Positions 1 to 64,000 of a stretch of 64,000 nt of DNA are shown here, in pieces. The position numbers and the translations under genes are program-made. The notes beneath the pieces were generated by a model that was given only the letters and a program-made list of their open reading frames with translations, did not search any database and had not been told where the DNA came from. The stretch is from an uncultured delta proteobacterium. GTDB lineage: Bacteria > Desulfobacterota > RBG-13-43-22. Within the stretch, counting starts at the first letter, position 1, and the number at the start of each line of letters is the position of its first letter. Where the stretch lies: assembly GCA_963790475.1 (NCBI GenBank), contig CAWBOS010000015.1, positions 1 to 64,000 on the forward strand, written 5' to 3'.

Positions 1-267
1 TCTTTCAATATCGTCATAAAAATCTTGGATCAATGTGTCTATATCTTTAAACCGGTAAGGGATTTCTTTCCCTCCGAAGTGTTTATGATCTCCCTTGCCT
101 TCTGCATTATCATATCCAGCCAATCTCTCTTCCTCTTGTATATAAACCAGAGAATATTTAAGACCATGTGGTTTCCCCGAGGTTTGGGGGACCGTCCAGA
201 TTTTCATTTCGACGACATCCCCATTAGGCAAGATATTTTTCCGATGAAAGATCAAGTTTGACCTCAT
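1..267 (-). CDS. DUF6516/TumE-like small protein (putative toxin of a TA pair); 3' end runs off the window
   Basis: Not in ORF track. Manual translation from ATG at 267: MRSNLIFHRKNILPNGDVVEMKIWTVPQTSGKPHGLKYSLVYIQEEERLAGYDNAEGKGDHKHFGGKEIPYRF...; PHGLKYSL and GYDN..GKGDHxH motifs are typical of DUF6516. Confidence 0.75.
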   Translation of the reverse strand, partial: MRSNLIFHRKNILPNGDVVEMKIWTVPQTSGKPHGLKYSLVYIQEEERLAGYDNAEGKGDHKHFGGKEIPYRFKDIDTLIQDFYDDIER

Positions 268-419
268 ATAGGGTATAGTATACCATTGATCATAAATAAC
301 CGTCAAAGGTTATTTTCATAAGGTTCGAGGCTATCATAGAAAATACGTTCCACTTGACACCTTTTTCACTCATAGTTAGAATCATTAAATATCTTGGATG
401 GTTAAAAAGGAGAAAGAAG

Positions 420-1604
420 TTGCGTATCATCTTTTTCGCCGGCAAGGGCGGCGTGGGCAAAACCAGTGTGGCGGCCGCCACCGGGATCAAGGCCGCCGAA
501 TCGGGACGAAAGACTCTGATCATGTCCCTGGACATAGCCCATAGTCTCATCGATATTTTCGATCTGGGGCGTGATCTCCTGGACCAAAACCAGGGGAAAC
601 CTATCAAGGTCCGCGACAATTTATGGATTCAGGAACTGGATATTCAAGAGGAGATACAAAAAAATTGGGGGGCTATTCATCAGTACCTGTCGTTGCTGTT
701 AAATACCACCGGTCTGGATGAAATCCTGGCCGAGGAACTGGCCATCCTTCCGGGAATGGAGGAAGTCAGCCTGCTGCTCTATATCAACCGCTATGTCCAC
801 CAAAAGAAATTCGAGGTGATTATTCTGGATTGCGCCCCCACCGGAGAATCCCTGCGCTTCATCAGCATCCCCACCACCCTGGAATGGTATATGAGCAAAA
901 TTTTTAAAATGGAAAAAACCCTGGTCAAGCTGGCTCGGCCCCTGGCCAAAAGGATATACAGTGTACCACTGCCCGGAGAGGATTACTTTGATGCCCTGGA
1001 GAAACTTTTCGAACGGCTCAAGGGGGTTGATCGCATCCTCACCGATCCCCTTTGTACCACCGTTCGTTTGGTAACCAATCCCGAAAAAATCGTTTTAAAA
1101 GAGACCCAGAGGGCTTATATGTATTTCACCCTCTACCGCATGCTGATCGATGGAATCATCATGAACCGCATACTTCCGGAAGGACTGAAAGACCATTATT
1201 TTTCGGACTGGAAAAAAAATCAAAAGGCCTACCGGAAAAAGGCCGAAGAATATTTCAGCCCCCTTCCCGTTTTTAACATCCCCCTCTTTCGGGGGGAGAT
1301 CCTCGGATATGATCGGCTCAAGGAAATGGGGGATCAGCTCTATGCCGGCAGAGATCCCTTGGACCGCTTTTACACCGGAGAGCCTTTTCGTCTGAACAAG
1401 GTGAACGGGGTCTATCAGCTTCAGATTAAAATGCCCTTTATTTCCCGGGAGGATATCGACCTGAATGTCCTGCCGGAAGAACTGATTGTCCGGATCGGCG
1501 CCTATAAACGGCATATCCCTCTGCCCCGGCCGGTGGCGGCCTCCAAATCAGTCAAGGCCAAATTGGAGGGAGACACCCTGAACATAACCTTTAAAGGAGC
1601 ATAA
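420..1604 (+). CDS. ArsA/GET3-family ATPase with C-terminal HSP20-like domain
   Basis: GKGGVGKT P-loop, SLDIAHSL, DCAPTGE, LVTNPEK; TTG start after AAGGAGA RBS; C-terminal beta-rich tail (LIVRIGAYKRHIPLP). Confidence 0.9.
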   Translation: MRIIFFAGKGGVGKTSVAAATGIKAAESGRKTLIMSLDIAHSLIDIFDLGRDLLDQNQGKPIKVRDNLWIQELDIQEEIQKNWGAIHQYLSLLLNTTGLDEILAEELAILPGMEEVSLLLYINRYVHQKKFEVIILDCAPTGESLRFISIPTTLEWYMSKIFKMEKTLVKLARPLAKRIYSVPLPGEDYFDALEKLFERLKGVDRILTDPLCTTVRLVTNPEKIVLKETQRAYMYFTLYRMLIDGIIMNRILPEGLKDHYFSDWKKNQKAYRKKAEEYFSPLPVFNIPLFRGEILGYDRLKEMGDQLYAGRDPLDRFYTGEPFRLNKVNGVYQLQIKMPFISREDIDLNVLPEELIVRIGAYKRHIPLPRPVAASKSVKAKLEGDTLNITFKGA

Positions 1605-1606
1605 CC

Positions 1607-1834
1607 ATGGCCAAGGAAAAAACCAATCAGGAAATTATGAGTTGCCCGGTGGCCCGGATTTTTTCAGAGCTGGAAAAAGCCTGTGGGCGCAAAACAAATT
1701 TCTTCGATCACCTCCACCAGTCTCGCGTTGAATTTCTAAAGGCCATCCGGTCTTTGGTTGACGATCGGATTGATGATCTGGAGAAAAAAACAGAAAAGGG
1801 CAGGAAGAAGACGACCAAGGTCAAGGTGGAATGA
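1607..1834 (+). CDS. Small helical protein co-transcribed with the ArsA-family ATPase
   Basis: AAGGAG RBS, starts 2 nt after the ArsA stop; amphipathic HLHQSRVEFLKAIRSLVDDRI segment. Confidence 0.7.
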   Translation: MAKEKTNQEIMSCPVARIFSELEKACGRKTNFFDHLHQSRVEFLKAIRSLVDDRIDDLEKKTEKGRKKTTKVKVE

Positions 1835-2297
1835 TTTTCTTTTTTCCGATGCATCTTTTTCAATAGAATCGGACCCGTTATCGTCGGGGAAGGCACCAAT
1901 CCCTTATCGGCCCAAATGCCTCGTCCGATCCCGGTAGCGGGCCATGCGGGGCAAGGTCTGCCTGACTCGACCCCACGCAGCCACTGAATTACCTTGCTTT
2001 TCTCATAATTCCTTTATATCTTCTGATGCACGGGATGGCTCTCCGGGACCAAAGGGCGTGGGTTCAAACCCGGCATCGCCCTCCAGAACCTGTTCCGGAA
2101 TTCTACCCCAAGAAAAAAAATCATGAGGCCCTGATTCCCATATTAAATCCCTGCTTTCTGGTTACCCACCATTTTGGTTTTTCCATTAAAGAGGCATGAT
2201 CGCTATAGCTGTGGGCCTTATCGGAGACGAGAATTTTTCGGTGCTGGTCTGGAAAGAGAAAGGGATCAGGCTCTGTTTATAAATAATACTATGAGAG

Positions 2298-4496
2298 GTG
2301 AAAATGATAAAACCCTTTGAGTTAATAGGGCAAGCCCTTCAGGAAGGAAGGTTATCCTTGAATGAGGCAGAGTCCAAGACATTATTGAACCAATATGGCG
2401 TTCCGATCGTGAAGGAGGCGATTGTTGTCAATGAGGAAGCGGCGATTGCTCAGGCCCGGCTAATGGGATTTCCTGTGGTCCTGAAGGGGTTGGGGGCAAA
2501 GCTAACCCACAAGACGGAACGAGGACTGGTTAAGATGAATTTATCGTCGGCTGAAGACGTACGTCGTGCCTACCATGAGATTCAGGCATCCGCCGGAGCG
2601 GACCTGGAAGGTTGTTTAATACAACCGCTGGTTGCGGGTCGGCGGGAGTTTGTGGCCGGTTTATTCCGGGACCCTCAGTTCGGTTTGGTAGTGATGTTTG
2701 GATTGGGGGGTGTATTTACGGAAGCGATCAAGGATGTGGTTTTTCGGATAGCCCCGCTGGATGAGATCCAGGCCGGGAGAATGATAGAGGAGTTTTCATC
2801 CCGGGAATTACTGGAGGACTTTCGCGGTGAGTCGGCGGTAGATAAGGGGGCCTTGATTCGGGTGCTTACGGGCTTATCCCGATTAGGAACGGAACATCCG
2901 GAGATCCTGGAGGTGGACATCAATCCCCTGCTTGTCACTCCAAAAGGCGAGGTGACCGCAGTGGATGCCCTGGTGGTTATCAGTCCCAAGAAATTATCGG
3001 CCGAGGACGATCTTTCAACAAAGGAATCGACCGGGGAAGAGATAGAGGCGATCAATGCGGCTCTGGAAGTGATGGTCCACGCCAAATCTATTGCCGTGGT
3101 CGGCGCGACCCGACCCCGGGTTGGAGGTTTTTCCGGTATGTTCTCGAACGTCGCCTCTTTTGGTTTTCCGGGAAGGTTATATCCCATCAACCCGAAGACT
3201 GCGGAAATCGGCGGCTACAAGGCCTTTCCTAACCTGGTTTCTTTGCCTGAACCGGTCGACCTGGTCATCATTTCCGTTCCGGCACCGATGGTCCCGGAGG
3301 CCTTGAAGGATTGCATCGCTTCGGGCAATAAAAACGTCCATATCTTCACCTCCGGTTTCAAGGAGACAGGGGAGAAAGAAGGGAATCGGCTTCAGGCTGA
3401 AATAGAAAAGATCGCCCGGGAAGGGGGGCTGCGAGTCCTCGGCCCCAACTGTATGGGGATCTATGCTCCGGAGTCAAGGATAGTGACCTGGCCGGGGGCT
3501 TCCGGGGAGAAGGGACCGGTAGCTTTTGTCAGCCAAAGCGGAGGCAATGCCGGAGATTTTACCAGTTATGCGGCCAGCCGGTTCGGTATTTATTTCAGCA
3601 AGGTCTTCAGTTACGGGAATGCCTTGACTCTGGACAGCACGGATTTTCTTGAGTACTTATCCCACGATGATCAGACCAGGATCATCGCCATGTATCTGGA
3701 AGGGGTCAAGAATGGACGAAGACTCTTCCGGCAGGTCACTGAAATTAACCGTAAGAAGCCGGTGATCATCATGAAAGGCGGGTTGACCGAATCCGGTGCC
3801 AGGGCAGTGGCCTCTCACACCGGTTCCCTGGCCGGGGGTGAGAAAATCTGGAAGGCCTTTTTCCAACAGAGTGGAGCGGTGCAGGTCGATTCTCTGGAAG
3901 AGATGACCGATGTTACCCTGGCTTTTCTCAATCTTGGTCAATCCCGCGGGAAACGGGTAGCCGTCATCGGCACTGGCGGAGGGGTCGGTGTCTCCGCGGC
4001 GGACAGTTGTTCAAAAGTAGGATTGGATCTGCCGCCACTGCCCATGGCGATTATAAATAAACTGCGGAAGTTCATACCTCCTGCCGGAAACATGATCCGC
4101 AATCCGATTGATGCCCATCTCGTCTTTCTTGAATTGGACCTCCTCGGGCAAACGCTGGATCTTCTGTCCACCGGGTCAACTGTTGATATGTTTGTCATCG
4201 CCCTTCATCTGGACTGGTTATCTGAAAACGGGACAGAAAACCAGGTTGAAAGAATGGCCCAATATATTGCCGTGGAGGCCCGGAAACATACCAACAACCT
4301 GCCCCTGGTTGTTGTCTGGAGGCAATACCAGCCTGACCCGGAACTAAGGCAATCCCGCGTCCTATTGGAACAAATTCTTCTCCAGGCCGGCGTCCCCGTT
4401 TATGAGGGTCTTCCCCGGGCCTTCTTTGCCATCTCGAAACTGGCTGAATATCACCGGTTTCAGAGGCAGTTTACGATGTCCGGGCTAACGAAATAA
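2298..4496 (+). CDS. ADP-forming acyl-CoA ligase (acetate--CoA ligase family), ATP-grasp domain fused N-terminal to the CoA-binding/ligase domains
   Basis: HKTERGLV and EVDINPLLV (ATP-grasp); IAVVGAT, RVLGPNCMG, phospho-His motif AVASHTGSLAG, NPID. Confidence 0.9.
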   Translation: MKMIKPFELIGQALQEGRLSLNEAESKTLLNQYGVPIVKEAIVVNEEAAIAQARLMGFPVVLKGLGAKLTHKTERGLVKMNLSSAEDVRRAYHEIQASAGADLEGCLIQPLVAGRREFVAGLFRDPQFGLVVMFGLGGVFTEAIKDVVFRIAPLDEIQAGRMIEEFSSRELLEDFRGESAVDKGALIRVLTGLSRLGTEHPEILEVDINPLLVTPKGEVTAVDALVVISPKKLSAEDDLSTKESTGEEIEAINAALEVMVHAKSIAVVGATRPRVGGFSGMFSNVASFGFPGRLYPINPKTAEIGGYKAFPNLVSLPEPVDLVIISVPAPMVPEALKDCIASGNKNVHIFTSGFKETGEKEGNRLQAEIEKIAREGGLRVLGPNCMGIYAPESRIVTWPGASGEKGPVAFVSQSGGNAGDFTSYAASRFGIYFSKVFSYGNALTLDSTDFLEYLSHDDQTRIIAMYLEGVKNGRRLFRQVTEINRKKPVIIMKGGLTESGARAVASHTGSLAGGEKIWKAFFQQSGAVQVDSLEEMTDVTLAFLNLGQSRGKRVAVIGTGGGVGVSAADSCSKVGLDLPPLPMAIINKLRKFIPPAGNMIRNPIDAHLVFLELDLLGQTLDLLSTGSTVDMFVIALHLDWLSENGTENQVERMAQYIAVEARKHTNNLPLVVVWRQYQPDPELRQSRVLLEQILLQAGVPVYEGLPRAFFAISKLAEYHRFQRQFTMSGLTK

Positions 4497-4523
4497 GGGG
4501 CAAGGGCAGTTGGAACAGGTAGA

Positions 4524-6377
4524 TTACCAAATATCCTTTATCGCAAAGCCCAAACCCAGTGCCTCCAAAGTTTTGGGAAGCGGTTTCCCGGTCTCCTTAT
4601 CCCAGCCCATGCGTTGGTAGTAATCATCCAGCATTTCATCCAGCTTGGGCATGATGGTTTTTCCGGCGAACGGTCCGTCTACCGGAGTTGATCCATAACG
4701 GGGAGAAGGGGCTTCCATCGCCCGAGTATGTCCTTCTCTGAAGTTATAAACCCGCGCCAGATTAACGATACGACGTCCAACTATTTCCGCCTGGTCTTCA
4801 TTAAAATTCCAGCCGGTGGCGCAGCTTAAGGCTTCGGCCAGGACTTTCACCGGACCCATGGTGGAAAAAAAGCATACTCCCAGAGTATCGATGAAGGACA
4901 TGCGCCCCTTGCCGGAAAGGGTGTTGGATACCACGGCCTCCGGCTCCAAGTCTTGTCCCACAGACATGACCGTCGGAGGTCTGGATTCCAGGGTCCCGGT
5001 GTTGGAGGTCAGCTTGTCAAACATTTCTGTCCAATAGGCCCGATGGTCATACCCCCGAGGGGTATTCCCCTTCTTCGTATGAATAGCGAAATTCGGCGCT
5101 TCCCCCCCGATCCGTTGAGCGGCTCGCATAGCCCCCTCGGCCAGGATGTCGCCAAAACCCTTTCGCCGAGCAATGGCCTGGAGTATTGATTTCACACCTT
5201 CCACATTACCCCAACCCAGTTCGATGCCATCCAAATCGGCCTTCGATACCAGGCCTTTTTCATAGCACTCCATAACCAGGCCGATCACCCAGCCGGTCTC
5301 ATTCATTTCCAGACCCAGGCGATCGACCACATTGGTGAGCATCATGGCCGAGGCCACTTCCATATTGCCGATTTGACCTCCCATGGCCGAAAGGCATTCA
5401 AATTCCGGTTCTTCAACCGACAGCCCCTGGTAAGGCCCTTCGGTGATGGTTGAATCATGACAATGGTGCATCTGACACATCCAGCAGGGATTGGGTTTGG
5501 GCTGAAAACGGCCCCGGATATATTCCGGGGTAAACTGTTCCAGCTTTTCCTGGTCCGGATAGACGTTCGTCGTATAGTTCTTGATGGGCAGGGCGCCGAC
5601 CTTCTCCACCAGCCGATAGGTGCCCAGGGTGCCGTATTGGTAAAGATTGCGGGTAAAGGGATTCTGTTTAACGGCATCGCGGATAACTTTTGATAAGGCC
5701 GCTACCTTTTCGGGATTATAGAGCGGAATGGTCTGTGTTCCCCGGGCAACGGCAATGGCCTTGAGGTTTTTTGATCCCATCACGGCACCGATGCCGTTGT
5801 GTCCGGCCACATGCCCCTTATCGGCTACGATAGCCGCGAACTTCACCTGATTTTCCCCGGCCGGTCCGATTCCGGCAATACTCAATCCCCGTTTTCTATA
5901 TCCCAGTTCTTTCTTGATCCGGTCGTCCATCTCCCAGGTATCCATTCCGGCTAAAGGACGGGCGTCTCGCAACTCAGCCAGGCCGTCATGAATATAAAGG
6001 TAAACAAGTCGACTCGCCGCCCCTTGAATGATGACCGCATCAAAACCAGAACGTTTGAGAAAAGCGCCCCAAAATCCGTTGGCCTGGCTGAAGGCCGCTC
6101 CACCGGCCAGGACCCCTTTGGTGGTTACCGAAAAGGTGCCTCCCCCCGGAATGCGGGTGCCCCCCAAAGGACCACTGGCAAAAATAAGCCGGTTTTCAGG
6201 GTCGAACCATTGGATTTCCGGAGGCACTTCCCGGTAAAGATAGGCAATACCGAAACCGGCGCCGCCCACAAATGTTTGGGCGATCTCGATATCCAGGGGT
6301 TCTTCGATAAGTTTTTCTTGGGTTAGATCCACCCGGAGCAGTTTGCCCGCATAGCCGTAGAGGGGTTGTGATGGCAT
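4524..6377 (-). CDS. aor: Aldehyde:ferredoxin oxidoreductase (tungsten AOR family)
   Basis: GYAGKLLRVDL, IGPAGEN, GAVMGSKNLKAI, CxxCxxxC (CWMCQMHHC), EPEFE, DTLGVC, YYQRMGWD. Confidence 0.92.
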   Translation of the reverse strand: MPSQPLYGYAGKLLRVDLTQEKLIEEPLDIEIAQTFVGGAGFGIAYLYREVPPEIQWFDPENRLIFASGPLGGTRIPGGGTFSVTTKGVLAGGAAFSQANGFWGAFLKRSGFDAVIIQGAASRLVYLYIHDGLAELRDARPLAGMDTWEMDDRIKKELGYRKRGLSIAGIGPAGENQVKFAAIVADKGHVAGHNGIGAVMGSKNLKAIAVARGTQTIPLYNPEKVAALSKVIRDAVKQNPFTRNLYQYGTLGTYRLVEKVGALPIKNYTTNVYPDQEKLEQFTPEYIRGRFQPKPNPCWMCQMHHCHDSTITEGPYQGLSVEEPEFECLSAMGGQIGNMEVASAMMLTNVVDRLGLEMNETGWVIGLVMECYEKGLVSKADLDGIELGWGNVEGVKSILQAIARRKGFGDILAEGAMRAAQRIGGEAPNFAIHTKKGNTPRGYDHRAYWTEMFDKLTSNTGTLESRPPTVMSVGQDLEPEAVVSNTLSGKGRMSFIDTLGVCFFSTMGPVKVLAEALSCATGWNFNEDQAEIVGRRIVNLARVYNFREGHTRAMEAPSPRYGSTPVDGPFAGKTIMPKLDEMLDDYYQRMGWDKETGKPLPKTLEALGLGFAIKDIW

Positions 6378-6437
6378 GGAAACCTCCAATCGTTTTAAAT
6401 TCCTAAAATATGAAACCGGCCGTTCGATTAATTCAAA

Positions 6438-6740
6438 GTCACCTGACCTCCGGCAGAGCCGGAGGCTTGATGTTTGCCGGCCTCGTTCGCTGGCCCCTCA
6501 AAGGGGCCTGATCGCAAACAAAAAACCTTGATTAAATCCCTCCCGACCTCCCTTTTTCAAAGGGAGGAGAAACCTCCCCCTTTGTAAAGGGGGAATGAGG
6601 GGGATTTAGTTTCACCAGAATTCTATCTCCTCTTCGGTGGCATTTACTTGCTTGAATATTTGATTTGGAGGACCTGTTCCCGGAATTGTCAAACTCTGGG
6701 AGTCCCCCGTCAAAGCCGCGGGTTTACCTAAATGAAGTTA
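6438..6740. mobile_element. Non-autonomous IS200/IS605-like remnant (both hairpin ends, no transposase) with a nested REP-like palindrome at 6535-6608
   Basis: End hairpins CCTCCGGCAGAGCCGGAGG and GGAGTCCCCCGTCAAAGCCGCGGGTTT (degenerate CCCCCGGCAAAGCCGGGGG); inner CTCCCTTTTTCAAAGGGAG / CCCCCTTTGTAAAGGGGG palindromes. Confidence 0.5.
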
Positions 6741-6799
6741 ACGGATGTGGTTGATGGAACTGATTGGTTCTCGTCGTCCGACTTCATTATCCTTAAAGC

Positions 6800-7288
6800 T
6801 TACTCACAGGTTAATCTGGCTTTGATGCCCTCATAAAGCTTATCCACAATCTGGCCTGGCAATCTACTGCTTTCAGAATTCTCTTCATCATGTTCGAATA
6901 GGTAAAGGGGTTTATTATTTTGGCAATCAATAATTCTTCCCCGAACCCCGACATGAAAGGTTCCCATCTGATGAATCAGATTATAAATCTTACCATCAAT
7001 TTTGATAGCCTTATCTTCGCAGACAGAAGATTGAATCACTTTGGGGAAAATATAATTAAATTCTAATCGGTCTTTCAATCCGTCAGTAGCGGCCTGGGCG
7101 ATATTATGGGGCAGGTGTCTGTATTTGGATTCTTCTACAAAGGCCGAGTCCCCGTCGAAAGGGGTAATTACAATCGTATTAAAAGCAGCCAGAGGTTGAC
7201 AGGTAGATATCGGTTTGAGGTATCGATTGGTGCTGCAACCGCAAATAAGTAAAATAGTAATGATGCCAATTAAGATATTCTTTTTCAT
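6800..7288 (-). CDS. Hypothetical lipoprotein
   Basis: MKK + hydrophobic stretch + LICGC lipobox; AAGGAGG RBS. Confidence 0.75.
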   Translation of the reverse strand: MKKNILIGIITILLICGCSTNRYLKPISTCQPLAAFNTIVITPFDGDSAFVEESKYRHLPHNIAQAATDGLKDRLEFNYIFPKVIQSSVCEDKAIKIDGKIYNLIHQMGTFHVGVRGRIIDCQNNKPLYLFEHDEENSESSRLPGQIVDKLYEGIKARLTCE

Positions 7289-7454
7289 ATTCCCTCCTTA
7301 TTAATTCATTGAGCGGCCATTTTTTTTGGACAGGATTAACAGGATAACCAAGAATTTTTTCCAGCCTTTCCGGAAGAAAGGATGAAAAATCCTCCTCGCC
7401 GAACACTGAACGCTATACGCTGAACGCCTATCCCGGCGGGCAAGACTGACATCA

Positions 7455-8894
7455 CTATTTATTCGCGCCTCTCCTCCGCTTCCAATAACGGGCCATACGG
7501 GACAGGATCTGGGCGGTTTCATCCAGACGATCATAAGTACGGATACCTTCCTGATTGAGGTCGAAAACGGCTTGACTTTCTTCGGGAGAATAGATAGTGC
7601 CGATTAGAACCGGGACACTGAAAGTCTTCTCCATCTCGGCATACCCCCGCACAATGCTTTTATTGATTTCCAAATAAACCCGGAGTTCGTCGGGAATCCC
7701 TTCGGAGAGCCTGCCCGCCCGGCCCAGACCATGCAGGATCAGGGCATCCGCCTCACCGGAAGCCAATATCTCCCTCCCCAGGGCCGTTAAGGTATCCACG
7801 TTCTGAAAGAGTCCCGAGGCCCCGATATCCACCGGATTTTTTACCGAGGCCCGTATAGGCATTCCCAGTCCCCTCAGTTTGGTTTGCAAGCCGGGGCTCA
7901 GTATGGGCACGGACAGCCCTTCAGCCTCCAGGGCATCACTTAAAGCCACCCCCCAGGACCCACCCATGGTCACGATGGCCACCCGTTTTCCGCGCATGGC
8001 CGGCCGTTCCACCAGGGCGTGGCTCAGCGGAAGCAAAAGTTCCATGGTGGGGCAATTGACGATATTGGATTGTTCAAAAACCCCTTCATATATACGGTAA
8101 GAGCCTCCCAGTGCCCCGGTATGGCTTTGAGCGGCCCGAACGGCATCCGGCGTCTTACCGGCCTTGTAGACGATGACGGGTTTGGTCCTGGCCACTTTGC
8201 GGACCACATCGGCAAACCGTCTTCCATTTTTAACCCCTTCGATATACATCATGACGCCCTGCACTTGAGGATCAGCCCCGGCATATTCCAGAAAATCGGT
8301 GGTGGTCAGATCGGCCTCATTGCCGGTTTGGACGAACATGCCCAGACCCATTCTTTTAGAGTAACCATGAGCCAGCAAATCATAAATGGCGTAGCTGCCC
8401 TGACAGATGCCCGCAATGGGACTTTTGATAAGATACCCCACCGGCGCCGCGGAGGCATTGAACTCGGCCTGCAGATTGAAGGAGCCGCTCACATTGGGAC
8501 CCAGGAGACGCATGCCGTAGGACCGGGCCAGCCGCACCAGTTCTTTTTCCCTTTGTTTTCCGCCCTCCACCGCTTCGCCGAAGCCGGCCGAGATGATCGT
8601 GATTCCCCGGACGCCTTTTTCGCCACATTCCCTTACCGTCTCCTCCACGGCCTGTTCCGGGATGGTAAAAACGGCCAGTTCCACCGGGCCGGGAATCTCC
8701 CCGACTTTTCTAAAGGCCGGTAATCCGAAGACCTGTCCGGCCTGTTGATTGACGGGGTAGACAGGACCGGGAAACGGTCCGGAAAGCAGACCTTTCATAA
8801 TGAATGAACCCCAAGATCCGGGGCGCTCGGTCGCCCCAATGACGGCCACCGATTGGGGACGGAGAAAGGGGTTTAAAGGATCAAGGATGGGCAT
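7455..8894 (-). CDS. Acyl-CoA synthetase (NDP-forming) alpha subunit / CoA-binding protein
   Basis: PQSVAVIGAT, RLLGPN, GNEADL, AQSHTGAL, NPVD; no ATP-grasp domain. Confidence 0.88.
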   Translation of the reverse strand: MPILDPLNPFLRPQSVAVIGATERPGSWGSFIMKGLLSGPFPGPVYPVNQQAGQVFGLPAFRKVGEIPGPVELAVFTIPEQAVEETVRECGEKGVRGITIISAGFGEAVEGGKQREKELVRLARSYGMRLLGPNVSGSFNLQAEFNASAAPVGYLIKSPIAGICQGSYAIYDLLAHGYSKRMGLGMFVQTGNEADLTTTDFLEYAGADPQVQGVMMYIEGVKNGRRFADVVRKVARTKPVIVYKAGKTPDAVRAAQSHTGALGGSYRIYEGVFEQSNIVNCPTMELLLPLSHALVERPAMRGKRVAIVTMGGSWGVALSDALEAEGLSVPILSPGLQTKLRGLGMPIRASVKNPVDIGASGLFQNVDTLTALGREILASGEADALILHGLGRAGRLSEGIPDELRVYLEINKSIVRGYAEMEKTFSVPVLIGTIYSPEESQAVFDLNQEGIRTYDRLDETAQILSRMARYWKRRRGANK

Positions 8895-9039
8895 GGGTTA
8901 TTCCTTTTTATTAATGGATAGGGAAAGGATTAAATCTATCACCATTTATGCTATAATATAAAGAATTCCTCGATAAACCACAACATCTTTTAGACTACGT
9001 TTATTGGTGAAGATCACAACTAAAAATTGCATCAAATAT

Positions 9040-9560
9040 TTCCTCTCGCCCGCTTCGCTCGAGCCCACAGAGTTCTCAGAGAGAAAAAACCATAAGGATC
9101 TCAGAGAAGAACATTTTTTGCTTTCCGGTGACGGAACGGAAAGCAAAAAGAGCTTTTTTCATTTACCGCTTCTCACCGGCAAATGAAAATCTTACCTCGG
9201 TGTTCTCTGTGCCTCGAACAAGTCTCGTTTTTATCCCGACGAGTGGGCGGTGAAATAATGTTTCATTTTTCGCCGTCAGGCGACGGATGGTTATTGATTG
9301 CCGGCCCCTCACCGGCAATCAATAATAGGTGTTTTTCTCTGAGACCTCTGCGCACTTTGTGAGAGATAAAAGAATTTTCCTCTCGCCCGTTCACTCCGGT
9401 CACTCGAGATCTCAGAGTTCCCAGAGAGGGACTTCTTTAGCAGGTAAATCGCCTGACTGACCCCGCTACCCTGTGGAGGCGATGGCTGGTTATGATTGTC
9501 CCGCCAACGGGACAATCAATAAATTAAGGTTTCTCTGCGACTCCGAGAGCTCTGTGAGAG
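9040..9560. repeat. Cluster of REP/MITE-like imperfect palindromic repeats
   Basis: TTTCCTCTCGCCCG...CTCGAG...CAGAGTTC(T/C)CAGAGAG at about 9040 and 9376, with inverse CTCTG(T/C)G... partners and several hairpins; no convincing ORF. Confidence 0.55.
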
Positions 9561-9653
9561 GAGGATTGAATTATGTGGCATTTTTTGATAAACTCCAATA
9601 AATTTCTGAAATATCGATAGTGGTCGTTCAAAATCTTTGAAAGGAGAACGAGG

Positions 9654-9986
9654 ATGAAACTCTCAGGGATCTTATTAAGAACCAGTATTTTTTTAATGAT
9701 GGTTTTGGGGGTCGCCAAAGAGGCTTTAGCCGATTATAGAAATTATTGCCAATGGGGCATGGGTTACGGCATGATGGGCGGATTCGGTTTCCTGCTGATG
9801 ATTATTTTCTGGTTGTTGATCGTTGCTTTAATCGTCCTGTTGATCCGTCGGCTGGTTTCTTCAGGCCATACCGGAATTTCAAGTCCGCCACAAGCGGACT
9901 CGGCCCTGGAAATCCTCAAAAAAAGGTATGCCCGCGGGGAGATTGATAAAGAAGAATTTGAAGCTAAAAAGAAAGATCTGAGTTGA
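9654..9986 (+). CDS. SHOCT-domain membrane protein
   Basis: GMGYGMMGG, one TM helix, SALEILKKRYARGEIDKEEFEAKKKDL. Confidence 0.88.
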   Translation: MKLSGILLRTSIFLMMVLGVAKEALADYRNYCQWGMGYGMMGGFGFLLMIIFWLLIVALIVLLIRRLVSSGHTGISSPPQADSALEILKKRYARGEIDKEEFEAKKKDLS

Positions 9987-10296
9987 ACCACCGGTGCAGC
10001 GGGACAAGAAACCCGTTTGTTGCAAAAGTCGAAAACGCCGTAGGTCCGAAGAGGCAAGGGTGAAGCTGCACTAAGGTGTAAGCCAGACAAGCCGAATAGG
10101 GAGTATGAGTTATATGCCTGGGATTGGTGTTTACCGGTTTATATGTCCTGAAGGGTAGTTGACTTGAGGGAGAGGATCAATATTTTATTGTAGCCGAGTG
10201 CACCTACAAATGTGGGGATTAGTCTGAACAAAAAGTTGATGATTTCCGATTGAAAGAGAGCTCTTTTTTTTCTCACCATTCCGATACGACTTTACT

Positions 10297-10884
10297 TTAT
10301 CGAATAATGTGTATCGTGCCTTCTTTACGAATAGGCGCGGTCGATTCCTTACCTATAAAACCGATAGCCGCGGAAGAGCAGATCGTATGCTCCTTTGGGA
10401 TGCCCAATTCAAGCAGATACGCGCGGACAGGCGGATCATCCCGAAGCCAATGAAGTTGGTTGATATAACAACTTCCCAACCCCAGAGACTGAGCCGCAAG
10501 GAAAATATTCTGGAGCGCCAGGGCGCAATCTGCCATTGCATTTTCGTAATTCGGTTTATTGGAGGCAATAATGAGCGTTGGTGCTTTGTGATAGAAGTTA
10601 TAGCCTTTCTTTTGTGAAAGCTTCTTCATACCTAGCTTTCCGGGGTAATCGTCATCGGGAATCCAATGTTGAAATCCTTCACGAACAAGCTCATTTAAAT
10701 GGAGAAGCACATCTTTTTTCTGAATAGCCGTAAACAACCAACTTTGATTGTTGCCGCCGCTAGGCGCCCATATTGCGGCATCAAGCAGAGCATCCAGTTG
10801 TTCAGATGATATTTGTTGGTCAGTAAATCGACGCGTACTCCTTCGTTCATGAATGCAGTTTAGGACTTCGTTATTCAGACTCAT
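10297..10884 (-). CDS. Nitroreductase family protein
   Basis: RRSTRRF, WAPSGGNNQSW, LAAQSLGLGSC; start after AGGAGG. Confidence 0.9.
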   Translation of the reverse strand: MSLNNEVLNCIHERRSTRRFTDQQISSEQLDALLDAAIWAPSGGNNQSWLFTAIQKKDVLLHLNELVREGFQHWIPDDDYPGKLGMKKLSQKKGYNFYHKAPTLIIASNKPNYENAMADCALALQNIFLAAQSLGLGSCYINQLHWLRDDPPVRAYLLELGIPKEHTICSSAAIGFIGKESTAPIRKEGTIHIIR

Positions 10885-11338
10885 ATCATTTCCTCCTGCC
10901 AAATATAATCGCTTTCACACTCCTAACGATGATGGAATTGGGGACCAGCCAAGTAAAGTATTTTACTTCCGACAGTAATGCTTCCCGTCCATTCATCTTC
11001 CCGGGTTTGTTTCCCGGCATTCAAGTATCCCTCAATCCACAGCCATTAGTTTTCTATATTGCTCTTTTTGCCCATAAAAAGCTCAATATAGACCTATTTT
11101 AAAGGCCTAACTTGATTTCATATTACATTATATCAGTCAGTTAACATGGCCCGACCCCGTTCCGACCGAGCCCAATATCTGGGCCATTCCCTCCAGAAGG
11201 TTGTTCATTTAATTTCGAATTTATTAAGCATAAGCAATACTTAAATTACACCTACAAATATAGGTCCGAAATGGGACCGAAAGCAAATGATTACGAACTG
11301 AAAGTTGTTGTCTTTGCCTCGACCATTTTTAAAGGATA

Positions 11339-12565
11339 TTAGCAGGCAGCTTGGGCAAGACAAAAAATACCTACAACCTTTCCGGCTAATGAACCATCTT
11401 TAAGTTTTAGGTATTTCTTTTCAATTTCTTCTGCTGTAAGATGATCAATTAGAGTAAAGCCTCTTTCGGATAAAAAAGATCCTATTTTTCCCCTTTCTAT
11501 GCTGAATTTGCCAGGTTCGCCGGGACGAGAAGTTCTCATAAATTCCATTGATTTTCTTACGCCGTATGCATCCGCCACTTCAGGCCAATGTGCACTATAA
11601 TCAAAGCTTACGGTACTCCTGGAAGAAGAAGTCGACATTATGAATTTTAATGTATCATCAACAGCCTCAGGCGAAAGGTAATATATAACTCCCTCCCAGA
11701 CAAAAAGATTTTTCTGGCCTTTTTTATAACCGGCTTTAAAAAGAACATCTTCAAGTGGTTCTGTATTGAAGTTGATCGGAACAAAAGTCAATTGGTCTGG
11801 TATGGGAATATTTTTTTGGCGAAGCACCTCAATTTTGTGCTGCTGCGTCGTATGTATATCCAATTCAAAAATTCTTGTATCTTTGATCAGGTCTTTAAAC
11901 CGATAAGGTCTTGTATCATATCCTGCTCCAAGGAACACTATCTGAGGAATATTTTCATGAAGAGCCCCTTCCACAATATTATCAAAATAGGCAGTCCTTG
12001 CGATCATATACTCGTACATACCGGGAGTTATATTTCCAATCAATTCCCGATATGCCGGATTTTTCAGCAAAGCTTTTTGCTCTTCTGGTAGAAACATTTC
12101 TGCAAGATAATCATGTCCTCTAATTTCTTCCCTTTCATCAATAGCTGCAAGTGCACGCACTGCGGTAACACCTATAGCTGTTTGTGATGGTTGTTGTTCA
12201 ACAGATTCTTTTCCATCTGCAATCACTGTTCTAATCCCTAGGATATTCCCGAATGGATCTCTAACGGTGGCCCTTTTTATATTAAAGGACATATTGATTT
12301 CAGTATCCGGGGTGGCGCCCAACCGAAGCATCCGCTTATATGCGGTCTCCACATCATCGACCTCCCAATATATCAGAGTGCTATCATCGCTTTTTGACGT
12401 GGCTTCCGTTCTTGGAACAAGTCCCAGGCTATCATCTCCGATCATATAGACAACAAGGACAGATGTATTAAGAACTGGTTCCGTGCCGAGAAGCTCATTG
12501 TACCATTCAGTAGCTTTCTCAATATTTTTGACCTTGTATATAACGCTTTTCAGGCTTCGGAACAT
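11339..12565 (-). CDS. VOC/glyoxalase domain fused to SAM-dependent methyltransferase (LCM/TIGR00027-like)
   Basis: N-terminal VOC (VKNIEKATEWY...DPFGNILG); ARTAYFD, QIVFLGAGYDTR, WEGVIYYL. Confidence 0.85.
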   Translation of the reverse strand: MFRSLKSVIYKVKNIEKATEWYNELLGTEPVLNTSVLVVYMIGDDSLGLVPRTEATSKSDDSTLIYWEVDDVETAYKRMLRLGATPDTEINMSFNIKRATVRDPFGNILGIRTVIADGKESVEQQPSQTAIGVTAVRALAAIDEREEIRGHDYLAEMFLPEEQKALLKNPAYRELIGNITPGMYEYMIARTAYFDNIVEGALHENIPQIVFLGAGYDTRPYRFKDLIKDTRIFELDIHTTQQHKIEVLRQKNIPIPDQLTFVPINFNTEPLEDVLFKAGYKKGQKNLFVWEGVIYYLSPEAVDDTLKFIMSTSSSRSTVSFDYSAHWPEVADAYGVRKSMEFMRTSRPGEPGKFSIERGKIGSFLSERGFTLIDHLTAEEIEKKYLKLKDGSLAGKVVGIFCLAQAAC

Positions 12566-12683
12566 TTTTTTCCTCCTTTTTCTGTTATTATTTCAAAACG
12601 CACCTCGAAGACGCCAAACTGGATATGATTATTATTCTTTAAAAGTATTAACTTAAAATAATTTATCCTAACTTCATTAAATC

Positions 12684-13389
12684 AAAAACCCCGCCTCTCG
12701 AATGAGTAACGGGGTTTCCAAAAATCCTCCATGTTTTTGCCCTCTATTAGGGTTAAGTGGCGATGCTCGAAGACGGGTTAACTTGCTTATCTGGCCATTG
12801 AATAAAATGATTATACACAATTTTAGGAAAAGGGAATAGGGAGTTTTTCATCAGGCTGGAATCCATAATTTAGAGGGGGGCCTTAAACAATTACGATTTA
12901 AACTCCTCGGATTCTTCACAAATGGAACTTACACGATTTCAGGAAGCACTATTTTACAGCTTGATATCTTTTGACCAGTTCTTTGTAATCCAGCCCAAAG
13001 GTCACCAATAACTCCGGCGCTGCCTTGAGGAGAATTTCTAAATACTGCTTTTTATCGTAGTCTTCCCCTCCTTCGACAAACGGGGCAGGAAGAATGTGTC
13101 CTTCTCCGATTGAAAGAGCACTGTCCCGGAGGAAACAACCCACCTTCTGCCCAGGATGAAGGGTCAAACCGACTGACTCAAATTGTTCAAGGACCTGAGC
13201 CGATGGATTATTGACCTTGTATTCTTCAAGGGTCCGGGTAAGACCTCGGGTGATAACCAATTCCTGTGTGTTGACCCGGCCTTCTTTAAGTCGGGCTATA
13301 GAATCCCCCGGATGGTCCAAGGTCTCAGGCAACTTGCTTTCCAGAGATTTTCGATCAACCGCCGTATTCCATAACCATCAGAATGTCTG
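12684..13389 (-). repeat. Copy 1 of a duplicated unit (polB 3' fragment + promoter/leader + terminator-like hairpin)
   Basis: Aligns by eye with 15022-15552 (e.g. AAGTGGCGATGCT, TTTTTCATCAGGCTGG, and near-identical 13125-13389 vs 15288-15552). Confidence 0.85.
12949..13389 (-). pseudogene. Family B DNA polymerase C-terminal (thumb) fragment
   Basis: LVITRGLTRTLEEYK...HPGQKV...YDKKQYLEIL resembles the PolB thumb; 5' part missing. Confidence 0.65.
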
Positions 13390-13676
13390 ATGAACAGAAA
13401 CATAGTAACGTGGCGTTTGAACGGGCTCCTAAAAGGGCAAGGATTGAAGATTTTCGTTTCCATGATCTAAAGCATACCTTCGCTTCTTATCTGGTCATGG
13501 CAGGGGTTAATTTAAGAACGGTCGAAATGCTCCTTGGTCACAAGGATTTAAGGATGACCATGAAGTATTCCCATCTTTCGCGGGAGTATTTACAAGAAGC
13601 AGTCTCCACCTTGGAAAGGAGTTCAATAGGTGAAAGCCAAAACTTGATGAGGCGGAAAGTGGGGGGTCAAAATTAA
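13383..13676 (+). pseudogene. Tyrosine integrase C-terminal fragment
   Basis: RFHDLKHTFAS (HxxR altered to HxxK), LLGH, MTMKYSH; N-terminal domains absent. Confidence 0.85.
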
Positions 13677-13809
13677 GTCTCGTATAGCACCTACTAGTCC
13701 ACTCAAGGGGTAGCGCCTAAAATTAAGAATTACGATTCGTATCATGACGGTATTATCAACACGCTAAGCTATCGGCTTGCCAAAGGATCCTACCCATTGA
13801 TCATTTTTC

Positions 13810-14904
13810 TCATTTATAGGCGCTGTAATCGACCCCTCGGGCCTTTGCCTTTTTTTCCCACCAGTCAATCTCGTCTTCGGCCGGCAATTCTATTTCTTCC
13901 GGCTTTTTGTGGAACAGTTGGATCGCCTCCGTGGGGCAGGTCGAAACGCATAGCCCGCAGCCAATACATTTGGACCTGTTGACGCGATAGGTGCCATCGG
14001 CCTCGTCTATGGCTTTAACCTGGCATCGCTCGTCTGCGCAAATCCCGCAGGCGCTGCATAACTCAGAATCGATCTCGGCATAGAAATGAGAATTGATAAT
14101 TCCAGGAATACCTGCGGCGGTAAGCATTAATTGTCTATCACAACACTTGCAACAATTGCAGATATACCACTGACCTTTAACCACATTGGTGGTCATGTGG
14201 ACCAGAGCCGCGTCCTCGGCCTTTTGAAGAAGTTCGTAAGCCTCCTGCTTCGTGATTTCTCTTTTCACGAATGGATGATCTTTAAATAACCCAGCTTCAT
14301 CTCCAATTACCATGCAAATCTCCAATGGCCTATCACACTCCTGTCCCACCATCCCTTTCCTTTTTCGACAAATACAATCGCTTACAGCGAAGGACTTCCC
14401 GTTCTCAATTATGCTTGAGACTTTCTCGTAGGGGAGAGCCTGATAATTCTCAGAAATGACCCTCTCTACAGGCAAAACTTGCATCATCTGAGGCTTGGTC
14501 ATGGGACGACGAGCCTTGATTGCTTCATTCAATACCTCCTGGTCGCGCTGCTCGCACAAATCCACGAACTCTTTGTCCATACGCTTGAGCTGATACTCGT
14601 AGATGCCTACAACCCAAGGACACATGCGAAAAACCCTCTCTCCCCCAGACAAACGACTTTCGATTTGTCCCTTTTTCCACATCGATTCCAGCTTTTCGTT
14701 TAAACCCGCTGAGGGAATACCTGCCCGCCCAGCTATCTGGTCTGCGGTTTCATAGCTAAGCCGCAGCCTGCAAAAAAGCTCTGCCTCGTCCGACTCGAAC
14801 ACTTTTTTCAACAGTTTGATTTCAACACCGCTTTCCGTGGGCGGAAAACCGTTGGGCAGAGTATCGAGTACATTAGCCAACCGACTGTATGCTTCGCTGC
14901 TCAT
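13810..14904 (-). CDS. 4Fe-4S dicluster-binding protein (ferredoxin-like, N-terminal HTH-like region)
   Basis: CICR, ICNCCKCC, CSACGICADERC, CIGCGLCVSTCP. Confidence 0.85.
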   Translation of the reverse strand: MSSEAYSRLANVLDTLPNGFPPTESGVEIKLLKKVFESDEAELFCRLRLSYETADQIAGRAGIPSAGLNEKLESMWKKGQIESRLSGGERVFRMCPWVVGIYEYQLKRMDKEFVDLCEQRDQEVLNEAIKARRPMTKPQMMQVLPVERVISENYQALPYEKVSSIIENGKSFAVSDCICRKRKGMVGQECDRPLEICMVIGDEAGLFKDHPFVKREITKQEAYELLQKAEDAALVHMTTNVVKGQWYICNCCKCCDRQLMLTAAGIPGIINSHFYAEIDSELCSACGICADERCQVKAIDEADGTYRVNRSKCIGCGLCVSTCPTEAIQLFHKKPEEIELPAEDEIDWWEKKAKARGVDYSAYK

Positions 14905-15021
14905 TTTAATTTATCCTTTCTGAGAAATAACTTCTCTGGGCATTTAGGTTAATTCCCTTGGAATTTTTTAGTCTTATCTATTTTATAGACCCCTGTTCTG
15001 ACCCCTTCTCGTCCCCAAAAT

Positions 15022-15552
15022 AAAAACCCCACTTCTCTATTGAGAAACGGGGTTTCAAATATTCCTCCATTGGCTTGCCCCCCTTTAGGGTAAAGTGGCG
15101 ATGCTGGAAGACGGATTATATTATTGATGTGGCTTTTGAATGGGTCACATTATACACATTTTTTGGAATAGTAAATAGGGATTTTTCATCAGGCTGGGAA
15201 CCTTAAATCGGGGGAGGCCCTTAAAGAAATTGCGTTTGTAATCTTCCGTTTTTTCCTGGTTGGGATTTTGCGTGTTTCAGGAAGCACCCCGGAGGAGATA
15301 ACTCACCTTCTGCCCAGGATGCAGGGTCAAACCGACTGACTCAAATTGTTCAAGGACCTGAGCCGATGGATTATTGATCTTGTATTCTTCAAGGGTCCGG
15401 GTAAGACGTCGGGTGATAACCAATTCCTGTGTGTTGACCCGGCCCTCTTTAAGTCGGGTTATAGAATCCCCCAGATGGTCCAAGATCTCAGGCAACTTGC
15501 TTTCCAGGCATTTTCGATCAACCGCCGTATTCCATAACCATCAGAATGTCTG
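15022..15552 (-). repeat. Copy 2 of the duplicated leader + polB-fragment unit (internal deletion of about 175 bp relative to copy 1)
   Basis: Same right junction CCATAACCATCAGAATGTCTG; TTTCAGGAAGCAC joined directly to CCCGGAGG. Confidence 0.85.
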
Positions 15553-15583
15553 TCCGGGCCTCTTTAATAAAAACAGGAATATC

Positions 15584-15742
15584 ATGACGGTAACAGATAG
15601 TCCCTCGGATTATTACGGCGTGTCGGTCCAAACTATCCGTCAATGGATAATAATAGGAGCCTTTCCAGCCGTGCGAATTGGGCCAAGGCTTATCAGGATT
15701 AAGCGGTCAGATATTTTAAAAACTCCGAAGTCTGATGATTGA
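15584..15742 (+). pseudogene. Excisionase-like HTH (HTH_17) remnant
   Basis: DYYGVSVQTIRQWI..GAFPAVRIGPRLIRIKRSD. Confidence 0.65.
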
Positions 15743-15893
15743 TAAAAGCAAGCTTTTCTCTAAAACATATTGTCAAAAGATTATTAAGTATGGGGGGGCA
15801 TCGAGCCTAAAAAGACAAAACAGGCCTCCAAACAGGCCGGAAAAAGAACGTCCGTATGCCTGCTGGCGTGTCTGGTTTAAAACATGACACTAG

Positions 15894-17552
15894 GAGTTTG
15901 TCGGTCTTGAAACTCATAATTATTATACAAAAGGGATCGGATTTTTTCTTAGAGGATCAAAGGGGTTTTTAGTTCAACAATAAAGATATCAAGCTTTTTT
16001 CGACAATTTTTCCTTGCAATTGCTCGGTCATTATTATTAATGGGCTAAGATATGCATTCTTTTTAAATTGTAGGCCATGCAGACTAAGTTCCATTCACCA
16101 CTGACCGCTGTTAACCCTCGAAGGAAAAATTGTCGAAAGCCCATGATGGCCTTGATGATGCCAAATACCGGTTCGACCGTGCTTTTCCGCTGGGCGTATA
16201 TCTTTTTGCCCTCGGGTGTTTTTAGCCGATGCTTCATTCGGGTCAGCACATCAGCATCTTCCGGTAAAGGTTCAGGCCGGGCAAAACGTTCTTCTAAGGG
16301 AATATTGTGTTCTTCACGATTTACAGCAATATAGGGGGTGATCTGCTCGGCTTCACACTTATTCAGATTGGTTTCGCTAAAATAGCCTGAGTCGGCTACT
16401 AATGTGTCAACCGTGCCTAACTGGTTTGGTAAGGAAGTCAGATTTCCCAAGGTATTTTCAATTTCTTGCTTGTCATTGGGTTGTTGAGTGACATGATTTT
16501 CTACGATGAGCATGGTATTCAGATCCACGCCGGCTTGAGCGTTGTAAGCTTGTTCAAAGGTTCCTCCGGCAGCAGGCATAATCCGGGAGTCTTCATCGGT
16601 TAGATTCATTTGGTCGTTTTTTTTAGGACCGGGCTCGGGTGGTTCAGGTTTACGTCCCTTGGGTTTTTTACCACTTTCTTGCTCTTTGGCTTTACGGGCG
16701 GCCCTCTTCTGGTCGTAGATTTCTTGTTCTTTGGCATAACGCTCCGCAGCGCGACGTTCGATCTCTTGCTTGGCCAGGTCAATAGTCTGAAGGCGTTTTT
16801 CTCTTCGACCCAATTCCTCCGGGATGTTCATCCCGTCAGGAATCTCTTCTCGTTCCGCTGCTTCGGCCTGACGTAAGAGCGCATCGACCTCGGCCCGGAT
16901 CTGTTGTTCCAGTTTACAGGCATGATCCCAACTCAAGGCCTTATGTTTGGAGGCATTGGCTTTGATTTTGGTTCCGTCTAAAGCCACCTGGCCCAACTTG
17001 ACTATACCCATAGTTTGGGCAATCATCAGGATTTGGGTGAATAGCGGCTTTAATTCCTCCAAAAAACGTTTCCGGAAACCAGCAATGGTGTCATGATCCG
17101 GATGCTGGTTGGCGGTAATATAACGAAAAGCTACCGACTCATAGGTGGCCAATTCCAGTTTGCGGCTGGAGAAAACCCCGGTCGCATAACCGTAAAAAAG
17201 CAAGGCCAGCATCATAGCAGGAGAATAGGCATCGGAACCCCGGCCATTGTACGCATTTTCAATAGGCCTTAAATCAAGTTTGATTACTACCTCCACAATA
17301 AAACGGGCCAGATGATTTTCCGGAAGCCAATCGTGGATAGAGGGAGGCAAAAGGTATAGGGTGTCACGGTCACAACACTTAAATCGTGGAGGGTTCATGT
17401 GGCTCTCTTGGTGTGGTCATAAAATTATAAAAAATGTTAATTTAACTTATTGAATTAGTTTTATATTCTACCATAAAACTTAGATTTAACCAAGAGATTT
17501 TTCTCTTCTTAAATAAAATTTTGACTATAAAACATTTAAGTCCGACAGACTC
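15894..17552 (-). mobile_element. IS1182-family insertion sequence with terminal inverted repeats and CTAG target-site duplication
   Basis: Left end GAGTTTGTCGGTCTTGAA vs reverse complement of right end GAGTCTGTCGGACTTAAA; CTAG flanks at 15890-15893 and 17553-17556. Confidence 0.9.
16037..17398 (-). CDS. IS1182-family DDE transposase
   Basis: LLPPSIHDWLPENHLARF, SSRKLE, PDHDTIAGFR, DGTKIKANAS, ADSGY, RKSTVEPVFG, AYNLKR. Confidence 0.95.
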   Translation of the reverse strand: MNPPRFKCCDRDTLYLLPPSIHDWLPENHLARFIVEVVIKLDLRPIENAYNGRGSDAYSPAMMLALLFYGYATGVFSSRKLELATYESVAFRYITANQHPDHDTIAGFRKRFLEELKPLFTQILMIAQTMGIVKLGQVALDGTKIKANASKHKALSWDHACKLEQQIRAEVDALLRQAEAAEREEIPDGMNIPEELGRREKRLQTIDLAKQEIERRAAERYAKEQEIYDQKRAARKAKEQESGKKPKGRKPEPPEPGPKKNDQMNLTDEDSRIMPAAGGTFEQAYNAQAGVDLNTMLIVENHVTQQPNDKQEIENTLGNLTSLPNQLGTVDTLVADSGYFSETNLNKCEAEQITPYIAVNREEHNIPLEERFARPEPLPEDADVLTRMKHRLKTPEGKKIYAQRKSTVEPVFGIIKAIMGFRQFFLRGLTAVSGEWNLVCMAYNLKRMHILAH

Positions 17553-17594
17553 CTAGAAGATAGGTTATTTTAAGAGAAGCCGTTAGAATCGATT

Positions 17595-18382
17595 TTACGA
17601 AGCCGGGGATTTAAGCCCTCCTACATCAAAAGTGAAAATAGGCAAACCATTGTGATACACCTCGACTTGAATCATTAATTTTTTACTTTCCTTCAAAAGT
17701 TTAAGAAAGACAGGCCCTGGAAATCTTATGGTTGTTGATTCATCCCCGGATTTGCTCGCATCGAAATACATTTCATTGCCATCATCAAACTTAACTCGCA
17801 CCTGACAAGTTCCGTACCTGGCTCCTCCTTGACATACAACTTGTCCTTTTTTGACATAGAAGAGCGCTGCATCATCAAGTACCATGATTGTTCCACGTTG
17901 AATACCTTGATATGGGAAATCAAAGTTGACAGTATTAACGCTCTCCTTGGTGGCGTATTTGGTCACTTGACCACTCATTTCATCCTTGGACTGACCATAT
18001 ATCCAGGGGGTTGCTTCTTCGGCAACATTTTCTTTTTTTTCTGTGCTTTTTCGATGGTGGCCGTCTTGTTTTCCTTAAAGGCATTTACTGCTATCCCTAT
18101 GACGAATAAGATTAAAACTATACCCAAGAATTTACCGGCGAATGAAGTTCCTTGCTTTTTTCTGCAATGGGGGCAGACCTTGGCATCTTTTGGAATCATC
18201 ATTGAACAATGGCGACATTTCTTTTCTGTAGGAGTGATAATAGGGGCGGAGTTTTTCTTATCGGCTGTCTTCGGTTTTTCTTTTATTGCCTGGGCGTCGG
18301 CAATCAATTTATTCTTGTATTCCTCCCATTCCTCTTTTGACCTGAACCTTCCCGGGGAGTTACCGTCATTTTTGTTGTCCAT
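17595..18382 (-). pseudogene. Phage-type membrane-anchored zinc-ribbon protein, split by a frameshift at an A8 tract
   Basis: CRHC..CPHC + TM in ORF 17975-18439; shifting frame at 18033-18040 continues ENVAEEATPWIYGQSKDEMSGQVTKYA...FDFPYQG into ORF 17595-17978. Confidence 0.65.
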
Positions 18383-18692
18383 CGGGATGAATCCTTTCAG
18401 GAGTATCTCAAGAATCCCTTGGTTAAAGGTTGCCAACAAGAAAATTTGGTTAATGATCTTAAATTTCCTACCCTTCTAATATTGAAAAATCAATGAAATT
18501 CGACCAGGGCACCTATGGAGATCGTTGATCCTGGGGCAAATATAGAAGATGAAGCGGTTCAAAGAGTGAAATGAGGGCGTCCTGGTTTTCTTTTTTGACA
18601 AAAGTTCCTGAAAATATTACAATAAAAAACAAGAGTGTACGATCATAACCAAAATCGAATCGGCCATAGTTGTCTGCTATTGATAATCTCAC

Positions 18693-19496
18693 ATGAAAGA
18701 AATACAGACCATGATCTATAATTCGATTTACCGGTGTTCATGCTGTGTGGGGTTTACCCATCCCAACGGTGTTCATGATTTTGTGGTAAAAGGGCCACGT
18801 CAAACGATTCCCGTCTCCCATTTTGGTGATATCGAAAAATCCAAGATTTGGCTCATTTTGACAAATCCCAAAGGTGATCGAAACGACGCGAACGTAGGCC
18901 ATCTTGTTAGTTCTTACAATGTGCCCGGACGAGAAGATCTTTCATCTGCCCAGGTTGAAAGTATTTTTCAACATTTCAGCACTTATTTTCAACGGCCTGG
19001 AGTTAATATTCACCAATTCTTTAATCGTTTCATCGAAATTTTAGATGGGCTAATAGTGGGCGGCCAACAATGCACTTTCCAGAATGGAGGTGTTTGCGCC
19101 GTGGACGTGATCAAATGTCCCACAATTACAGATTTTCAAAGATTCGTGAGATTGGACGAAGGCAAGAAGGTTTGGTACAAATGTCTTGGTAGAATAAGGC
19201 ATACAGGTCCTAACCACTTCATTATTCGGCAGATTGAAAAACATAATCCCCCTATACTAATTTTCGCCCAAAGCACTGCGGGCTTGATTGGAGTAAATTA
19301 TAAAGGAAACCGGAAAGGTTGCCTTCAAGGTTTAAATACAATGAAAATTTTCATACGAAGACAGAACCCGAAGCGGCTATCCATAGATCTCGGCAGTTAT
19401 AGGGGATTGACGGATTATCTTGGGAAGGACAGGAATAACTCTAAAAAGCTTCACGACGCCATTCAAAAGGCCATAAACGACTTCACTTCAATTTAA
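18693..19496 (+). CDS. Hypothetical protein, possible uracil-DNA-glycosylase-like fold
   Basis: 267-aa AT-rich ORF; PVSHFGD...IWLILTNPKG and DVIKCPT resemble UDG-superfamily motifs. Confidence 0.5.
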   Translation: MKEIQTMIYNSIYRCSCCVGFTHPNGVHDFVVKGPRQTIPVSHFGDIEKSKIWLILTNPKGDRNDANVGHLVSSYNVPGREDLSSAQVESIFQHFSTYFQRPGVNIHQFFNRFIEILDGLIVGGQQCTFQNGGVCAVDVIKCPTITDFQRFVRLDEGKKVWYKCLGRIRHTGPNHFIIRQIEKHNPPILIFAQSTAGLIGVNYKGNRKGCLQGLNTMKIFIRRQNPKRLSIDLGSYRGLTDYLGKDRNNSKKLHDAIQKAINDFTSI

Positions 19497-19789
19497 AACG
19501 ATTACAATTTAGAATATTGTACCGGAAGAAATTTTATAGATCACTATTTTTAGGAAGAAACGAAAAAAGGATTGAACCACTTTGGGACATGACATAATTC
19601 CTGAGTAAATATCTAGAGGACCTAGGAGATCGTCCGCACAGAAAGCCGATCATTGATATTTAATAAGGCCGGTTGGTGGAACCTTACCGGCTTTCTTGTT
19701 TTGAGAAACAAAGGTTGGAAATGGGGTTGGAAAATAATAGGCTAAAAATAAGAAAGGCTCTGGAAACTTCCAAAGCCATTGATTTTACT

Positions 19790-19867
19790 TGGCGTCCCCA
19801 ACGGGATTTGAACCCGTGTTGCCGGCGTGAAAGGCCGGTGTCCTGGGCCAGGCTAGACGATGGGGAC
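19790..19867 (-). tRNA. tRNA-Glu (TTC)
   Basis: GTCCCCATCGTCTAGCCTGGCCCAGGACACCGGCCTTTCACGCCGGCAACACGGGTTCAAATCCCGTTGGGGACGCCA; cloverleaf, encoded CCA. Confidence 0.97.
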
Positions 19868-20137
19868 TTTAACCTCATAGTTGCATAAAAGATTGATCTA
19901 TGAGGTGTAATTTATCAATAAAAACATTTTGTTTTAATCATTTCCGAACTGGCGCCAAAAGTAACCCCAGGTGAAGTTTGGATTTAATAACCATATCGAT
20001 CAATTTTTACCCTTCGGGAAAGCCGTGTGATGCCTCATCTCCTTTGTTGGCAAGGGTTCGCAGTACCTTAGTACGGCTTCACCCTTGCCGTCGCGGATCT
20101 GCAGCATCCTCGGCTTTTGCAACATCGAGGTTTACAT

Positions 20138-20213
20138 TGGTGGGCCGTGCTGGACTCGAACCAGCGACTCTCTGCTTAAAAGGCAGATACTCTACCTCCT
20201 GAGTTAACGGCCC
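20138..20213 (-). tRNA. tRNA-Lys (TTT)
   Basis: GGGCCGTTAACTCAGGAGGTAGAGTATCTGCCTTTTAAGCAGAGAGTCGCTGGTTCGAGTCCAGCACGGCCCACCA. Confidence 0.97.
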
Positions 20214-20312
20214 GATACGAAAATAATAAAACTATTTTTTTTTAGTTGTTTTGTCAAGGAATTTGTTATAATTTTTTTATATCAGGTTGTTCTATTTTTC
20301 CCGAAGGAGTTT

Positions 20313-22296
20313 GTGATCACTTTGTTCCCTAACATAACCGCAACTTTAAACAAATGGTTTATTCTCATCATAACCGGTTCGCTTTTAGTGGTTGCCCTTG
20401 GGTCTCCGGGCTGGGCCCAGGAAAAAATCGCCCGCTTCCCCCCGCTTCCGCATCATTATATCACGATCAAGGTCTTTGACAACCAGGGAAGGTTCGTGGG
20501 CCGGATCCTCCCGGAAAAAAGATATTGGGTATCTATCGATCGAATTCCCCTCTTTCTGCAAAAGGCCCTGGTGGCTATTGAAGACGCCCGTTTTTATGAG
20601 CATAAAGGTATCGATATCCGGGGGCTGGCCCGGGCCCTGATTAAAGACGTGGTCAAGGGCAAAATGGTCCAGGGAGGTTCAACCATTACCCAACAGTTGA
20701 TAAAGAATAAATATCTTACCGGGGAAAAAACCATTCAGAGGAAGGTCAAGGAAGGCCTTCTGGCCATGGAATACGAACGCAAGTACAGCAAAAGTCAGAT
20801 CTTGGAAATGTACTTCAATGAACTCTTTTTCGGAAACGGGGCCTGGGGCATCGGCCAGGCCGCCCAACTTTATTTTGATAAAAACCCGGAGGAATTGAAC
20901 GAAGCCGAATGCGCCCTGTTGGCCGGAGTTCCCAAGGCCCCGACGCGGTATAATCCTTTGGGAGAACCGGCCAAAATCCGTGACCGGAGAAACCTGGTTC
21001 TGCAACGCATGGTGGAACTCAAAATGATCCCGCCGTCAGAGGGAGAAAAATTGAAGAAGCATATCCTTTCGGTCATCAAACCGGGAGAAGCCCCCTATTA
21101 CCTGGCCCATCTTCGAAGCAAACTGATCGAGCGGTATGGACCGGAGGTCGTCGAACAGGGCGGTCTGGAAGTAACCACTGCTATGGATCTGCCCTTGCAA
21201 AGACTGGCTGAAAAGGTTTTAAGCGAAGGGGTTAGACGAATTTCCCCCGGGTTGCAGGGCGCTTTGATGTGCCTGGATCCCTAACACCGGGGATGTCCTG
21301 GCCACCGTCGGAGGAGTGGATTTTAAACAGAACCCCTATAATCGCGCCTATTTTGCCAAGCGGCAGCCCGGCTCGGCCATTAAACCCCTCATTTATGCCG
21401 CCGCTTTGGATAAAGGGATAGTTGCCAGCTCCCTTTGGAATGATAACCCGGTAGCTTATAATAAAGGCAATCATGAATTATGGAAGCCCTTAAACTATGA
21501 AAGAAAACTCTACGGGGAGCTTACGCTTAGACAGGCTCTGGCCTACTCCAACAACATTATTACCGTAAAATTGTTGGATACTATCGGTGTCCCCTATTTC
21601 GTCAACTTTGCCGGTTCGCTGGGCCTTTCTTTGCGCTCTCCCAATGACCTCTCCCTGGCCCTGGGGACGGAAGAGGTGACTTTAAATGACCTGATATTAG
21701 CTTACACCCCCCTGGCCAACGGCGGCCTGCGACCCGAAACCAGAATCATTGTCCGCATCTTTGACCGAATTCACAATACCTGGCTTGAAAATAATCCCGT
21801 AGTCAATCCCGTCCTTTCTCCGGCCACCGCCTACGTGACCACCCAGATGCTAAAGGATGTACTGATTTACGGTACGGGCAAATCCATCCACACCTTCAGC
21901 GAGGACCGACCGGCCGCCGGTAAAACAGGGACGACGGATGATTATCGGGATGCCTGGTTTATCGGCTATACCCCCCAGGTGATAACCGGTGTCTGGGTGG
22001 GTTATGACAAACCCAGACCCGGAGGAAAAGGTTTTACCGGAGGGGCGGTCTGTGCCCCGATCTGGGCCCGTTTTATGCGCTCGGCTCTGGCAGATAAACC
22101 GGTGATTGATTTTCCTCGACCGGACACGGTGGTATCGGCTTTGATTGACCCTACCACCGGCTATTTAGCTAACCAGGATTGCCCGATAAAACAGGACGAA
22201 TTTTATATCGGAGGGACCCAACCGACCGAATATTGCCCGAAACATGACGGGGAGAATCTCAAGCCCCTGCCGTCTGAACCACCATTATCCAAGTAA
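20313..22296 (+). CDS. Class A penicillin-binding protein (PBP1A family), one +1 frameshift near 21280
   Basis: Transglycosylase EDARFYEH, GGSTITQQ, RKVKE; transpeptidase SAIK, SNN, KTG; removing one C in GATCCC gives DPNTGDV continuity; span is 3n+1. Confidence 0.85.
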
Positions 22297-22466
22297 TTCT
22301 CATTCTTTCTTATTCTGTTCGGCGGAAGCCGGTATGGGATTGAACAAAAATAATTCTCTCGGCGATCTTTGCGGCTTTACGGTGAATAAGAACTCTCTTC
22401 TCAAATACCCAAAGTGTTACCAATAACCAAGAATGTCGTAAAAATCCGGCTTCATTCCCTTCCCAT

Positions 22467-24240
22467 TCACATCCCGGCCAGTTTGCACTCTTTGATATAG
22501 CATTCAATCCCTTTGACCAGACCCTCGACAATTTGGTCCAGGTACTCATCCTGGCCTAAACGTTCCCTTTCCCGGTCATTGGAAATAAAAGAGCTTTCAA
22601 CCAAAATGGAGGGCATCTGGGCGCCGATCAGGACGTAGAAAGGGGCCTGCTTGACCCCCAGATTTTTTACCGGGAAATATTTTTCACTTACGGCCTGGAC
22701 AACACTTTGTTGAATATGACCCGCCAGACGGGAAGATTCATCGATCTTGGAATTAAGCATCAGGTCCTTGAGTGTTTTTTGCAGATCACTGATCCGCTTG
22801 GTTGAGGTGGCATTTTCATAGGCCGCCACCCGCATGGATTCCTCATCAGTGGTCAGGTTTAAGAAATAGGTTTCAAAACCTTCTGCCTGGGGATTGGGGC
22901 TGGCGTTGATATGGATAGAGACAAAAAGGTCGGCATGCTTGGTATTGGCTATGGCTGTTCTTTCTTCCAGAGGAATGAAACGATCCGAATCCCGGGTCAA
23001 TAGAACCTCCAGGTCGAGGTCTTGTTTAATCCGTTGGGCTAATTTTATGCCAATCTTAAGGTTTAGATCCTTTTCGTGTAAACCGTTCTTGCCGCTGGCC
23101 CCTTTGTCTTTTCCGCCATGACCGGGATCAATGACAATCCGTCTTACCCCCAAACCCAACTGCTGGGCCAGGGAAAGTTTCTTTTCCTTGCCGGGAGGTT
23201 CAATAGGCTGAGCCAAAGTTTTTTCTTTTCCGGAGACATCGACAATCAACCGGAAAGGGTTTTCCAGGAAAAATATTTTATATCCTTTAATGCTTTCAAT
23301 ATCCAGGACCAAACGAACGGTGGTAGCGTTATACTGACCAATCCGGGCGCCCCTTAGAAGCCCGTCCTGAATAGTCAAAGGTGAAGTACCTAAGGCCAAC
23401 CGGGCCGGATAGAGGTCCAGATACAACCTTTCCGGTTTTTCGATCGTCGGATCTTTCTTAAGCAGTCTCTGGCGATAAGAGACCTTACCTTCAACATCCA
23501 CCGCGACGCGGGTATAAAGAGGGGTCGACCAATGGCGCAGGCCGGTAACTTGCGGATAGGTTTTCCCCGGGTTTTCTGTCACGGCCGGGGCCGTTTTCTC
23601 GTCCTTTGATTCCTCTTCTTTGAACAGATCGGTTTTATCCGCTTCGGATAACGGGTTGCTTTTTTCCAGCTTCGGCAACAATTCTTCGGCCCGCTTTCTC
23701 ATGTCCCCTTTGGGATAGGTTTTTATCAAATAAAGGGTCGTTTCGCGGGCCTTTTCCAAGTTTTTCTTATACAGAAAATAAATTTCGGCTGATAAATAAA
23801 GGGCGTCGTCGGCCAGGGTGCTTTGCGGATAATGATTGACAAAACGTGAAAAATGATCGAGGGCCAGGTCCAGATCGGATTCCATCCCTGACCATTGATA
23901 AAGAGCGTAGGCAACCCGTCCCTCCATAAACATGGATTTTTCTCCCCAAATGGTCTGAGGATGCTGCTTATAGATCTCCATAAATCCATCGAGCAGGGGC
24001 TGCCAATGTCTGGCGCTGCGTCTTTTGAGGAGACTTGTCGAGGGCGAAGAAGGCCTCCCGCGTCTGGTTGTATTTGGTTTCAATTTCATTATCCAGCGTA
24101 GCGGATCGGACCTGATTGGTCGCTCCCCCAAAAACCAAAATGGCCCCTACGAGAATGAGGGTCAGATCGAATCGAAACCGCTTCGAACGAAAAAACAGTT
24201 CGGCTTTCTTTGCCAGGTGTTCGACAAAATCAATGATCAT
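22467..24240 (-). CDS. N-acetylmuramoyl-L-alanine amidase (AmiC-like, TPR + AMIN + Amidase_3), one +1 frameshift near 24025
   Basis: IDPGHGGKD, EKDLNL, SIHIN, LVESSFISN; TM/signal N-terminus lies in ORF 23968-24240; span is 3n+1. Confidence 0.85.
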
Positions 24241-24299
24241 ACTTTGTAGTTACCCCGAAAGGCATTAGGGTTTAAAATAATGGGCTTTTGCCAAAGGCT

Positions 24300-26923
24300 C
24301 TATTGATTTTCAATAAGTTCCTTCAACTCCTTTAAAGTCAAAAGGGCTTGCAGAGGACTTAATTCATCGATGGATAGCGCTTTAACTCTTTCCTGAAGTC
24401 TCTGCACACCCCCTGAAAAAAGTTCCATCTGGGCCGGATGAGAACCTCTTCCCCGGCTGGAAGAAGCCAGGGCGGGGAAACCCCAGAAATCCAGTTCCCC
24501 TTTTTCCAGGTTTTTCAGGACCTCCTGGGCCCTTTCAATAACCCGGAGGGGAATACCGGCCAACCTGGCCACCTGAATCCCATAGCTTCGACTCGTGCCC
24601 CCCTCTTGCAGCTTCCTTAAAAAAATGATCTGCTGGTTATACTCTTTTACCGAGACATGATAGTTCTTAACCTTTTTTTTGGTCTGGGTCAAGTCGGTCA
24701 ATTCATGGTAATGGGTGGCAAAAAGCGTTTTAACCCCTTTTCCTTTTAAATCATGCAGAAATTCGGCCACGGCCCAGGCAATGCTAAGACCGTCGAAGGT
24801 ACTGGTTCCTCTTCCGATTTCATCCAGCAAGACCAGGCTGCGTTCTGTGGCCTGGTGAAGGATCTGGGCTGTTTCCTGCATTTCAACCATAAAGGTACTT
24901 TGGCCGGAGGAAAGATCGTCCGAGGCCCCTACCCGGGTAAAGATCTGATCGATCAGACCGATCTCCGCCCTTTCTGCCGGGACAAAGGAACCCATCTGGG
25001 CCATCAGACAAATCAGGGCCGCCTGGCGAAGGATCGTGGATTTTCCGGCCATATTGGGACCGGTAATGATGATCATTTGTTGTTCTTCATTATCCATATC
25101 GATGGAATTGGGGACAAAACGCTGGGCCGGTAGATTCTTTTCAATAACCGGATGCCTGCTTTCCTTTAAAGAAATGGTTTCGCTTTCATTAAGGAATGGT
25201 TTCTGATATCTATTTTCCTGGGCGGTTTGGGCTAATGAAGTAAGGACATCCAGATCGGACAAAAGTCCGGCTGTTTTTTGTAATCGGGGGCTTTCCCGGG
25301 CCACCTGACGGCAGACCTCATGAAAGAGTTCCACCTCCAGTTGCCACCGTTTTTCTTCGGCCTCTAAAACCAGGATTTCATATTCTTTGAGTTCCGGGGT
25401 CAGGAATCGTTCGCCGTTAACCAAGGTTTGTTTTCGCTGATAGTCGGCGGGAACCGAAGGAGAGATTGGGTCGTGAGACCTCGATATAATAACCGAAGAC
25501 CCGGTTATAACCTATCTTCAGGGAATTGATGCCGGTCCGTTTTCTCTCCTGGGCTTCCAAGGTGGCAATCCATTCTTTTCCTTCCCGGCTGACCGTCAAA
25601 TACTGGTCTAATTGGGCATGATACCCCAAACGGATAATCCGGGCCTCTTTATCTTTCCAGTTTAAGGACGGTTCATCCAGAACCGCCCGGGAAATAAGAT
25701 CGGTCACTTCGGGCAAGGGATCCATTTCTGTCCCGATTTCTTTCAACCGGGGATGGGCACTCTCCTCCAGGATCCGGCCGATGGCCGGCAAATGGGCCAG
25801 GGAATTTTTTAAGGCCACCAAGTCCCGTGGGCCGGCCTGGTTCAGGCAGACCTTGGCCACCAATCGTTCAATGTCATAGATTTCCTTGAGATGAGAACGA
25901 ATGGCCTGGCGCAGGATGGGATCTTCAAAAAAGGCCTCTACCAGATCCTGACGCCGGCGGATCTTTTCCAGATCCAGCAGAGGATAGTTAAGCCAGTATT
26001 TAAGTTTTCGACTGCCCATGGCCGTCATGGTCTGGTCGAGTATGGAAATCAGAGACCCTTGACGGGTTCCCCGATATAAGGTCTGGGTCAGTTCCAGATG
26101 CCTTTGGGTGGTTTCGGACAGGATCATGTATTGAGAAAGATGATAAACCTGCAGGGGTTGAAGGTGAGATACACTCCCCTTCTGGGTTTCCATCAGATAA
26201 AAAAGCAAAGCCCCGGCGGCCCGCAGCCCTTCGGTCAGAGTCCCGGCCCCGAAACCGGCCAGAGAATGGATTTCATAATGTTTGATCAGCAGGTCTTTGG
26301 CCCGGCCCAGTTCGAAAGTCCCTTCCTCCCCATAGGACAAAAAATAAGAGGCCAGCTTTCCCAGAATGGATTGGGAGGAAGGGTTTTGTTTGACTGCACG
26401 GGAAAGAAGGATTTCCGAGGGGTTGATCCGGCCGATCTCCTCCAAGGCCTTTTCCGGGTCGGTGACCTCCGTTACCCGGAATTCTCCGGTAGATAAATCC
26501 ACCGAGGCCAGACCGAACCGTGTTTCCTGATAGGACAAGGCCTAACAGGTAGCGGTTGCTTTTATTGGAGGTGTCATCGATATAGAGTCCCGGGGTGATC
26601 AGCCGGGTCACTTCACGGCGCACGATTCCCTGAGCCTGGGCCGGGTCTTCGACTTGCTCGCACAGAGCCACCTTATAGCCTTTTTCCACTAAACGGGAAA
26701 TATATCCGGAAACGGCGTGAATCGGGACCCCGCACATGGGGACCTGGTCCTTCAGTTCTCCTTTGTGGCGGGAGGTCAAGGTAATCTCTAAGATCCGTGA
26801 AGCTAATAAGGCGTCTTCATAGAACATCTCAAAAAAATCTCCCAGCTGATAAAAAAGCACAAAATCCTGGTATCTTTCCTTGATCTCCAGATATTGTTCC
26901 AGCATGGGAGTGATTTTAGTCAT
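24300..26923 (-). CDS. mutS: DNA mismatch repair protein MutS, split into three ORFs by two +1 frameshifts (about 26540 and 25460)
   Basis: [55 protein letters not shown]; span is 3n+2. Confidence 0.92.
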
Positions 26924-26938
26924 AAACGAGAGAGAAAA

Positions 26939-27379
26939 TCAGGAATGCTGAGGGGAGTTTTTCTCCGGCGGGGAATCCGTTTTTTTGAACAGAGGAACAG
27001 AGGAAACAATGGTCCCCTCGTCAGGTTTTTTCTTTGGTTGGGCCTCCTGCCTTGGCTCTTGCCGGGGTTCTTTTTGGGGTTCCGGCTTGGACTCTTTCTT
27101 CAATTCCGGTTTGGGCTCGGGCCGGGCGCTCTTTAATTGTTTTATTTCCCTGGACAGACGACGACGTTTCCCCCACCCGTAAATCGTAGCCAGGAAAAGT
27201 CCCAAGAAGAAGAAGAGTGGTACCGCTAAGAATAAGGGCAAGGGGACTGACATCAGCGACAGAAAACCCAGGTTCAACCGAAGAACGACACTATAGGTCA
27301 AAGTGGAATAATTTTGAAGGATAAAGATGGAAAAAAGCACAACAAGGAGACCATAGAAACACAGCTTTATGGTTCGCAT
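26939..27379 (-). CDS. lapA: LapA/DUF1049-family membrane protein with Pro/Glu/Lys-rich tail
   Basis: TM-FILQN...TM-basic coiled coil pattern; AAGGAGG RBS. Confidence 0.7.
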   Translation of the reverse strand: MRTIKLCFYGLLVVLFSIFILQNYSTLTYSVVLRLNLGFLSLMSVPLPLFLAVPLFFFLGLFLATIYGWGKRRRLSREIKQLKSARPEPKPELKKESKPEPQKEPRQEPRQEAQPKKKPDEGTIVSSVPLFKKTDSPPEKNSPQHS

Positions 27380-27380
27380 G

Positions 27381-27872
27381 TCAATCCTCCTTAACCTCCT
27401 GGAAAAAAGGAAGCAGTCTGGCGTAGGTTTGTTCCATGTGTTCGGGGATAACCCGGACATCCTCCAAGACAGTCATAAAATTGGTGTCCCCATTCCAGCG
27501 GGGCACAATATGAAAATGGAGATGATCTTCAACCCCGGCCCCGGCCACTTTTCCCAGATTCAGGCCCACGTTGAATCCTTCGGCTTTCATCTTTTTCTTT
27601 AATATGGACACTGAATGACCGACCGTGGTCATCAAGGCTGCTTTTTCGGTCTCTTCCAGTTGATCCAGGGCGCTTACATGCCTTAAGGGGGCTACCAGCA
27701 GATGGCCGTTGATATAAGGATATTTATTCATCATGACCAAGGTTTGGTTTCCCATAAAAAGGATGAATCGTTCCGCCAGATTTTCTTTTTCCCCGGGACA
27801 AAAGATGCAACCGCTTTGTTTGGTATTATTTAATATATAATCCATTCGCCAGGGGGCCCACAAGACATTCAT
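27381..27872 (-). CDS. HIT-family hydrolase (Ap4A phosphorylase-like)
   Basis: LWAPWRMDY, CIFC, NKYPYINGH, HLHFHIVPRW. Confidence 0.92.
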   Translation of the reverse strand: MNVLWAPWRMDYILNNTKQSGCIFCPGEKENLAERFILFMGNQTLVMMNKYPYINGHLLVAPLRHVSALDQLEETEKAALMTTVGHSVSILKKKMKAEGFNVGLNLGKVAGAGVEDHLHFHIVPRWNGDTNFMTVLEDVRVIPEHMEQTYARLLPFFQEVKED

Positions 27873-28250
27873 CTCTCAATCCTTTTTTTCGTTCTAAACC
27901 TTCAGTCCCGCTTTCGGCGGATTCCTTGAACCCTGAGAATTTTTCAAGATCTTCCTTTTTTTCAAAGAGTATAAAATAAGCCTAAAGGGGGGTCAAGGAG
28001 AAAAAGTAAGGCATGATAAGAGTTGGTGTTTTTGGGACTGTTAGCCCCGGGATGAGGAGGCCTTATTGAGTATTGAACGATTTAGGGTCACAAAAATAGG
28101 GGCAGCCAGTTTTAGAAAAATACTGACGACAGGCAATTCGACAATCCTTGGATAAGCGGATTCATGGGTATCCCGTGACGGGGCATTAGGCTGAGTATCT
28201 GAAAATCATTCTAATATAATTACCCCCGTCTTTGCGGCCCTGGGAGTCTC

Positions 28251-29489
28251 CTATTTGATTTTCCGGAGGGCTGGAATAAAGAAAAGAATTAGAAAGGTGA
28301 TGCCAATGCAGGTAAGGGCAATAACCGCCAGACCTGATTGCGGACCTAATGATTCGGCAAGGCCGCCGGCTAAAACAGCCCCGACCGAAACAAAACCCCT
28401 ATCAAGGCTCATAAGACTCAAAACACGTCCGTGGAATTTAGGCGGCGACTGTTCGAATAATAGAGAGATGTTTAATGAATTATAGGCGGTTGTCATACAG
28501 CCGGCGATGATGAGGGCAATGGCGGAAAGGCTGACCCACCGGCTCTGGGAAAGGAGCACCAGGGCTAACCCGAAGACCACGATAAAGCTCATTAGGATCA
28601 AACCCCGCCGGGGCAATTGTCGGATGGAGGCCATGGTAAGAGAGCCGATGAGGGCCCCCACCCCGGTAAGGGCCAGCATCCACCCGGCACCGGAACGTCC
28701 GATATGCAGGACATTAAGGGCCAGGAGAGGCACGAATACCTGTTGATAGGGCAGGCCGATTACGAAAATGATCAGGGCCATACCGACCAGGTAGAGTACG
28801 CAGCGGTGAGCGGCCATATAGCGAAATCCCTCCTGCAGGTCATGAAGGATGGAAGTCTTTTTAGCCTCTTCGGTCTCTTCCACCGTTAAACCGGAGGATA
28901 GCTTATTTCCCACCAAGGTAATCCTGGCGGTCGTCCAGATAACATAAATAAAAATAATGGCGTTTAACAGGTAGACCTCTCCATAATCAAGAAAAATAAG
29001 CAACCCTCCGGCCAAACCGGCTCCCAATACCCGCATGGTATTCATGGCGGCGGTGTTGAGGGCAACGGCATTGAGTATGAGGTCTGAAGGAACCAGGAGA
29101 GGGATCAAGGATTGTCTGGCCGGCTGGTTAAAAGCCATGGAGCCCCCGGAGACAAAAGCCGTAATGAAGACATGCCAGACTTCAATTCTTCCGAAGAGGA
29201 TAAGGATGGCGAGAATGAGGTGCATCAACATAGTGACTATTTGGCTGACCATCAGTACCCGCCGTTTGTTATACCGGTCGGCTATAACACCGGCCAGAAG
29301 TCCGAAAAGAAATTGGGGCACCATTCTCACGGCTACGACAAACCCGACTTGAAGGCCGGAGCCGGTCAATTCCAGAATAAGAAGAGGGCGCACAACCTGC
29401 TCCATCCACATCGTTGCCGAATGCCCGAGTTGGCCCAGCCAGAGATAACGGTAAGCGGGAAAGCGTAGGGCTCGGAAAGTACCAGGCAT
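28251..29489 (-). CDS. MFS transporter (DUF894/EntS-like)
   Basis: About 12 TM segments; FRALRFPAYRYLW, GVIADRYNKRR motif A, GRVLS. Confidence 0.9.
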   Translation of the reverse strand: MPGTFRALRFPAYRYLWLGQLGHSATMWMEQVVRPLLILELTGSGLQVGFVVAVRMVPQFLFGLLAGVIADRYNKRRVLMVSQIVTMLMHLILAILILFGRIEVWHVFITAFVSGGSMAFNQPARQSLIPLLVPSDLILNAVALNTAAMNTMRVLGAGLAGGLLIFLDYGEVYLLNAIIFIYVIWTTARITLVGNKLSSGLTVEETEEAKKTSILHDLQEGFRYMAAHRCVLYLVGMALIIFVIGLPYQQVFVPLLALNVLHIGRSGAGWMLALTGVGALIGSLTMASIRQLPRRGLILMSFIVVFGLALVLLSQSRWVSLSAIALIIAGCMTTAYNSLNISLLFEQSPPKFHGRVLSLMSLDRGFVSVGAVLAGGLAESLGPQSGLAVIALTCIGITFLILFFIPALRKIK

Positions 29490-29808
29490 CTTGATTCCTT
29501 TATTCTCGGGGAGTTCTTTTTTCGCAGGGTCAAGGGATCCCCCTCCGGTTTTACCCGTTCTTCGGTCAATTATGTCTGGGACCAGAAAAGATAGGTGGGA
29601 ATGGCTGGAGAACGCTTTTTAAAAACTCTTAGGATTTGATCAGAATTTCCTCTTTGACGGGATGAGTATAAAATAAGGAAAAGGGATGGTCAAGGGAATA
29701 AAGATCGCCCTGGACTCGAATGACATTTCCTTTTGAATCTTTTTCTAGGTATAATTGCCCAATTCAGTAATCTAAGAAACTACAACGCTGAATATCCTCA
29801 TAATTTTA

Positions 29809-29837
29809 TTGACAGTTTTCCTGGAAAATGCTATAAT
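29809..29837 (+). promoter_or_regulatory. Perfect sigma70 consensus promoter upstream of the redoxin operon
   Basis: TTGACA-17 nt-TATAAT; spacer contains the palindrome TTTTCCTGGAAAA. Confidence 0.75.
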
Positions 29838-30107
29838 TATTTCGTTACGATATGAAAATATCGAGTAACCTTTCAAACTTAACCCCATCGGTAGGGAATG
29901 GGATATGAAGGGAATTCTGAATATGTTCCGATAGGAAGCCCCCTGGGGTCCATATTATACTCAAGGAGGCTTTCTTTGGTTTTACCATAAAAAGCATAAG
30001 AATGAAGACGCGCTCTTGGCCATGGTCTGAGAGGACGGTAATTCAGGGTGCATCATCGGTCGAATAGTTGGTAGAATAAAAATTTACAGGGTTATGGAGG
30101 CGCTAAA

Positions 30108-30680
30108 ATGCATCTGAAAAAGTTTTCGGTTTACTTGTTGGGCCTGGTTTTCTTCATCATGACCGGTTTGCTCTGTTCAACAATCCACTCGGCAGAGCAA
30201 ATCCCAAAGGGCACAATACTGCCGGACTTTCAAATAAAGGGCCCTGATTCACCCCAAACAAAAGCTTATTTAGGGGTTAATAATGAAAAGCAATTTTATT
30301 TATCGCAAATCAAGGCGAAACTGGTATTGGTAGAATTCATTGACGTTTACTGACCCATTTGCCAAAAAAACGCCCCTGTGGTCAACAGGATATACAATTT
30401 ATTCAAAGAAGACAAAAATCTGGCTAATGACATTAAAGTGATCGCCATAGGAATTGGAACCCAACCTGAAGAAATGCCCCCCTATAAAAAGACCTTTAAA
30501 GTAGAATTTCCATTATTTATTGACCCCAAGAAAGAGATTCAAAAAAAGTTGAAAGTGGAAGCGGTTCCTCTTGCCGTACTGTTGGACAAGAAGGGCAAAG
30601 TCCTCATGAGTCACAGCGGCGTAATAGGGGACTTTGACGCTTTTGTAAGCGAGATCAAAAAAAACTATCAGGCGCGATAA
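30108..30680 (+). CDS. TlpA/ResA-like thioredoxin-fold selenoprotein (UxxC)
   Basis: Two ORF-track pieces are in frame across TGA 30351-30353: EFIDVY-U-PICQKNAP; N-terminal signal/TM, cis-Pro VEAVP; SECIS-like hairpin follows. Confidence 0.85.
30375..30389 (+). promoter_or_regulatory. Candidate bacterial SECIS hairpin
   Basis: CCTGT-GGTCA-ACAGG; G-first loop 26 nt after the UGA. Confidence 0.6.
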
Positions 30681-30752
30681 CCTGACTTTGGTGATTTGAC
30701 CGGATACGAAAAAACTCATTTCTAATTTCTTGCGGATGGTAATGAGAGAAGA

Positions 30753-31676
30753 ATGGCCGTAAACGAAGACATTGCGGATGTCCTGGCCGGAAGCCCGGTT
30801 TTTAAAGAATTACCCAGGGATGCACTGGAGGCCATCGCCGGGGTGGTTCAACCTCTGGTGGTGCCCGACAAAACGGTCATCTTCCGAGAAGGCGATCCTG
30901 GAGATTGCCTCTACATCATCCGTTCAGGGTCGGTGAGGGTCTTCAGGAAAAACGAAGATGGAATGAATTTTGACATTTCCATCAAGGGACCGGGTGAGAC
31001 CGTTGGTGAAATGGCACTCATTACCGGAGAGCCCAGGTCAGCCGACGTCGAGACGCGGGGAGAGACTCACCTGATGGTCCTTTCCAAAGAGCAACTGGAT
31101 CAAATCCTGAGAGACTTTCCCGATATCTCCAAGGTATTCGCCCGGGAGATGCGGCGCTGGCTTTTTACCGATGAAAAGCGTCTCGAGATCCAGGCCCGGG
31201 AAGTACAAAAATCCCAGCGCATGACCTGGTTTGATTTTTTACTGGTTATTGCCGTCAGCGTTATCCTGGCGACGATTTTCAATTACTCCAATCCCAACGG
31301 GATCCGTCTTTTTCCTGAATTCCCCAAAAGGAACTTAGTCCCGTCGGTCGTTCCCACAGTTGCCCTTGAAGAATTACAGCTCGGGCAAACACTCTTTTTA
31401 GATGCCAGGCCGGCCAATTTTTATCAAAAGCGCCACATTAAAGGGGCAATCAATATCCCCCTGAACATTTTCGACATCGTTTACCTGATGACCTTCCCCA
31501 AAGAAGACAAGGAGAAAAAAATCATTATCTATGGTGGCACAGTCAGCCGACTTTATGACTTGGAGCTGGCCGACAAGTTGCTCCTCCGCGGTTACAAGCA
31601 AGTCAAGATCCTGGAAGGGGGCTTGGCGGCCTGGGAGGGAAAGGGGTACCCGATGGAAGGAAGGGTTAAAGAATGA
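30753..31676 (+). CDS. Cyclic-nucleotide-binding domain + TM + rhodanese-like domain protein
   Basis: IFREGDPGD, GEMALITGEPRSA; FLDARP...HIKGAINIP, ILEGGLAAW; active-site Cys replaced (IIIYG). Confidence 0.85.
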   Translation: MAVNEDIADVLAGSPVFKELPRDALEAIAGVVQPLVVPDKTVIFREGDPGDCLYIIRSGSVRVFRKNEDGMNFDISIKGPGETVGEMALITGEPRSADVETRGETHLMVLSKEQLDQILRDFPDISKVFAREMRRWLFTDEKRLEIQAREVQKSQRMTWFDFLLVIAVSVILATIFNYSNPNGIRLFPEFPKRNLVPSVVPTVALEELQLGQTLFLDARPANFYQKRHIKGAINIPLNIFDIVYLMTFPKEDKEKKIIIYGGTVSRLYDLELADKLLLRGYKQVKILEGGLAAWEGKGYPMEGRVKE

Positions 31677-32176
31677 ATGGGGCCTACGTCAAAGGAATCC
31701 TGACCAGCAGGTATTTGGCCTTTGCCTTCAGGCTATTGGTAGGAGGTTCTTTCCTCTATGCCAGCCTAAGCAAGATCCCCTATCCGGCTCAGTTTGCGGA
31801 GGCGACCGCAAATTACCAGCTCGTGCCCTATTGGATGCTCAATCCAGGATCGTTGGTTTTACCGTGGATTGAGTTTGTCTGCGCGCTGTTCCTGATCATC
31901 GGGTTCACCTCCAGGGCTTCCGCGGTCCTTATTGGCTTATTGCTGATCATGTTCGATACCATGGTCGGGATCAACATGTACTGGGGGGCCCCCATCAGTT
32001 GCGGATGTTACGATGCGGTGGGCGAGCCTATCGGCTGGCAGAAAATTATAGAAAACGTCATATTGTTGGGCTTTACTATCCATGTCTTCTTTTTTGACCG
32101 ACTTTTCCTGTTTCGCCGGGGAGGCCGGACCGATCCGGCAAAAATCACTGTTCCTCCTTCTAACGCCTCACGATAG
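31673..32176 (+). CDS. MauE/DoxX-family membrane protein
   Basis: FLYASLSKI, LPWIEF, ISCGCY; overlaps upstream stop (ATGA). Confidence 0.85.
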   Translation: MNGAYVKGILTSRYLAFAFRLLVGGSFLYASLSKIPYPAQFAEATANYQLVPYWMLNPGSLVLPWIEFVCALFLIIGFTSRASAVLIGLLLIMFDTMVGINMYWGAPISCGCYDAVGEPIGWQKIIENVILLGFTIHVFFFDRLFLFRRGGRTDPAKITVPPSNASR

Positions 32177-32185
32177 GTGTCTTAT

Positions 32186-32530
32186 ATGTTAATTAAGCCA
32201 AATTCCTTTTTCCGTTTTCGGCTGTTGTCCTTCGTCCTGCTTTTGATCTTCGTAATCTCCTGTGGATCAAAAGACAAGGTCGCCGGGGTCTACAAGGCAG
32301 AGGGAAAAGACTCGCCTAAACAGGTCGAAACCCTGGTCGAGCTCAAACCCAATGGGGACGGGGCCTGGAAGATAGGCGACGAAGAAGTCCCCTTCTCCTG
32401 GTATATCAAGGGCGGTGAGCTTAGAATCAACACCAAAGGGGGCGGGGTCATCGTCGGCAGCATTGAAGGGGATACCATTCAGATGACCATCCCGGGCACC
32501 AAGAAAATGGCCTTTAAGAAAATCCAGTAA
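32186..32530 (+). CDS. Hypothetical lipoprotein (lipocalin-like beta domain)
   Basis: Hydrophobic leader + VISC lipobox. Confidence 0.7.
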   Translation: MLIKPNSFFRFRLLSFVLLLIFVISCGSKDKVAGVYKAEGKDSPKQVETLVELKPNGDGAWKIGDEEVPFSWYIKGGELRINTKGGGVIVGSIEGDTIQMTIPGTKKMAFKKIQ

Positions 32531-32870
32531 TTACTCCGGGCTTATCGGATTCACCGCATTTTTTTACTGATGACCTGGAGGGCCGCATCCAAAGAGAGGG
32601 GAGCGAGTGCGGATCACTGATCAACCCATCGATGTCGATGACCCGGCACCACCTTTTCTCGAAACGTTTTGGTAGAAACCTGAAAGGCAACCTAAACTCA
32701 CAGGATGAAATCAAGATAAAAGTACTGATGGCGGAGCATGTGAAATTAACAATGAGTGAGGCTTCGCCTATTTCTGATAAAGGGGAAAAGAAACCAAGAA
32801 TTTCTCTCTGATACAAAATCCATTATAGGGGTGGCCGCCAAACCCTGTCATTAGGGGGGGGACATCTACC

Positions 32871-35800
32871 ATGAACTGTCCGAAATGCAGGAGCGAGAAT
32901 TCTGAAGGGACAAAGTTCTGCCGCGAATGCGGCGCCCGGTTGGAAAGGGTTTGTCCCCAGTGCCACGCCGCCAGTCCTCCCCACTTCAAATTCTGCCGAG
33001 AGTGCGGGCATCCCTTGTCCGCATCTTCGGAACCACCTATCCCAAAATCCCTTTCGGAAAAACAGCCGACCCCCTCCCCTCCCCCCCAAGAGCTAACCGA
33101 GAAAATCTTGGCCCAGAGGGGGCGGATCGAGGGCGAGCGCCGTCAGGTGACGGTGATGTTCTGCGATCTGGTGGGTTCTACCGCCCAGACCGAAAAGCTG
33201 GGAGACGAGAAAGCCTTTGCCCTCATCGATGAGCTCTTCGGCATCCTGACACAGCAGGTCCACAGATATGAGGGGACGGTCCAGGAGTTTCGGGGAGATG
33301 GCATTATGGCCCTTTTCGGGGCCCCCCTTGCTCTGGAAAACACTGCCCAGCGGGCCGTTAGCACCTCTCTGGCCATCCACCAGGAGGTAAACCGGTTCAA
33401 CAACCGGTCCCTTGAGGGATCCCGAAGCCCGGCCATCCGCATGCGGATCGGAATCCATACCGGTCCGGTCATTCTGGGCAGCATCGGCAGCGATCTGCGT
33501 CTGGAGTTCCAGGTCATCGGTGATACGGTAAACCTGGCCGCCCGGATGGAAGCGCTTGCAGAACCGGGAACCACCTATCTGACTAAAGAGACCTACCGAC
33601 TGGCTAAGGGCCTGTTTCATTTCCAGCCCGTGGGGGAAAAAGTAGTTAAAGGTAAGGAAAACCCGATTTCCGTCTACAAGGTTCTTTCCGCCAAAGAAGA
33701 CGTGTACCGCCCTCGTTTGGGTTCTGAGCGGCAGATTTACTCCCGGATAGTCGGAAGGGACAGCGAGCTGAATAAGCTCGAGCTTCAGGTGATGAAAGCG
33801 GTCAACGATCAGGGATCAGTCGTTAATATTATCGGCGAAGCTGGTATTGGAAAATCGCGGCTCCTGGCAGAGTTGAAAAATCGGGAGGTAATGAAAAGGG
33901 TAACCCTCATGGAGGGAAGGGCGATTTCCATAGGCAAAAATCTGAGCTTTCACCCGATTACTGATCTTTTGAAACAATGGGCGGGCATCAGGAGTGACGA
34001 TGGCGAGGCCAAGACTTTTGACAAACTCCAGGCTGCCATAAAAAGGGTCTTTCGCGAAGAGTATAGTGAGGTGCTTCCTTTTGTGGCCATCCTGATGGGG
34101 ATGAAGCTGCCCGGAATCCATGCCCAGAGGGCAGAAGGGATAGAGGGCGAAGCCCTGAATAATCTGATTCTAAAAAGTGTAAGGGATCTGTTGGTCAAGG
34201 CGACGGAACTGACTCCTCTGGTGATGGTGATCGATGACTTGCATTGGGCTGACACCAGTTCCATCGAGCTCATGGAATCCCTTTTTCGCCTGGCAGAGAC
34301 ACACAAGATTCTTTTCATCAATCTTTTTCGGCCCGGCTACCAGGAAACCGGAGACCGCTTAGTTGAATCCCTCAAAGACCGCCAGGTGAACTACTATGTC
34401 GAAATAGTGCTGGAGCCCCTGCCGGAAAAAATGAGTGAAGCCCTCATCGGCAACATGTTGAACTTCAAAGAGCTTCAACATGCCTGGGTCACCGGCATCG
34501 TAGAGAGAACTGGAGGCAATCCCTTCTTTATTGAAGAAGTCGTTCGCTCCCTGATCGATGAACAAGCGCTTTTGCCGAAGGGAGGCGCATTTCATTTGAC
34601 CGATAAAGCGGCAACCATCTCTATTCCCAACACTATTGAAGAGTTACTGATGACCCGGATCGACCGGTTGGAGGAGCAGACCCGTGACCTGGTGAAGGAC
34701 GCATCGGTAATCGGAAGGTCTTTCTTCTATCGCATCCTGGCCAAGGTGGCCTCCGAAATCGAAAATATCGATGCCCGGCTCACCTATCTGCAGGAAATTC
34801 AGCTCCTCCGGGAACGATTGAGAATGGGCGAGTTAGAGTACCTCTTCAAGCATGCCCTGGCCCAGGAGGTGGCTTACGAATCCATTCTGCCCCTGAAAAG
34901 AAAGGAGCTTCATCTAGCGGTAGCCCAAGCCATAGAAAAGGTCTTTGAGGAAAGACTCCATGAATTCTACGGGATGCTCGCCTATCATTATTGCCAGGCC
35001 GAAAGTCTGGAGGAGGCCGAGGAGTGCCTGATCAAGGCTGGGGAGGAGGCCCTGAGATCAGCCGCCTCAGATGAGGCCCTGCATTATTATGAGGAAGCCC
35101 TCCAGCTCTATCTGAAAAAGTCCGGCAAAGACGCCCATCCCGAAAAGCTGGCCATGTTGGAGAAGAATATTGCCCTGGCTCTGTATAACCGGGGGCAGCA
35201 TCAAGAGGCCGTTAATCATTTTGAAAAGGCCCTGGATTATTACTGGCGGAAATTACCGAAAAGTGCGGTTTTTGTGACAGTCAAACTCTTTTCGGCGTTA
35301 AGTCACTTCTTCTTAGCCTTGTACCTGCCAACCATGAAGTTCAAGAAGACACCGTCAGAGCGGGATATCGAAATCGTCGATCTATTTTTTAAGAAGATCA
35401 ATTCGATCTCATTAACCGATGCTAAGAGATCTTTCATTGAGTATTTCCACTTGTTCAGGTTTATCAGTCTCTTCAACCTTCGTAAATTCAGAGATGGTTA
35501 TGGAATCTTCTCCATGTCCAGTGCTTTGTTTGCCTACTCCGGAATTTCATTTGCTTTGAGCAGAAAAGTCTTAGATTCCATTAGAAACAAAGTCGACAAA
35601 AACGACCCTATAAACCAGATAATGTTTGGGATTTGTGAAACAGTGTATCTTTTTTTGGGAGGGGACTGGAAAAATTTAAAGGACTATGATGGTGAACTGG
35701 TAGAACAGAATTGCAGGATTGGGGAAATTTATAATGTTTCACAATACTTGTTCTGGAATGGGCTTGGTGCGATCTGCCGAGGTTATTTCGACAAAGCCGA

Positions 35801-36551
35801 GGAGATTGCGAATAGATTGCATGATCTCTACGAAGTCTATGGGAATGTACTTTCCGAAATTTTTAGATACGAAGTCAGTACCATGCTGCTGATCGAGTCC
35901 GGTAAACTTGATGAGGCAAAAGTTGAATCCGAAAAGGGAGTTGCCTTCGGGCAAAAAACAAATTCAATTTATTGGTGGGAATTGCATTTATGCCAAGCCT
36001 ATATACACATCTCGAGGGGTACAATCGAAAAGGCACAGGAATACCTTGAGCAGGCCGACAGAATTAGGGTTCAAACAGAAACAGCCCCATTGCAATTGTC
36101 ATGGCATTATCAAATTCAATTGGAATTTGACCTTTACCACTTAAGGGAATCAACTAAGAGCGGAAATCGAACAGAAATTGATAAATTCCGAAGAGCAACC
36201 CTCAAGTCTATCAGGGCACTCGAAAAGGTTGCACGAAAAGTAGCCTATCATCGAACCGATTCATACAGGCTTACCGGAGCCTATTACTGGATGATCCATA
36301 AACACGAAAAGGCTCTCGGATGGTGGCAGAAAGGGGTTCAGGAAGGGCAGCGCCTGGGAGCGCGCCCTCAACTGGCCCGGCTGTACTTCGAGGTAGGCAA
36401 GTGCCTGATCGAGGAAAAGGGTAAATATTCAAAACTGGCTGGCCTCGAGGGAAAGGAATATCTGGAAAAGGCCAGGGCATTGTTTGAAGAAATGAAAATA
36501 GAATCCTACCTGGAAGAAATAGATCGAGTTGTCGAGATGAGGAGCCTTTGA
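32871..36551 (+). CDS. Class III adenylate/guanylate cyclase with double zinc ribbon, STAND-type AAA ATPase and TPR repeats
   Basis: CPKC/CREC/CPQC/CREC; FCDLVGST, GDGIMALFG, GDTVNLAARME; GEAGIGKSRL, IDDLHWAD, GGNPFF, FKHAL; helical C-terminus. Confidence 0.92.
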   Translation: MNCPKCRSENSEGTKFCRECGARLERVCPQCHAASPPHFKFCRECGHPLSASSEPPIPKSLSEKQPTPSPPPQELTEKILAQRGRIEGERRQVTVMFCDLVGSTAQTEKLGDEKAFALIDELFGILTQQVHRYEGTVQEFRGDGIMALFGAPLALENTAQRAVSTSLAIHQEVNRFNNRSLEGSRSPAIRMRIGIHTGPVILGSIGSDLRLEFQVIGDTVNLAARMEALAEPGTTYLTKETYRLAKGLFHFQPVGEKVVKGKENPISVYKVLSAKEDVYRPRLGSERQIYSRIVGRDSELNKLELQVMKAVNDQGSVVNIIGEAGIGKSRLLAELKNREVMKRVTLMEGRAISIGKNLSFHPITDLLKQWAGIRSDDGEAKTFDKLQAAIKRVFREEYSEVLPFVAILMGMKLPGIHAQRAEGIEGEALNNLILKSVRDLLVKATELTPLVMVIDDLHWADTSSIELMESLFRLAETHKILFINLFRPGYQETGDRLVESLKDRQVNYYVEIVLEPLPEKMSEALIGNMLNFKELQHAWVTGIVERTGGNPFFIEEVVRSLIDEQALLPKGGAFHLTDKAATISIPNTIEELLMTRIDRLEEQTRDLVKDASVIGRSFFYRILAKVASEIENIDARLTYLQEIQLLRERLRMGELEYLFKHALAQEVAYESILPLKRKELHLAVAQAIEKVFEERLHEFYGMLAYHYCQAESLEEAEECLIKAGEEALRSAASDEALHYYEEALQLYLKKSGKDAHPEKLAMLEKNIALALYNRGQHQEAVNHFEKALDYYWRKLPKSAVFVTVKLFSALSHFFLALYLPTMKFKKTPSERDIEIVDLFFKKINSISLTDAKRSFIEYFHLFRFISLFNLRKFRDGYGIFSMSSALFAYSGISFALSRKVLDSIRNKVDKNDPINQIMFGICETVYLFLGGDWKNLKDYDGELVEQNCRIGEIYNVSQYLFWNGLGAICRGYFDKAEEIANRLHDLYEVYGNVLSEIFRYEVSTMLLIESGKLDEAKVESEKGVAFGQKTNSIYWWELHLCQAYIHISRGTIEKAQEYLEQADRIRVQTETAPLQLSWHYQIQLEFDLYHLRESTKSGNRTEIDKFRRATLKSIRALEKVARKVAYHRTDSYRLTGAYYWMIHKHEKALGWWQKGVQEGQRLGARPQLARLYFEVGKCLIEEKGKYSKLAGLEGKEYLEKARALFEEMKIESYLEEIDRVVEMRSL

Positions 36552-37543
36552 TGGAACGCAGGATCGCTGATTTACGGTCATTCTGCTCCCGGGTCGATTT
36601 TGGCCCTGTAGACCTCTCCCGAGAAGAAGAAGAATTCCGTGGGGAGCTGAACCGGGAAATGCTCTCGTTCTGTCAATGCCTGCCGAAATCTATGCGAACG
36701 AAGGCAGCCCTGTTCTTGATGGAATACCTGCACGCCTCCTTTAGGGAGGGCCTTAATTTTGTCAACTACTTCTACGCCCCGGCCTGGTCGATCCTTTTTT
36801 GGCTTCATCGATCCTGTCCTAATAACAGGAAACTGACCCCAAAATATTTAAAAGATGCAAATACCGGCCATACCATGGCCATGTTCCTTCATGCCTTCGA
36901 CGACCATCTTACTGATGGTCAATTGCCTGTTTCAAACCTAGCTCTGCTAATGAGAAGCCACGCCTGGATGATCATGAACCAGGCCTTTGAAAGATTAGCC
37001 AAGGGAGTTGGGAATGGAGAATCAATTGTAATCGATTTTATCAACGATTACTATTCCAGTATCGATTCATCTGACCAAAAGGGATCCCTCGACAGCTACT
37101 GCAAGTTTTTCAGAAAACAGATGGCGACATGGTTGATTGCTCCTGTACTTATCGCAAAAAAGATCAATTCCAATGAAGAGTTTGTCCGCTCTATTGAGAC
37201 AGCCTATTCCTCTTTCGGCATTGCCTATAGGCTTCTCGATGATCTACAGGATATTGAAAAAGACATGATAAAAGGAGTCCATTCTTCCCCATATACTTGT
37301 CTTCCCGCCAAGATGAGGAAAGTTTGGAACCACGTAAAGGAAGAAAAAGCGGATGGAAATGGCGACTATGCCAGGCAGATTCTGAACTACATCCAGAAAA
37401 ATGGGATAATCGATAGAATAAGGAAAAGGATATGCGATGAGCTGGAAACAGCCACATCCAGGGCGGATTCTTGCAAGATGTCAGGCTTCGCTGATGAGCT
37501 TCGTTGTCTTTTGAGACCATTGAAGAATGGGGAGAATCACTGA
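36551..37543 (+). CDS. Class 1 isoprenoid-synthase-fold protein (polyprenyl/prenyltransferase-like)
   Basis: Two Asp-rich motifs HAFDDHLTD and GIAYRLLDDLQD, all-helical; TGATG coupling to the cyclase. Confidence 0.75.
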   Translation: MERRIADLRSFCSRVDFGPVDLSREEEEFRGELNREMLSFCQCLPKSMRTKAALFLMEYLHASFREGLNFVNYFYAPAWSILFWLHRSCPNNRKLTPKYLKDANTGHTMAMFLHAFDDHLTDGQLPVSNLALLMRSHAWMIMNQAFERLAKGVGNGESIVIDFINDYYSSIDSSDQKGSLDSYCKFFRKQMATWLIAPVLIAKKINSNEEFVRSIETAYSSFGIAYRLLDDLQDIEKDMIKGVHSSPYTCLPAKMRKVWNHVKEEKADGNGDYARQILNYIQKNGIIDRIRKRICDELETATSRADSCKMSGFADELRCLLRPLKNGENH

Positions 37544-38706
37544 TGAAAGGGACCACTTCAGATGAAATCTGTCGAGGAGTGGAGCAAGAAAAACTCTCTA
37601 TCGAAGTGACCACGCGATGCAACGGCTCCTGCCTGCATTGTTTTGCCCGCTCCAATAACTCCAGAAGCTCTACCCTCCCTGTCGATTTGGTCAAAGAGAT
37701 CATAGTCGAGGGATATGATGCCGGATACCGTCACCTCCATATTACAGGGGGTGAGCCCCTGCTTTGGGAAGGCTTGTTCGAGACCCTGGACTATGGCCTT
37801 GGTATCGGATTCGAAACAATCTTCATGAATACCAATGGAACACTCATAACGGAAGAGATCAGCAAGAGACTCGCCGACTACAGCACCTTTTTTTCGATGT
37901 CGATCAGCCTGGATGGGCCCGAAGCCTTGCATGACCGCATACGAGGAAAGGGATCGCACCAAAAAACGATGCTGGGCATTGAGAGGGCTCTCAATAGGGG
38001 AATTGATCTTACCATCTTCACAACGGTTACAAAAAGGCTATTACCCGAGTTGCCGCTATTCGTCGGTGACCTGTTCAAGCGATTTCCCAATATTGACTAT
38101 TTGATTCTCATCCAGCTTATCAAAACGACGAATGTCCCCTTTGCCCTGTCGGAAGAACTTCTTAACCCGGAAGACTTCGTGCGACTGGTGCGAATGGTTG
38201 CCCTTCTGGATGTCGGCGGTTTCCGCGCCATTGTGAAGAAGAACCCTTTGGCCAACGTGGTTTCCAAGATGCTGGAGATGCCTTGGATCCCTCGGGTCCC
38301 TCCCCTTTACCGCGAGGGATGCCTGATTGTCCTGGCCAACAGGCATGTCAGTGTGGTGCACTCCAACAGAAATAGCCTCGGCCGATACACGTCCGGTATG
38401 ATTCGAAAAGTCCTGGACTCCGATGAATATCGCAAAACCGTTGCGCCGGATAATACGACCTGTCCATGGTGCAGTTATGTCCAAATATGTGAAGAAAATG
38501 GAATGATTCGGCCCCCCCATGGGTACGGAGACATTTACGGCGATTCGCCTTTTTGCCGCCGGGTATTGGATAGTCTTGCACAGGATCAACCGATTTTCGG
38601 GGCTAACTTAGGCGGACGCGTACCCTTATCAGCTGATAAGGCGTATACCAAGAAGAGCCGGAACCGGTCACTGACTAAAACGCTAAAAGAAAGGAGGGAT
38701 ATATAA
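37543..38706 (+). CDS. Radical SAM protein with C-terminal Cys cluster
   Basis: CNGSCLHC, TGGEPLL, TNGTLI, ISLDG..HDRIRG; CPWC..IC...FC; TGATG coupling. Confidence 0.9.
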   Translation: MKGTTSDEICRGVEQEKLSIEVTTRCNGSCLHCFARSNNSRSSTLPVDLVKEIIVEGYDAGYRHLHITGGEPLLWEGLFETLDYGLGIGFETIFMNTNGTLITEEISKRLADYSTFFSMSISLDGPEALHDRIRGKGSHQKTMLGIERALNRGIDLTIFTTVTKRLLPELPLFVGDLFKRFPNIDYLILIQLIKTTNVPFALSEELLNPEDFVRLVRMVALLDVGGFRAIVKKNPLANVVSKMLEMPWIPRVPPLYREGCLIVLANRHVSVVHSNRNSLGRYTSGMIRKVLDSDEYRKTVAPDNTTCPWCSYVQICEENGMIRPPHGYGDIYGDSPFCRRVLDSLAQDQPIFGANLGGRVPLSADKAYTKKSRNRSLTKTLKERRDI

Positions 38707-38865
38707 AGCCAAGAATAGAGAACAAAACTCTCAACGGTTTTGGCGAAGAGCAAGAGGGCTTTCAGATCGAAAAGAACCCGGTATGAAAAATGGCTCTACG
38801 AGGATCTTCGGCAGGAGACAACCTCATGATTTCAAACATTCAACACAAAAGATAAGGAGGAAAAG

Positions 38866-39108
38866 ATGACAACCAATAGAAAAAGAAGTGATTTCATTAA
38901 CTTCATCATGGATGCTGAAAAAAACCAAAAAATGCTAGACGAGTTTCTGAAAATAAAAGAGGCTAAAAAACTTTACAATTTCTTCAAAAGAAATAACTAC
39001 ATAGACATACCTTTCAATGATTGCCAAGATATACTGAAGGCTATGAGATCTTGGATTGGAGGGGGAGGGAGGGGACCTATCTGTCCCCCTGGAGCAAAGA
39101 TTTACTAA
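38866..39108 (+). CDS. Putative RiPP precursor peptide (Nif11-like helical leader, Gly/Pro/Cys/Trp/Tyr core)
   Basis: AAGGAGG RBS; 80 aa between two radical SAM genes; DFINFIMDAEKNQKMLDEF leader; core ...SWIGGGGRGPICPPGAKIY. Confidence 0.65.
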   Translation: MTTNRKRSDFINFIMDAEKNQKMLDEFLKIKEAKKLYNFFKRNNYIDIPFNDCQDILKAMRSWIGGGGRGPICPPGAKIY

Positions 39109-39364
39109 TATGAGAACAATGTGTAACTAAGACTCTGGGGCGTGAATATCTGTTCGCTTATCCAAGCTGCCTTGAGCTCGAATTTCGATCAATTGTCTGA
39201 ATTTGGATGAGTTAAAGAGCGGGAGTGAGAAACGAAGGGCGCTATTCGTTTGCCTGGCAGTGGTTGCTTGCAATGACTCGTAGTAATGTGGTCTGTCGGT
39301 GGGGTTCCTCAAACCCCACCGACTCACTTTGTAAATCGATTCGACCTAGAAGAAGAGGCTATTT

Positions 39365-40726
39365 GTGATTAAAATCCTCAAGTCAGATTTCAATTCTGTT
39401 GCATTCAGCACGGAATCATTGACCTTGTACCCGTTGCCGGCTCGGATTGGTGAATCTCTTATGGATAACGAGGAGTATACTTCAGAACATTTACCGGAGA
39501 CATTTAAGGATGATTACATCAATGACAATCCGGTGAAAATCAATCGGCTCCTATTATTAGTGGCACAAACCTGTAATATCAAATGCTCTTATTGTATTGC
39601 CGAAGCTTACATGGGACCATATTCTGTAGATCAAATTATGAGCCCGACTACCGCCTGTGTCGCGATTGAGAAAGTGTTCAAAAGCGCACCGGATGTTTCG
39701 GAGGTTATTTTTTTTGGAGGAGAGCCTTTGATGGGTTTTGCTACCATCAGGAAAGCGGTACAAGCCAGCGAAGAATACTGTGGGGCGCATCAAATTCGGA
39801 AGCCCTCTTTTTCTATCACCACCAATGGAACATTGATAAACCAAGAAATGATCGAATTTTTTAAGGAACATAATTTCTCGGTGACTATTAGTTTGGATGG
39901 CCCTCCGCACATTAATGATAAGCAACGCCGGTTTCCGTCAGGAAAAGGCACTTATGACTTGGTCAAGAAGAAAATTGATCTGCTTTGCAGTTCGGGCTTA
40001 GAGTTCGGAATAGAAGCCGTATTCACGGACCGCCATAGGGAATATAAAGAGACCATTGAATCGATCTACAAGTTTCTTCTTAGATTGGGTGCCCGGGAAA
40101 TTAGCCTGACCCCTCCTATAGGGGGATCACCGGACGAATGGATTAATCGGGATTTGTTGACCGATTTGGAACAAAGCTATGTTTCTTCGACCGAGAAGAT
40201 TATGGAAAGTTGGTTGAGCGACTCTCCGATTAGAATGCCTTATTGGATCGACATGTTAAAAACGCTCGTATCCCGGGAGGGCAAAACCCATTTCTGCGAT
40301 GCCGGTTACGGGGGGATTGCAGTGGACTGCACCGGGAGAGTATTTCCCTGCCACGCCGTTATGGGCAACAGCCTTTATATGGGAAGCGTCTACGACAAAG
40401 AGTTCCCCGGCGAGGACTTCAGAAGGGTAGCGCTGCGGATGCGCCAGACTTCAAAGGACAGCTTTCCCAAGTGTCGCGGATGTTGGGCCAAGAATCTGTG
40501 CTCTCCATGCTACGGTGATACTTTTGTTAAATCCGGAACTCTAAGTGCACCCCGAGAAAGTATATGTATAATAATTCGCTCGGTTGCCAAAGCTATATTG
40601 CTTAAGGTGGCGGAATTCATGTCTGATGAAGAGAAATGGAAAAGGTTCACTGAGGTTTTTAATCTTTCACAGTTTTATTTCGATATGGACCACAAAGATT
40701 TCAATACAGCCCATCATTCAAAATAG
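39365..40726 (+). CDS. Radical SAM/SPASM peptide maturase (anSME/CteB-like)
   Basis: CNIKCSYC, FFGGEPL, TTNGTL, SLDGP; SPASM CDAG...GRVFPC...CRGC...CSPC...C. Confidence 0.9.
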   Translation: MIKILKSDFNSVAFSTESLTLYPLPARIGESLMDNEEYTSEHLPETFKDDYINDNPVKINRLLLLVAQTCNIKCSYCIAEAYMGPYSVDQIMSPTTACVAIEKVFKSAPDVSEVIFFGGEPLMGFATIRKAVQASEEYCGAHQIRKPSFSITTNGTLINQEMIEFFKEHNFSVTISLDGPPHINDKQRRFPSGKGTYDLVKKKIDLLCSSGLEFGIEAVFTDRHREYKETIESIYKFLLRLGAREISLTPPIGGSPDEWINRDLLTDLEQSYVSSTEKIMESWLSDSPIRMPYWIDMLKTLVSREGKTHFCDAGYGGIAVDCTGRVFPCHAVMGNSLYMGSVYDKEFPGEDFRRVALRMRQTSKDSFPKCRGCWAKNLCSPCYGDTFVKSGTLSAPRESICIIIRSVAKAILLKVAEFMSDEEKWKRFTEVFNLSQFYFDMDHKDFNTAHHSK

Positions 40727-40736
40727 GAGATCAATC

Positions 40737-42476
40737 ATGCCAAAAATAACGCACGTGCAATTGCCCGGTAGCTATCGAAGTAAAGACCCCACCGCCTTTC
40801 GGGTTGGTGATGTCAACCCCAAAGAAAAGATCATTGTCACCATCGGGCTTAAAGGCCCGAAACTCCCTGGTCCAGGAGAACACATCGGCCATACCTTTAC
40901 GCCCGATCAGATAGCCGAGAAATTCAGCGTAGAGAAGACTGATGCTGTTAAGGTAACAGAAACACTAAAGAATTATGGCCTAAAAGTTTTAGAAATCTCA
41001 CTGGTGACGCGCAGCATGCGCCTCATCGGAACGGCAGAAAACATGGAAGCCGCTTTCAAACCTGACTGGGCGGTCATGAGCTCATGTCGCCAGCCACGAT
41101 ATCGTGGTCGACAGGGAGTACTCTACATACCTGAAAAGCTTAAGGGTATTGTGACTGGGGTTTTCGGACTCGATCAGCGGCAAATGGCACATCGGAGGAC
41201 GGGTCTAAAGGGCCCGACAAATATATCGTCTGTGCTAGAAAGCCCGTTTACACCGAAAGATATCATAAGGCAATATAATTTCCCATCAGGGGATGGTTTA
41301 GGCGAAACTATTGCGATCGCGGCGTTTGCTGGCGGCTATTTCGCCGAAGACATGGATGCCTATTTCGTTAGAGTCTTCAGAAGTCAAGGGCAAAATATAC
41401 CCACCCCTGGTGTTAAAACAATTTCGGTAAATGCTCCAGCCTACACACTTCAGGAGATTCTTTCGCTCCCTATTCCGGAGCAAATAATAAACCAAATTAG
41501 CTATAGTTTCGAAGTGATGACGGACACCGAACTAATCGCAGGATTATGTCCAAAGGCGAACATTGTAGTCTACTTTTCCACATTTGACGAAGGTGGATGG
41601 ATCGGTCTCCTCGACAGGATTTTCAACGACGCAAAGCAATCCCATCGCGTCCAAAAGCCAATCCCGGTCGCGCTTTCAATCAGTTGGGGTTTGCCTGAGG
41701 ATTATTGGACAAAGAATCAAAGGGACCAAATCAACGATCAATTAAATAGATTAAGCCTGCTGGGTATCACCACCTGTGTCGCCTCAGGGGACGACGGTTC
41801 GAGAGGTTACATCCAGGATGGCCAAGCCCATGTCGATTTTCCAAGCTCTAGTCCCTTCGTGTTGAGTGTTGGCGGAACCATGCTGAAGGCTAATATTAGA
41901 AATAATCCGATAATCGGTAATCCGATAATCCGTGTCCAGGAGGTTGTTTGGTGGGAAACATGGACCGATCCACTCCGCATCTCCTATGTATCTACGACGG
42001 GGGGCGGAGTTAGTACGAAAAATCTACGCCCGAATTGGCAGGATGGTCCGCTGGTTACCCCACTCAGGCAACAACCCCTCAATCCGCTAGCCTTTGACGG
42101 TCGTGTGGTGCCCGATGTTGCTGCTCTGGCCGGAAAACCATATTATGACTTGATTTTCCTTGGGTTACCGGTGAAGACCGGGGCGACAAGTGCCTCGGCA
42201 CCCGTCTGGGCCGCCCTCATCGCACGAATCAATGCCAAACTCCCACAAAATAGGCAAGGGCGATTTCTGACTCCTCTGCTCTACCAGAAACTGCCACCGC
42301 CAGACGGCCGGGTTGTTGGTCAGGTCTCGTGCCGGGATATTACCCAAGGTGATAATACACCTGACTACCCCCCTCCTAATGGCTACAAGGCGGGGATAGG
42401 GTTCGATAAGGTTACAGGGTGGGGAGTCCCGGATGGGATGAAACTTCTCGATTGTTTGAATCAGGTTATACCTTAG
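40737..42476 (+). CDS. S53 sedolisin/kumamolisin-family serine-carboxyl peptidase with prodomain, no signal peptide
   Basis: EVMTD (Glu/Asp), SISWG, ASGDDG, VPDVAA, ATSASAP (Ser), GFDKVTGWG; start after AGGAGA. Confidence 0.9.
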   Translation: MPKITHVQLPGSYRSKDPTAFRVGDVNPKEKIIVTIGLKGPKLPGPGEHIGHTFTPDQIAEKFSVEKTDAVKVTETLKNYGLKVLEISLVTRSMRLIGTAENMEAAFKPDWAVMSSCRQPRYRGRQGVLYIPEKLKGIVTGVFGLDQRQMAHRRTGLKGPTNISSVLESPFTPKDIIRQYNFPSGDGLGETIAIAAFAGGYFAEDMDAYFVRVFRSQGQNIPTPGVKTISVNAPAYTLQEILSLPIPEQIINQISYSFEVMTDTELIAGLCPKANIVVYFSTFDEGGWIGLLDRIFNDAKQSHRVQKPIPVALSISWGLPEDYWTKNQRDQINDQLNRLSLLGITTCVASGDDGSRGYIQDGQAHVDFPSSSPFVLSVGGTMLKANIRNNPIIGNPIIRVQEVVWWETWTDPLRISYVSTTGGGVSTKNLRPNWQDGPLVTPLRQQPLNPLAFDGRVVPDVAALAGKPYYDLIFLGLPVKTGATSASAPVWAALIARINAKLPQNRQGRFLTPLLYQKLPPPDGRVVGQVSCRDITQGDNTPDYPPPNGYKAGIGFDKVTGWGVPDGMKLLDCLNQVIP

Positions 42477-42623
42477 TCAGCACTCCATGACTTGTATCTA
42501 AGAGCGTTCCCGAAAAGTAAATCCTGCTTTTAACTTTATTTTAATAAAAGGATTTTGGCCAGGCAAGGGCGCTGACCACCAACACGGCTTGACCGGAAGA
42601 GATATGCTTAGTCATAAGGATTT

Positions 42624-43826
42624 GTGATGCCTTCGCGAGGATTAAAAACGACAGCCGGTTTATTGAATTGCCCGATCATGATTGTTGGGGCGGGACCTGC
42701 CGGGATTTCCACCTGGCTGCATCTTCAAAAGGAGGCCCCGCAATTGGCCCGCTTTTCCCTTGTCATCGAAAAGGCCATTTTCCCACGAGACAAATTGTGT
42801 GGGGGCGGTTTATGCTCTTGGGTTGCCGATGCGCTGGCCTACCTGGGGGTGGACCTTGATATACCATCCTTGTCTGTTTCTGATCTGGAGTTCAGATTTG
42901 GGAAAGAGATCGATCTTATTCACCAGGATAATTATTTCCAAGTCGTCCAGCGTGTTGATTTTGATCAGGCCCTGGCAAGAGCCGCGGTTAAGCGAGGCCT
43001 TGACCTGCATGAAGACGAAATACTTGTCGATATTCTTCGGACCCGGAACAAGCTGGTTGTAACAACCAATAAAGGGAAATATGCCGTGCAAGCCCTCGTT
43101 GGTGCGGACGGAGCTTTCAGCTTAGTTCGCAAGAAGATGATCTCATCCCGGAAACATCATCTTGCGCGTACACTTCAGGTATTCGCTCCCGCTGACTCCC
43201 GATATGATCACGAATTCACGGAAAAAAAGACGGTTGTCGATCTCACGCCCATCAAAAAGGGTTTGCAGGGCTACGTTTGGCACGTGCCTTGTCTGAAGGA
43301 TAAGACCCCTTCCATCGCCCATGGCATAGTTGATTTCCGGGTTTGGCCTGATAGACCAAAGGCAGACATGAAGAAGATATTCGGCCAAGAATTGGAAAGC
43401 AGAAATATTCATCAGGACCCTAAGGCCTGGTCCAGTCACCCCATTCCTTGGTATTCGGAGGAGGACATCCTGTCACAGCCCAATGTGATCCTGGTAGGAG
43501 ACGCCGCAGGAGTTGAGCCGGCCTTTGGAGGAGGTATCCACCTCTCACTGGCCTACGGGGAGGTTGCCGCTAAAGCTATTATCGATGCCTTCCAAGCCGA
43601 TGACTTATCTTTCCAGGATTACACCCAAAGGATACAGTCCCATCAAGTTGGGCAGCATATATCCAAATGCACCCGTATAGCCCGGGCAATGTATGGTGGC
43701 AAGATGAATCCTTTGGATGGGGCACGGGAGGTTTTTGCTCCCGAATATGATTCCTCCGCTATGATGCGTGAATTGCTGTCCAGGTACTTGGAACTCCATC
43801 CCCAATCGTCTTCAGACCCTAAATGA
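42624..43826 (+). CDS. FAD-dependent oxidoreductase, geranylgeranyl reductase family
   Basis: IVGAGPAG, EKAIFPRDKLCGGGL, RVDFD, GADG, LVGDAAG, GGGI. Confidence 0.85.
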   Translation: MMPSRGLKTTAGLLNCPIMIVGAGPAGISTWLHLQKEAPQLARFSLVIEKAIFPRDKLCGGGLCSWVADALAYLGVDLDIPSLSVSDLEFRFGKEIDLIHQDNYFQVVQRVDFDQALARAAVKRGLDLHEDEILVDILRTRNKLVVTTNKGKYAVQALVGADGAFSLVRKKMISSRKHHLARTLQVFAPADSRYDHEFTEKKTVVDLTPIKKGLQGYVWHVPCLKDKTPSIAHGIVDFRVWPDRPKADMKKIFGQELESRNIHQDPKAWSSHPIPWYSEEDILSQPNVILVGDAAGVEPAFGGGIHLSLAYGEVAAKAIIDAFQADDLSFQDYTQRIQSHQVGQHISKCTRIARAMYGGKMNPLDGAREVFAPEYDSSAMMRELLSRYLELHPQSSSDPK

Positions 43827-43972
43827 TTCTGTAACGGAATCGGTGAACCTATACAGATCACCCGAGGTCAGAAAATACGCCGCCAGTTATCAAACAATTA
43901 CTTCTTTCCAACCAATACCCGGAAACTAAAGAAAAAGTATTTGATCCCGGTTACATTTTTCACCGCCAATTA

Positions 43973-44750
43973 TCAGGGCCACCTTCTGGTTAAATCAAGA
44001 TAGTAGCTCGTGGTCTCAGTTGACTGGTCCTTATACTTAATCGTTATCTCGATCGTGAATTGTCCCCTTCCTGATGATTCCAGGGCGAATTGGTCGTCAG
44101 GATTTGACCGCACCTGCAAGGGATTGGGAAACGTCGGACGTAATAGATACTGGACTTCGGCTATTTGATTGAGGACTTGAAAAGGTTCATCCACAAAAAC
44201 ACGCCAGTTGTAATAGTTCCTGCCCTGAATTGCAGATATGCTTCTGGCATAATTGTTGATCCTGACCTTGATTTTCCTTTCAGCCGCGAAGGCGCTTCTT
44301 GTCAGGCTCAGGGTAAGCAGAGATTTCGCGGCCTGGTTTTGAGGGAGGACGGTGGCAATCAATGATTGTCGTTGATAATTGGGATAAAAGGGAAGCACCT
44401 TCCACAGATTTCCATTCTTATCCGTCAGGGTCATCCGGAAAGCTTTGGTCATGCCATTAAAAGGAATTTTAGCCGTCCACCAGCCGATGATCTGTCCGGC
44501 CGTCAGTTCAACTGGTCCGGACCGCGTCTCGGATTTCCCTGAGCTTGATTGCTCATTATATTCATAAGTACCCCTTTGGAGTTCGAAGGTCTCCACTTTC
44601 ACATTTGCAGGTGGTTCGAGATTGACAAAAATGTCCAGTGGTAACGATGGTGATTGGGTTTTGGCCCATATGATCACCACGCCAACAACAGCGGCGGCAA
44701 ATCCCCCCCACCGCCCAATTACGAAATTTCTTGTCCGTTTTTATGACGCC
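43973..44750 (-). pseudogene. Membrane-anchored pYEATS-domain protein, 5'-truncated and frameshifted at a G tract
   Basis: WRVFVDE...QIAEVQYLLRPTFPNP...FALESSGRGQF is a prokaryotic YEATS pattern; N-terminal TM (FAAAVVGVVIIW) reached by a shift near 44705. Confidence 0.6.
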
Positions 44751-44883
44751 GACACATAATTTCCGCCTCATCCGGTGAAAAGAGTTCTTTCAAAATTTTT
44801 AATTCAACCCCGCTTTTGGTCTTTGGGAACCCCTGGGGAAACATATCGAGTCTTTCTCCGAGCCTCTCATAAATGTCGGTCAT
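44719..44883 (-). pseudogene. N-terminal fragment of a 4Fe-4S binding protein (paralog of 13810-14904)
   Basis: MTDIYERLGERLDMFPQGFPKTKSGVELKILKELFSPDEAE matches MSSEAYSRLANVLDTLPNGFPPTESGVEIKLLKKVFESDEAE, then breaks off. Confidence 0.75.
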
Positions 44884-44919
44884 GACTTTCTCTCCTTCCG
44901 GCTTTACGCCCATCCAGTA

Positions 44920-45690
44920 TTAAATTTCCCAATCGTATTTGTTGAAGGTGTAGGGCAAATAGGTTTCGGCATCGACCTCGGCGACGACTTCCCCGGCTTT
45001 CATGCGAATTTCCATCCCTTTGGTATAGGCGGCCATGACGACCTGTTTGATAGGGATTTCGTAAAGGAAGTCATACTTCGATTTGCCCAGGGTCACCTTG
45101 CCTTCTCCTATCTCAATTTCTCCCCAGTCGATGTCGTTGTATTGCTTTAACAAACGGGGGTTGTAATCGAATCCGCTGAATGTCGGGGAGATGAAGCCTT
45201 TATAAAGATAATGAGGCTCCGGAGGCGGCATCGGGCCGGGGAATGGCCCGGTGAGTTTTGCCTCTATTTGTAATATGGGGAATCCTCTTCGGACACAGGT
45301 TCCCGTGACCTTATTGCCCTTTCTCTTGACCACAATCGTTTCGGCGATCTTCTTGGGATAACCGAAAACCTCCCTTCCAGCGATCATGGCCATGTCGTTC
45401 GTGACCGGCATGGACAAGCAGTATCTCCCCAACACACCCTCGTATTGGGCGGCCAGGAACAAGGCCGCTTCGTTATAGGTCACGCCAAAATTGGTTCGAT
45501 GGAATTCAGCAACGTAGGCCATACCCATGGGAGTGGACGCCGGTTGAAGCGGCGGGGGCAGGACCTTCTTGACGACCTTCGGATCGGTCTCAAAAACCGC
45601 CATGACCATGGTCGCGTCACCCAGGATGAAACCCGAGGTAAAGCTTTTACCCCAATTCCTAATTTTCTTTTGGGATTGAACCAGTTCCAT
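44920..45690 (-). CDS. Acetoacetate decarboxylase family protein
   Basis: LPPPL, YNEAA, AGREVFGYPKK (Schiff-base Lys). Confidence 0.88.
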   Translation of the reverse strand: MELVQSQKKIRNWGKSFTSGFILGDATMVMAVFETDPKVVKKVLPPPLQPASTPMGMAYVAEFHRTNFGVTYNEAALFLAAQYEGVLGRYCLSMPVTNDMAMIAGREVFGYPKKIAETIVVKRKGNKVTGTCVRRGFPILQIEAKLTGPFPGPMPPPEPHYLYKGFISPTFSGFDYNPRLLKQYNDIDWGEIEIGEGKVTLGKSKYDFLYEIPIKQVVMAAYTKGMEIRMKAGEVVAEVDAETYLPYTFNKYDWEI

Positions 45691-45792
45691 TTTGATTCCC
45701 CCCTTATTGTGTATTCAGGCCTGCACAAACCTTCAAAACCTCCACTAATTTGGAAAAGGAGGATTGAGGAAGATTTTAAATCATTCCTCCCC

Positions 45793-46272
45793 TTAAATTT
45801 CCAGAATCTCTCCCTTTATTTCCGAATCAGTGATATGGATGAATCCTATCGTCGGTTTTCCGAAGAATCCGATCCCGGAGGCCGATCCCGGATTAAAAAA
45901 TAGGACCCCCTCGGACCGGTGATTGGCCGGCTTGTGCGAGTGGCCGTACACCAGGCAATCAATGTGGTCAAATCCAGGAAGAATACGGCCCTCCAATCCA
46001 TGGGCTGATCCCCAACCGTGGATCAGTCCGATCTTAATGCCGCCGAAGGTAAAAGTTTTTTTGGCCGGAAGGATCGCCCTTAAATTGCCTTCATCCATGT
46101 TTCCGCGAACCGCTTCAACTCCCAGGGGTTGGAGAAATTCATACACCGGCAGACCAACCATGTCCCCGGCATGAAGGATCAGATCCACATCGGTAAAATG
46201 GGTCTTAACCAGAAGCTTGAAACCCGGGGTTACCCGGGTCAGGTGGGTATCGGATAAAATTCCAATTTTCAT
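45793..46272 (-). CDS. YfcE/MJ0936-family metallophosphoesterase
   Basis: SDTH, HAGD, VRGNMD, IHG, GHSH, FNPGS. Confidence 0.92.
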   Translation of the reverse strand: MKIGILSDTHLTRVTPGFKLLVKTHFTDVDLILHAGDMVGLPVYEFLQPLGVEAVRGNMDEGNLRAILPAKKTFTFGGIKIGLIHGWGSAHGLEGRILPGFDHIDCLVYGHSHKPANHRSEGVLFFNPGSASGIGFFGKPTIGFIHITDSEIKGEILEI

Positions 46273-46476
46273 TTAGGATGGCGTAGGGGATGACCCATAT
46301 TCATCCAATGTGCATTGGGTGAAGTCGATTTCCTCTTTACAGCTCTTGCAGTTATGGCTCCTGTCGAATTCGTCGGAAAAGATCTCGTTTTCATAACCGC
46401 AATTGGGGCATTTACAGGTAAAGGATTTGAGATTCTTAAATTGCTGATAACCCGGACAATGTTGTGGTGTGGTCAT
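46273..46476 (-). CDS. Small Cys-rich zinc-ribbon protein
   Basis: HCPG, CPNCG..EIFSDE...CKSC. Confidence 0.75.
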   Translation of the reverse strand: MTTPQHCPGYQQFKNLKSFTCKCPNCGYENEIFSDEFDRSHNCKSCKEEIDFTQCTLDEYGSSPTPS

Positions 46477-46506
46477 TGGTTTCTCCTTTTGAAAAATATT
46501 TAAGGA

Positions 46507-47100
46507 TTAGGGCCGGGACAAAGGATAGTCCAAAACCGCCTTATTACCCAGTTCATAGGCCTCCTGCAGGGCAGTGGGATGGTCGGTAATCTTCCCTTTA
46601 CCTTCTACCGCCCGGAAAAACAGCCCGCCTTCATAATTTTTATCCAAGGCATCAAAAAAATATTTGGCGGTAAGTTGAATACCCTCAAACAGATTTTTTC
46701 CTTTGGTGGCTCCTACCGCAATCAGATAGCCTCTTCCGTGATTATACCCCTTTCTCTGATCCGGGGCCTTTTCCAGCATCCTTTTGGACCACATGGCCTG
46801 GGAACGATCGACCAGCATCTTGGCCTGGGACGGCAGCCCGTAAAAAAATATCGAGGAAGATAAAAAAATAATTGGAGTGTTCCAAAGCAGGGGATAGACC
46901 TTATCCATCTCATCCGAAATCACACATTTTCCGGTCTTGTCGCACCCCCCGCATTCCTGGCAGCCGGATATTTTCAGTTCCCGAACATAAATTTTCTCGA
47001 TTTCCGCCCCGGCCGATTTTGCCCCTTCCAGGACTTTGTCAAGCAGAAGATCGCTGTTTCCCTCTTTCCGGGGACTGCCGTAAATCCCCAGCACCTTCAC
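46507..47100 (-). CDS. Flavodoxin-like iron-sulfur flavoprotein (NADPH-dependent FMN reductase family)
   Basis: GSPRKEGNS, CQECGGC...C, KMLVDR. Confidence 0.88.
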   Translation of the reverse strand: MKVLGIYGSPRKEGNSDLLLDKVLEGAKSAGAEIEKIYVRELKISGCQECGGCDKTGKCVISDEMDKVYPLLWNTPIIFLSSSIFFYGLPSQAKMLVDRSQAMWSKRMLEKAPDQRKGYNHGRGYLIAVGATKGKNLFEGIQLTAKYFFDALDKNYEGGLFFRAVEGKGKITDHPTALQEAYELGNKAVLDYPLSRP

Positions 47101-47285
47101 TTTGAAGGGACCTCTTCTTCCACGATCTGGCCCTTATGCTTGGTCCCGCACAGGGGGCAGAGGATATCGATTTCCTTCTCGTCGCCGATGAATTTTTCCC
47201 GAAGCTTTTCCGGCCCCAAGAAACTCACGTCACCGCAGGCACAGGCCGGGCATTCAGCCCGAACCGTATATTTTCGTTTCGACAT
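47097..47285 (-). CDS. Small CxxC/CxxC metal-binding protein
   Basis: CPACAC...CPLCG; RBS and coupling to neighbours. Confidence 0.7.
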   Translation of the reverse strand: MSKRKYTVRAECPACACGDVSFLGPEKLREKFIGDEKEIDILCPLCGTKHKGQIVEEEVPSK

Positions 47286-47456
47286 TATTTTTCTCCTTTA
47301 AGTCTTTGATCGGATCCGGTCGATTCGCATTCCGGGATATAACAGGTGATGTTTAAGAATTCACACTTCTGTGTGCAGGATGGACATTGATCCGGGGGAG
47401 CGTCCGTCTTTCAAGGTATATCCGCAGTTACTGCATTTCCATTCGTTCTCAGCCAT
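47285..47456 (-). CDS. Rubredoxin-like small protein, one +1 frameshift
   Basis: Not in ORF track. MAENEWKCSNCGYTLK|TDAPPDQCPSCTQKCEFLNITCYIPEC... after removing one A; span 172 nt = 3n+1; AGGAGG RBS. Confidence 0.75.
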
Positions 47457-47460
47457 GATC

Positions 47461-48133
47461 TCACCTCCTGTTTTGATTTTCTCAATAGCTTCCTCAGCCC
47501 ATTGTCCTAAAGGTTTTTCCTGAAATTGATTATTGACGTTCAGATTAATCTATCTGTTTTTCCTTTTGCAAGGTTTTAAGAAAAGGAACCGCTTCCCGGG
47601 CACCCAACTCCCCCAGGGTCCAGGCGGCAGTCCCTTTCATCGAGGGATCGGAATGTTTCAGGGCTCGCAGGAGAAAGGGGAAGACCTTGTCTTTCAGGGC
47701 CTCATCGATGGTCTTTAAGCGCCCAAGTCCCCAGATTACCCCTTTTTGTAATTGTTCATTTTCCAGAAAGCAGCCCTCCTCGACAATATAGGCAACTAAT
47801 AAGCCGGTATATTCCTTTTGTAAGCGCAGGAATAACAGCCAGAATCTCTCCCAGGGCCTCCGGCATTCCCCAACCGATTCCGCCGGATTCATCGTTTAGA
47901 TTCCAAATCAACTGCCGGATAACCCTTCTGACCTGTTCCGGATCTTTGGAGAACAATTGGGCGGTCACCTGTCCCAGGGCTTTGACGGCCCGCCACTTAA
48001 CGGTTTCGTTCGAATCAGTCAAGAGGCCGATCAACCCGCTGGCCCATTTTCCTTCCCGGCCCCCAGCCATCTCAACCAGGGAGCCATAGGCTTCCTTTTC
48101 CAGAAGGGACCTCAGGGTGATAAGAAAGTTCAA
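47461..48133 (-). CDS. DVU0298-family HEAT-repeat protein, frameshifted (3' end approximate)
   Basis: IRQLIWNLNDESGGIGWGMPEALGEI; continues in ORF 47545-47892 (GVIWGLGRL, AAWTLGEL). Confidence 0.75.
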
Positions 48134-48142
48134 TGGGGTTCT

Positions 48143-48304
48143 CTATTCCTCCGGCGTAAATTGATCCTTGCCTACACCGCACAAAGGGCACAACCAGTCA
48201 TCCGGAAGATCTTCAAAAGCCGTACCGGGGGCAATCCCATTATCCGGGTCCCCTTCCGCCGGGTCATAGACATACCCGCAAACTTCACAGACATATTTCT
48301 TCAT
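48143..48304 (-). CDS. rub: Rubredoxin
   Basis: Not in ORF track. [53 protein letters not shown]. Confidence 0.95.
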
Positions 48305-48348
48305 CCCCTATTCCCTTTCCTCTAATGATAAATAGAATTTCCCGGCCA

Positions 48349-49200
48349 TTAGGCATAACCCTCCATGATGTTCATCAATCTCTCCTGATCCATTTCCCGA
48401 CCGACCAGGGGACCTTGTTTCAATACCGGAAAATGTTCTTCAAAGGTCGGCCGTTCATTTTGATAAATGACGCCCACTGGAATCCGTTCTCCCCACTCCC
48501 AGGCCGTCCTCATGGCCGTTTCCCAAACCTTGGGATTATAGTCTGGAGGCAGCTCATAACAGCGCTTGTTATACCAGGCAAAGGTGTTTACCTTATTAAA
48601 GGAAACGCAGGGCTGAAGGATGTCCACCAGAGAGAAACCCTTGTGAGTTATGGCCTGCTGAATCAACCGGGTTAGATGATCGGTCATTCCTGCAAAACCG
48701 CGGGCCACAAAACCGGCTTGCATGGCCACGGCTATGGCTATCGGATTAAACGGGCTCGATCGCACCCCCTGAGGCTGGGTCTTGGTGACCAGGCCCTCAT
48801 CGGAGGTCGGGCTGGCCTGACCCTTGGTCAGACCATAAACTTGATTATTGTGAACCAGCAGGGTTAGATTGATGTTCCGGCGGATGGCGGCCAAAAAATG
48901 ATTACCCCCTTCCCCGTAGTTGCACCCGTCCCCGCTTTCGACAATAACCGTCAATTCCGGGTTAGCCAGTTTGGCCCCCGTGGCCACGGGCAGGGAGCGG
49001 CCATGCAGTCCATTAAAGACATTGGCCCTCAAATAATGGGGGGCCTTGGCGGCCTGACCGATACCGGAGACAAAAAGGACTTCCTGGGGTTTTAAGCCCA
49101 GGGCGACCAGGGACTGTTTAACCGCCTGAAGTATGGGAAAATTCCCACATCCCGGGCACCAGGCGGTTTCAAAATTTCCGTACTCTTCTAAAGTGACCAT
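48349..49200 (-). CDS. korB: 2-oxoacid:ferredoxin oxidoreductase beta subunit
   Basis: WCPGCG, SGIG, LHGR, GDG..., NNQVYGLTKGQASPT, QPCVSFN. Confidence 0.92.
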   Translation of the reverse strand: MVTLEEYGNFETAWCPGCGNFPILQAVKQSLVALGLKPQEVLFVSGIGQAAKAPHYLRANVFNGLHGRSLPVATGAKLANPELTVIVESGDGCNYGEGGNHFLAAIRRNINLTLLVHNNQVYGLTKGQASPTSDEGLVTKTQPQGVRSSPFNPIAIAVAMQAGFVARGFAGMTDHLTRLIQQAITHKGFSLVDILQPCVSFNKVNTFAWYNKRCYELPPDYNPKVWETAMRTAWEWGERIPVGVIYQNERPTFEEHFPVLKQGPLVGREMDQERLMNIMEGYA

Positions 49201-49286
49201 AGCTAATTCCGTTGTAGGACTGCCTTATTTAAACAGAAACCATCACTCCATTAAATTTTTTCCCCCACCTTATACCGTCCAGTTTT

Positions 49287-50969
49287 TCATGCTCCCAAGT
49301 TTTTAAAAATATACTCCGGGGTGATCGGCAATCCATCATAACGCAGCACCTGTCGGGTGATATGAAAACCCGTCTCTCTGCGGATAAGCCGCGAAAACTG
49401 TCCCAGGGCATTTCCTTCCACGGCGATCACCTCTCCCGCCTCTTTCAGGAAAGAGACAATTTGATCCGGCACCAGAGGCCAGACTTGCGAAAAGCAAAGA
49501 GTCCCCACCCTTTTCCCCTGTAATCTTAATTTGGCGGCGGCTTCCAGGACCGATCCTTTAGTGGAACCCCAGGTAACCAGTAATAGTTCCGGTTTTGATT
49601 CCCCGCTGAATTCCGGTGGCAACGTCTGCCTGATCATTCCCTTCATCTTGTTTAGCCTTTTTTCCACCATTTGCTTCCGGACCGACAAGTCTTCAGTCAG
49701 ATGACCGTCTTCCGTATGTTCATCACTGTCGGCCACTACCAGGTTCTCGGTTTTTCCCGGAAGGAAACGGGGGGACACACCGTCTTCGGTCAGGGCATAT
49801 CGAAGATAAGGCCGAGGTGCAGGAGACCCATCTGAGCCCGGATGAATCCAGGAAAGGTCCTTTACTTCAAAAGGATTTACTGCCCGATAGGAGTCGGCCA
49901 AAAATTGATCGGTTATAAGAAAGATCGGGGTCTGAGAAGACTCGGCCAGTTCAAAGGCCTTTCGGATCAAATGAAAACATTCCTCCACACCGCCGGGAGT
50001 AAAGATGGCCCTCGGAAATTCGCCGTGTCCGGCATGTAAAATAAAATCCAGGTCCGCCTGTTCGGTTCGCGTCGGCAATCCGGTGGCCGGTCCGGGACGC
50101 TGGGCCACGACGATGACCAGCGGGGTCTCGGTCATCCCGGCCAGGCTGACTCCCTCCACCATCAAAGCAAATCCTCCTCCTGAGGTGGACACCATACTGG
50201 GAGCCCCGGCAAAAGAGGCCCCGATAGCCATATTGACGGCCGCGATTTCATCTTCGGCCTGTTCGACGATCAGTCCCAGGGTCTCGGCCTCGGCAGCCAG
50301 GGAAAGGGCAATAGAGGTAGCCGGGGACATAGGATAGAACGAGAAGAATTTTAATCCGGCGGATAAGGCCCCCAAGGCGAGTGCTTCGTGTCCATTCATC
50401 ATCAAGCGCCGGGAGGGGTTGGAAATAAGAGGCAACTTCGGAAAAGCGGGAGACCGGCCTTCGGTCCATTGATAAGCCGTTTTCAAGGCCTGGTGGTTTT
50501 CTTCGAATGAAGATGGGTCCTTGTGACCCCAAAAATCACCTATGGTCGAAAGGAGGCCTTCTTCCGGAAGCCCAAGCAAGACACCAATGACACCAAAAGC
50601 GAGTATATTGACGAATTTTTCAGCAGCTAATTCCTTAAAGGGGACCTCTAAACAGGCCGGCCCTTTCACCATCCAATCGCGGTCAACCACCATCAGGCCT
50701 CCCGGTGAAAGTTCAGATCTATGAAGGGCCACGGTCTGATCATCAAGGGCGATCAACAGGTCAATCGTTTCCCGGGGAGCCAGAATTTCATCAGGCCCGG
50801 TTCGAATGGCAAAAGTGTTGTGCCCTCCCCGAATTCGGGATTGATACCCCTGAGTAACGTGGATAAAGTACCCGTTGCGAACCAGGGCCTTGCCCAGCAA
50901 CTGTCCGATGGTGACCAACCCTTGTCCCGCTTCACCCCCGATGACGATATTTACGGTGTCGACAGCCAT
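49287..50969 (-). CDS. korA: 2-oxoacid:ferredoxin oxidoreductase alpha subunit (gamma-alpha fusion)
   Basis: GGEAGQG, SRIRGGHN, YPMSPAT, QAEDEIAA, RPGPATGLPT, DEHTE. Confidence 0.92.
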   Translation of the reverse strand: MAVDTVNIVIGGEAGQGLVTIGQLLGKALVRNGYFIHVTQGYQSRIRGGHNTFAIRTGPDEILAPRETIDLLIALDDQTVALHRSELSPGGLMVVDRDWMVKGPACLEVPFKELAAEKFVNILAFGVIGVLLGLPEEGLLSTIGDFWGHKDPSSFEENHQALKTAYQWTEGRSPAFPKLPLISNPSRRLMMNGHEALALGALSAGLKFFSFYPMSPATSIALSLAAEAETLGLIVEQAEDEIAAVNMAIGASFAGAPSMVSTSGGGFALMVEGVSLAGMTETPLVIVVAQRPGPATGLPTRTEQADLDFILHAGHGEFPRAIFTPGGVEECFHLIRKAFELAESSQTPIFLITDQFLADSYRAVNPFEVKDLSWIHPGSDGSPAPRPYLRYALTEDGVSPRFLPGKTENLVVADSDEHTEDGHLTEDLSVRKQMVEKRLNKMKGMIRQTLPPEFSGESKPELLLVTWGSTKGSVLEAAAKLRLQGKRVGTLCFSQVWPLVPDQIVSFLKEAGEVIAVEGNALGQFSRLIRRETGFHITRQVLRYDGLPITPEYIFKNLGA

Positions 50970-51505
50970 TAGGGGGCCCCGTCCAATCCGGCCCGTTCCT
51001 TTTCCATAAACCAGCCTTCCGGATCAGTCAGATAATAGCGGGTATCTTTGAGGGCCTTCCAGTGCTCTTTTTCTTCCAGGATCATCTGATCCAAAAAAGC
51101 AGCCTCCAGGGGATCGGCTGTCCTGGCTCGGTGTTCCTGGTAAAATTTCAGACTGGCTGATTCAAAATCCAATCCGATATCCACAGCCTCCAAATCCGTC
51201 GTTTCGGGTTTGATTCTTTCCCTCTCCCGGGCTGCCAGATTCCGAAACAGCAATCCCAAATCTTCGGAAAAACCCTTGATGGATTCCCAATCCCTGGTCC
51301 AGCATTTTCCGGAGGTCAGGGTATCATGGATTTGTTTAATCCGGTCCTGATGAAGGACCTCGTCCTTCATCAGGGCGGAAAAAATCTCCTTACACTGGGG
51401 GTTCCGGCAGGTGGTTACCGACTGTTCATAAAAGGCCTTTCCTTTATCTTCCATTTCCAGGGCCGTGGCCAGCATGTCTATTGAACATTGAATTGGATCG
51501 GTCAT
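50969..51505 (-). CDS. Ferritin-like/rubrerythrin-domain protein
   Basis: ALEME..G.FY, DEVLH, E.ASLKFY, EEKEH. Confidence 0.85.
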   Translation of the reverse strand: MTDPIQCSIDMLATALEMEDKGKAFYEQSVTTCRNPQCKEIFSALMKDEVLHQDRIKQIHDTLTSGKCWTRDWESIKGFSEDLGLLFRNLAARERERIKPETTDLEAVDIGLDFESASLKFYQEHRARTADPLEAAFLDQMILEEKEHWKALKDTRYYLTDPEGWFMEKERAGLDGAP

Positions 51506-51510
51506 TTTCT

Positions 51511-51891
51511 TCAGGCCTTCCATAACCCATGAAGGTTACAATATTCGCGGGCAGTAATCTGAGCGGCCTGGATTTCAAAGGTGGCTTCCGGGGCCTCTCC
51601 CGGTTTAAGAAATTGGCGGTAGGCCTTTCCATCGGCAATCACTTCAATCCACTCAATATAGTGCTTTTCTTCCATAGGATGGGCGACTGCCCCTACTTTC
51701 ACCTTAAAACCAGTGGCCGTTTTTTCAATAACCGGCACATGTTTTTCCTTGGAGGCATCGACCGTATTGGCGACGAATAACTTCATGGGTTGGCCGCAGC
51801 AAACCAATTCCCCTACACCTTCATGAAGAACCTCCACGATGTTGCCGCACACTTCACATTTGTAAACCTGTAATCTTTCAGTCATGTCCAT
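51511..51891 (-). CDS. dfx: Desulfoferrodoxin (superoxide reductase)
   Basis: [35 protein letters not shown]. Confidence 0.95.
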
Positions 51892-52012
51892 TCTCCTTTC
51901 ATAAATAAAATCAGGTTAAAGGTGAGTTAGGCTGAAGGTCGAAGGTATCCAAGAGCCGAAATAATTTTTTTGTTTGTAGCCAAAACCTCATGCCTCAGGC
52001 CTATTGATCTTC

Positions 52013-52585
52013 TTACCAGTTTTCTGCCAATAATTCATAAAAGTCCCTGGGGTGATCACAGGCCGGGCATTCTTCCGGTGCTTCGACCCCTTCATGAAGA
52101 TAGCCGCAATTCAAGCATCTCCAAACCACCGGCCGGTCCTTTTTAAAAACTTTCCCGGCCTGAATATTAGCCAAAAGCCCCAAATATCTTTTTTCATGCT
52201 GCTTCTCGGCCACAGAAATGTAATCGAATATTGCGGCTATGTCGTTAAAACCTTCCTTCCGGGCGATTTTGGAAAAACCAGGATACATTTCAGTCCATTC
52301 ATAGTGCTCACCACCGGCGCTGGCTGCCAAATTCTCAGCGGTGGAGCCGATAACCCCGGCCGGAAAAACCGCTTGAATTTGTGCTTCGTCTCCCTGAAGC
52401 AGCTTGAACAGCCTTTTGGCATGTTCTTTCTCCTGATTGGCCGTCTCCTCAAAAATAAGCGATATCTGAACCAATCCTTCTTTCCTGGCCTGGCTGGCAA
52501 AGTAGGTATATCGATTCCTGGCCTGGGATTCCCCGGCAAAGGCGGTAAGGATATTTTTTTCGGTATTGGATCCTTTCAATTGCAT
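52013..52585 (-). CDS. rbr: Rubrerythrin
   Basis: AFAGESQARNRY, EKEHA, GEHYE, EKQHE, CLNCG...CPAC. Confidence 0.95.
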   Translation of the reverse strand: MQLKGSNTEKNILTAFAGESQARNRYTYFASQARKEGLVQISLIFEETANQEKEHAKRLFKLLQGDEAQIQAVFPAGVIGSTAENLAASAGGEHYEWTEMYPGFSKIARKEGFNDIAAIFDYISVAEKQHEKRYLGLLANIQAGKVFKKDRPVVWRCLNCGYLHEGVEAPEECPACDHPRDFYELLAENW

Positions 52586-52609
52586 CAGAGGGTTCTCCTT
52601 TCGATTCCA

Positions 52610-52828
52610 TCATTCTTGAATGGCTGGCTGGCTTGACTTTGGTTTAACCGCTTGGCAGGCCGGACAAACGCCAACCAGTTCTAATTTATAGTCAACGATT
52701 TCACAATCACCCAGTTTGGAAACGGCTTGGTCGATCTCCTTCAAGGGATGAGTGGTAAGATCTTTTATTTCTTCCAGTATGATCCGCCGGGCATCCGTTT
52801 GTCTGAGTTTTTTTTGGGAAAGAGGCAT
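52610..52828 (-). pseudogene. PerR/Fur-family regulator with in-frame internal deletion
   Basis: N-terminal LRQTDARRIILEEI...THP joined directly to C-terminal EIVDYKLELVGVCPAC; wHTH core and first CxxC missing (72 aa vs about 140 typical). Confidence 0.75.
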
Positions 52829-52841
52829 AGATATTAAACCC

Positions 52842-52860
52842 GATAATAGTTATTATTAAC
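52842..52860. promoter_or_regulatory. Fur/Per-box-like AT-rich palindrome upstream of the perR-rbr-dfx operon
   Basis: GATAATAGTTATTATTAAC, between the start codon and a minus-strand TTGACA. Confidence 0.5.
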
Positions 52861-52946
52861 ATAAAAATTATTTTTTATTTGTCAAGGTCGGCACGAAAAA
52901 AGTTATAGATTTTGTTGGTGTGACCCGGTTAAGGGCTAAGAGAGGG

Positions 52947-53147
52947 CTAAAGAGATCGGTCGGCGCCGCAATCAGGACAGATCCAGGTAATACTGTTGCA
53001 GGTCATCCCCCAGGCGTTGTCTTGCATACAATGCCGGCAAATTTGAAATCCGCATGGGCAAGTCCAGCAAAACTCTTCCCCGTGCCCGCAGCAGTGACAT
53101 TTAAAGGTTCTTCTGAGTTTTCTATTTCTTCTCATTTCATCTGTCAT
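52947..53147 (-). CDS. Small Cys-rich hypothetical protein
   Basis: CHCC..CWTCPCGFQICRHC...CNSITWICPDCG. Confidence 0.7.
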   Translation of the reverse strand: MTDEMRRNRKLRRTFKCHCCGHGEEFCWTCPCGFQICRHCMQDNAWGMTCNSITWICPDCGADRSL

Positions 53148-53174
53148 CGGTCGAGAAAAGCTACCCCATGCTTT

Positions 53175-53720
53175 CTATCGGGAAACGATAGTCAAAGTTT
53201 CCCCCGGACGAACCGGTTTATTCTTATTCCTTTTATTCCATTGGAGCAGATCGCCGGAAGAAACCTTGTACTTGGCAGCAATACTCTGCAGTGTTTCCCC
53301 TTTTTTCACTTTATGTAGAATTTTCTTCTTGCCCGGCCTGTCCGCAGACGCCTTTTTATCCCCGGTCTGGGGTGGTTCTATTTTTCCCTGTTTAGCCGGT
53401 AAACCTTGATTGGCGGTTTCCAATGCTTTCAACCGGGATTCCATTTGGGCCTGACTGTCTTGAATCGCTTTTATCCTCTTATCGAGTTTTTCGCCCTGCT
53501 CCCGGGAAATGGTTTCCAGATTTCTTATCTTCTTTTCCAAAGTTGCACCCGTTCCGGAACTATCCTGAAAGAAAATAATATATCCAATATAAATCAAACC
53601 CAGAACAATCAGGCCCCCAAATATGATTTCCAAAAAAGAGAGGGGGAAGCGTTGTTTGTTGAAAGTCGATTCCAATGGGCTCCGGTTGGGAGTGTTTCCT
53701 GTTTTTGTTTCATTTTCCAT
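53175..53720 (-). CDS. Membrane-anchored coiled-coil LysM protein
   Basis: TM, coiled coil, HKVKKGETLQSIAAKYKVS..L..WN. Confidence 0.88.
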   Translation of the reverse strand: MENETKTGNTPNRSPLESTFNKQRFPLSFLEIIFGGLIVLGLIYIGYIIFFQDSSGTGATLEKKIRNLETISREQGEKLDKRIKAIQDSQAQMESRLKALETANQGLPAKQGKIEPPQTGDKKASADRPGKKKILHKVKKGETLQSIAAKYKVSSGDLLQWNKRNKNKPVRPGETLTIVSR

Positions 53721-53970
53721 TGTTTTTTTCCAGAAAGGGAATTTTAATTTTTAGAAAATTGGCCCCAGAGTTTCAGTTTTAAATAATTTATTATACCAAA
53801 TATTTACTTGCTTTGTCAATTTATGAGACGGGGAAGCCCACAAAGATATTGCCGGTTGTGATCAGCGGTTAGAAGTAATGGTGGGGTGATGACAGGGACG
53901 GCAGGAAAAAGACTCTGTGAGGGGTATTTTTGCATCAAGGTCACCATTTTTGGTGCCTTTTTCAGATTTT

Positions 53971-54924
53971 CTATCTCCAGGGCCGGATGACACCCCTATC
54001 CTCAACGGGGAAGGCCAGTCGCTGCCAGGCCTGAATACCGCCGGCTAAAAGCCTGACCCGGGTAATGCCCTGTTGTCGTAATAGAAGGGCCGCACGGGCG
54101 CTTGAGGCCTCATTGGGTCAGGCGCAATATAGAATGATGTCCCGGTCCCGAGGCAGACTATTGCCATTTCCTCCTAACTGGTCCAGGGGGAGATGAAAGG
54201 CCCCGGGAATAGTCTGTGGCTCTAACTCGAGTTCGAGGTTGCTGCGGATATCCAAAACCAGCAGGTTCTCATTGGCCACCAGCCTTTCTTTCACCTCTTC
54301 CGGGGTGATCCTGGCAGCGGTTATTTGATGCATAAAACGCCGGCGCCGCAAATACTTCCAGCCGACAAAGGCAACCAGCCCTGCGGGAATAACCAAACCC
54401 AGGGAGAGGCTTATACTCGATGTGTTGAGTGTCAGGTGTTCCAATTGCTGGCTGAATAGGTAACCGACACTCAGGTAAAAGACGACCCAGAAAAATACCC
54501 CCAACCCATCATAAATAAAGAACCGAAGTAGAGGCATATGAAAAATGCCGGCCAGCGGGGAAGTAATTGGCGTCATGCCCGGTATGAATTTGGCTATCAG
54601 AAGCGAGCTATGTCCATGGCGGGCAAAGATATTTTTGGATTTACTGACACAAGAGTCGGGATCGAGGGAAAAACGGCAGAGCAGAGGTAAGACTTTACTT
54701 CCATGCCGGCGGCCGATCTGATACCAGAAAAAATCGCATACCAGAGAGGCTAAAGCAGCCAATCCGAGAATAACGAAAAAATTAAAAATCCCTATCCCGG
54801 TCAGAATTCCAGCCGCCATCAGGATCAGGGCGCCCGGGATCGGTAAACCCAATTGCTGGAAAAATATCCAAAAAAAGACAACCGAATATCCGTTTTGGAT
54901 TAAAAACTGGATGATTTCAGACAT
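53971..54924 (-). CDS. DedA/VTT + rhodanese selenoprotein (CxU active-site loop)
   Basis: QLGLPIP, AKFIPG (DedA); readthrough of TGA 54118-54120 gives IILYCA-U-PNEASSARAALLLRQQGITRVRLLAGGIQAW, completing the rhodanese domain (homologs have YCxCPNE). Confidence 0.85.
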
Positions 54925-55444
54925 TTGATTCTCGAGAGGATCGAATGAATTTTGTCTGGGATGGTTTCTTACCTTTTCGTCCTTTTGGTATCATCCCTGG
55001 TTTTCCGGCCTGATTTTGATTAATGCTAGGCAGGGATCGCTTTATTGTCAAGTCCAATTCGATATAACACCCTATAATCTTAGAATTTATCTTTAACGTT
55101 GTTGGCCAGGTCTTTAGCCGTAGTCTGTTTTGCCGGACCAAAACAAGAACTTCACTCCGAAAACAGCCTACCCCGATTCCCAAAGCGAAGCTTAGATAAA
55201 GGCTCCGCTTCCAACCTACCTTAGCTATTCCGGCCGGATTGGAAATTAAAAATCATCAGTTAGACAACTTCATAAGCAAGACCCCTATCCACCTAAATTT
55301 GAAATATCTCCGTTTGGAATTTAGATTGGCCGGAATAAGGAAAGGACGAGGGGAAGAAGTGAATCGGCATCCTGCTTGACGAACTCGACGGTAAAAGTTA
55401 CTATCTCTTTTAACAATTCCCTTGGTTCAGTTCAGGAGAATAGG

Positions 55445-56728
55445 ATGGGATATTATCGGGAACATCTTTGCACGGCTGAAGAGGCGGTCCGAAAGGTCCG
55501 GTCAGGTGATCGGGTAGTCTTTTCCCACGCCTGTGGAGAACCCCGGGTATTACCCGGGGCTTTGGTCAAGAGAGCTGCGGAACTCCGGAAGGTCGAGATT
55601 GTGCATATGGTCCCCATGGGCGAAGCCCTTTACTGCCGTCCGGAATATGCGTTAAGCTTCCGCCATGTGGCTTTATTTTCGGGAGTCGCGACCCGGGAGG
55701 CTATTTGGGATAACAGAGCTGATTACCTGCCCTGCGCGTTCAGGGAGATCCCCTTACTCTTTGAGTCCGTGCTTCCGCCGGATGTGGCCATGGTCAGCGT
55801 GTCTCCCCCCGACAAAAATGGACTTTGCAGTCTGGGTGTCTCGGTGGATTACACCAAAAAAGCCCTGGAAACGGCGCCAATGGTTATAGCCGAGGTCAAT
55901 CCGACCATGCCGAGAACTCACGGGGAGTCCTTTGTTCCTCTTTCGGACATCCATTATTTTGTGGAGGTAACGGAACAGATCGCCGAATTGGAAAACGGCA
56001 AATTGACGGAGGTGGAAAAAAAAATCGGACGTTTCGTGGCCGAACTCATCGATGATGGAAGCTGCCTCCAACTCGGGATTGGAGGCATTCCGGACGCCGT
56101 ACTTATCTATCTCACCGGATTTAAGGATCTGGGGGTGCATTCGGAAATGATTTCCGACGGCGTGAGAATACTGGTGGAGAAAGGCGTAATCACCGGCCGA
56201 AGAAAAATGATCCACAAAGGCAAAATTATTGTGACCTTTCTGATGGGATCGAGGGCCTTCTATGATTGGGTCGATGACAACCCCCTGATCGAGATGCATC
56301 CGGTTGATTATACGAACAACCCCCAGGTCATCGCCCGAAACAAAAATATGATTGCCGTAAATTCAGCTCTGGAGGTTGACCTCCTCGGCCAGGTCTGCGC
56401 CGATACCTTAGGTCCAAAACAATTTGCCGGAGTAGGCGGGCAGCTTGACTTTGTCAGAGGGGCCGCGATGTCGGAGGGCGGAAAGGCGATCATGGCCCTG
56501 CCTAGCACCGCCAGGGATGTTTCCAGGATAGTCCCCACACTCAAGATCGGGGCGGCCGTGACCACCTCCAGAAACGATGTGGATTATGTGGTTACCGAAC
56601 ACGGGATAGCCGCCTTAAAAGGCAAGACTGTCCGTCAGCGGATGAAGGCCCTGATCAACATTGCGGACCCCCTTTGGAAGGAAGAGCTGATGAAACAGGC
56701 CTTTGAGATTTATCACATAAAACTCTAA
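55445..56728 (+). CDS. Acetyl-CoA hydrolase/transferase family (4-hydroxybutyrate CoA-transferase-like)
   Basis: LQLGIGGIP, GVHSEM, NSALEVDLLGQ, GVGGQLDF, VVTEHG. Confidence 0.92.
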   Translation: MGYYREHLCTAEEAVRKVRSGDRVVFSHACGEPRVLPGALVKRAAELRKVEIVHMVPMGEALYCRPEYALSFRHVALFSGVATREAIWDNRADYLPCAFREIPLLFESVLPPDVAMVSVSPPDKNGLCSLGVSVDYTKKALETAPMVIAEVNPTMPRTHGESFVPLSDIHYFVEVTEQIAELENGKLTEVEKKIGRFVAELIDDGSCLQLGIGGIPDAVLIYLTGFKDLGVHSEMISDGVRILVEKGVITGRRKMIHKGKIIVTFLMGSRAFYDWVDDNPLIEMHPVDYTNNPQVIARNKNMIAVNSALEVDLLGQVCADTLGPKQFAGVGGQLDFVRGAAMSEGGKAIMALPSTARDVSRIVPTLKIGAAVTTSRNDVDYVVTEHGIAALKGKTVRQRMKALINIADPLWKEELMKQAFEIYHIKL

Positions 56729-56884
56729 CTCAGGGAGGTGGAAATTCTTTTGTTGCGAGTTGCGGGTTGGGAGTTTTTAGAGAAAAGGTCACGCAGCAGG
56801 CAACCGGTAACGCTGGGAGTTTTTATGAAAGTGATAAGCCGTCAGATTTGAAGGTGCGAGAAGTATCAATTCGGCCCGTCAAAC

Positions 56885-56926
56885 AAAAAAAGGGGGTTGA
56901 AGATGGATTCAACCCCCCTTTTTTTT
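56885..56926. terminator. Bidirectional intrinsic terminator between convergent genes
   Basis: A-tract GGGGGTTGAA-loop-TTCAACCCCC T-tract. Confidence 0.9.
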
Positions 56927-56942
56927 GATGATTAACGAGTTT

Positions 56943-57146
56943 CTACAGTGTTTTTACATTGACTGCCGCCGGGCCTTTTTTGCCCTGCTCGATGTCAAAG
57001 CTAACCCGCTGGCCTTCTTGTAAGGTCCGAAAACCCTGCATACTGATAGCTGAATGATGAATAAATACATCCTTATCCTGACCATCAACTTCAATAAAGC
57101 CAAAACCTTTGTTCTCGTTGAACCACTTTACTTTTCCTTCTGGCAT
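56943..57146 (-). CDS. cspA: Cold-shock protein
   Basis: [32 protein letters not shown]; AGGAGG RBS. Confidence 0.95.
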
Positions 57147-57369
57147 AGTCTTATCCCTCCTCTTGAAGTATTTCTCAAGTTGGGATACGACCTGCCTAAA
57201 AAAAAAGCATCCGAGGATACATTCTCCGATGCCAAGGCCCGTCGAATTGTTCACCAACTTCGACCGTCATCCACACCTTACTGGGTCGATGGCGGATTTA
57301 TTACGGAATAGTATAAACGACCTATCAGGGTAAGTCAAGGTTTTTTTAATAATTATTAAATAGATCGGC

Positions 57370-58299
57370 CTATCCCGGCCTTGCCTGTTGAAAAGCTCGA
57401 ATGATCTGTTTAAACAGAGGAATACAATTCCCCCGGCTTCTTACAAGATATTGAAACCAAATTCTTTTCTGGCGGTACAACAAAAACGGCCAGAACCCCG
57501 CCGTGAGGTATTTAAAGAAGAAATACCAGTCGTTAAAGATCGTACTTTCCAGATATTGCCGGGGAGGGGGGGTTCTGCTTCCCCCTTTTCGGGCCATGAC
57601 ATGAAAGACGACGGCCTTGGGCTCATAAAGGATCCCGTAACCATGGGCCCTGATTTGCATGGCATAGTCCACCTCTTCCCATAAAAGGTTGCCCCAATAA
57701 TTCAAATCGAATTCTCCGACTTCGTTAAGGACATCCCGCCGAATAGACATATTACAACCGTAGAGGGTGGGAACCAGACATCTTTGATTGGTGGTAAAAT
57801 TCCGCAGGTATTTCCCGCTGCGGGTAATTCGGGCTGCCCAGGGCAGATCGTTTTCTTCACTCCCGTCATAAAGGACTTTACCGGTTACGGCACCCAGAAT
57901 CCGGTCCTGATAGTTTCTCAGATGATGCTGAATCAAGTCTGGATAAAAAAGGACATCATCATCCAAAAATAAAATAAGATCTCCCTTGACTTCTTTCCGG
58001 GCCTTATTGCGGGCGGCAGTGGTAGATGGAGAAGAAAGGGTTATGAGGCGGACCCGGTCCTGGTTATCTCTCATATAATTCCAGGTGGCCGGCTTGTGTT
58101 CCAGGCTTTGATCTATGACCAGGATTTCAAGAGGAGATACGGTCTGATCCTTTAACAGTTCCAGGACATGGATCAAAGGTTCTTCCCGGTTGAGGGTGCA
58201 AATGACAACCGAAACCGTGGTCGTTTGTTGAAAAACGTCTATCGGTCCCGCCGCGGCGGGATTGTTCTCATCCCTTCTTTTATTGGGGGGCACTGTCAT
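57370..58299 (-). CDS. Glycosyltransferase family 2
   Basis: SVVICTLNR, ARN, FLDDD, GCNMS, EEVD. Confidence 0.9.
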   Translation of the reverse strand: MTVPPNKRRDENNPAAAGPIDVFQQTTTVSVVICTLNREEPLIHVLELLKDQTVSPLEILVIDQSLEHKPATWNYMRDNQDRVRLITLSSPSTTAARNKARKEVKGDLILFLDDDVLFYPDLIQHHLRNYQDRILGAVTGKVLYDGSEENDLPWAARITRSGKYLRNFTTNQRCLVPTLYGCNMSIRRDVLNEVGEFDLNYWGNLLWEEVDYAMQIRAHGYGILYEPKAVVFHVMARKGGSRTPPPRQYLESTIFNDWYFFFKYLTAGFWPFLLYRQKRIWFQYLVRSRGNCIPLFKQIIRAFQQARPG

Positions 58300-59516
58300 T
58301 GTCTAACCAGGCTTAAAAATAAGGACTCCAAACGATCAACGAACCGGCTGATCTCAAACCGATTAACAACTTTTAACCTTCCCTTTTCCCCCATGGTCTT
58401 TCGAAGCTCAGGATCTTTTATCAGCTTGCTGACCGCGGAGGATAGACTGAGCGGATCCCCGTAGGGAACCAGAAGTCCATCTTCTCCATCATCAACCATC
58501 TCCTCAATGGCGGGTATGCGGGCTCCGATCACCGGCTTGCCTTTGGCCCAGGCTTCCAGAAAAACCACTCCAAAACTTTCAGCCTGGGAGGGCAAAATCA
58601 GGAGGTCGCAAGCGGCCAGGAGGTCGGCTTTTTCTTCTTCCCGGAAATTATCCAGCGAAAAAATACGGCGATCCCGGGACAGGGGGTGGCTGTTGAATAG
58701 GGTCTGAAAATAAGGGCTGGATTGCCCGGCCAGGATCAAGACCGCACGAGCCTCTTCTCTCCAGATCAAGGGCATGGCTTCCAACAGGGTGTCAATCCCT
58801 TTGTTTTCCACCTTGCGGCCCATAAAAAGAATCAGCGGTTCATCGGAAAGACCAAAAGCATCCCGAAACCGGAGGCCGTCTCCTCCCTCCAGGAGAGAAA
58901 GGTCAATCCCCTGCCCTAAGGCGTAAATTTTTTCTTCCGGAATTCCCTGTCTTTTTAAATACTCCCTTTCGGCCTTGGTATTGGTCAGAATTGCAGATGC
59001 CCCAGGAAAGATCCAACGAAGGATTTTCATCAGGGAGGTGTTTATATCTTTGATATGCAAATGAGGTTGAATGACCCAGGGACAGCCCGTTTTTCTGGCG
59101 GCCACCGAAGCATAATAGATTGTGGCGGTAGGAAAAGGGACGGCGTAAATCAGGTCCGGCTTCAGCTCTCGGGCTCTTTTGATCATCTGGGGCAGGTATG
59201 GGACTTGGGTTTTGAACCAGAGGGCATCTCCACCGGGCATATAACTCCGCAAGGCCAAGGCCCCTGCCTTGGCCAGAAAAAGCCGCTGTTTGAGAGTCAG
59301 GGGCACCCGGATAATACGAATCCCTTCCTTGATCTCCTCTGGCAGCCAGGAAGAATTGGCTTGAGGGTGAGCAAAATCCTCCAAAGTCCCCTGGTTGGAG
59401 GTAACTACGGTTACCCGGTGTCCTTTTCCAACCAGTCCCTTAGCCCATTCCAGGAGAGAGATTTCCGTTCCTCCCCGGGCCGGATAAAAAAGATGGGTCA
59501 GGGCAACGATGTGCAT
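58296..59516 (-). CDS. Glycosyltransferase family 4
   Basis: GGTE, KGID, ESFGVVFLEAWAKGKPVI. Confidence 0.9.
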   Translation of the reverse strand: MHIVALTHLFYPARGGTEISLLEWAKGLVGKGHRVTVVTSNQGTLEDFAHPQANSSWLPEEIKEGIRIIRVPLTLKQRLFLAKAGALALRSYMPGGDALWFKTQVPYLPQMIKRARELKPDLIYAVPFPTATIYYASVAARKTGCPWVIQPHLHIKDINTSLMKILRWIFPGASAILTNTKAEREYLKRQGIPEEKIYALGQGIDLSLLEGGDGLRFRDAFGLSDEPLILFMGRKVENKGIDTLLEAMPLIWREEARAVLILAGQSSPYFQTLFNSHPLSRDRRIFSLDNFREEEKADLLAACDLLILPSQAESFGVVFLEAWAKGKPVIGARIPAIEEMVDDGEDGLLVPYGDPLSLSSAVSKLIKDPELRKTMGEKGRLKVVNRFEISRFVDRLESLFLSLVRQ

Positions 59517-59596
59517 CGCCCTCCTCTATCCCTCAAGCGTGAAACGGACCAAGATTTGAATCTCCGGTTTTTTGGGATGGGTAGTAAAACATTTAA

Positions 59597-59896
59597 TCAT
59601 TTTCTTTTGTTCCCATGAATTGAACCAGGGAGGATGGCCCGATCAAAGTGGGCCACAGCGCAACCTCATTCGGGGCGGACATCATTAATCTCAAGAATTC
59701 CTGATCCGGTATTCTTGACTAAGTATTCATGGGAGAGGATACTTCCTTCTTCCGCCTCCCCAAAATAATAATCGGCGACCGGAAGCTGGATAGAAGGGGT
59801 AGAGACCACAGCGAAAGTAGATCCACTCCAGATGAAAGGCCCCAGGATACAGATCGGTTTAAGCCATAATGGTATTTTAGAACCCGGCCAAGGCAT
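59597..59896 (-). CDS. DUF1573-domain putative selenoprotein (U-G-C), C-terminally short
   Basis: FGE...H.Y.VKNTG..L.I.DVRPE-U-GCAVAHFDRAILPG; TGA at 59666-59668 sits at the first Cys of the CGC motif; hairpin TGGCCC...GGGCCA at 59635-59655. Confidence 0.7.
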
Positions 59897-59977
59897 TGAA
59901 GACGACCTCCCGGCTTTTTTTCTTCAGGGAAAAGAGAGTATTAACAGTGCGGTCCCCTTGTCAAGGGAAAAGGGGTA

Positions 59978-61570
59978 TCAGGCCATCCAAATTTGTTCCA
60001 AATAGGGCACATTGGCTGGATCAATGGAAAACAAAGGACTGTTCCTATCCAAATTCCAAGGAATAAAAAAGGCCAGATCCAGCAATCGTTCCCGCTCTGG
60101 AACCCTAATATGTTCCTTTATCCATTCCATAACTTCCCTTATCGTTCCGGTTACTTTCGCATCCAAGCCAAGGTGTTGATTGAGGAATCGCAGGCCTGGA
60201 TTTTGTTTCAATTGAAAAACAGCTTCTTCCCAATGAATGCCATTAATTTTTTTTCTTAAAATATAGCCATTCCCATGATCCTGAATCCATAGAAGAGGGG
60301 GATTGATTTTGACTTGGGCCTGGCAGATTCTGGCCCCTTGTGTTTTCTTCTCGATCCTTTCCAATAAGTCTTTTCTTTTTTCGGTACCTTTCAACAAAAC
60401 CGGAGAGATCCTTTCAAACATATACAACTCGTCCCGGATAACAATTTCCCGTAGCCGAGTGGGATCGAACCCCAAATCCAGAAGATCGGCAATCGTTAGT
60501 TTCAGGGGTTCGGTCCGATTTTTTTCTGTCATCCATTGGGTAAGAAAAGGCCGCTGATATAAAGGGAGCCCTTCAATGCCCATGGTGGGATTTAATCGTA
60601 TGGTTTGAGGCAAAGAAAGCCATAAAGAATGGTCTCCAACCGATTGAACATCCGTTATTTCCGGATCGAGGATATAAGTTTGAATGGGAAGAGAACGGAC
60701 TTTCCGGGAAAGGGTAATCTGTTCCAGCGATTCTCCGCCGGTATACCCCAGTAATTCCTGGATGCGTCTATGAAAACCTAACAATCGAGTCGTAAACTTA
60801 GTGAACATAAAACACATAAGAGGGGTAAACCGGCCGCATTCTCTCTCTGTGCAAAAAATCTTTTCCAGAGCCTGATAGATTTGATTGAACTCCTGAATCG
60901 TTCTTCGAACCATCAATTCATTATCCTGCATTTCAATAACCGGTCTTTTTTTCTTAAGATTAAAGATCAGCTTGGGAAGCTTGAGGGAAAGATGGTTTTT
61001 TTTCAGACCGTCAGGGAGGTAAACCATATAATGATTCCGGTCCAGGTCTTCGCTAAAATCGATCAATTTTTCAAGAGAGACCCAACCCAACTTGTTGTAA
61101 ATGTCAAAGGTCGGGTCTTCAGGAGGGATGATATTGTCCAAGAGGCCCAGGGCGCCTTTCTCTTCCACATAATCACGAAAGGCCTCCAGTATCCGGTTTC
61201 CCAGGCCTTTCCTTCGAAAGGAAGGATCCACCTCCACGTAAACCAGATAGCAACAGGGTAATGGCTTGCGTAAGTACAGCATATTTAAATAGGCCAACAC
61301 CTCCCCCCCAGCGGTGTAGACCTCAAAAACCTGAAAGGGTTGACTGGGCCCTTGGGAACCGAATCGTTTTATCCGGCTTCCCTTGACCGTAGAGTGGGTT
61401 AGCCGATCCAGGGTACTAAATAGCAGGCCGGATGGGGTGGAGACCGACCCTCGTGGAGTATCCTCCCGGGTCATTTCTATTATGGACAGGGCTTCCTTGA
61501 GCCCGAGTCCGGCCTCCATAATTTTTTTTTCGATCTGTCCTGGGGATAGATAAAGAGATTTTTTTTTCAT
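59978..61570 (-). CDS. GNAT-domain-containing protein with long C-terminal extension
   Basis: YVEVDPSFRRKGLGNRIL acetyl-CoA motif; YNKLGW. Confidence 0.75.
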   Translation of the reverse strand: MKKKSLYLSPGQIEKKIMEAGLGLKEALSIIEMTREDTPRGSVSTPSGLLFSTLDRLTHSTVKGSRIKRFGSQGPSQPFQVFEVYTAGGEVLAYLNMLYLRKPLPCCYLVYVEVDPSFRRKGLGNRILEAFRDYVEEKGALGLLDNIIPPEDPTFDIYNKLGWVSLEKLIDFSEDLDRNHYMVYLPDGLKKNHLSLKLPKLIFNLKKKRPVIEMQDNELMVRRTIQEFNQIYQALEKIFCTERECGRFTPLMCFMFTKFTTRLLGFHRRIQELLGYTGGESLEQITLSRKVRSLPIQTYILDPEITDVQSVGDHSLWLSLPQTIRLNPTMGIEGLPLYQRPFLTQWMTEKNRTEPLKLTIADLLDLGFDPTRLREIVIRDELYMFERISPVLLKGTEKRKDLLERIEKKTQGARICQAQVKINPPLLWIQDHGNGYILRKKINGIHWEEAVFQLKQNPGLRFLNQHLGLDAKVTGTIREVMEWIKEHIRVPERERLLDLAFFIPWNLDRNSPLFSIDPANVPYLEQIWMA

Positions 61571-61863
61571 CGTTAAAACAAAAGAGGCCTTGAGATGAAC
61601 GCCCAAGGCCTCTGAAAAGAATCCCTACTCCTTTACCCTAGTCCGTTTTTTTTGGGGTGCAGGCCATTGAACTGATAATATCAGAAAGTTCCGACATATT
61701 CAATAAAATAGAAAATACACCTAAACGTAACTACTTATTTAGGAGAAAAAAATAAGCCTCCATAAAGGGGTGTCCCCCTTTGGAGGCTTCTTATAGGTAC
61801 TTTCCGAATCTCCCACTTCATTTCCCGGTGGGACAAGATGCCTATGAAGCACAAGGGCTGAGA

Positions 61864-61965
61864 TTATTCTTTCTCCCAAATAATCGCAATCACTTCACCA
61901 GTACCATGGACACCCAGGGTCAGGGTGAGTTCAATGTCCCCGATGCAGTTGGGGGTTCGCCGGGC
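61864..61965 (-). pseudogene. LUD/LutC (YkgG)-like C-terminal remnant
   Basis: Manual frame: ...GDIELTLTLGVHGTGEVIAIIWEKE*, cf. ADIE..L..GVHGP. Confidence 0.5.
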
Positions 61966-62043
61966 TTAGGGAAGTTGGAGGATTTGCAAAAACCTTGCCT
62001 GAAAAAATTATGCATAGGAATAAAAAAAATCCTTGTGGGAAGG

Positions 62044-62298
62044 TTAGTGGCTGTGCCCGCAACAACTCCCCGGTCCGGAACAGCCTTCAGCCATTCCCGG
62101 AGCCGAGCCGCAGCAGGACGTATCCCCAAGCCCCGGCAGTCCCTGTCGGCTTGCACCGGAAAGGGACGAAGGGGCCGACAACATACGTTTGACGTTTGTG
62201 CTTCCGCAACTGGTACATTCCGCCGTTTCACTGGAGCTGGTCAAAAGGGTCTCGCTCACCTTACCGCAATCCAGACAAAGAAAATCATACAAAGGCAT
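62044..62298 (-). CDS. FmdB-family zinc-ribbon protein
   Basis: MPLYDFLCLDCG...CTSCGS...RMLS; Cys-rich tail. Confidence 0.88.
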   Translation of the reverse strand: MPLYDFLCLDCGKVSETLLTSSSETAECTSCGSTNVKRMLSAPSSLSGASRQGLPGLGDTSCCGSAPGMAEGCSGPGSCCGHSH

Positions 62299-62321
62299 TT
62301 CTCATTCTCCTTCCAAGTCAA

Positions 62322-62706
62322 TCATAATGGTTGTTTATCCTGATATTCCTTAATAGCCTTTTCAAGAGTCTTTACCGCCAACCGAATGCAATGCTGTTTC
62401 TGGTCTGGTATCTCAACCAGGGCTTTGAACACGTCATCGTCTTTGACTTGTAAAGCACTTCTCAGGTCTTTTCCTCTGACCAGATCAGCCAAAGCCATGG
62501 CGGCTGATATAGCGCCGGGACAGCCCAGAACATCGAACTTGACATCCTGAATTTTCCCCTGGCCGACTTTTAGATAACTTTTCATGGTATCGCCGCAAGG
62601 GCCGGTCATCTCGGTCACCTGATCAGCATCTTTAAGCGGCCCCCTGGTTGGGTTTGGTAAGACAGTACTCAATGGCCTTTTCACCATAACCCGAGTTTGA
62701 AAGCAT
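62322..62706 (-). CDS. NifU/IscU-like scaffold protein, one +1 frameshift in a G tract
   Basis: GPCGDTM, GC, HC; true start MLSNSGYGEKAIEY at 62706; span is 3n+1. Confidence 0.8.
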
Positions 62707-62771
62707 CTCCCTTATACTCGATAAGTTGTTATTATTTGATGTGATGTTCTGTCTCATTTCAACGTTCTCTT

Positions 62772-63152
62772 CTAATGTACGCATTCATGGCCGTCTTTAT
62801 GTCCGGCACAGGTCATACTTACGGCAAATTCCGGTAATTTACCGGATTTCAACAGTTCCAGGTTTTCGCTGACGTTTCCTTCTACGGCCCGGAAAACCCT
62901 TATTCCTTCATTCTGCAGCTTCATGAGCGCCCCGGCACCTATGCCTCCAATAACCATTGCATCCACACTCTTACCATCAAGGGCCTTAATTGGATTACAG
63001 GCACCATGGACATGGTGTAAGTCTCTGTTGTTCACTGTTGCAACATCTTTCCCCTCGGTATCGACGATTATAAACACCGGGGCCGAACCAAAATGGTCAT
63101 AAACCTTACTCTTAACTCCTTCATTACCCTGTACTGCAAAACCTACTTTCAT
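62772..63152 (-). CDS. NifB/NifX-family (dinitrogenase FeMo-cofactor-binding-like) protein
   Basis: HFGSAP.F, GGIGAGA. Confidence 0.88.
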   Translation of the reverse strand: MKVGFAVQGNEGVKSKVYDHFGSAPVFIIVDTEGKDVATVNNRDLHHVHGACNPIKALDGKSVDAMVIGGIGAGALMKLQNEGIRVFRAVEGNVSENLELLKSGKLPEFAVSMTCAGHKDGHECVH

Positions 63153-63177
63153 GACTTTTTCCTCTCCCGGTCCCTGT

Positions 63178-63645
63178 TTATTGTTTTGGTTGAGTTACCC
63201 GACAAAATTTGCCTTGTCCTTTTTCGAATCCTCTATCTGCATCTGCTCTATATATGTTGCCACCTTTGCAGGAAGGGCAGTTCTTTGGTCTACCCGTTCC
63301 GTAAGGTAGCTCCCACGAGTGTTGGCATTCATAACATCTAAAATTTCTCATTGTGGCCATATTAAAATCACCCCCTTCAATCTTCAATGCCTTACCCTTA
63401 ACCAAAGCTTCTGCAACCTTTTTATGTCCCGATGCGATAATCCTTCCAAAGGTTTGGCGGGAGACATTCATTTTTCCAGCAGCCTGATCTTGGTATAAGC
63501 CTTCAAAATCAGCTAACCGAATGGCCTCAAATTCATCAACTGTCAAATTTATTTCATCAAGGGCCGAAAGGGGGATTCCTCTTGGTTTAAAATACTCACT
63601 CCCAGGAAGACACCCAACTCTCCTACAATTTCTCGGTCTGGCCAT
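63178..63645 (-). CDS. DUF134-domain DNA-binding regulator with C-terminal zinc ribbon
   Basis: MARPRNCRRV, FKPRGIP, EFEAIRLAD, MNVSRQTF, CYEC...CPSC. Confidence 0.9.
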   Translation of the reverse strand: MARPRNCRRVGCLPGSEYFKPRGIPLSALDEINLTVDEFEAIRLADFEGLYQDQAAGKMNVSRQTFGRIIASGHKKVAEALVKGKALKIEGGDFNMATMRNFRCYECQHSWELPYGTGRPKNCPSCKGGNIYRADADRGFEKGQGKFCRVTQPKQ

Positions 63646-63667
63646 AATGTATTTCTCTTTTATAACT

Positions 63668-63691
63668 AATTATAAGCATATGCTCATAATT
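63668..63691. promoter_or_regulatory. 24-bp near-perfect palindrome, candidate DUF134 operator
   Basis: AATTATAAGCATATGCTCATAATT overlapping a minus-strand TTGACA..TATAAT/TATAAA promoter region. Confidence 0.65.
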
Positions 63692-63774
63692 GTCAAGTAA
63701 AAAAATGGTGATCGTTAAATCATAAAAATACAATGTGAGAGCCAAGGCAAAAAAAACTATCCCGGATAAACCTT

Positions 63775-63987
63775 TCAACGAGTCTTCAAAGAGACTTCTG
63801 GGTCGGAATTTATTCTAATAGCTTGAGAGGTCGCCTTTCCGGAGCCGGCGATATGCGGTAAGCTGACATTAACCACCGATACATCCAAAACTTCCATGAT
63901 TGAGCTGGACATAACGGCGATACCGATGATCCATGGACTGATCTTGGGTCCGAACCCAAGGGCACTCTCACCGACATGTCGATCTAA
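63775..63987 (-). pseudogene. EmrB/QacA (DHA2) MFS N-terminal remnant
   Basis: PWIIGIAVMSSSIMEVLDVSVVNVSLPHIAGS then breaks off; AAGGAGG RBS followed by TTA instead of a start codon. Confidence 0.7.
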
Positions 63988-64000
63988 GACCCCTCCTTAA

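Follow-up and report, generated by a model that had tools for sequence, protein, structure and literature searches.

The window analyzed here, a stretch of 64,000 nucleotides from an uncultured delta proteobacterium, appears from sequence comparison to carry one member of a widespread and unnamed peptide-modification and signalling system. Its recurring core in 79 related loci consists of a protein with an isoprenoid-enzyme fold (g2), a single-auxiliary-cluster radical SAM enzyme (rsam1) and a small peptide. A Tyr-ended peptide encoded together with a prenyl-type enzyme, a signalling protein and a radical enzyme suggests a pathway for a peptide signal that is so far undescribed. In the ComQXPA quorum sensing system of Bacillus, ComQ prenylates a Trp of ComX, and ComP is the kinase receptor. 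Our working model, to which we give an even chance of being right, is a ComQXPA-like pheromone system that modifies a C-terminal Tyr, by a chemistry that we infer from the enzymes encoded. The cluster and two genes upstream of it were the following:

28251-29489, minus strand: MFS_3 exporter gene, 3.4 kb upstream of the cluster
30753-31676, plus strand: cNMP-binding / membrane / rhodanese protein, with CRP-type cNMP-binding and rhodanese matches
32871-36551, plus strand: STAND nucleotide cyclase, 1226 aa; double zinc ribbon, class III cyclase domain, AAA_16 NTPase and TPR sensor region
36551-37543, plus strand: g2, 330 aa; class-I isoprenoid-enzyme fold, unnamed family; putative peptide prenyltransferase
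37543-38706, plus strand: rsam1, 387 aa; radical SAM enzyme with one C-terminal auxiliary-cluster motif
38866-39108, plus strand: precursor peptide, 80 aa; conserved leader, variable tail and terminal Tyr
39365-40726, plus strand: radical SAM/SPASM peptide maturase, 453 aa; lineage-specific accessory gene
40737-42476, plus strand: sedolisin (S53), cytoplasmic, with pro-domain, 579 aa; lineage-specific accessory gene
42624/42627-43826, plus strand: FAD flavoprotein of the geranylgeranyl-reductase family, 399 aa from 42627

The seven co-directional ORFs of the original prediction, from the cyclase to the flavoprotein, were all present in 32871-43826, and the TGATG stop/start overlaps behind the proposed translational coupling were found at 36549-36553 (cyclase/g2) and 37541-37545 (g2/rsam1). 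The 80-aa ORF did have the strong ribosome binding site attributed to it, an AAGGAGG ahead of the ATG, which is preceded by AAGGAGGAAAAG. The TAG stop of the SPASM gene (40724-40726) was located 10 nt before the sedolisin ATG at 40737, as described, and the N-terminus of the sedolisin, read from the translated sequence, was without a hydrophobic signal stretch, in agreement with a signal-less enzyme. The domain assignments were also reproduced: Guanylate_cyc, AAA_16 and TPR in the cyclase, Radical_SAM in both radical enzymes and SPASM in the second, Pro-kuma_activ/kumamolisin in the protease, and TIGR02032 in the flavoprotein. The view that this combination of genes had not been described before was supported as well: neither a published description nor a curated family was found for it in the literature searched and in Pfam and NCBIfam.

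The comparison set comprised 79 related loci, including 36 from Desulfobacterota and 34 from Spirochaetota, plus five metagenome contigs; the hosts were Desulfobacterota, Spirochaetota and some Cyanobacteria. The arrangement is far beyond chance; the core gene order was found again in dozens of genomes. The seven genes of the window were not one conserved unit: from the seven-gene system first proposed, the cyclase, g2, rsam1 and the peptide remained as a conserved core, and the SPASM enzyme, the sedolisin and the flavoprotein turned out to be optional parts. The association with the cyclase was confirmed in Desulfobacterota, where a STAND cyclase homologue was the constant neighbour, directly upstream of g2 in 31 of the 36 loci. 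Four of the other five had too little upstream sequence to tell. L043, which has no cyclase, carried a different AAA_16-GAF-kinase protein nearby. In Spirochaetota, a 7TMR-DISM (7TM) hybrid histidine kinase was present in 19 of the 34 loci, and the peptide gene was directly upstream of the hybrid kinase in 15 of the 21 peptide-bearing loci, on the same strand and -3 to 151 nt away. The signalling link was thus seen with two unrelated sensor types. The gene rsam1 was found in 62 of the 79 loci (32 + 28 + 0 + 2), including 32 of the 36 from Desulfobacterota and 28 of the 34 from Spirochaetota; the cyanobacterial-type loci contained g2 and the peptide without rsam1, indicating that the radical SAM step is not universal.

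The system was patchy (4 of the 21 genomes of the order), as is seen for accessory signalling or secondary-metabolite clusters. This distribution would also fit an antimicrobial or membrane-active lipopeptide RiPP whose production is merely regulated by the STAND cyclase or the kinase, as would the RiPP-type enzymes, including a SPASM relative of the thioether-forming CteB and PapB, and the MFS_3 exporter gene. The absence of a transporter noted originally was correct for the seven genes, but not for the surroundings, in view of this exporter gene. Nevertheless, nothing corresponding to the MFS_3 gene was found in the related loci, the system had no conserved immunity or transporter gene, and its most constant neighbours were signalling genes, so that we regard an antimicrobial product as improbable.

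The peptide of the window, encoded by a single copy in the genome, had one relative of 65% identity in the protein database and ends in ...W-x9-C-P-P-G-A-K-I-Y. Conservation of the small ORF was confirmed by 63 related small ORFs in 58 of the 79 loci; no peptide was found in the other 21, some of which were on short contigs and some not. The precursors, of roughly 70-100 aa, had a variable tail behind a helical leader that was conserved and weakly Nif11-like. A terminal Tyr was present in 61 of the 63 related peptides, the exceptions being those of L010 and L032, and also in the window peptide, in P0002 and in all six metagenome-contig peptides, against 172 of 5522 control ORFs of 60-110 aa (3.1%). 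It was the only nearly invariant column in the peptide alignment, positions -1 and -2 being variable. A Trp was conserved only in the three closest peptides; the conserved target is not a ComX-like Trp but the almost invariant C-terminal Tyr, which the original prediction had not noticed. The description of the precursor as Nif11-like was weakly supported: no match was obtained for the window peptide in the Pfam and NCBIfam families, and Nif11 models were the commonest match among its relatives, yet only in 4 of 59 (E<1), with best E values of 0.016 in Pfam and 0.0012 for TIGR03798.

No family match was found for g2 in Pfam (E<=0.01), including polyprenyl_synt, or in NCBIfam, and among ten scanned members of its family only P0092 gave a weak match to PF00348. 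Nevertheless, the isoprenyl-diphosphate-synthase fold predicted for the second gene of a RiPP-type cluster was upheld by structure and profile comparison. The AF2 model (pLDDT 94.9) matched almost exclusively trans-IPPS enzymes among the top Foldseek matches listed against the PDB (TM about 0.65, E 4e-5), with the prenyltransferase Ord1 (PDB 9v4g) among the fold matches, and 13 of the 14 matches of the g2 profile to PDB sequences were trans-prenyltransferases, the second Asp-rich motif being aligned in the best profile match shown. Accordingly, the modelled fold is that of a trans-isoprenyl-diphosphate synthase, at an identity of only 10-14% to the solved IPPS enzymes. The Asp-rich motifs DDxxxD and DDxxDxxxD were conserved in 63 sequences, in which H114, H119, D122, Y167, R227, D230, D231, D234 and D238 were invariant. 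The g2 family comprised 251 representatives at E<=1e-3. It was fused to rsam1 in at least five of them (the fusion protein P0006 was 49% identical to rsam1) and, in a single case (P0050), to a GGR-like flavoprotein.

The g2 fold could be used for something other than prenyl transfer. Being a chain-elongation (IPPS) fold, it would also suit a pathway to a non-peptide isoprenoid, such as a lipid or a quinone, that is made or modified by g2, rsam1 and the flavoprotein, with the small ORF encoding a regulatory or chaperone peptide instead of a substrate. Relatives of lipid- or hopanoid-type (HpnJ/HpnR-like) B12 radical SAM enzymes accompanied the core in 30 loci, and a type-1 IPP isomerase, above both NCBIfam cut-offs (160.4 vs 127; 112.4 vs 105.8), was present in 6 of the 34 spirochaete loci, besides the GG-reductase-family protein. 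The isomerase, as a source of isoprenoid, speaks equally for the pheromone model. We consider a non-peptide pathway unlikely, because a peptide that is not a substrate would hardly be expected to carry a near-invariant C-terminal Tyr behind a RiPP-type leader, the peptide gene directly followed rsam1 in 30 of the 36 Desulfobacterota loci, and in the lineage of the window the cluster also contains SPASM peptide maturases and proteases.

The rsam1 protein matched Pfam Radical_SAM with 84.5 bits. Residues C26/C30/C33 and C307/C310/C316/C338 were invariant in 50 of 50 sequences, the latter forming a single auxiliary CX2CX5C...C motif and not a full SPASM domain. The best NCBIfam matches were AhbD, AhbC, NirJ and MftC, each scoring far short of its cut-off (for the MftC model TIGR03962, 70.4 bits and E 1.5e-19, with a cut-off of 265), and the best PDB match was BlsE; the family matches rest on the common radical SAM core. 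Apart from MftC, we take the closest families to be radical enzymes that act on carboxyalkyl groups, by removal or decarboxylation. The requirement for a Tyr at the extreme C-terminus would make a chemistry needing the free carboxylate the likeliest for rsam1.

A variable tail with one fixed residue fits a small-molecule scaffold as well as a pheromone. In such a scaffold route, of the kind known from mycofactocin and PQQ, the terminal Tyr alone would be the product: prenylated and oxidised, it would be cut off to serve as a metabolite or redox cofactor, while the sensors would do no more than regulate the operon. The last residue alone being fixed, with free variation before it, argues for this route, as do MftC among the best rsam1 matches, the proteases encoded beside the peptide in the window and in L004, L090 and L005, and the UbiE/CMAS-type methyltransferases (6 of the 34 spirochaete loci) and VAO-type FAD_binding_4 oxidases (5 of the 9 cyanobacterial-type and other loci). 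However, no conserved partner dehydrogenases were found by unsupervised clustering of the neighbour genes, and the two unrelated sensor families were tightly linked to the system, the spirochaete peptide and kinase even sharing one putative transcription unit. In the SPASM sub-lineage, moreover, a Cys and a Trp ahead of the Tyr are conserved, which suggests that a longer piece of the tail matters. We therefore consider the scaffold route rather unlikely.

The accessory enzymes of the window had a much narrower distribution. Among the 79 genome loci and the five metagenome contigs, homologues of the SPASM enzyme were found only in L004, L090, L092 and L093 (one genome locus and three contigs), and those of the sedolisin in one genome locus and one contig (L004 and L090, besides the window). 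The peptides of all five SPASM-type loci share a core Cys, placed 4-6 residues ahead of the terminal Tyr. The SPASM enzyme matched Radical_SAM and SPASM in Pfam and gave scores below the cut-offs for TIGR04064 (198.5 vs 518.7), PapB (187.6 vs 340), CteB-like (152.6 vs 425) and QhpD (169.8 vs 453) models, with an E value of 4.7e-27 to CteB (5wgg); it is probably a thioether former acting on Cys73. The sedolisin was identified as such by a Pro-kumamolisin activation domain (Pro-kuma_activ, PF09286, 38 bits, above the 23.5 cut-off) and an S53 catalytic domain, with a full-length match to pro-kumamolisin 1t1e (E 6.4e-46); its Ser/Glu/Asp residues, assigned by eye, are presumably catalytic. It is probably a leader or fragment protease, and an 819-aa S8 subtilase occupied its position in the same-genus locus L005.

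Strong homologues of the flavoprotein were present in 9 of the 36 Desulfobacterota loci. It matched the GG-reductase family model TIGR02032 below the cut-off (121.3 bits, E 6.2e-35; cut-off 158.8), and the fold does not separate it from aromatic hydroxylases or halogenases: FixC, halogenases and GGR 3oz2 ranked together in the fold search of a model of mediocre quality (pLDDT 73), with hydroxylases also among the neighbours. The QhpG model gave 36 bits against a cut-off of 240 (E 3.7e-9). GxGPAG, K56, C58, G60, Y216, W218 and GDAAG were invariant in 13 homologues, and we take the K-x-C-G-G and Y-x-W motifs to fit those of GGR. The protein is either a prenyl reductase or an aromatic hydroxylase.

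The sensor candidate of the window matched Guanylate_cyc (PF00211, 96.8 bits), AAA_16 (82.9 bits), DZR, TPR_12 and TPR_MalT. Positions which we take to be the metal Asp pair and the transition-state Asn and Arg were kept in 25 and 27 (Asp), 27 (Asn) and 25 (Arg) of 27 sequences (the window and 26 homologues), and the Walker A Lys in all 27; the purine-specifying residues were non-canonical and variable. The domain match and the conserved residues at these four positions place the protein among class III nucleotide cyclases, and the AAA_16-type NTPase followed by a TPR repeat region among STAND NTPases. Its architecture of cyclase, STAND NTPase and repeats beside RiPP genes resembles TIGR03903 (TOMM kinase/cyclase fusion) and TIGR04510 (putative peptide modification system cyclase; E 0.001). 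Nevertheless, it scored 311 bits (E 1.8e-92) against a 705-bit cut-off for TIGR03903 and has no kinase domain, and the system beside it is neither a TOMM nor a TIGR04510 system.

Compared with ComQXPA, the system has the same elements: an IPPS-fold enzyme, here g2 with a trans-IPPS fold and an Asp-rich metal site, a short precursor, variable in its C-terminal part except for a single aromatic residue that is fixed, and an adjoining sensor. However, g2 lies outside the polyprenyl_synt/ComQ sequence family, the fixed residue is a terminal Tyr and not the sub-terminal Trp of ComX, and the core includes a radical SAM enzyme. In place of ComP stands either a STAND cyclase, which is cytoplasmic, or a 7TMR-DISM hybrid kinase; no membrane histidine kinase is adjacent in the window, and the hybrid kinase is adjacent only in spirochaete loci. 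The hosts, too, are other than Bacillus. By analogy, the proposed system would be a counterpart of ComQXPA in its logic, built from different protein families. Furthermore, the second Asp-rich motif is complete in g2, whereas a preprint on the ComQ homologue StheQ and its partner StheX (10.64898/2026.08.29.745113) describes it as degenerate in ComQ enzymes.

Other known systems share single features with the window. The C-terminal Tyr is also the key residue of the precursor in the mycofactocin pathway, where a radical SAM enzyme with auxiliary clusters is likewise used. In that pathway MftA ends in -Val-Tyr (Gly-Val-Tyr), MftC is an rSAM/SPASM enzyme and MftB an RRE protein. In contrast, the two positions before the Tyr vary here, unlike those of a Gly-Val-Tyr ending, rsam1 is well short of the MftC cut-off and has one auxiliary Cys motif, and an isoprenoid-fold enzyme is present instead of MftB/D/E/F-like genes. 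The SPASM enzyme of the window is a relative of the thioether maturases (CteB/SCIFF, PapB ranthipeptides and Nif11-type TIGR04064) and of QhpD, and, as in the qhpD/E/G trio of QHNDH maturation, it is followed by a subtilisin-clan serine protease and a flavoprotein. It differs from them in its scores below all equivalog cut-offs, in a single core Cys without a Cys-rich or Asp/Glu acceptor pattern, and in that the SPASM and protease genes are an add-on to another core system. KabA and DabA are reportedly terpene-synthase-fold amino-acid prenyltransferases; in these and in Ord1 a class-I isoprenoid fold alkylates a non-isoprenoid acceptor, but they act on free amino acids or small molecules and have no peptide leader, rSAM partner or sensor.

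The original interpretation, a crosslinked, prenylated and reduced peptide tied to the cyclase, was partly supported, and we infer each of these steps and the sensing by the cyclase. In the pheromone model, g2 would bind an allylic isoprenoid diphosphate via its two Asp-rich motifs and alkylate the C-terminal Tyr, and rsam1 would attack the same Tyr, by an MftC-type oxidative decarboxylation or by C-C closure onto the prenyl group. In the sub-lineage of the window, the SPASM enzyme would form a thioether ring with Cys73, which lies six residues ahead of the Tyr, the cytoplasmic sedolisin would remove the leader, and the flavoprotein would saturate the prenyl group or hydroxylate the ring. The lipophilic product could then act as a pheromone-like signal for the co-transcribed STAND protein: binding to its TPR sensor would drive oligomerisation of the protein, which would bring the cyclase domains together to make cAMP or cGMP. 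More tentatively, the system may represent a new RiPP class and the Gram-negative counterpart of ComQXPA, in which the Tyr of a Nif11-like precursor would become a prenylated, probably decarboxylated, membrane-permeant pheromone, read by STAND cyclases in Desulfobacterota and by 7TM hybrid kinases in Spirochaetota. If this were true, the lineage-specific add-ons (thioether ring, methylation and reduction) would set the specificity of the signal.

The cNMP-binding/rhodanese protein encoded upstream of the cyclase is a possible, weakly linked reader of the cyclase product. Apart from a 35% homologue in L019, it was absent from loci other than the same-genus locus L005, in which a 74%-identical homologue adjoins the cluster on its other side.

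Seven co-directional ORFs were located on the forward strand between 32871 and 43826, and the sequence observations behind the original prediction of a RiPP/signalling system (the seven ORFs, two TGATG overlaps, an 80-aa ORF and a 10-nt gap) were all present, as follows:

32871–43826 (+), the seven-gene cluster, opening with the STAND cyclase
36549–36553, TGATG shared by the cyclase stop and the start of the second gene (g2)
36551–37543 (+), g2, 330 aa
37541–37545, TGATG shared by the g2 stop and the start of the first radical SAM gene (rsam1)
37543–38706 (+), rsam1
38866–39108 (+), peptide ORF, 80 aa, preceded by AAGGAGGAAAAG
40726, end of the rSAM/SPASM gene, 10 nt from the sedolisin ATG at 40737, with GGAG before this ATG
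42624 (GTG) or 42627 (ATG), start of the flavoprotein gene

The genome of the window carries a single copy of g2 and a single copy of the peptide gene. No Rfam match was obtained between 29500 and 45000, and the counts from a promoter and terminator scan were no higher than in shuffles. The spacer between the peptide and SPASM genes (about 256–259 nt) gave an RNA fold z of -1.58, the whole spacer being no better than shuffles. A perfect 12-bp GC-rich hairpin with no T-run behind it lies within this spacer at 39289–39330 (+) and could be an mRNA-stability or attenuation element; such elements are common downstream of RiPP precursor genes.

No match to g2 was found in Pfam or NCBIfam, and no model of NCBIfam (June 2026) or Pfam covered either g2 or the peptide. 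HMMER, run exhaustively against 1.84 billion representatives, returned 251 g2 homologues at E ≤ 1e-3, 217 at ≤ 1e-10 and 112 at ≤ 1e-30. A word-indexed search retrieved 389 proteins (clusters) at E ≤ 1e-10; among the 120 matches listed, the majority were unnamed or 'hypothetical protein'; two entries from NCBI were named 'class 1 isoprenoid biosynthesis enzyme'. When g2 was aligned with 62 full-length matches, hand-picked among 150 listed, H114, H119, D122, Y167, R227, D230, D231, D234 and D238 were invariant and D117 and D118 were conserved at 90% or more, giving the motifs LHxxDDHLxD and WRLLDDxxDxxxD. As judged from these searches, the second gene defines a real protein family.

The AlphaFold2 model of g2 built on this alignment reached a pLDDT of 94.9 and a pTM of 0.93. 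Foldseek against the PDB gave 113 matches with E ≤ 0.001, and the best matches listed were nearly all trans-isoprenyl diphosphate synthases (4dhd, 1wy0, 9imr and others; TM about 0.65, 10–14% identity, E from 3.7e-5). The profile of the alignment matched 14 PDB sequences at E < 1, 13 of them trans-prenyltransferases (best 0.0068), and the second Asp-rich motif fell within the best alignment shown. Neighbours of g2 in the ESM Atlas were 'terpene synthase' or unnamed, one of them with PF00348 on 47% of its members. On these results, the isoprenoid-synthase fold predicted for this gene was confirmed.

The g2 alignment was used to scan one genome per species, and 79 distinct loci (L004–L082) were obtained. 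Their groups were taken from the record titles, three MAGs titled only Proteobacteria/Pseudomonadota being counted with Desulfobacterota, and genes were counted by BLASTP of the window proteins against all stop-to-stop ORFs of the 79 loci.

Table. Recurrence of cluster genes in the 79 loci, by group
Desulfobacterota/'delta' (36 loci): cyclase directly upstream of g2, 31/36; rsam1, 32/36; strong flavoprotein homologue, 9/36
Spirochaetota (34 loci): cyclase directly upstream of g2, 0/34; rsam1, 28/34; weak flavoprotein homologue in 5
Cyanobacteria (5 loci): cyclase directly upstream of g2, 0/5; rsam1, 0/5; flavoprotein, 0
Other (4 loci): cyclase directly upstream of g2, 0/4; rsam1, 2/4 (fused); flavoprotein, 0

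Four of the five cyclase-less Desulfobacterota loci had too little upstream sequence, and the fifth, L043, has room and no cyclase. The peptide gene lay directly after rsam1 in 30 of the 36 Desulfobacterota loci. Homologues of the SPASM enzyme and the sedolisin were found in one locus of the 79, the closest relative (L004). On this gene-by-gene recurrence, therefore, the seven genes consisted of a conserved core plus optional modules, and the seven-gene cluster did not stand as one unit. The same neighbourhoods established, at the level of sequence, g2, rsam1 and a Tyr-ended peptide as one system with an attached sensor protein. Metagenomes from sediment and groundwater commonly contain this system. 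Among relatives its distribution is patchy, g2 being present in 4 of 21 genomes from the order of the window and in 1 of the 13 other genomes of its genus.

The window peptide had no family match in Pfam or NCBIfam and one relative in the protein database (P0002, 65% identity). A jackhmmer search from it against all locus ORFs of at least 30 aa returned 60 small ORFs, and a relaxed search added three peptides directly after rsam1 (L008, L015 and L020), so that 63 peptides were counted in 58 of the 79 loci. When 57 of the 60 jackhmmer ORFs (leaving out L023 and L036, duplicates of L021 and L034, and the long exception L032) were aligned with P0002 and the window peptide, a shared leader was evident, F-[IL]-D-F-I-x-D ... 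L ... W/F-F ... G-Y ... D/E-C-x-K-L, with a variable stretch of some 20 residues behind it. Nif11 models were the commonest match among the members, yet a weak one (4/59).

A C-terminal Tyr was observed in 61 of the 63 peptides, the exceptions being L010 (...VYAKL) and L032, and also in the window peptide, in P0002 and in all six peptides on five metagenome contigs. As a control, 172 of 5522 ORFs of 60–110 aa in the same loci (3.1%) were Tyr-ended. The two positions before the terminal Tyr were variable. Two family peptide genes with different tails, both Tyr-ended, were present at L011, L048, L049, L073, L080 and L091. The GGGG of the window peptide was rejected as a double-Gly cleavage site because it is missing in the two closest relatives. 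The predicted complex of g2 with the peptide had a median score of 0.67, against 0.57 for the control in which g2 was replaced, which speaks neither for nor against the pairing. No peptide was found in 21 of the 79 loci. In view of the terminal Tyr counts, an isoprenoid pathway that acts on no peptide, with the small ORF unrelated to it, appeared quite improbable.

The product of rsam1 is a radical SAM protein whose best NCBIfam matches (AhbD, AhbC, NirJ and MftC) were all far under the cut-offs, and whose closest solved relative was BlsE, a decarboxylase (E 9.6e-9). Across 50 aligned sequences (the window and 49 loci; at least 200 bits and at least 330 residues aligned), C26, C30 and C33 and also C307, C310, C316 and C338 were invariant, a pattern that reads as the SAM cluster plus a single auxiliary cluster motif, CX2CX5C...C, and not a full SPASM. 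The rsam1 homologue of L004 is split into two overlapping ORFs (10948–12055), owing either to a frameshift or to an error in the sequencing of this MAG.

Furthermore, ten long members of the g2 family were scanned for domains: five consisted of g2 followed by a radical SAM domain, one of FAD_binding_3 followed by g2, and two carried a VAO-type FAD_binding_4 domain. The C-terminal half of the g2-rSAM fusion P0006 was 49% identical to rsam1, and the N-terminal half of the database protein P0050 aligned with the window flavoprotein over 339 residues (25%, E 7e-11), and both the K-x-C-G-G and the GDAAG stretch lay within the alignment. By these alignments, g2, rsam1 and the flavoprotein are three genes tied together by gene fusions.

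We propose that g2 would ionise an allylic diphosphate and alkylate the terminal Tyr of the peptide. Its two Asp-rich motifs are conserved, and some loci have recruited an IPP isomerase (type 1, over both NCBIfam cut-offs, in 6 of the 34 spirochaete loci). The rsam1 enzyme would act on the same Tyr; since this residue is strictly the last one, its free carboxylate is probably involved, which would favour an MftC-like oxidative decarboxylation or a radical C–C closure. In the cyanobacterial-type loci (five of the nine Cyanobacteria and other loci), g2 and the peptide are accompanied by an unnamed 305-aa protein and by a VAO-type FAD_binding_4 oxidase, which replaces rsam1. A shared target of both enzymes at the Tyr C-beta would fit by analogy, because the VAO-type oxidase family oxidises the benzylic carbon of para-substituted phenols. 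Mycofactocin has the terminal Tyr in common with the window system, which nevertheless lacks an MftC equivalog, the Val-Tyr motif and the partner genes. Other accessory genes were a UbiE/CMAS-type methyltransferase (6 loci, spirochaetes) and a B12-binding radical SAM protein of the HpnJ/HpnR/BchE-like type (30 loci by clustering, of which 23 were Desulfobacterota and 7 were Spirochaetota), the latter absent from the window's cluster.

The rSAM/SPASM protein was nearest to the Nif11-type maturase model TIGR04064 (198.5, cut-off 518.7), ahead of PapB (187.6, cut-off 340) and QhpD (169.8, cut-off 453), and its nearest structure was CteB (E 4.7e-27). The sixth gene encodes a sedolisin with a pro-domain (E 6.4e-46 to pro-kumamolisin). 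A metagenome scan from the three closest peptides retrieved five contigs; L090 carries the peptide, SPASM (74%), sedolisin (55%) and flavoprotein (81%) genes, and L092 and L093 carry g2, rsam1, peptide and SPASM. All five SPASM loci (window, L004, L090, L092 and L093) had one tail Cys, 4–6 residues before the final Tyr (for example CPPGAKIY, CPSGQKVY, CVGGQKDY, CVGNSYEY and CPDKGY). Hence, the SPASM enzyme goes with a Cys-containing tail, a pairing that agrees, by sequence relationship, with kinship to thioether-forming enzymes. A Cys close to the C-terminus was also present in about seven tails from other loci, where no SPASM gene was detected. Within the lineage of the window, Cys73 may be the residue linked by the SPASM enzyme, and the sedolisin may trim the leader.

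The trio of SPASM enzyme, protease and flavoprotein recalls QhpD/E/G only at the superfamily level. A CTQ-like Cys-Trp cofactor, by analogy with QHNDH, is only a lead: conservation of the Trp and the Cys is confined to the SPASM sub-lineage, and flavoprotein genes are also found at loci with neither residue in the tail. A route in which the peptide serves as scaffold for a small molecule or cofactor was considered unlikely. The flavoprotein scored 121.3 bits with the GG-reductase family model TIGR02032, under its cut-off of 158.8, with weaker matches to MenJ, QhpG, GoxB/LodB and halogenases. Among 13 homologues, GxGPAG, K56, C58, G60, Y216, W218 and GDAAG were invariant, and the K-x-C-G-G and Y-x-W-x-[FV]-P stretches match what we take to be geranylgeranyl reductase motifs. 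Its AF2 model was mediocre (pLDDT 73), and the fold neighbours were mixed: FixC, pyrrole and phenol halogenases, a Thermoplasma GG reductase and aromatic hydroxylases. The GG reductase 3oz2 had the best TM (0.66), and the nearest structures by sequence were halogenases (E about 3e-6). This fold search did not separate reductase from oxygenase/halogenase, and the modelled flavoprotein would be either a reductase or a ring hydroxylase, reducing or hydroxylating in the window's lineage.

The first gene encodes a double zinc ribbon, a class III cyclase domain (96.8 bits), an AAA_16 domain (82.9 bits) and TPR repeats, with the TOMM kinase/cyclase fusion protein as best NCBIfam match (311 bits, cut-off 705). 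In 27 sequences (the window protein and 26 homologues; at least 400 bits, alignment start by residue 60), the residues at the positions presumed catalytic from class III motifs were kept: the metal Asp residues in 25/27 and 27/27, Asn in 27/27 and Arg in 25/27. The two purine-specifying positions were non-canonical and variable. The cyclase is also a mosaic: residues 121–360 are 88–92% identical to the same-genus locus L005 and 33–53% to L004, and from about residue 720 L004 is on average as close or closer (58–95%, against 60–87% for L005, in 60-residue windows). By these identities, the half that holds the sensor seems to move together with the biosynthetic genes downstream, as would suit a pairing of ligand and sensor.

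In spirochaetes, the peptide gene was directly upstream of, and co-directional with, a hybrid sensor of about 1080 aa (7TMR-DISM_7TM, HisKA, HATPase, receiver and SpoIIE phosphatase domains) in 15 of the 21 peptide-bearing loci, with a gap of -3 to 151 nt. The hybrid kinase was found in 19 of 34 spirochaete loci and in 0 of 36 Desulfobacterota loci. The cyclase-less L043 carries a different protein, an AAA_16-GAF-kinase, also present in L015 and in the cyanobacterial L055. Therefore, as far as domain content tells, the g2-peptide core is linked in different phyla to two or three signal-transduction architectures that are unrelated to one another. In the window, the TPR region of the STAND cyclase would sense the lipophilic product, and ligand-driven oligomerisation would pair the cyclase domains. 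The reading of the product as an antimicrobial lipopeptide was given little credence.

To our knowledge, a defined ligand is still missing for the large STAND adenylate/guanylate cyclase class. There is a fair chance that the system is a new RiPP class. If the proposed reading holds, the system would contribute a new family of peptide-modifying enzymes, in which a radical SAM enzyme is the pairing or fusion partner of an isoprenoid-fold enzyme, and a new family of precursors characterised by the terminal Tyr. It would also be one of few instances of cell-cell signalling by peptides among anaerobic Gram-negative phyla, and would supply a defined ligand for a STAND adenylate/guanylate cyclase. 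Even without a signal role, the strict terminal Tyr and the IPPS-fold partner would predict new chemistry. ComQXPA is the closest known system in logic, and the window system differs from it in sequence family, acceptor residue and receptor type. No paper describing this gene set was found among openly available full texts; the nearest item, a 2026 preprint on the ComQ homologue StheQ/StheX, concerns Trp prenylation (10.64898/2026.08.29.745113).

Several neighbours of the cluster were also annotated:

24300–26923 (-), mutS, apparently split: ORF 25417–26538 (MutS domains II–IV) and ORF 24300–25424 (domains III(part)–V), with an 8-nt overlap
28251–29489 (-), MFS_3 ('transmembrane secretion effector', EntS-like) exporter, 3.4 kb upstream of the cyclase
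30108–30680 (+), secreted thioredoxin/AhpC-like protein, in-frame TGA at codon 82
30753–31676 (+), cNMP-binding/rhodanese protein, between the preceding gene and the cluster
31673–32176 (+), MauE/DoxX membrane protein (PF07291, 86 bits), likewise between them
43973–44680 (-), prokaryotic YEATS-domain protein, 235 aa, just downstream of the cluster

Read as selenocysteine, the TGA at codon 82 gives a U-P-I-C redox motif, and the same two-piece arrangement occurs in L005 (68–74% identical); the thioredoxin/AhpC-like protein is, by its sequence, likely a selenoprotein. The gene order in L005 is cyclase, g2, rsam1, peptide, S8 subtilase (819 aa), B12-rSAM and flavoprotein, after which come the same thioredoxin-like, cNMP-binding/rhodanese and MauE genes as upstream of the window's cluster, so that this trio flanks the L005 cluster on the other side. 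The cNMP-binding/rhodanese membrane protein, adjacent to the cluster in L005 as well, may be a reader of the cyclase's product; it was found in only 3 loci. The MFS exporter, the pYEATS protein and a small lipoprotein were rejected as parts of the system, having no homologues in the 79 loci. The split mutS would reflect either a frameshift or an assembly error.

Follow-up and report, generated by a model that had tools for sequence, protein, structure and literature searches.

Gene order of the cassette

The window, by which we mean the whole stretch of 64,000 nucleotides that was analysed, stems from an uncultured delta proteobacterium and carries the following genes.

32871..36551, forward strand: regulator or possible receptor with a double zinc ribbon, a class III adenylate/guanylate cyclase domain, an AAA_16 ATPase domain and a TPR region
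36551..37543, forward strand: prenyl-synthase-fold enzyme of 330 amino acids (ATG at 36551, stop codon at 37541-37543), proposed to be a prenyl-diphosphate-ionising transferase
37543..38706, forward strand: radical SAM partner rSAM1, 387 amino acids from the ATG at 37543, its start overlapping the stop codon of the enzyme gene by one base
38866..39108, forward strand: precursor peptide of 80 amino acids with a distant Nif11-like leader, a variable core with Cys73 and a C-terminal Tyr80
39365..40726, forward strand: radical SAM/SPASM maturase rSAM2 with Radical_SAM, Fer4_12 and SPASM domains
40737..42476, forward strand: S53 (sedolisin/kumamolisin-type) peptidase, ATG at 40737, no evident signal peptide
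42624..43826, forward strand: flavoprotein of the geranylgeranyl-reductase/halogenase superfamily with the motif FPRDKLC(G/A)GG, whose Cys is invariant

The TGA stop codon of the regulator gene and the ATG of the enzyme gene also overlap by one base (TGATG). The order regulator, enzyme, rSAM1 and Nif11-like peptide is kept across 83 related loci, and this synteny backs the link between the enzyme and the neighbouring peptide which the first-pass annotation had drawn. A regulator homologue is found directly upstream of the enzyme gene in 61 of the 62 related loci with at least 300 nt of upstream sequence. Downstream, rSAM1 follows in 77 of the 83 loci, and in the other six the contig ends. Natural fusions of the enzyme with rSAM1 are present in 5 of 10 long relatives scanned and, in addition, as single open reading frames at two loci (L063 and L075). 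The records which harbor relatives of the cassette are labelled Desulfobacterales, Syntrophales or Deltaproteobacteria.

The rSAM1 gene, which overlaps the enzyme gene by one base and is fused to it in some relatives, had been overlooked in the first-pass annotation.

The regulator matches the Pfam families Guanylate_cyc (1.6e-27), AAA_16 (4.8e-23) and TPR, and it scores 311 bits with the NCBIfam model TOMM_kin_cyc, below the cut-off of 705.75. A hydropathy scan gave a single hydrophobic stretch in this protein (residues 799-817), which is insufficient to call it a membrane protein, and no such stretch in the enzyme, rSAM1, the S53 peptidase or the flavoprotein. Neither a prenyl diphosphate synthase nor an exporter was seen within the cassette in the related loci. 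The host genome encodes two full PF00348 synthases and has a third locus which is matched in two adjacent pieces. Between positions 32300 and 44200 predicted promoters and terminators were at or under the shuffled expectation, and a search of sequencing runs over 36551-39108 returned no RNA run and DNA runs which match partially only.

Fold and conserved residues of the enzyme

On sequence comparison, the enzyme is a member of a large, unnamed and very divergent family of the prenyl-synthase fold. No model of Pfam or NCBIfam is reached at its cut-off: the Pfam matches are sub-threshold, with 14.6 bits for polyprenyl_synt PF00348 (cut-off 27, E = 0.02) and likewise 14.6 bits for the terpene cyclase family PF03936 (cut-off 26.3, E = 0.02), and NCBIfam gives none. 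When 101 members of the enzyme family were searched, PF00348 matched seven at E = 0.01 or better, and Terpene_synth_C also seven (best E = 8.9e-7). A sequence search of the PDB with the single protein returned chance-level matches only, and the family profile gave marginal matches to synthases around the second Asp-rich motif (E = 0.01). With a word-index search we found 389 homologues, which fall into 251 representatives at 50% identity. Homologues occur in sediment, peat and symbiont metagenomes; an alignment of 31 closer relatives served as the query for the metagenome scan.

The fold is clear from the structural model. The AlphaFold2 model (pLDDT 95.1, pTM 0.93) has the all-alpha fold that trans-isoprenyl-diphosphate synthases adopt, and isoprenoid synthases are the top Foldseek matches (E = 2e-5, TM 0.66). 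With VIA-align, ten entries are found at Z of at least 19.9, the best of them being 9jqs_A (Z 22.8, rmsd 3.0, 286 residues aligned). The structures which match best are those of solanesyl, geranylgeranyl and heptaprenyl diphosphate synthases; for 9jqs, 3n3d and 5h9d the Z scores are 20.9-22.8 with rmsd values of 2.9-3.4 over 266-286 residues. Prenyltransferases which share this fold but do not elongate follow at Z 17.8 (MoeN5) and 17.3 (indole prenyltransferase Ord1). The isoprenoid-synthase fold that had been read from the sequence is therefore supported.

Two Asp-rich motifs stand out in the enzyme.

36899..36916, forward strand: first motif DDHLTD, residues 117-122 (D117, D118, H119, D122), at the C-terminus of helix 97-121
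37229..37264, forward strand: R227 and the second motif DDLQDIEKD (nucleotides 37238-37264), in which DDLQD is residues 230-234 and the aspartates are D230, D231, D234 and D238

We aligned 101 sequences of the enzyme family, which go down to about 24% identity. D122, Y167, R227, D231 and D238 are invariant in all of them, D118, H119, D230 and D234 are kept in 100 and D117 in 99. Conserved residues specific to the family are H114, H119, R135, W139, Y167 and R227. As in the true synthases, the Asp-rich motifs face each other on equivalent helices, and the sequence of the second motif aligns directly with their FQxxDDxxD region, with R227 opposite the Gln of FQ. The first motif, however, has the spacing D1-D2-D6 (DDxxxD) instead of the canonical DDxxD.

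True synthases bind IPP with basic motifs, GKRxR in region I and RRG after the first Asp-rich motif. Neither the string GKR nor RRG is present in the protein of the window. The presence of DDHLTD and DDLQD together with the absence of GKRxR and RRG, as annotated before, thus holds in the translation and also family-wide. Only R135 and R227 are well-conserved basic residues in the family, and before residue 135 there is no Lys or Arg column in the 101-sequence alignment with at least 50% conservation; the family as a whole, and not just the copy in the window, therefore lacks the basic residues of the IPP site. The enzyme also lacks the Lys which the true synthases conserve in their KT and GK regions. 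In a global profile alignment with 30 true synthases of the same phylum, which has a probability of 17.9%, the RRG loop is deleted in the enzyme family, and the Lys positions of the synthases correspond to Q190 and a non-conserved residue. By this low-probability alignment several of the diphosphate-binding Lys residues are missing as well, beyond those of the IPP site, and diphosphate binding would then rest on R135, R227 and the metals. As the profile alignments with the host's own synthases give probabilities of 5%, 1.5% and 17.9%, only the region of the second motif is trustworthy, and the missing Lys and Arg residues can be mapped no more than tentatively.

The precursor peptide and the other putative maturation enzymes

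The precursor peptide contains a single Trp, W63, near the start of its variable region, and it ends in Tyr80, as had been noted before. The C-terminal Tyr is found in all 48 distinct precursor peptides and in five more which were found later, while of the small open reading frames of the same DNA only 178 of 6125 (2.9%) end in Tyr. The HMM of the peptide family has 50 matches, all of which end in Tyr. A small open reading frame ending in Tyr is present in each of the 46 loci with at least 700 nt of downstream sequence (42 by HMM, 4 by eye), and the pattern recurs in four further genomes at 44-52% identity of the enzyme. F13 and Y80 are the sole invariant positions in an alignment of 40 peptide sequences. 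The proposal that Tyr80 is a candidate acceptor fits these data. The residue preceding the terminal Tyr is Gly, Ser or Ala in 27 of the 48 peptides. Nif11 (PF07862) matches 4 of 40 family peptides (best E = 1.1e-5) and leaves the window's own copy unmatched. A search of its own genome with the peptide profile gave this one precursor only.

rSAM1 matches Pfam Radical_SAM (1.2e-23) and has the cluster motif CX3CX2C at C26, C30 and C33. A further motif in its C-terminal part, CX2CX5C...C (C307, C310, C316 and C338), is probably an auxiliary cluster site, as judged from the sequence. The Cys positions are invariant among 40 sequences. Among the NCBIfam models AhbD, AhbC, NirJ and MftC come closest, each with a score far short of its cut-off; with MftC (TIGR03962) it is 70.4 bits (cut-off 265), and the N-terminal core alone aligns. 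The closest match in the PDB by sequence is the cytosylglucuronate decarboxylase BlsE (7vob, 9.5e-9). The matches AhbD, AhbC, NirJ, MftC and BlsE are mostly decarboxylating radical SAM enzymes. Predictions of a complex of enzyme, rSAM1 and peptide scored 0.71, 0.38 and 0.41 across runs, as compared with 0.50 for a control in which rSAM1 had been exchanged, and they speak neither for nor against such a complex.

The second radical SAM protein, rSAM2, is closest to the NCBIfam models rSAM_nif11 (198.5 bits), PapB (187.6 bits) and a QhpD-type model (169.8 bits), all below their cut-offs. A Cys is found within the 15 residues before the terminal Tyr at 15 of 16 loci with rSAM2 as opposed to 7 of 21 loci without it, and rSAM2 probably forms thioethers at Cys. 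The S53 peptidase matches Pro-kuma_activ (2.5e-9), and Peptidase_S8 falls just short of its cut-off. It is present in 4 of the 23 loci with at least 5 kb of downstream sequence, and other loci have S8 subtilases instead. We regard it as a candidate protease for the leader or the core.

The flavoprotein is ambiguous. It scores 121.3 bits with GG-red-SF (TIGR02032; cut-off 158.8, E = 6.2e-35), yet a search of the PDB with its profile puts flavin halogenases first (5.5e-12), and the digeranylgeranylglycerophospholipid reductase 3oz2 is fourth (5.9e-8). C58 is invariant among 15 sequences. The structure predicted from the 15-sequence alignment (mean pLDDT 48.2) is too poor for a structure search. 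Of the 23 loci whose sequence runs on for 5 kb or more downstream, 12 have the gene, so that about half lack it. Flavin-dependent domains are also found fused to the synthase-fold protein itself, namely a PF01494-type FAD domain in one relative (P0167) and an FAD_binding_4 flavoprotein in two others (P0234 and P0263). One locus (L040) carries a homologue of the CrtC-type carotenoid hydratase, and other loci have B12 radical SAM enzymes with HpnJ and HpnR among their best matches. By their sequence relationships, the GGR-family flavoprotein, the CrtC-type hydratase and the HpnJ/HpnR-like enzymes point to an isoprenoid flavor of the cassette.

Proposed modification of the terminal tyrosine and its alternatives

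We suggest that the enzyme is a prenyl-diphosphate-ionising transferase which acts together with rSAM1 on the C-terminal Tyr of the peptide, a reading to which we give an even chance; in some manner the enzyme probably helps to attach a lipid to this residue. The maturation could proceed in the following steps. As the prenyl-diphosphate-binding half of a two-enzyme pair for peptide maturation, the enzyme would hold Mg2+ between its facing motifs DDHxxD and DDxxDxxxD and ionise an allylic prenyl diphosphate, which the host cell's own synthases would supply. The second substrate site, with which true synthases bind IPP, would have been lost, and the acceptor would be the invariant C-terminal Tyr of the Nif11-like precursor, whose gene is the second one downstream. 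The Tyr might be attacked directly, at the phenol oxygen or at ring C3, or only after its alteration by rSAM1. The step of rSAM1 is most plausibly an oxidative decarboxylation in the manner of MftC and AhbD. This would account for the terminal position of the Tyr, and it would yield an enamide nucleophile which is chemically akin to indole C3. Then, the Cys-directed SPASM enzyme and the S53 peptidase could tailor the product in this window, with further tailoring by the GGR-family flavoprotein here and, at other loci, by a B12 radical SAM enzyme. The end product would be a lipidated peptide, and the co-translated cyclase/ATPase/TPR protein might be its regulator or receptor.

Prenyl transfer to Tyr has no precedent in this fold. 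In full-text searches of the literature we found neither the cassette described nor a Tyr-directed peptide prenyltransferase of the trans-IDS-like type. Prenylation of peptide Tyr as such is established RiPP chemistry, which the cyanobactin enzymes PagF and PirF carry out (PMC13290415). These enzymes, however, are of the unrelated ABBA barrel fold, work mostly with C5 or C10 donors and lack a radical SAM partner.

The closest parallels are ComQ and PalQ. The characterised trans-IDS-like peptide prenyltransferases all target Trp and share a Gln just upstream of the second motif, which is tied to Trp recognition (PMC13290415). At the position of this Gln, all 101 aligned sequences of our enzyme family have Arg (R227). 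The enzyme is encoded beside a precursor and a regulator, as in the ComQ/PalQ type, but it reaches no curated model, whereas ComQ has an InterPro family of its own. Of the earlier designation ComQ-like, we therefore retain the analogy in mechanism and gene layout and not the membership, given the score with PF00348 and the replacement of the Gln by an invariant Arg. By this analogy the enzyme would work like ComQ and PalQ, and it is not a member of their group.

PalQ, from the PalQ/PalX/PalP system of Paenibacillus alvei, prenylates the conserved C-terminal Trp of a peptide with an NHLP leader, and a sensor kinase gene adjoins (PMC10853753). Like our enzyme, PalQ is a protein of the isoprenoid-synthase superfamily which forms a sequence cluster of its own; its peptide PalX has a nitrile-hydratase/Nif11-type leader, with the distantly Nif11-like one as the probable counterpart here, and, as our peptides do, a conserved C-terminal aromatic residue; and both systems have a gene for a sensor or regulator in their cluster. 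Both also favor a small residue ahead of the acceptor position, Gly for PalQ (PMC13290415) and Gly, Ser or Ala in the majority of our peptides. In contrast, PalQ modifies Trp at indole C3 and refuses other nucleophilic residues at this position (PMC10853753), while here Tyr is invariant, and PalQ has the Gln and not the Arg before the second motif. PalQ is a Firmicutes enzyme which acts without a radical SAM partner and has a histidine kinase as its sensor; the cassette has a cyclase/ATPase/TPR protein instead, and the related records of its phylum bear the labels Desulfobacterales, Syntrophales and Deltaproteobacteria. ComQ/ComX of Bacillus and StheQ/StheX are similar to the cassette in that a trans-IDS fold prenylates a ribosomal peptide, the peptide has a variable core with one invariant aromatic residue near its C-terminus and the operon includes a sensing component (10.64898/2026.08.29.745113). 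But ComQ and StheQ target an internal Trp, and they have a pseudo-second motif N-D-x-x-D, at which no metal was seen, whereas our enzyme family has an invariant DDxxD(xxxD).

The C-terminal Tyr also calls to mind mycofactocin, in which a radical SAM/SPASM-type enzyme is encoded beside a small peptide of which only the C-terminal Tyr is required. The peptide MftA ends in Val-Tyr and its radical SAM partner is MftC. In the cassette, however, the penultimate residue is variable, and no genes similar to MftB, MftD, MftE or MftF were seen with it. Mycofactocin systems are not known to have an isoprenoid-fold partner.

A plain prenyltransferase would have no need of a radical SAM protein from which it cannot be separated, and the actual chemistry may thus be other than the prenyl transfer which we favor. 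The enzyme could put its class I fold and metal site to a use other than peptide prenylation; it might bind another substrate with a diphosphate or phosphate, or act by cyclisation or rearrangement on a group which the radical SAM enzyme has installed on the Tyr. The loss of most diphosphate-binding Lys and Arg residues of the synthases, the conserved residues peculiar to the family (H114, H119, R135, W139, Y167 and R227), the obligatory pairing with a radical SAM enzyme and the FAD_binding_4 fusions speak for such chemistry. Yet seven conserved aspartates, spread over two motifs which face each other, are the signature of allylic diphosphate ionisation throughout the characterised members of the fold, and the accessory GGR-family and CrtC-like genes suggest an isoprenoid. 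We consider non-prenyl chemistry rather unlikely.

Somewhat less probable still is that the enzyme is a non-catalytic docking or scaffold subunit which presents the leader or the Tyr to rSAM1 and so replaces a recognition element of the PqqD type. We detected no such domain with Pfam and NCBIfam in rSAM1 or the rest of the core cassette, and the translational coupling of both genes and their fusion in several lineages would suit a scaffold. A scaffold, however, would not keep D117, D118, D122, D230, D231, D234 and D238 invariant or almost so in sequences as distant as about 24% identity.

To the same low degree we believe in a terpene synthase or cyclase which makes a free terpenoid or cyclises a chain that another enzyme has attached to the peptide. 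The motif DDHxxD/E is known from bacterial terpene cyclases, and their NSE/DTE triad has a spacing equal to DDxxDxxxD. The second motif of the enzyme follows this 1-5-9 spacing but is all Asp, and the pair of DDHxxD and DDxxDxxxD seems to resemble the cyclase motifs. It also agrees with a cyclase that Terpene_synth_C matches the family as often as polyprenyl_synt does, that the window's enzyme has the same E value for both Pfam families and that the nearest Atlas cluster bears the automatic name "Terpene synthase". The structural comparison speaks against it: terpene cyclases reach Z scores of 11.3-12.7 with VIA-align, in contrast to 20-22.8 for the synthases, and the cyclase which had been offered earlier as an alternative is the less likely on fold. 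Moreover, the cassette has no other prenyltransferase, and a role in free terpene synthesis leaves the strict coupling to a Tyr-ended peptide unexplained.

An ordinary chain-elongating synthase which supplies the donor would agree with the solanesyl, geranylgeranyl and heptaprenyl diphosphate synthases as best structural matches, but GKRxR and RRG are missing with no conserved basic substitute, PF00348 is not reached and the host genome has synthases already, which makes this very improbable. Least probable of all is a ComQ-type prenyltransferase acting on Trp63, the leading option of the first-pass annotation: W63 is the lone Trp of the window's peptide, and this fold has its known peptide prenyltransferases in ComQ and PalQ, but only 13 of the 48 distinct precursors have a Trp anywhere in the last 25 residues, the 40-sequence peptide alignment has no conserved Trp column and the Gln linked to Trp recognition (PMC13290415) is an invariant Arg. 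We have rejected Trp63 as the acceptor, as it is not conserved among the precursors.

Should our preferred reading, a transferase acting with rSAM1 on the terminal Tyr, be true, such an enzyme, tied to a radical SAM protein, would bring to the RiPPs a new acceptor and probably a new hybrid of radical and carbocation chemistry, and it would give a new tool for the site-specific lipidation of protein C-termini. Speculatively, and with little confidence, we extend this to a new RiPP class of anaerobes, for which the cassette may stand as founding example and its enzyme as the first peptide prenyltransferase of the ComQ/PalQ type that is directed to Tyr. In this class, the unit of trans-IDS and radical SAM enzyme would make a prenylated and probably decarboxylated C-terminal Tyr and the regulator would sense the lipidated peptide, similar to ComQXPA with a cyclic-nucleotide output. 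The cassette is widespread with its hundreds of homologues, but the enzyme falls under none of the curated family models. Its being constantly found together with a large cyclase/STAND protein hints at an unstudied route of peptide signalling in anaerobes.

An enzyme family outside the curated models

The enzyme under study (330 residues; ATG at 36551, stop codon at 37541-37543, + strand) carries two Asp-rich motifs, DDHLTD at residues 117-122 and DDLQD at 230-234, the latter continuing as DDLQDIEKD in the translation. A string search of the translation found neither GKR nor RRG. Against Pfam, polyprenyl_synt and Terpene_synth_C tie below threshold with 14.6 bits each (E = 0.02); NCBIfam gave zero matches and a sequence search of the PDB with the single sequence no meaningful match. 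A word-index search yielded 389 proteins at E ≤ 0.001 out of 1008 candidates. Identities are 59-75% among the 120 matches listed; these are mostly unnamed or annotated as "hypothetical protein", and NCBI gives two of them the name "class 1 isoprenoid biosynthesis enzyme". When representatives clustered at 50% identity were searched exhaustively, 251 proteins scored E ≤ 0.001, 217 E ≤ 1e-10 and 112 E ≤ 1e-30.

We aligned 101 family sequences, which share between 24% and 73% identity with the query. All of them keep D122, Y167, R227, D231 and D238, and at least 96 keep D117, D118, H119, D230, D234, H114, R135, W139, W226, P77 and W79. R135 and R227 are the only strongly conserved basic positions in the whole enzyme, and the conservation table, which is independent of any profile alignment, has no conserved basic residue in positions 1-134. 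The first-pass annotation had noted both Asp-rich motifs and the absence of GKRxR and RRG. This is correct for the enzyme and, since no basic residue is conserved before position 135, holds family-wide. Scanned singly, seven of the 101 members reach E ≤ 0.01 with Terpene_synth_C, seven with polyprenyl_synt and two with SQS_PSY. No curated model covers the family.

The AlphaFold2 model of the enzyme, made from the 101-row alignment, is all-helical (pLDDT 95.1, pTM 0.93). In the PDB, Foldseek matches it best to isoprenoid and polyprenyl synthases (E 2e-5 to 3e-4, TM about 0.6-0.69). A second structure search, independent of Foldseek and covering 48,161 chains, has trans-isoprenyl diphosphate synthases at the top (9jqs_A, Z 22.8, rmsd 3.0, 286 aligned), with ten entries at Z of at least 19.9. 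Non-elongating prenyltransferases of the same fold come next, namely MoeN5 (Z 17.8) and Ord1, an indole prenyltransferase (Z 17.3), whereas class I terpene cyclases stay at Z ≤ 12.7 (DabA 11.8). As the synthase scores lie far above the cyclase scores, the predicted fold is synthase-like and not cyclase-like. The isoprenoid-synthase fold proposed at first is thus borne out, and on fold grounds the terpene cyclase named as another option is less likely.

For comparison with true synthases, we built a profile of 30 PF00348 proteins encoded in same-phylum genomes and aligned it globally to the enzyme family. The probability of this alignment is low (17.9%) and therefore the second-motif region alone is secure. 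There FGIAYRLLDDLQD stands opposite LGIAFQLVDDLLD, a pairing that recurs in other profile comparisons, and the Gln of the synthase FQxxDD is the invariant R227 in the enzyme family. In the remainder of this 17.9%-probability alignment, the GGKRxRP of the synthases faces a family-specific Y..PxW segment without a basic residue, the RRG loop following the first motif is a deletion, the KT-region Lys faces Q190, and the Lys beyond the second motif a non-conserved position.

The conserved cassette and its precursor peptide

The enzyme gene is part of a cassette of genes on the same strand.

Genes of the cassette in the window (coordinates, strand, description)
32871-36551, +, regulator of 1226 aa: zinc-ribbon, class III cyclase, AAA_16, TPR
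36551-37543, +, enzyme
37543-38706, +, radical SAM gene directly after the enzyme gene (rSAM1); start ATG 37543 (MKG...) set by relatives
38866-39108, +, precursor peptide gene, 80 codons
39365-40726, +, radical SAM/SPASM gene
40737-42476, +, S53 peptidase gene
42624-43826, +, GGR-family flavoprotein gene

With the start of rSAM1 at ATG 37543, the regulator/enzyme and enzyme/rSAM1 junctions are both one-base TGATG overlaps. We collected 85 related loci (designated L with a number) from genomes and metagenomes and used 83 for layout counts; L007 and L009 contain the same genes and were omitted solely for their opposite orientation. The regulator is directly upstream of the enzyme gene in 61 of the 62 loci having at least 300 nt upstream. 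Of the 83 loci, 77 have rSAM1 behind the enzyme gene; the contig of the other six ends at or just past that gene. The genes further downstream are patchy: where at least 5 kb of downstream sequence is available (23 loci), the SPASM gene is present in 9, the S53 gene in 4 and the flavoprotein gene in 12 cases. Regulator, enzyme, rSAM1 and peptide therefore form the conserved core, and the other genes are accessory. The core gene order is not absolutely fixed, since in L038 (253-495, +) and L074 (63-302, +) the gene for the Tyr-ended peptide precedes the synthase-fold gene and does not follow rSAM1.

A fusion scan covered ten unusually long relatives of the enzyme. In five the synthase-fold part is followed by a C-terminal Radical_SAM domain, one carries FAD_binding_3 at the N-terminus, two carry FAD_binding_4, and two are without an extra domain. 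L063 and L075 encode the enzyme and rSAM1 as a single 673-codon ORF.

An HMM built from five precursors found 50 small ORFs in the loci and the window, all ending in Tyr; the small ORF after rSAM1 is also Tyr-ended in four loci missed by the HMM. Counted over distinct peptides, a C-terminal Tyr is present in 48 of 48, as against 178 of 6125 (2.9%) of the 30-160-codon ORFs from the same DNA. It is preceded by G, S or A in 27 of the 48, and 26 of them have K or R one position earlier. A 40-peptide alignment leaves F13 and Y80 as the sole invariant residues. The Tyr ending persists at 44-52% enzyme identity, with ...ETGY in L009 and ...PPFY, ...GVKY and ...LIKY in three genomes of other families. 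Trp occurs anywhere in the last 25 residues in only 13 of 48 peptides. Both Tyr80 and the single Trp63 had been put forward as acceptors; these counts support the former as a candidate and not the latter. A distant Nif11-like leader is matched by 4 of 40 peptides (best E 1.1e-5), the window's own copy giving no match. L081 has tandem, partly overlapping precursor-like ORFs (9058-9429 and 9383-9751, +), each ending in ...PDSY, and some cassettes may thus encode two precursors.

Putative prenyl transfer to the terminal tyrosine

We suggest, with about even confidence for and against, that the enzyme is a putative peptide prenyltransferase which, jointly with rSAM1, would act on Tyr80. The suggestion draws on the kept Asp sites, the lost IPP site and the terminal Tyr as the only invariant peptide feature besides F13. 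Two Asp-rich motifs retained on a synthase fold point to ionisation of an allylic prenyl diphosphate with the help of Mg2+, and the loss of the IPP site points to another acceptor. Mg2+ at both motifs would ionise the diphosphate and Tyr80 of the precursor would accept the prenyl group; any assignment of the attacked atom and of the sequence of steps is inferred. Among families and PDB entries, rSAM1 is closest to AhbD, AhbC, NirJ, MftC and the decarboxylase BlsE; all these matches fall far short of cut-off and are confined to the radical SAM core, and they hint at an oxidative decarboxylation of the terminal Tyr by rSAM1. Such a step would explain the need for a free C-terminus. The decarboxylated Tyr would be an enamide, chemically akin to indole C3, which to our knowledge is the atom attacked in all known enzymes of the ComQ/PalQ type. 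The flavoprotein may finally reduce the prenyl chain or the enamide, or may equally be a hydroxylase or halogenase.

The Paenibacillus enzyme PalQ prenylates a conserved C-terminal Trp, which must be terminal, of a peptide with NHLP leader, and its gene adjoins a histidine kinase gene (PMC10853753). In ComQ and StheQ, an internal Trp is prenylated via the first motif and a pseudo-second motif (preprint 10.64898/2026.08.29.745113). A 2026 review gives Trp as the target of all characterised trans-IDS-like peptide prenyltransferases and places a conserved Gln, directly N-terminal to the second motif, at the centre of Trp recognition (PMC13290415). In contrast, this Gln position is Arg in 101 of 101 sequences of our family, the second motif is complete, the putative acceptor is Tyr, and the radical SAM partner is obligatory. 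The enzyme is therefore not a member of the ComQ and PalQ families. By analogy, it would nevertheless work like them, prenyl transfer being the predicted reaction. The first-pass term "ComQ-like" is thus apt for the putative function; for membership it fails on the Arg, the full second motif and the obligatory radical SAM partner. A literature search found no published description of the cassette.

Accessory genes, distribution and neighbouring observations

A Cys within 15 residues before the Tyr is present in 15 of 16 loci with a SPASM gene versus 7 of 21 without. From this co-occurrence we propose that the SPASM enzyme probably makes a thioether from Cys73 of the window peptide. Fourteen loci, mostly flavoprotein-free, have a gene for a B12-binding radical SAM protein; among the 37 loci tabulated both genes occur in L008 only.

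Loci with a B12-binding radical SAM gene 3′ of the peptide gene
L008, L009, L014, L029, L040, L047, L051
L054, L059, L060, L063, L070, L075, L092

These proteins have 420-503 aa and match HpnJ, BchE, ApyD and HpnR best, all below cut-off. The two genes nearly exclude each other in these loci, and the B12 radical SAM enzyme and the GGR-family flavoprotein look like alternative tailoring steps. S8 subtilase genes occur in several related loci. L040 further encodes (8234-9328, +) a CrtC-type (carotenoid 1,2-hydratase) N-terminal domain with a lipocalin domain, and a homologue is present in a second locus; an isoprenoid-hydrating enzyme inside this cassette fits a prenylated product.

Just upstream of the regulator (30753-32176, +) lie a cyclic-nucleotide-binding and rhodanese protein and a MauE/DoxX membrane protein. 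The same pair, with 74% and 70% identity, stands just after the flavoprotein gene in L008 (18812-19899), and L014 and L020 have weaker cNMP-domain matches upstream. The pair may be a reader of the product of the regulator's cyclase.

The cassette is sporadic. It occurs in 4 of 61 relatives; among 401 genomes sampled across the phylum, 10 have it at E ≤ 1e-5, seven with strong near-full-length matches. Titles of related records name Desulfobacterales and an Olavius Delta-4 symbiont, and the nearest Atlas clusters are from Myxococcota, Thermodesulfobacteriota and Actinomycetota.

The gene convergent with the cassette end (43973-44680, -) encodes a protein of 235 aa that carries a prokaryotic YEATS domain (pYEATS, E 4.3e-17) at its C-terminal end. 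Farther upstream, MutS appears split over consecutive ORFs (24300-26923, -), 25417-26538 holding domains II, III and IV and 24300-25424 domain V, with an additional overlapping ORF at 26273-26923 (-). A mismatch-repair gene that is frameshifted or pseudogenised could account for this, as could an assembly error (bin contamination estimated at 9.68%). An 81-codon signal-peptide-like ORF (30108-30353, +) is followed after 24 nt by a 100-codon thioredoxin-like ORF (30378-30680, +), which aligns with the Thioredoxin_8 and AhpC/TSA models only in their C-terminal part; together the two ORFs resemble a single thiol-disulfide oxidoreductase gene interrupted by a stop or frameshift.
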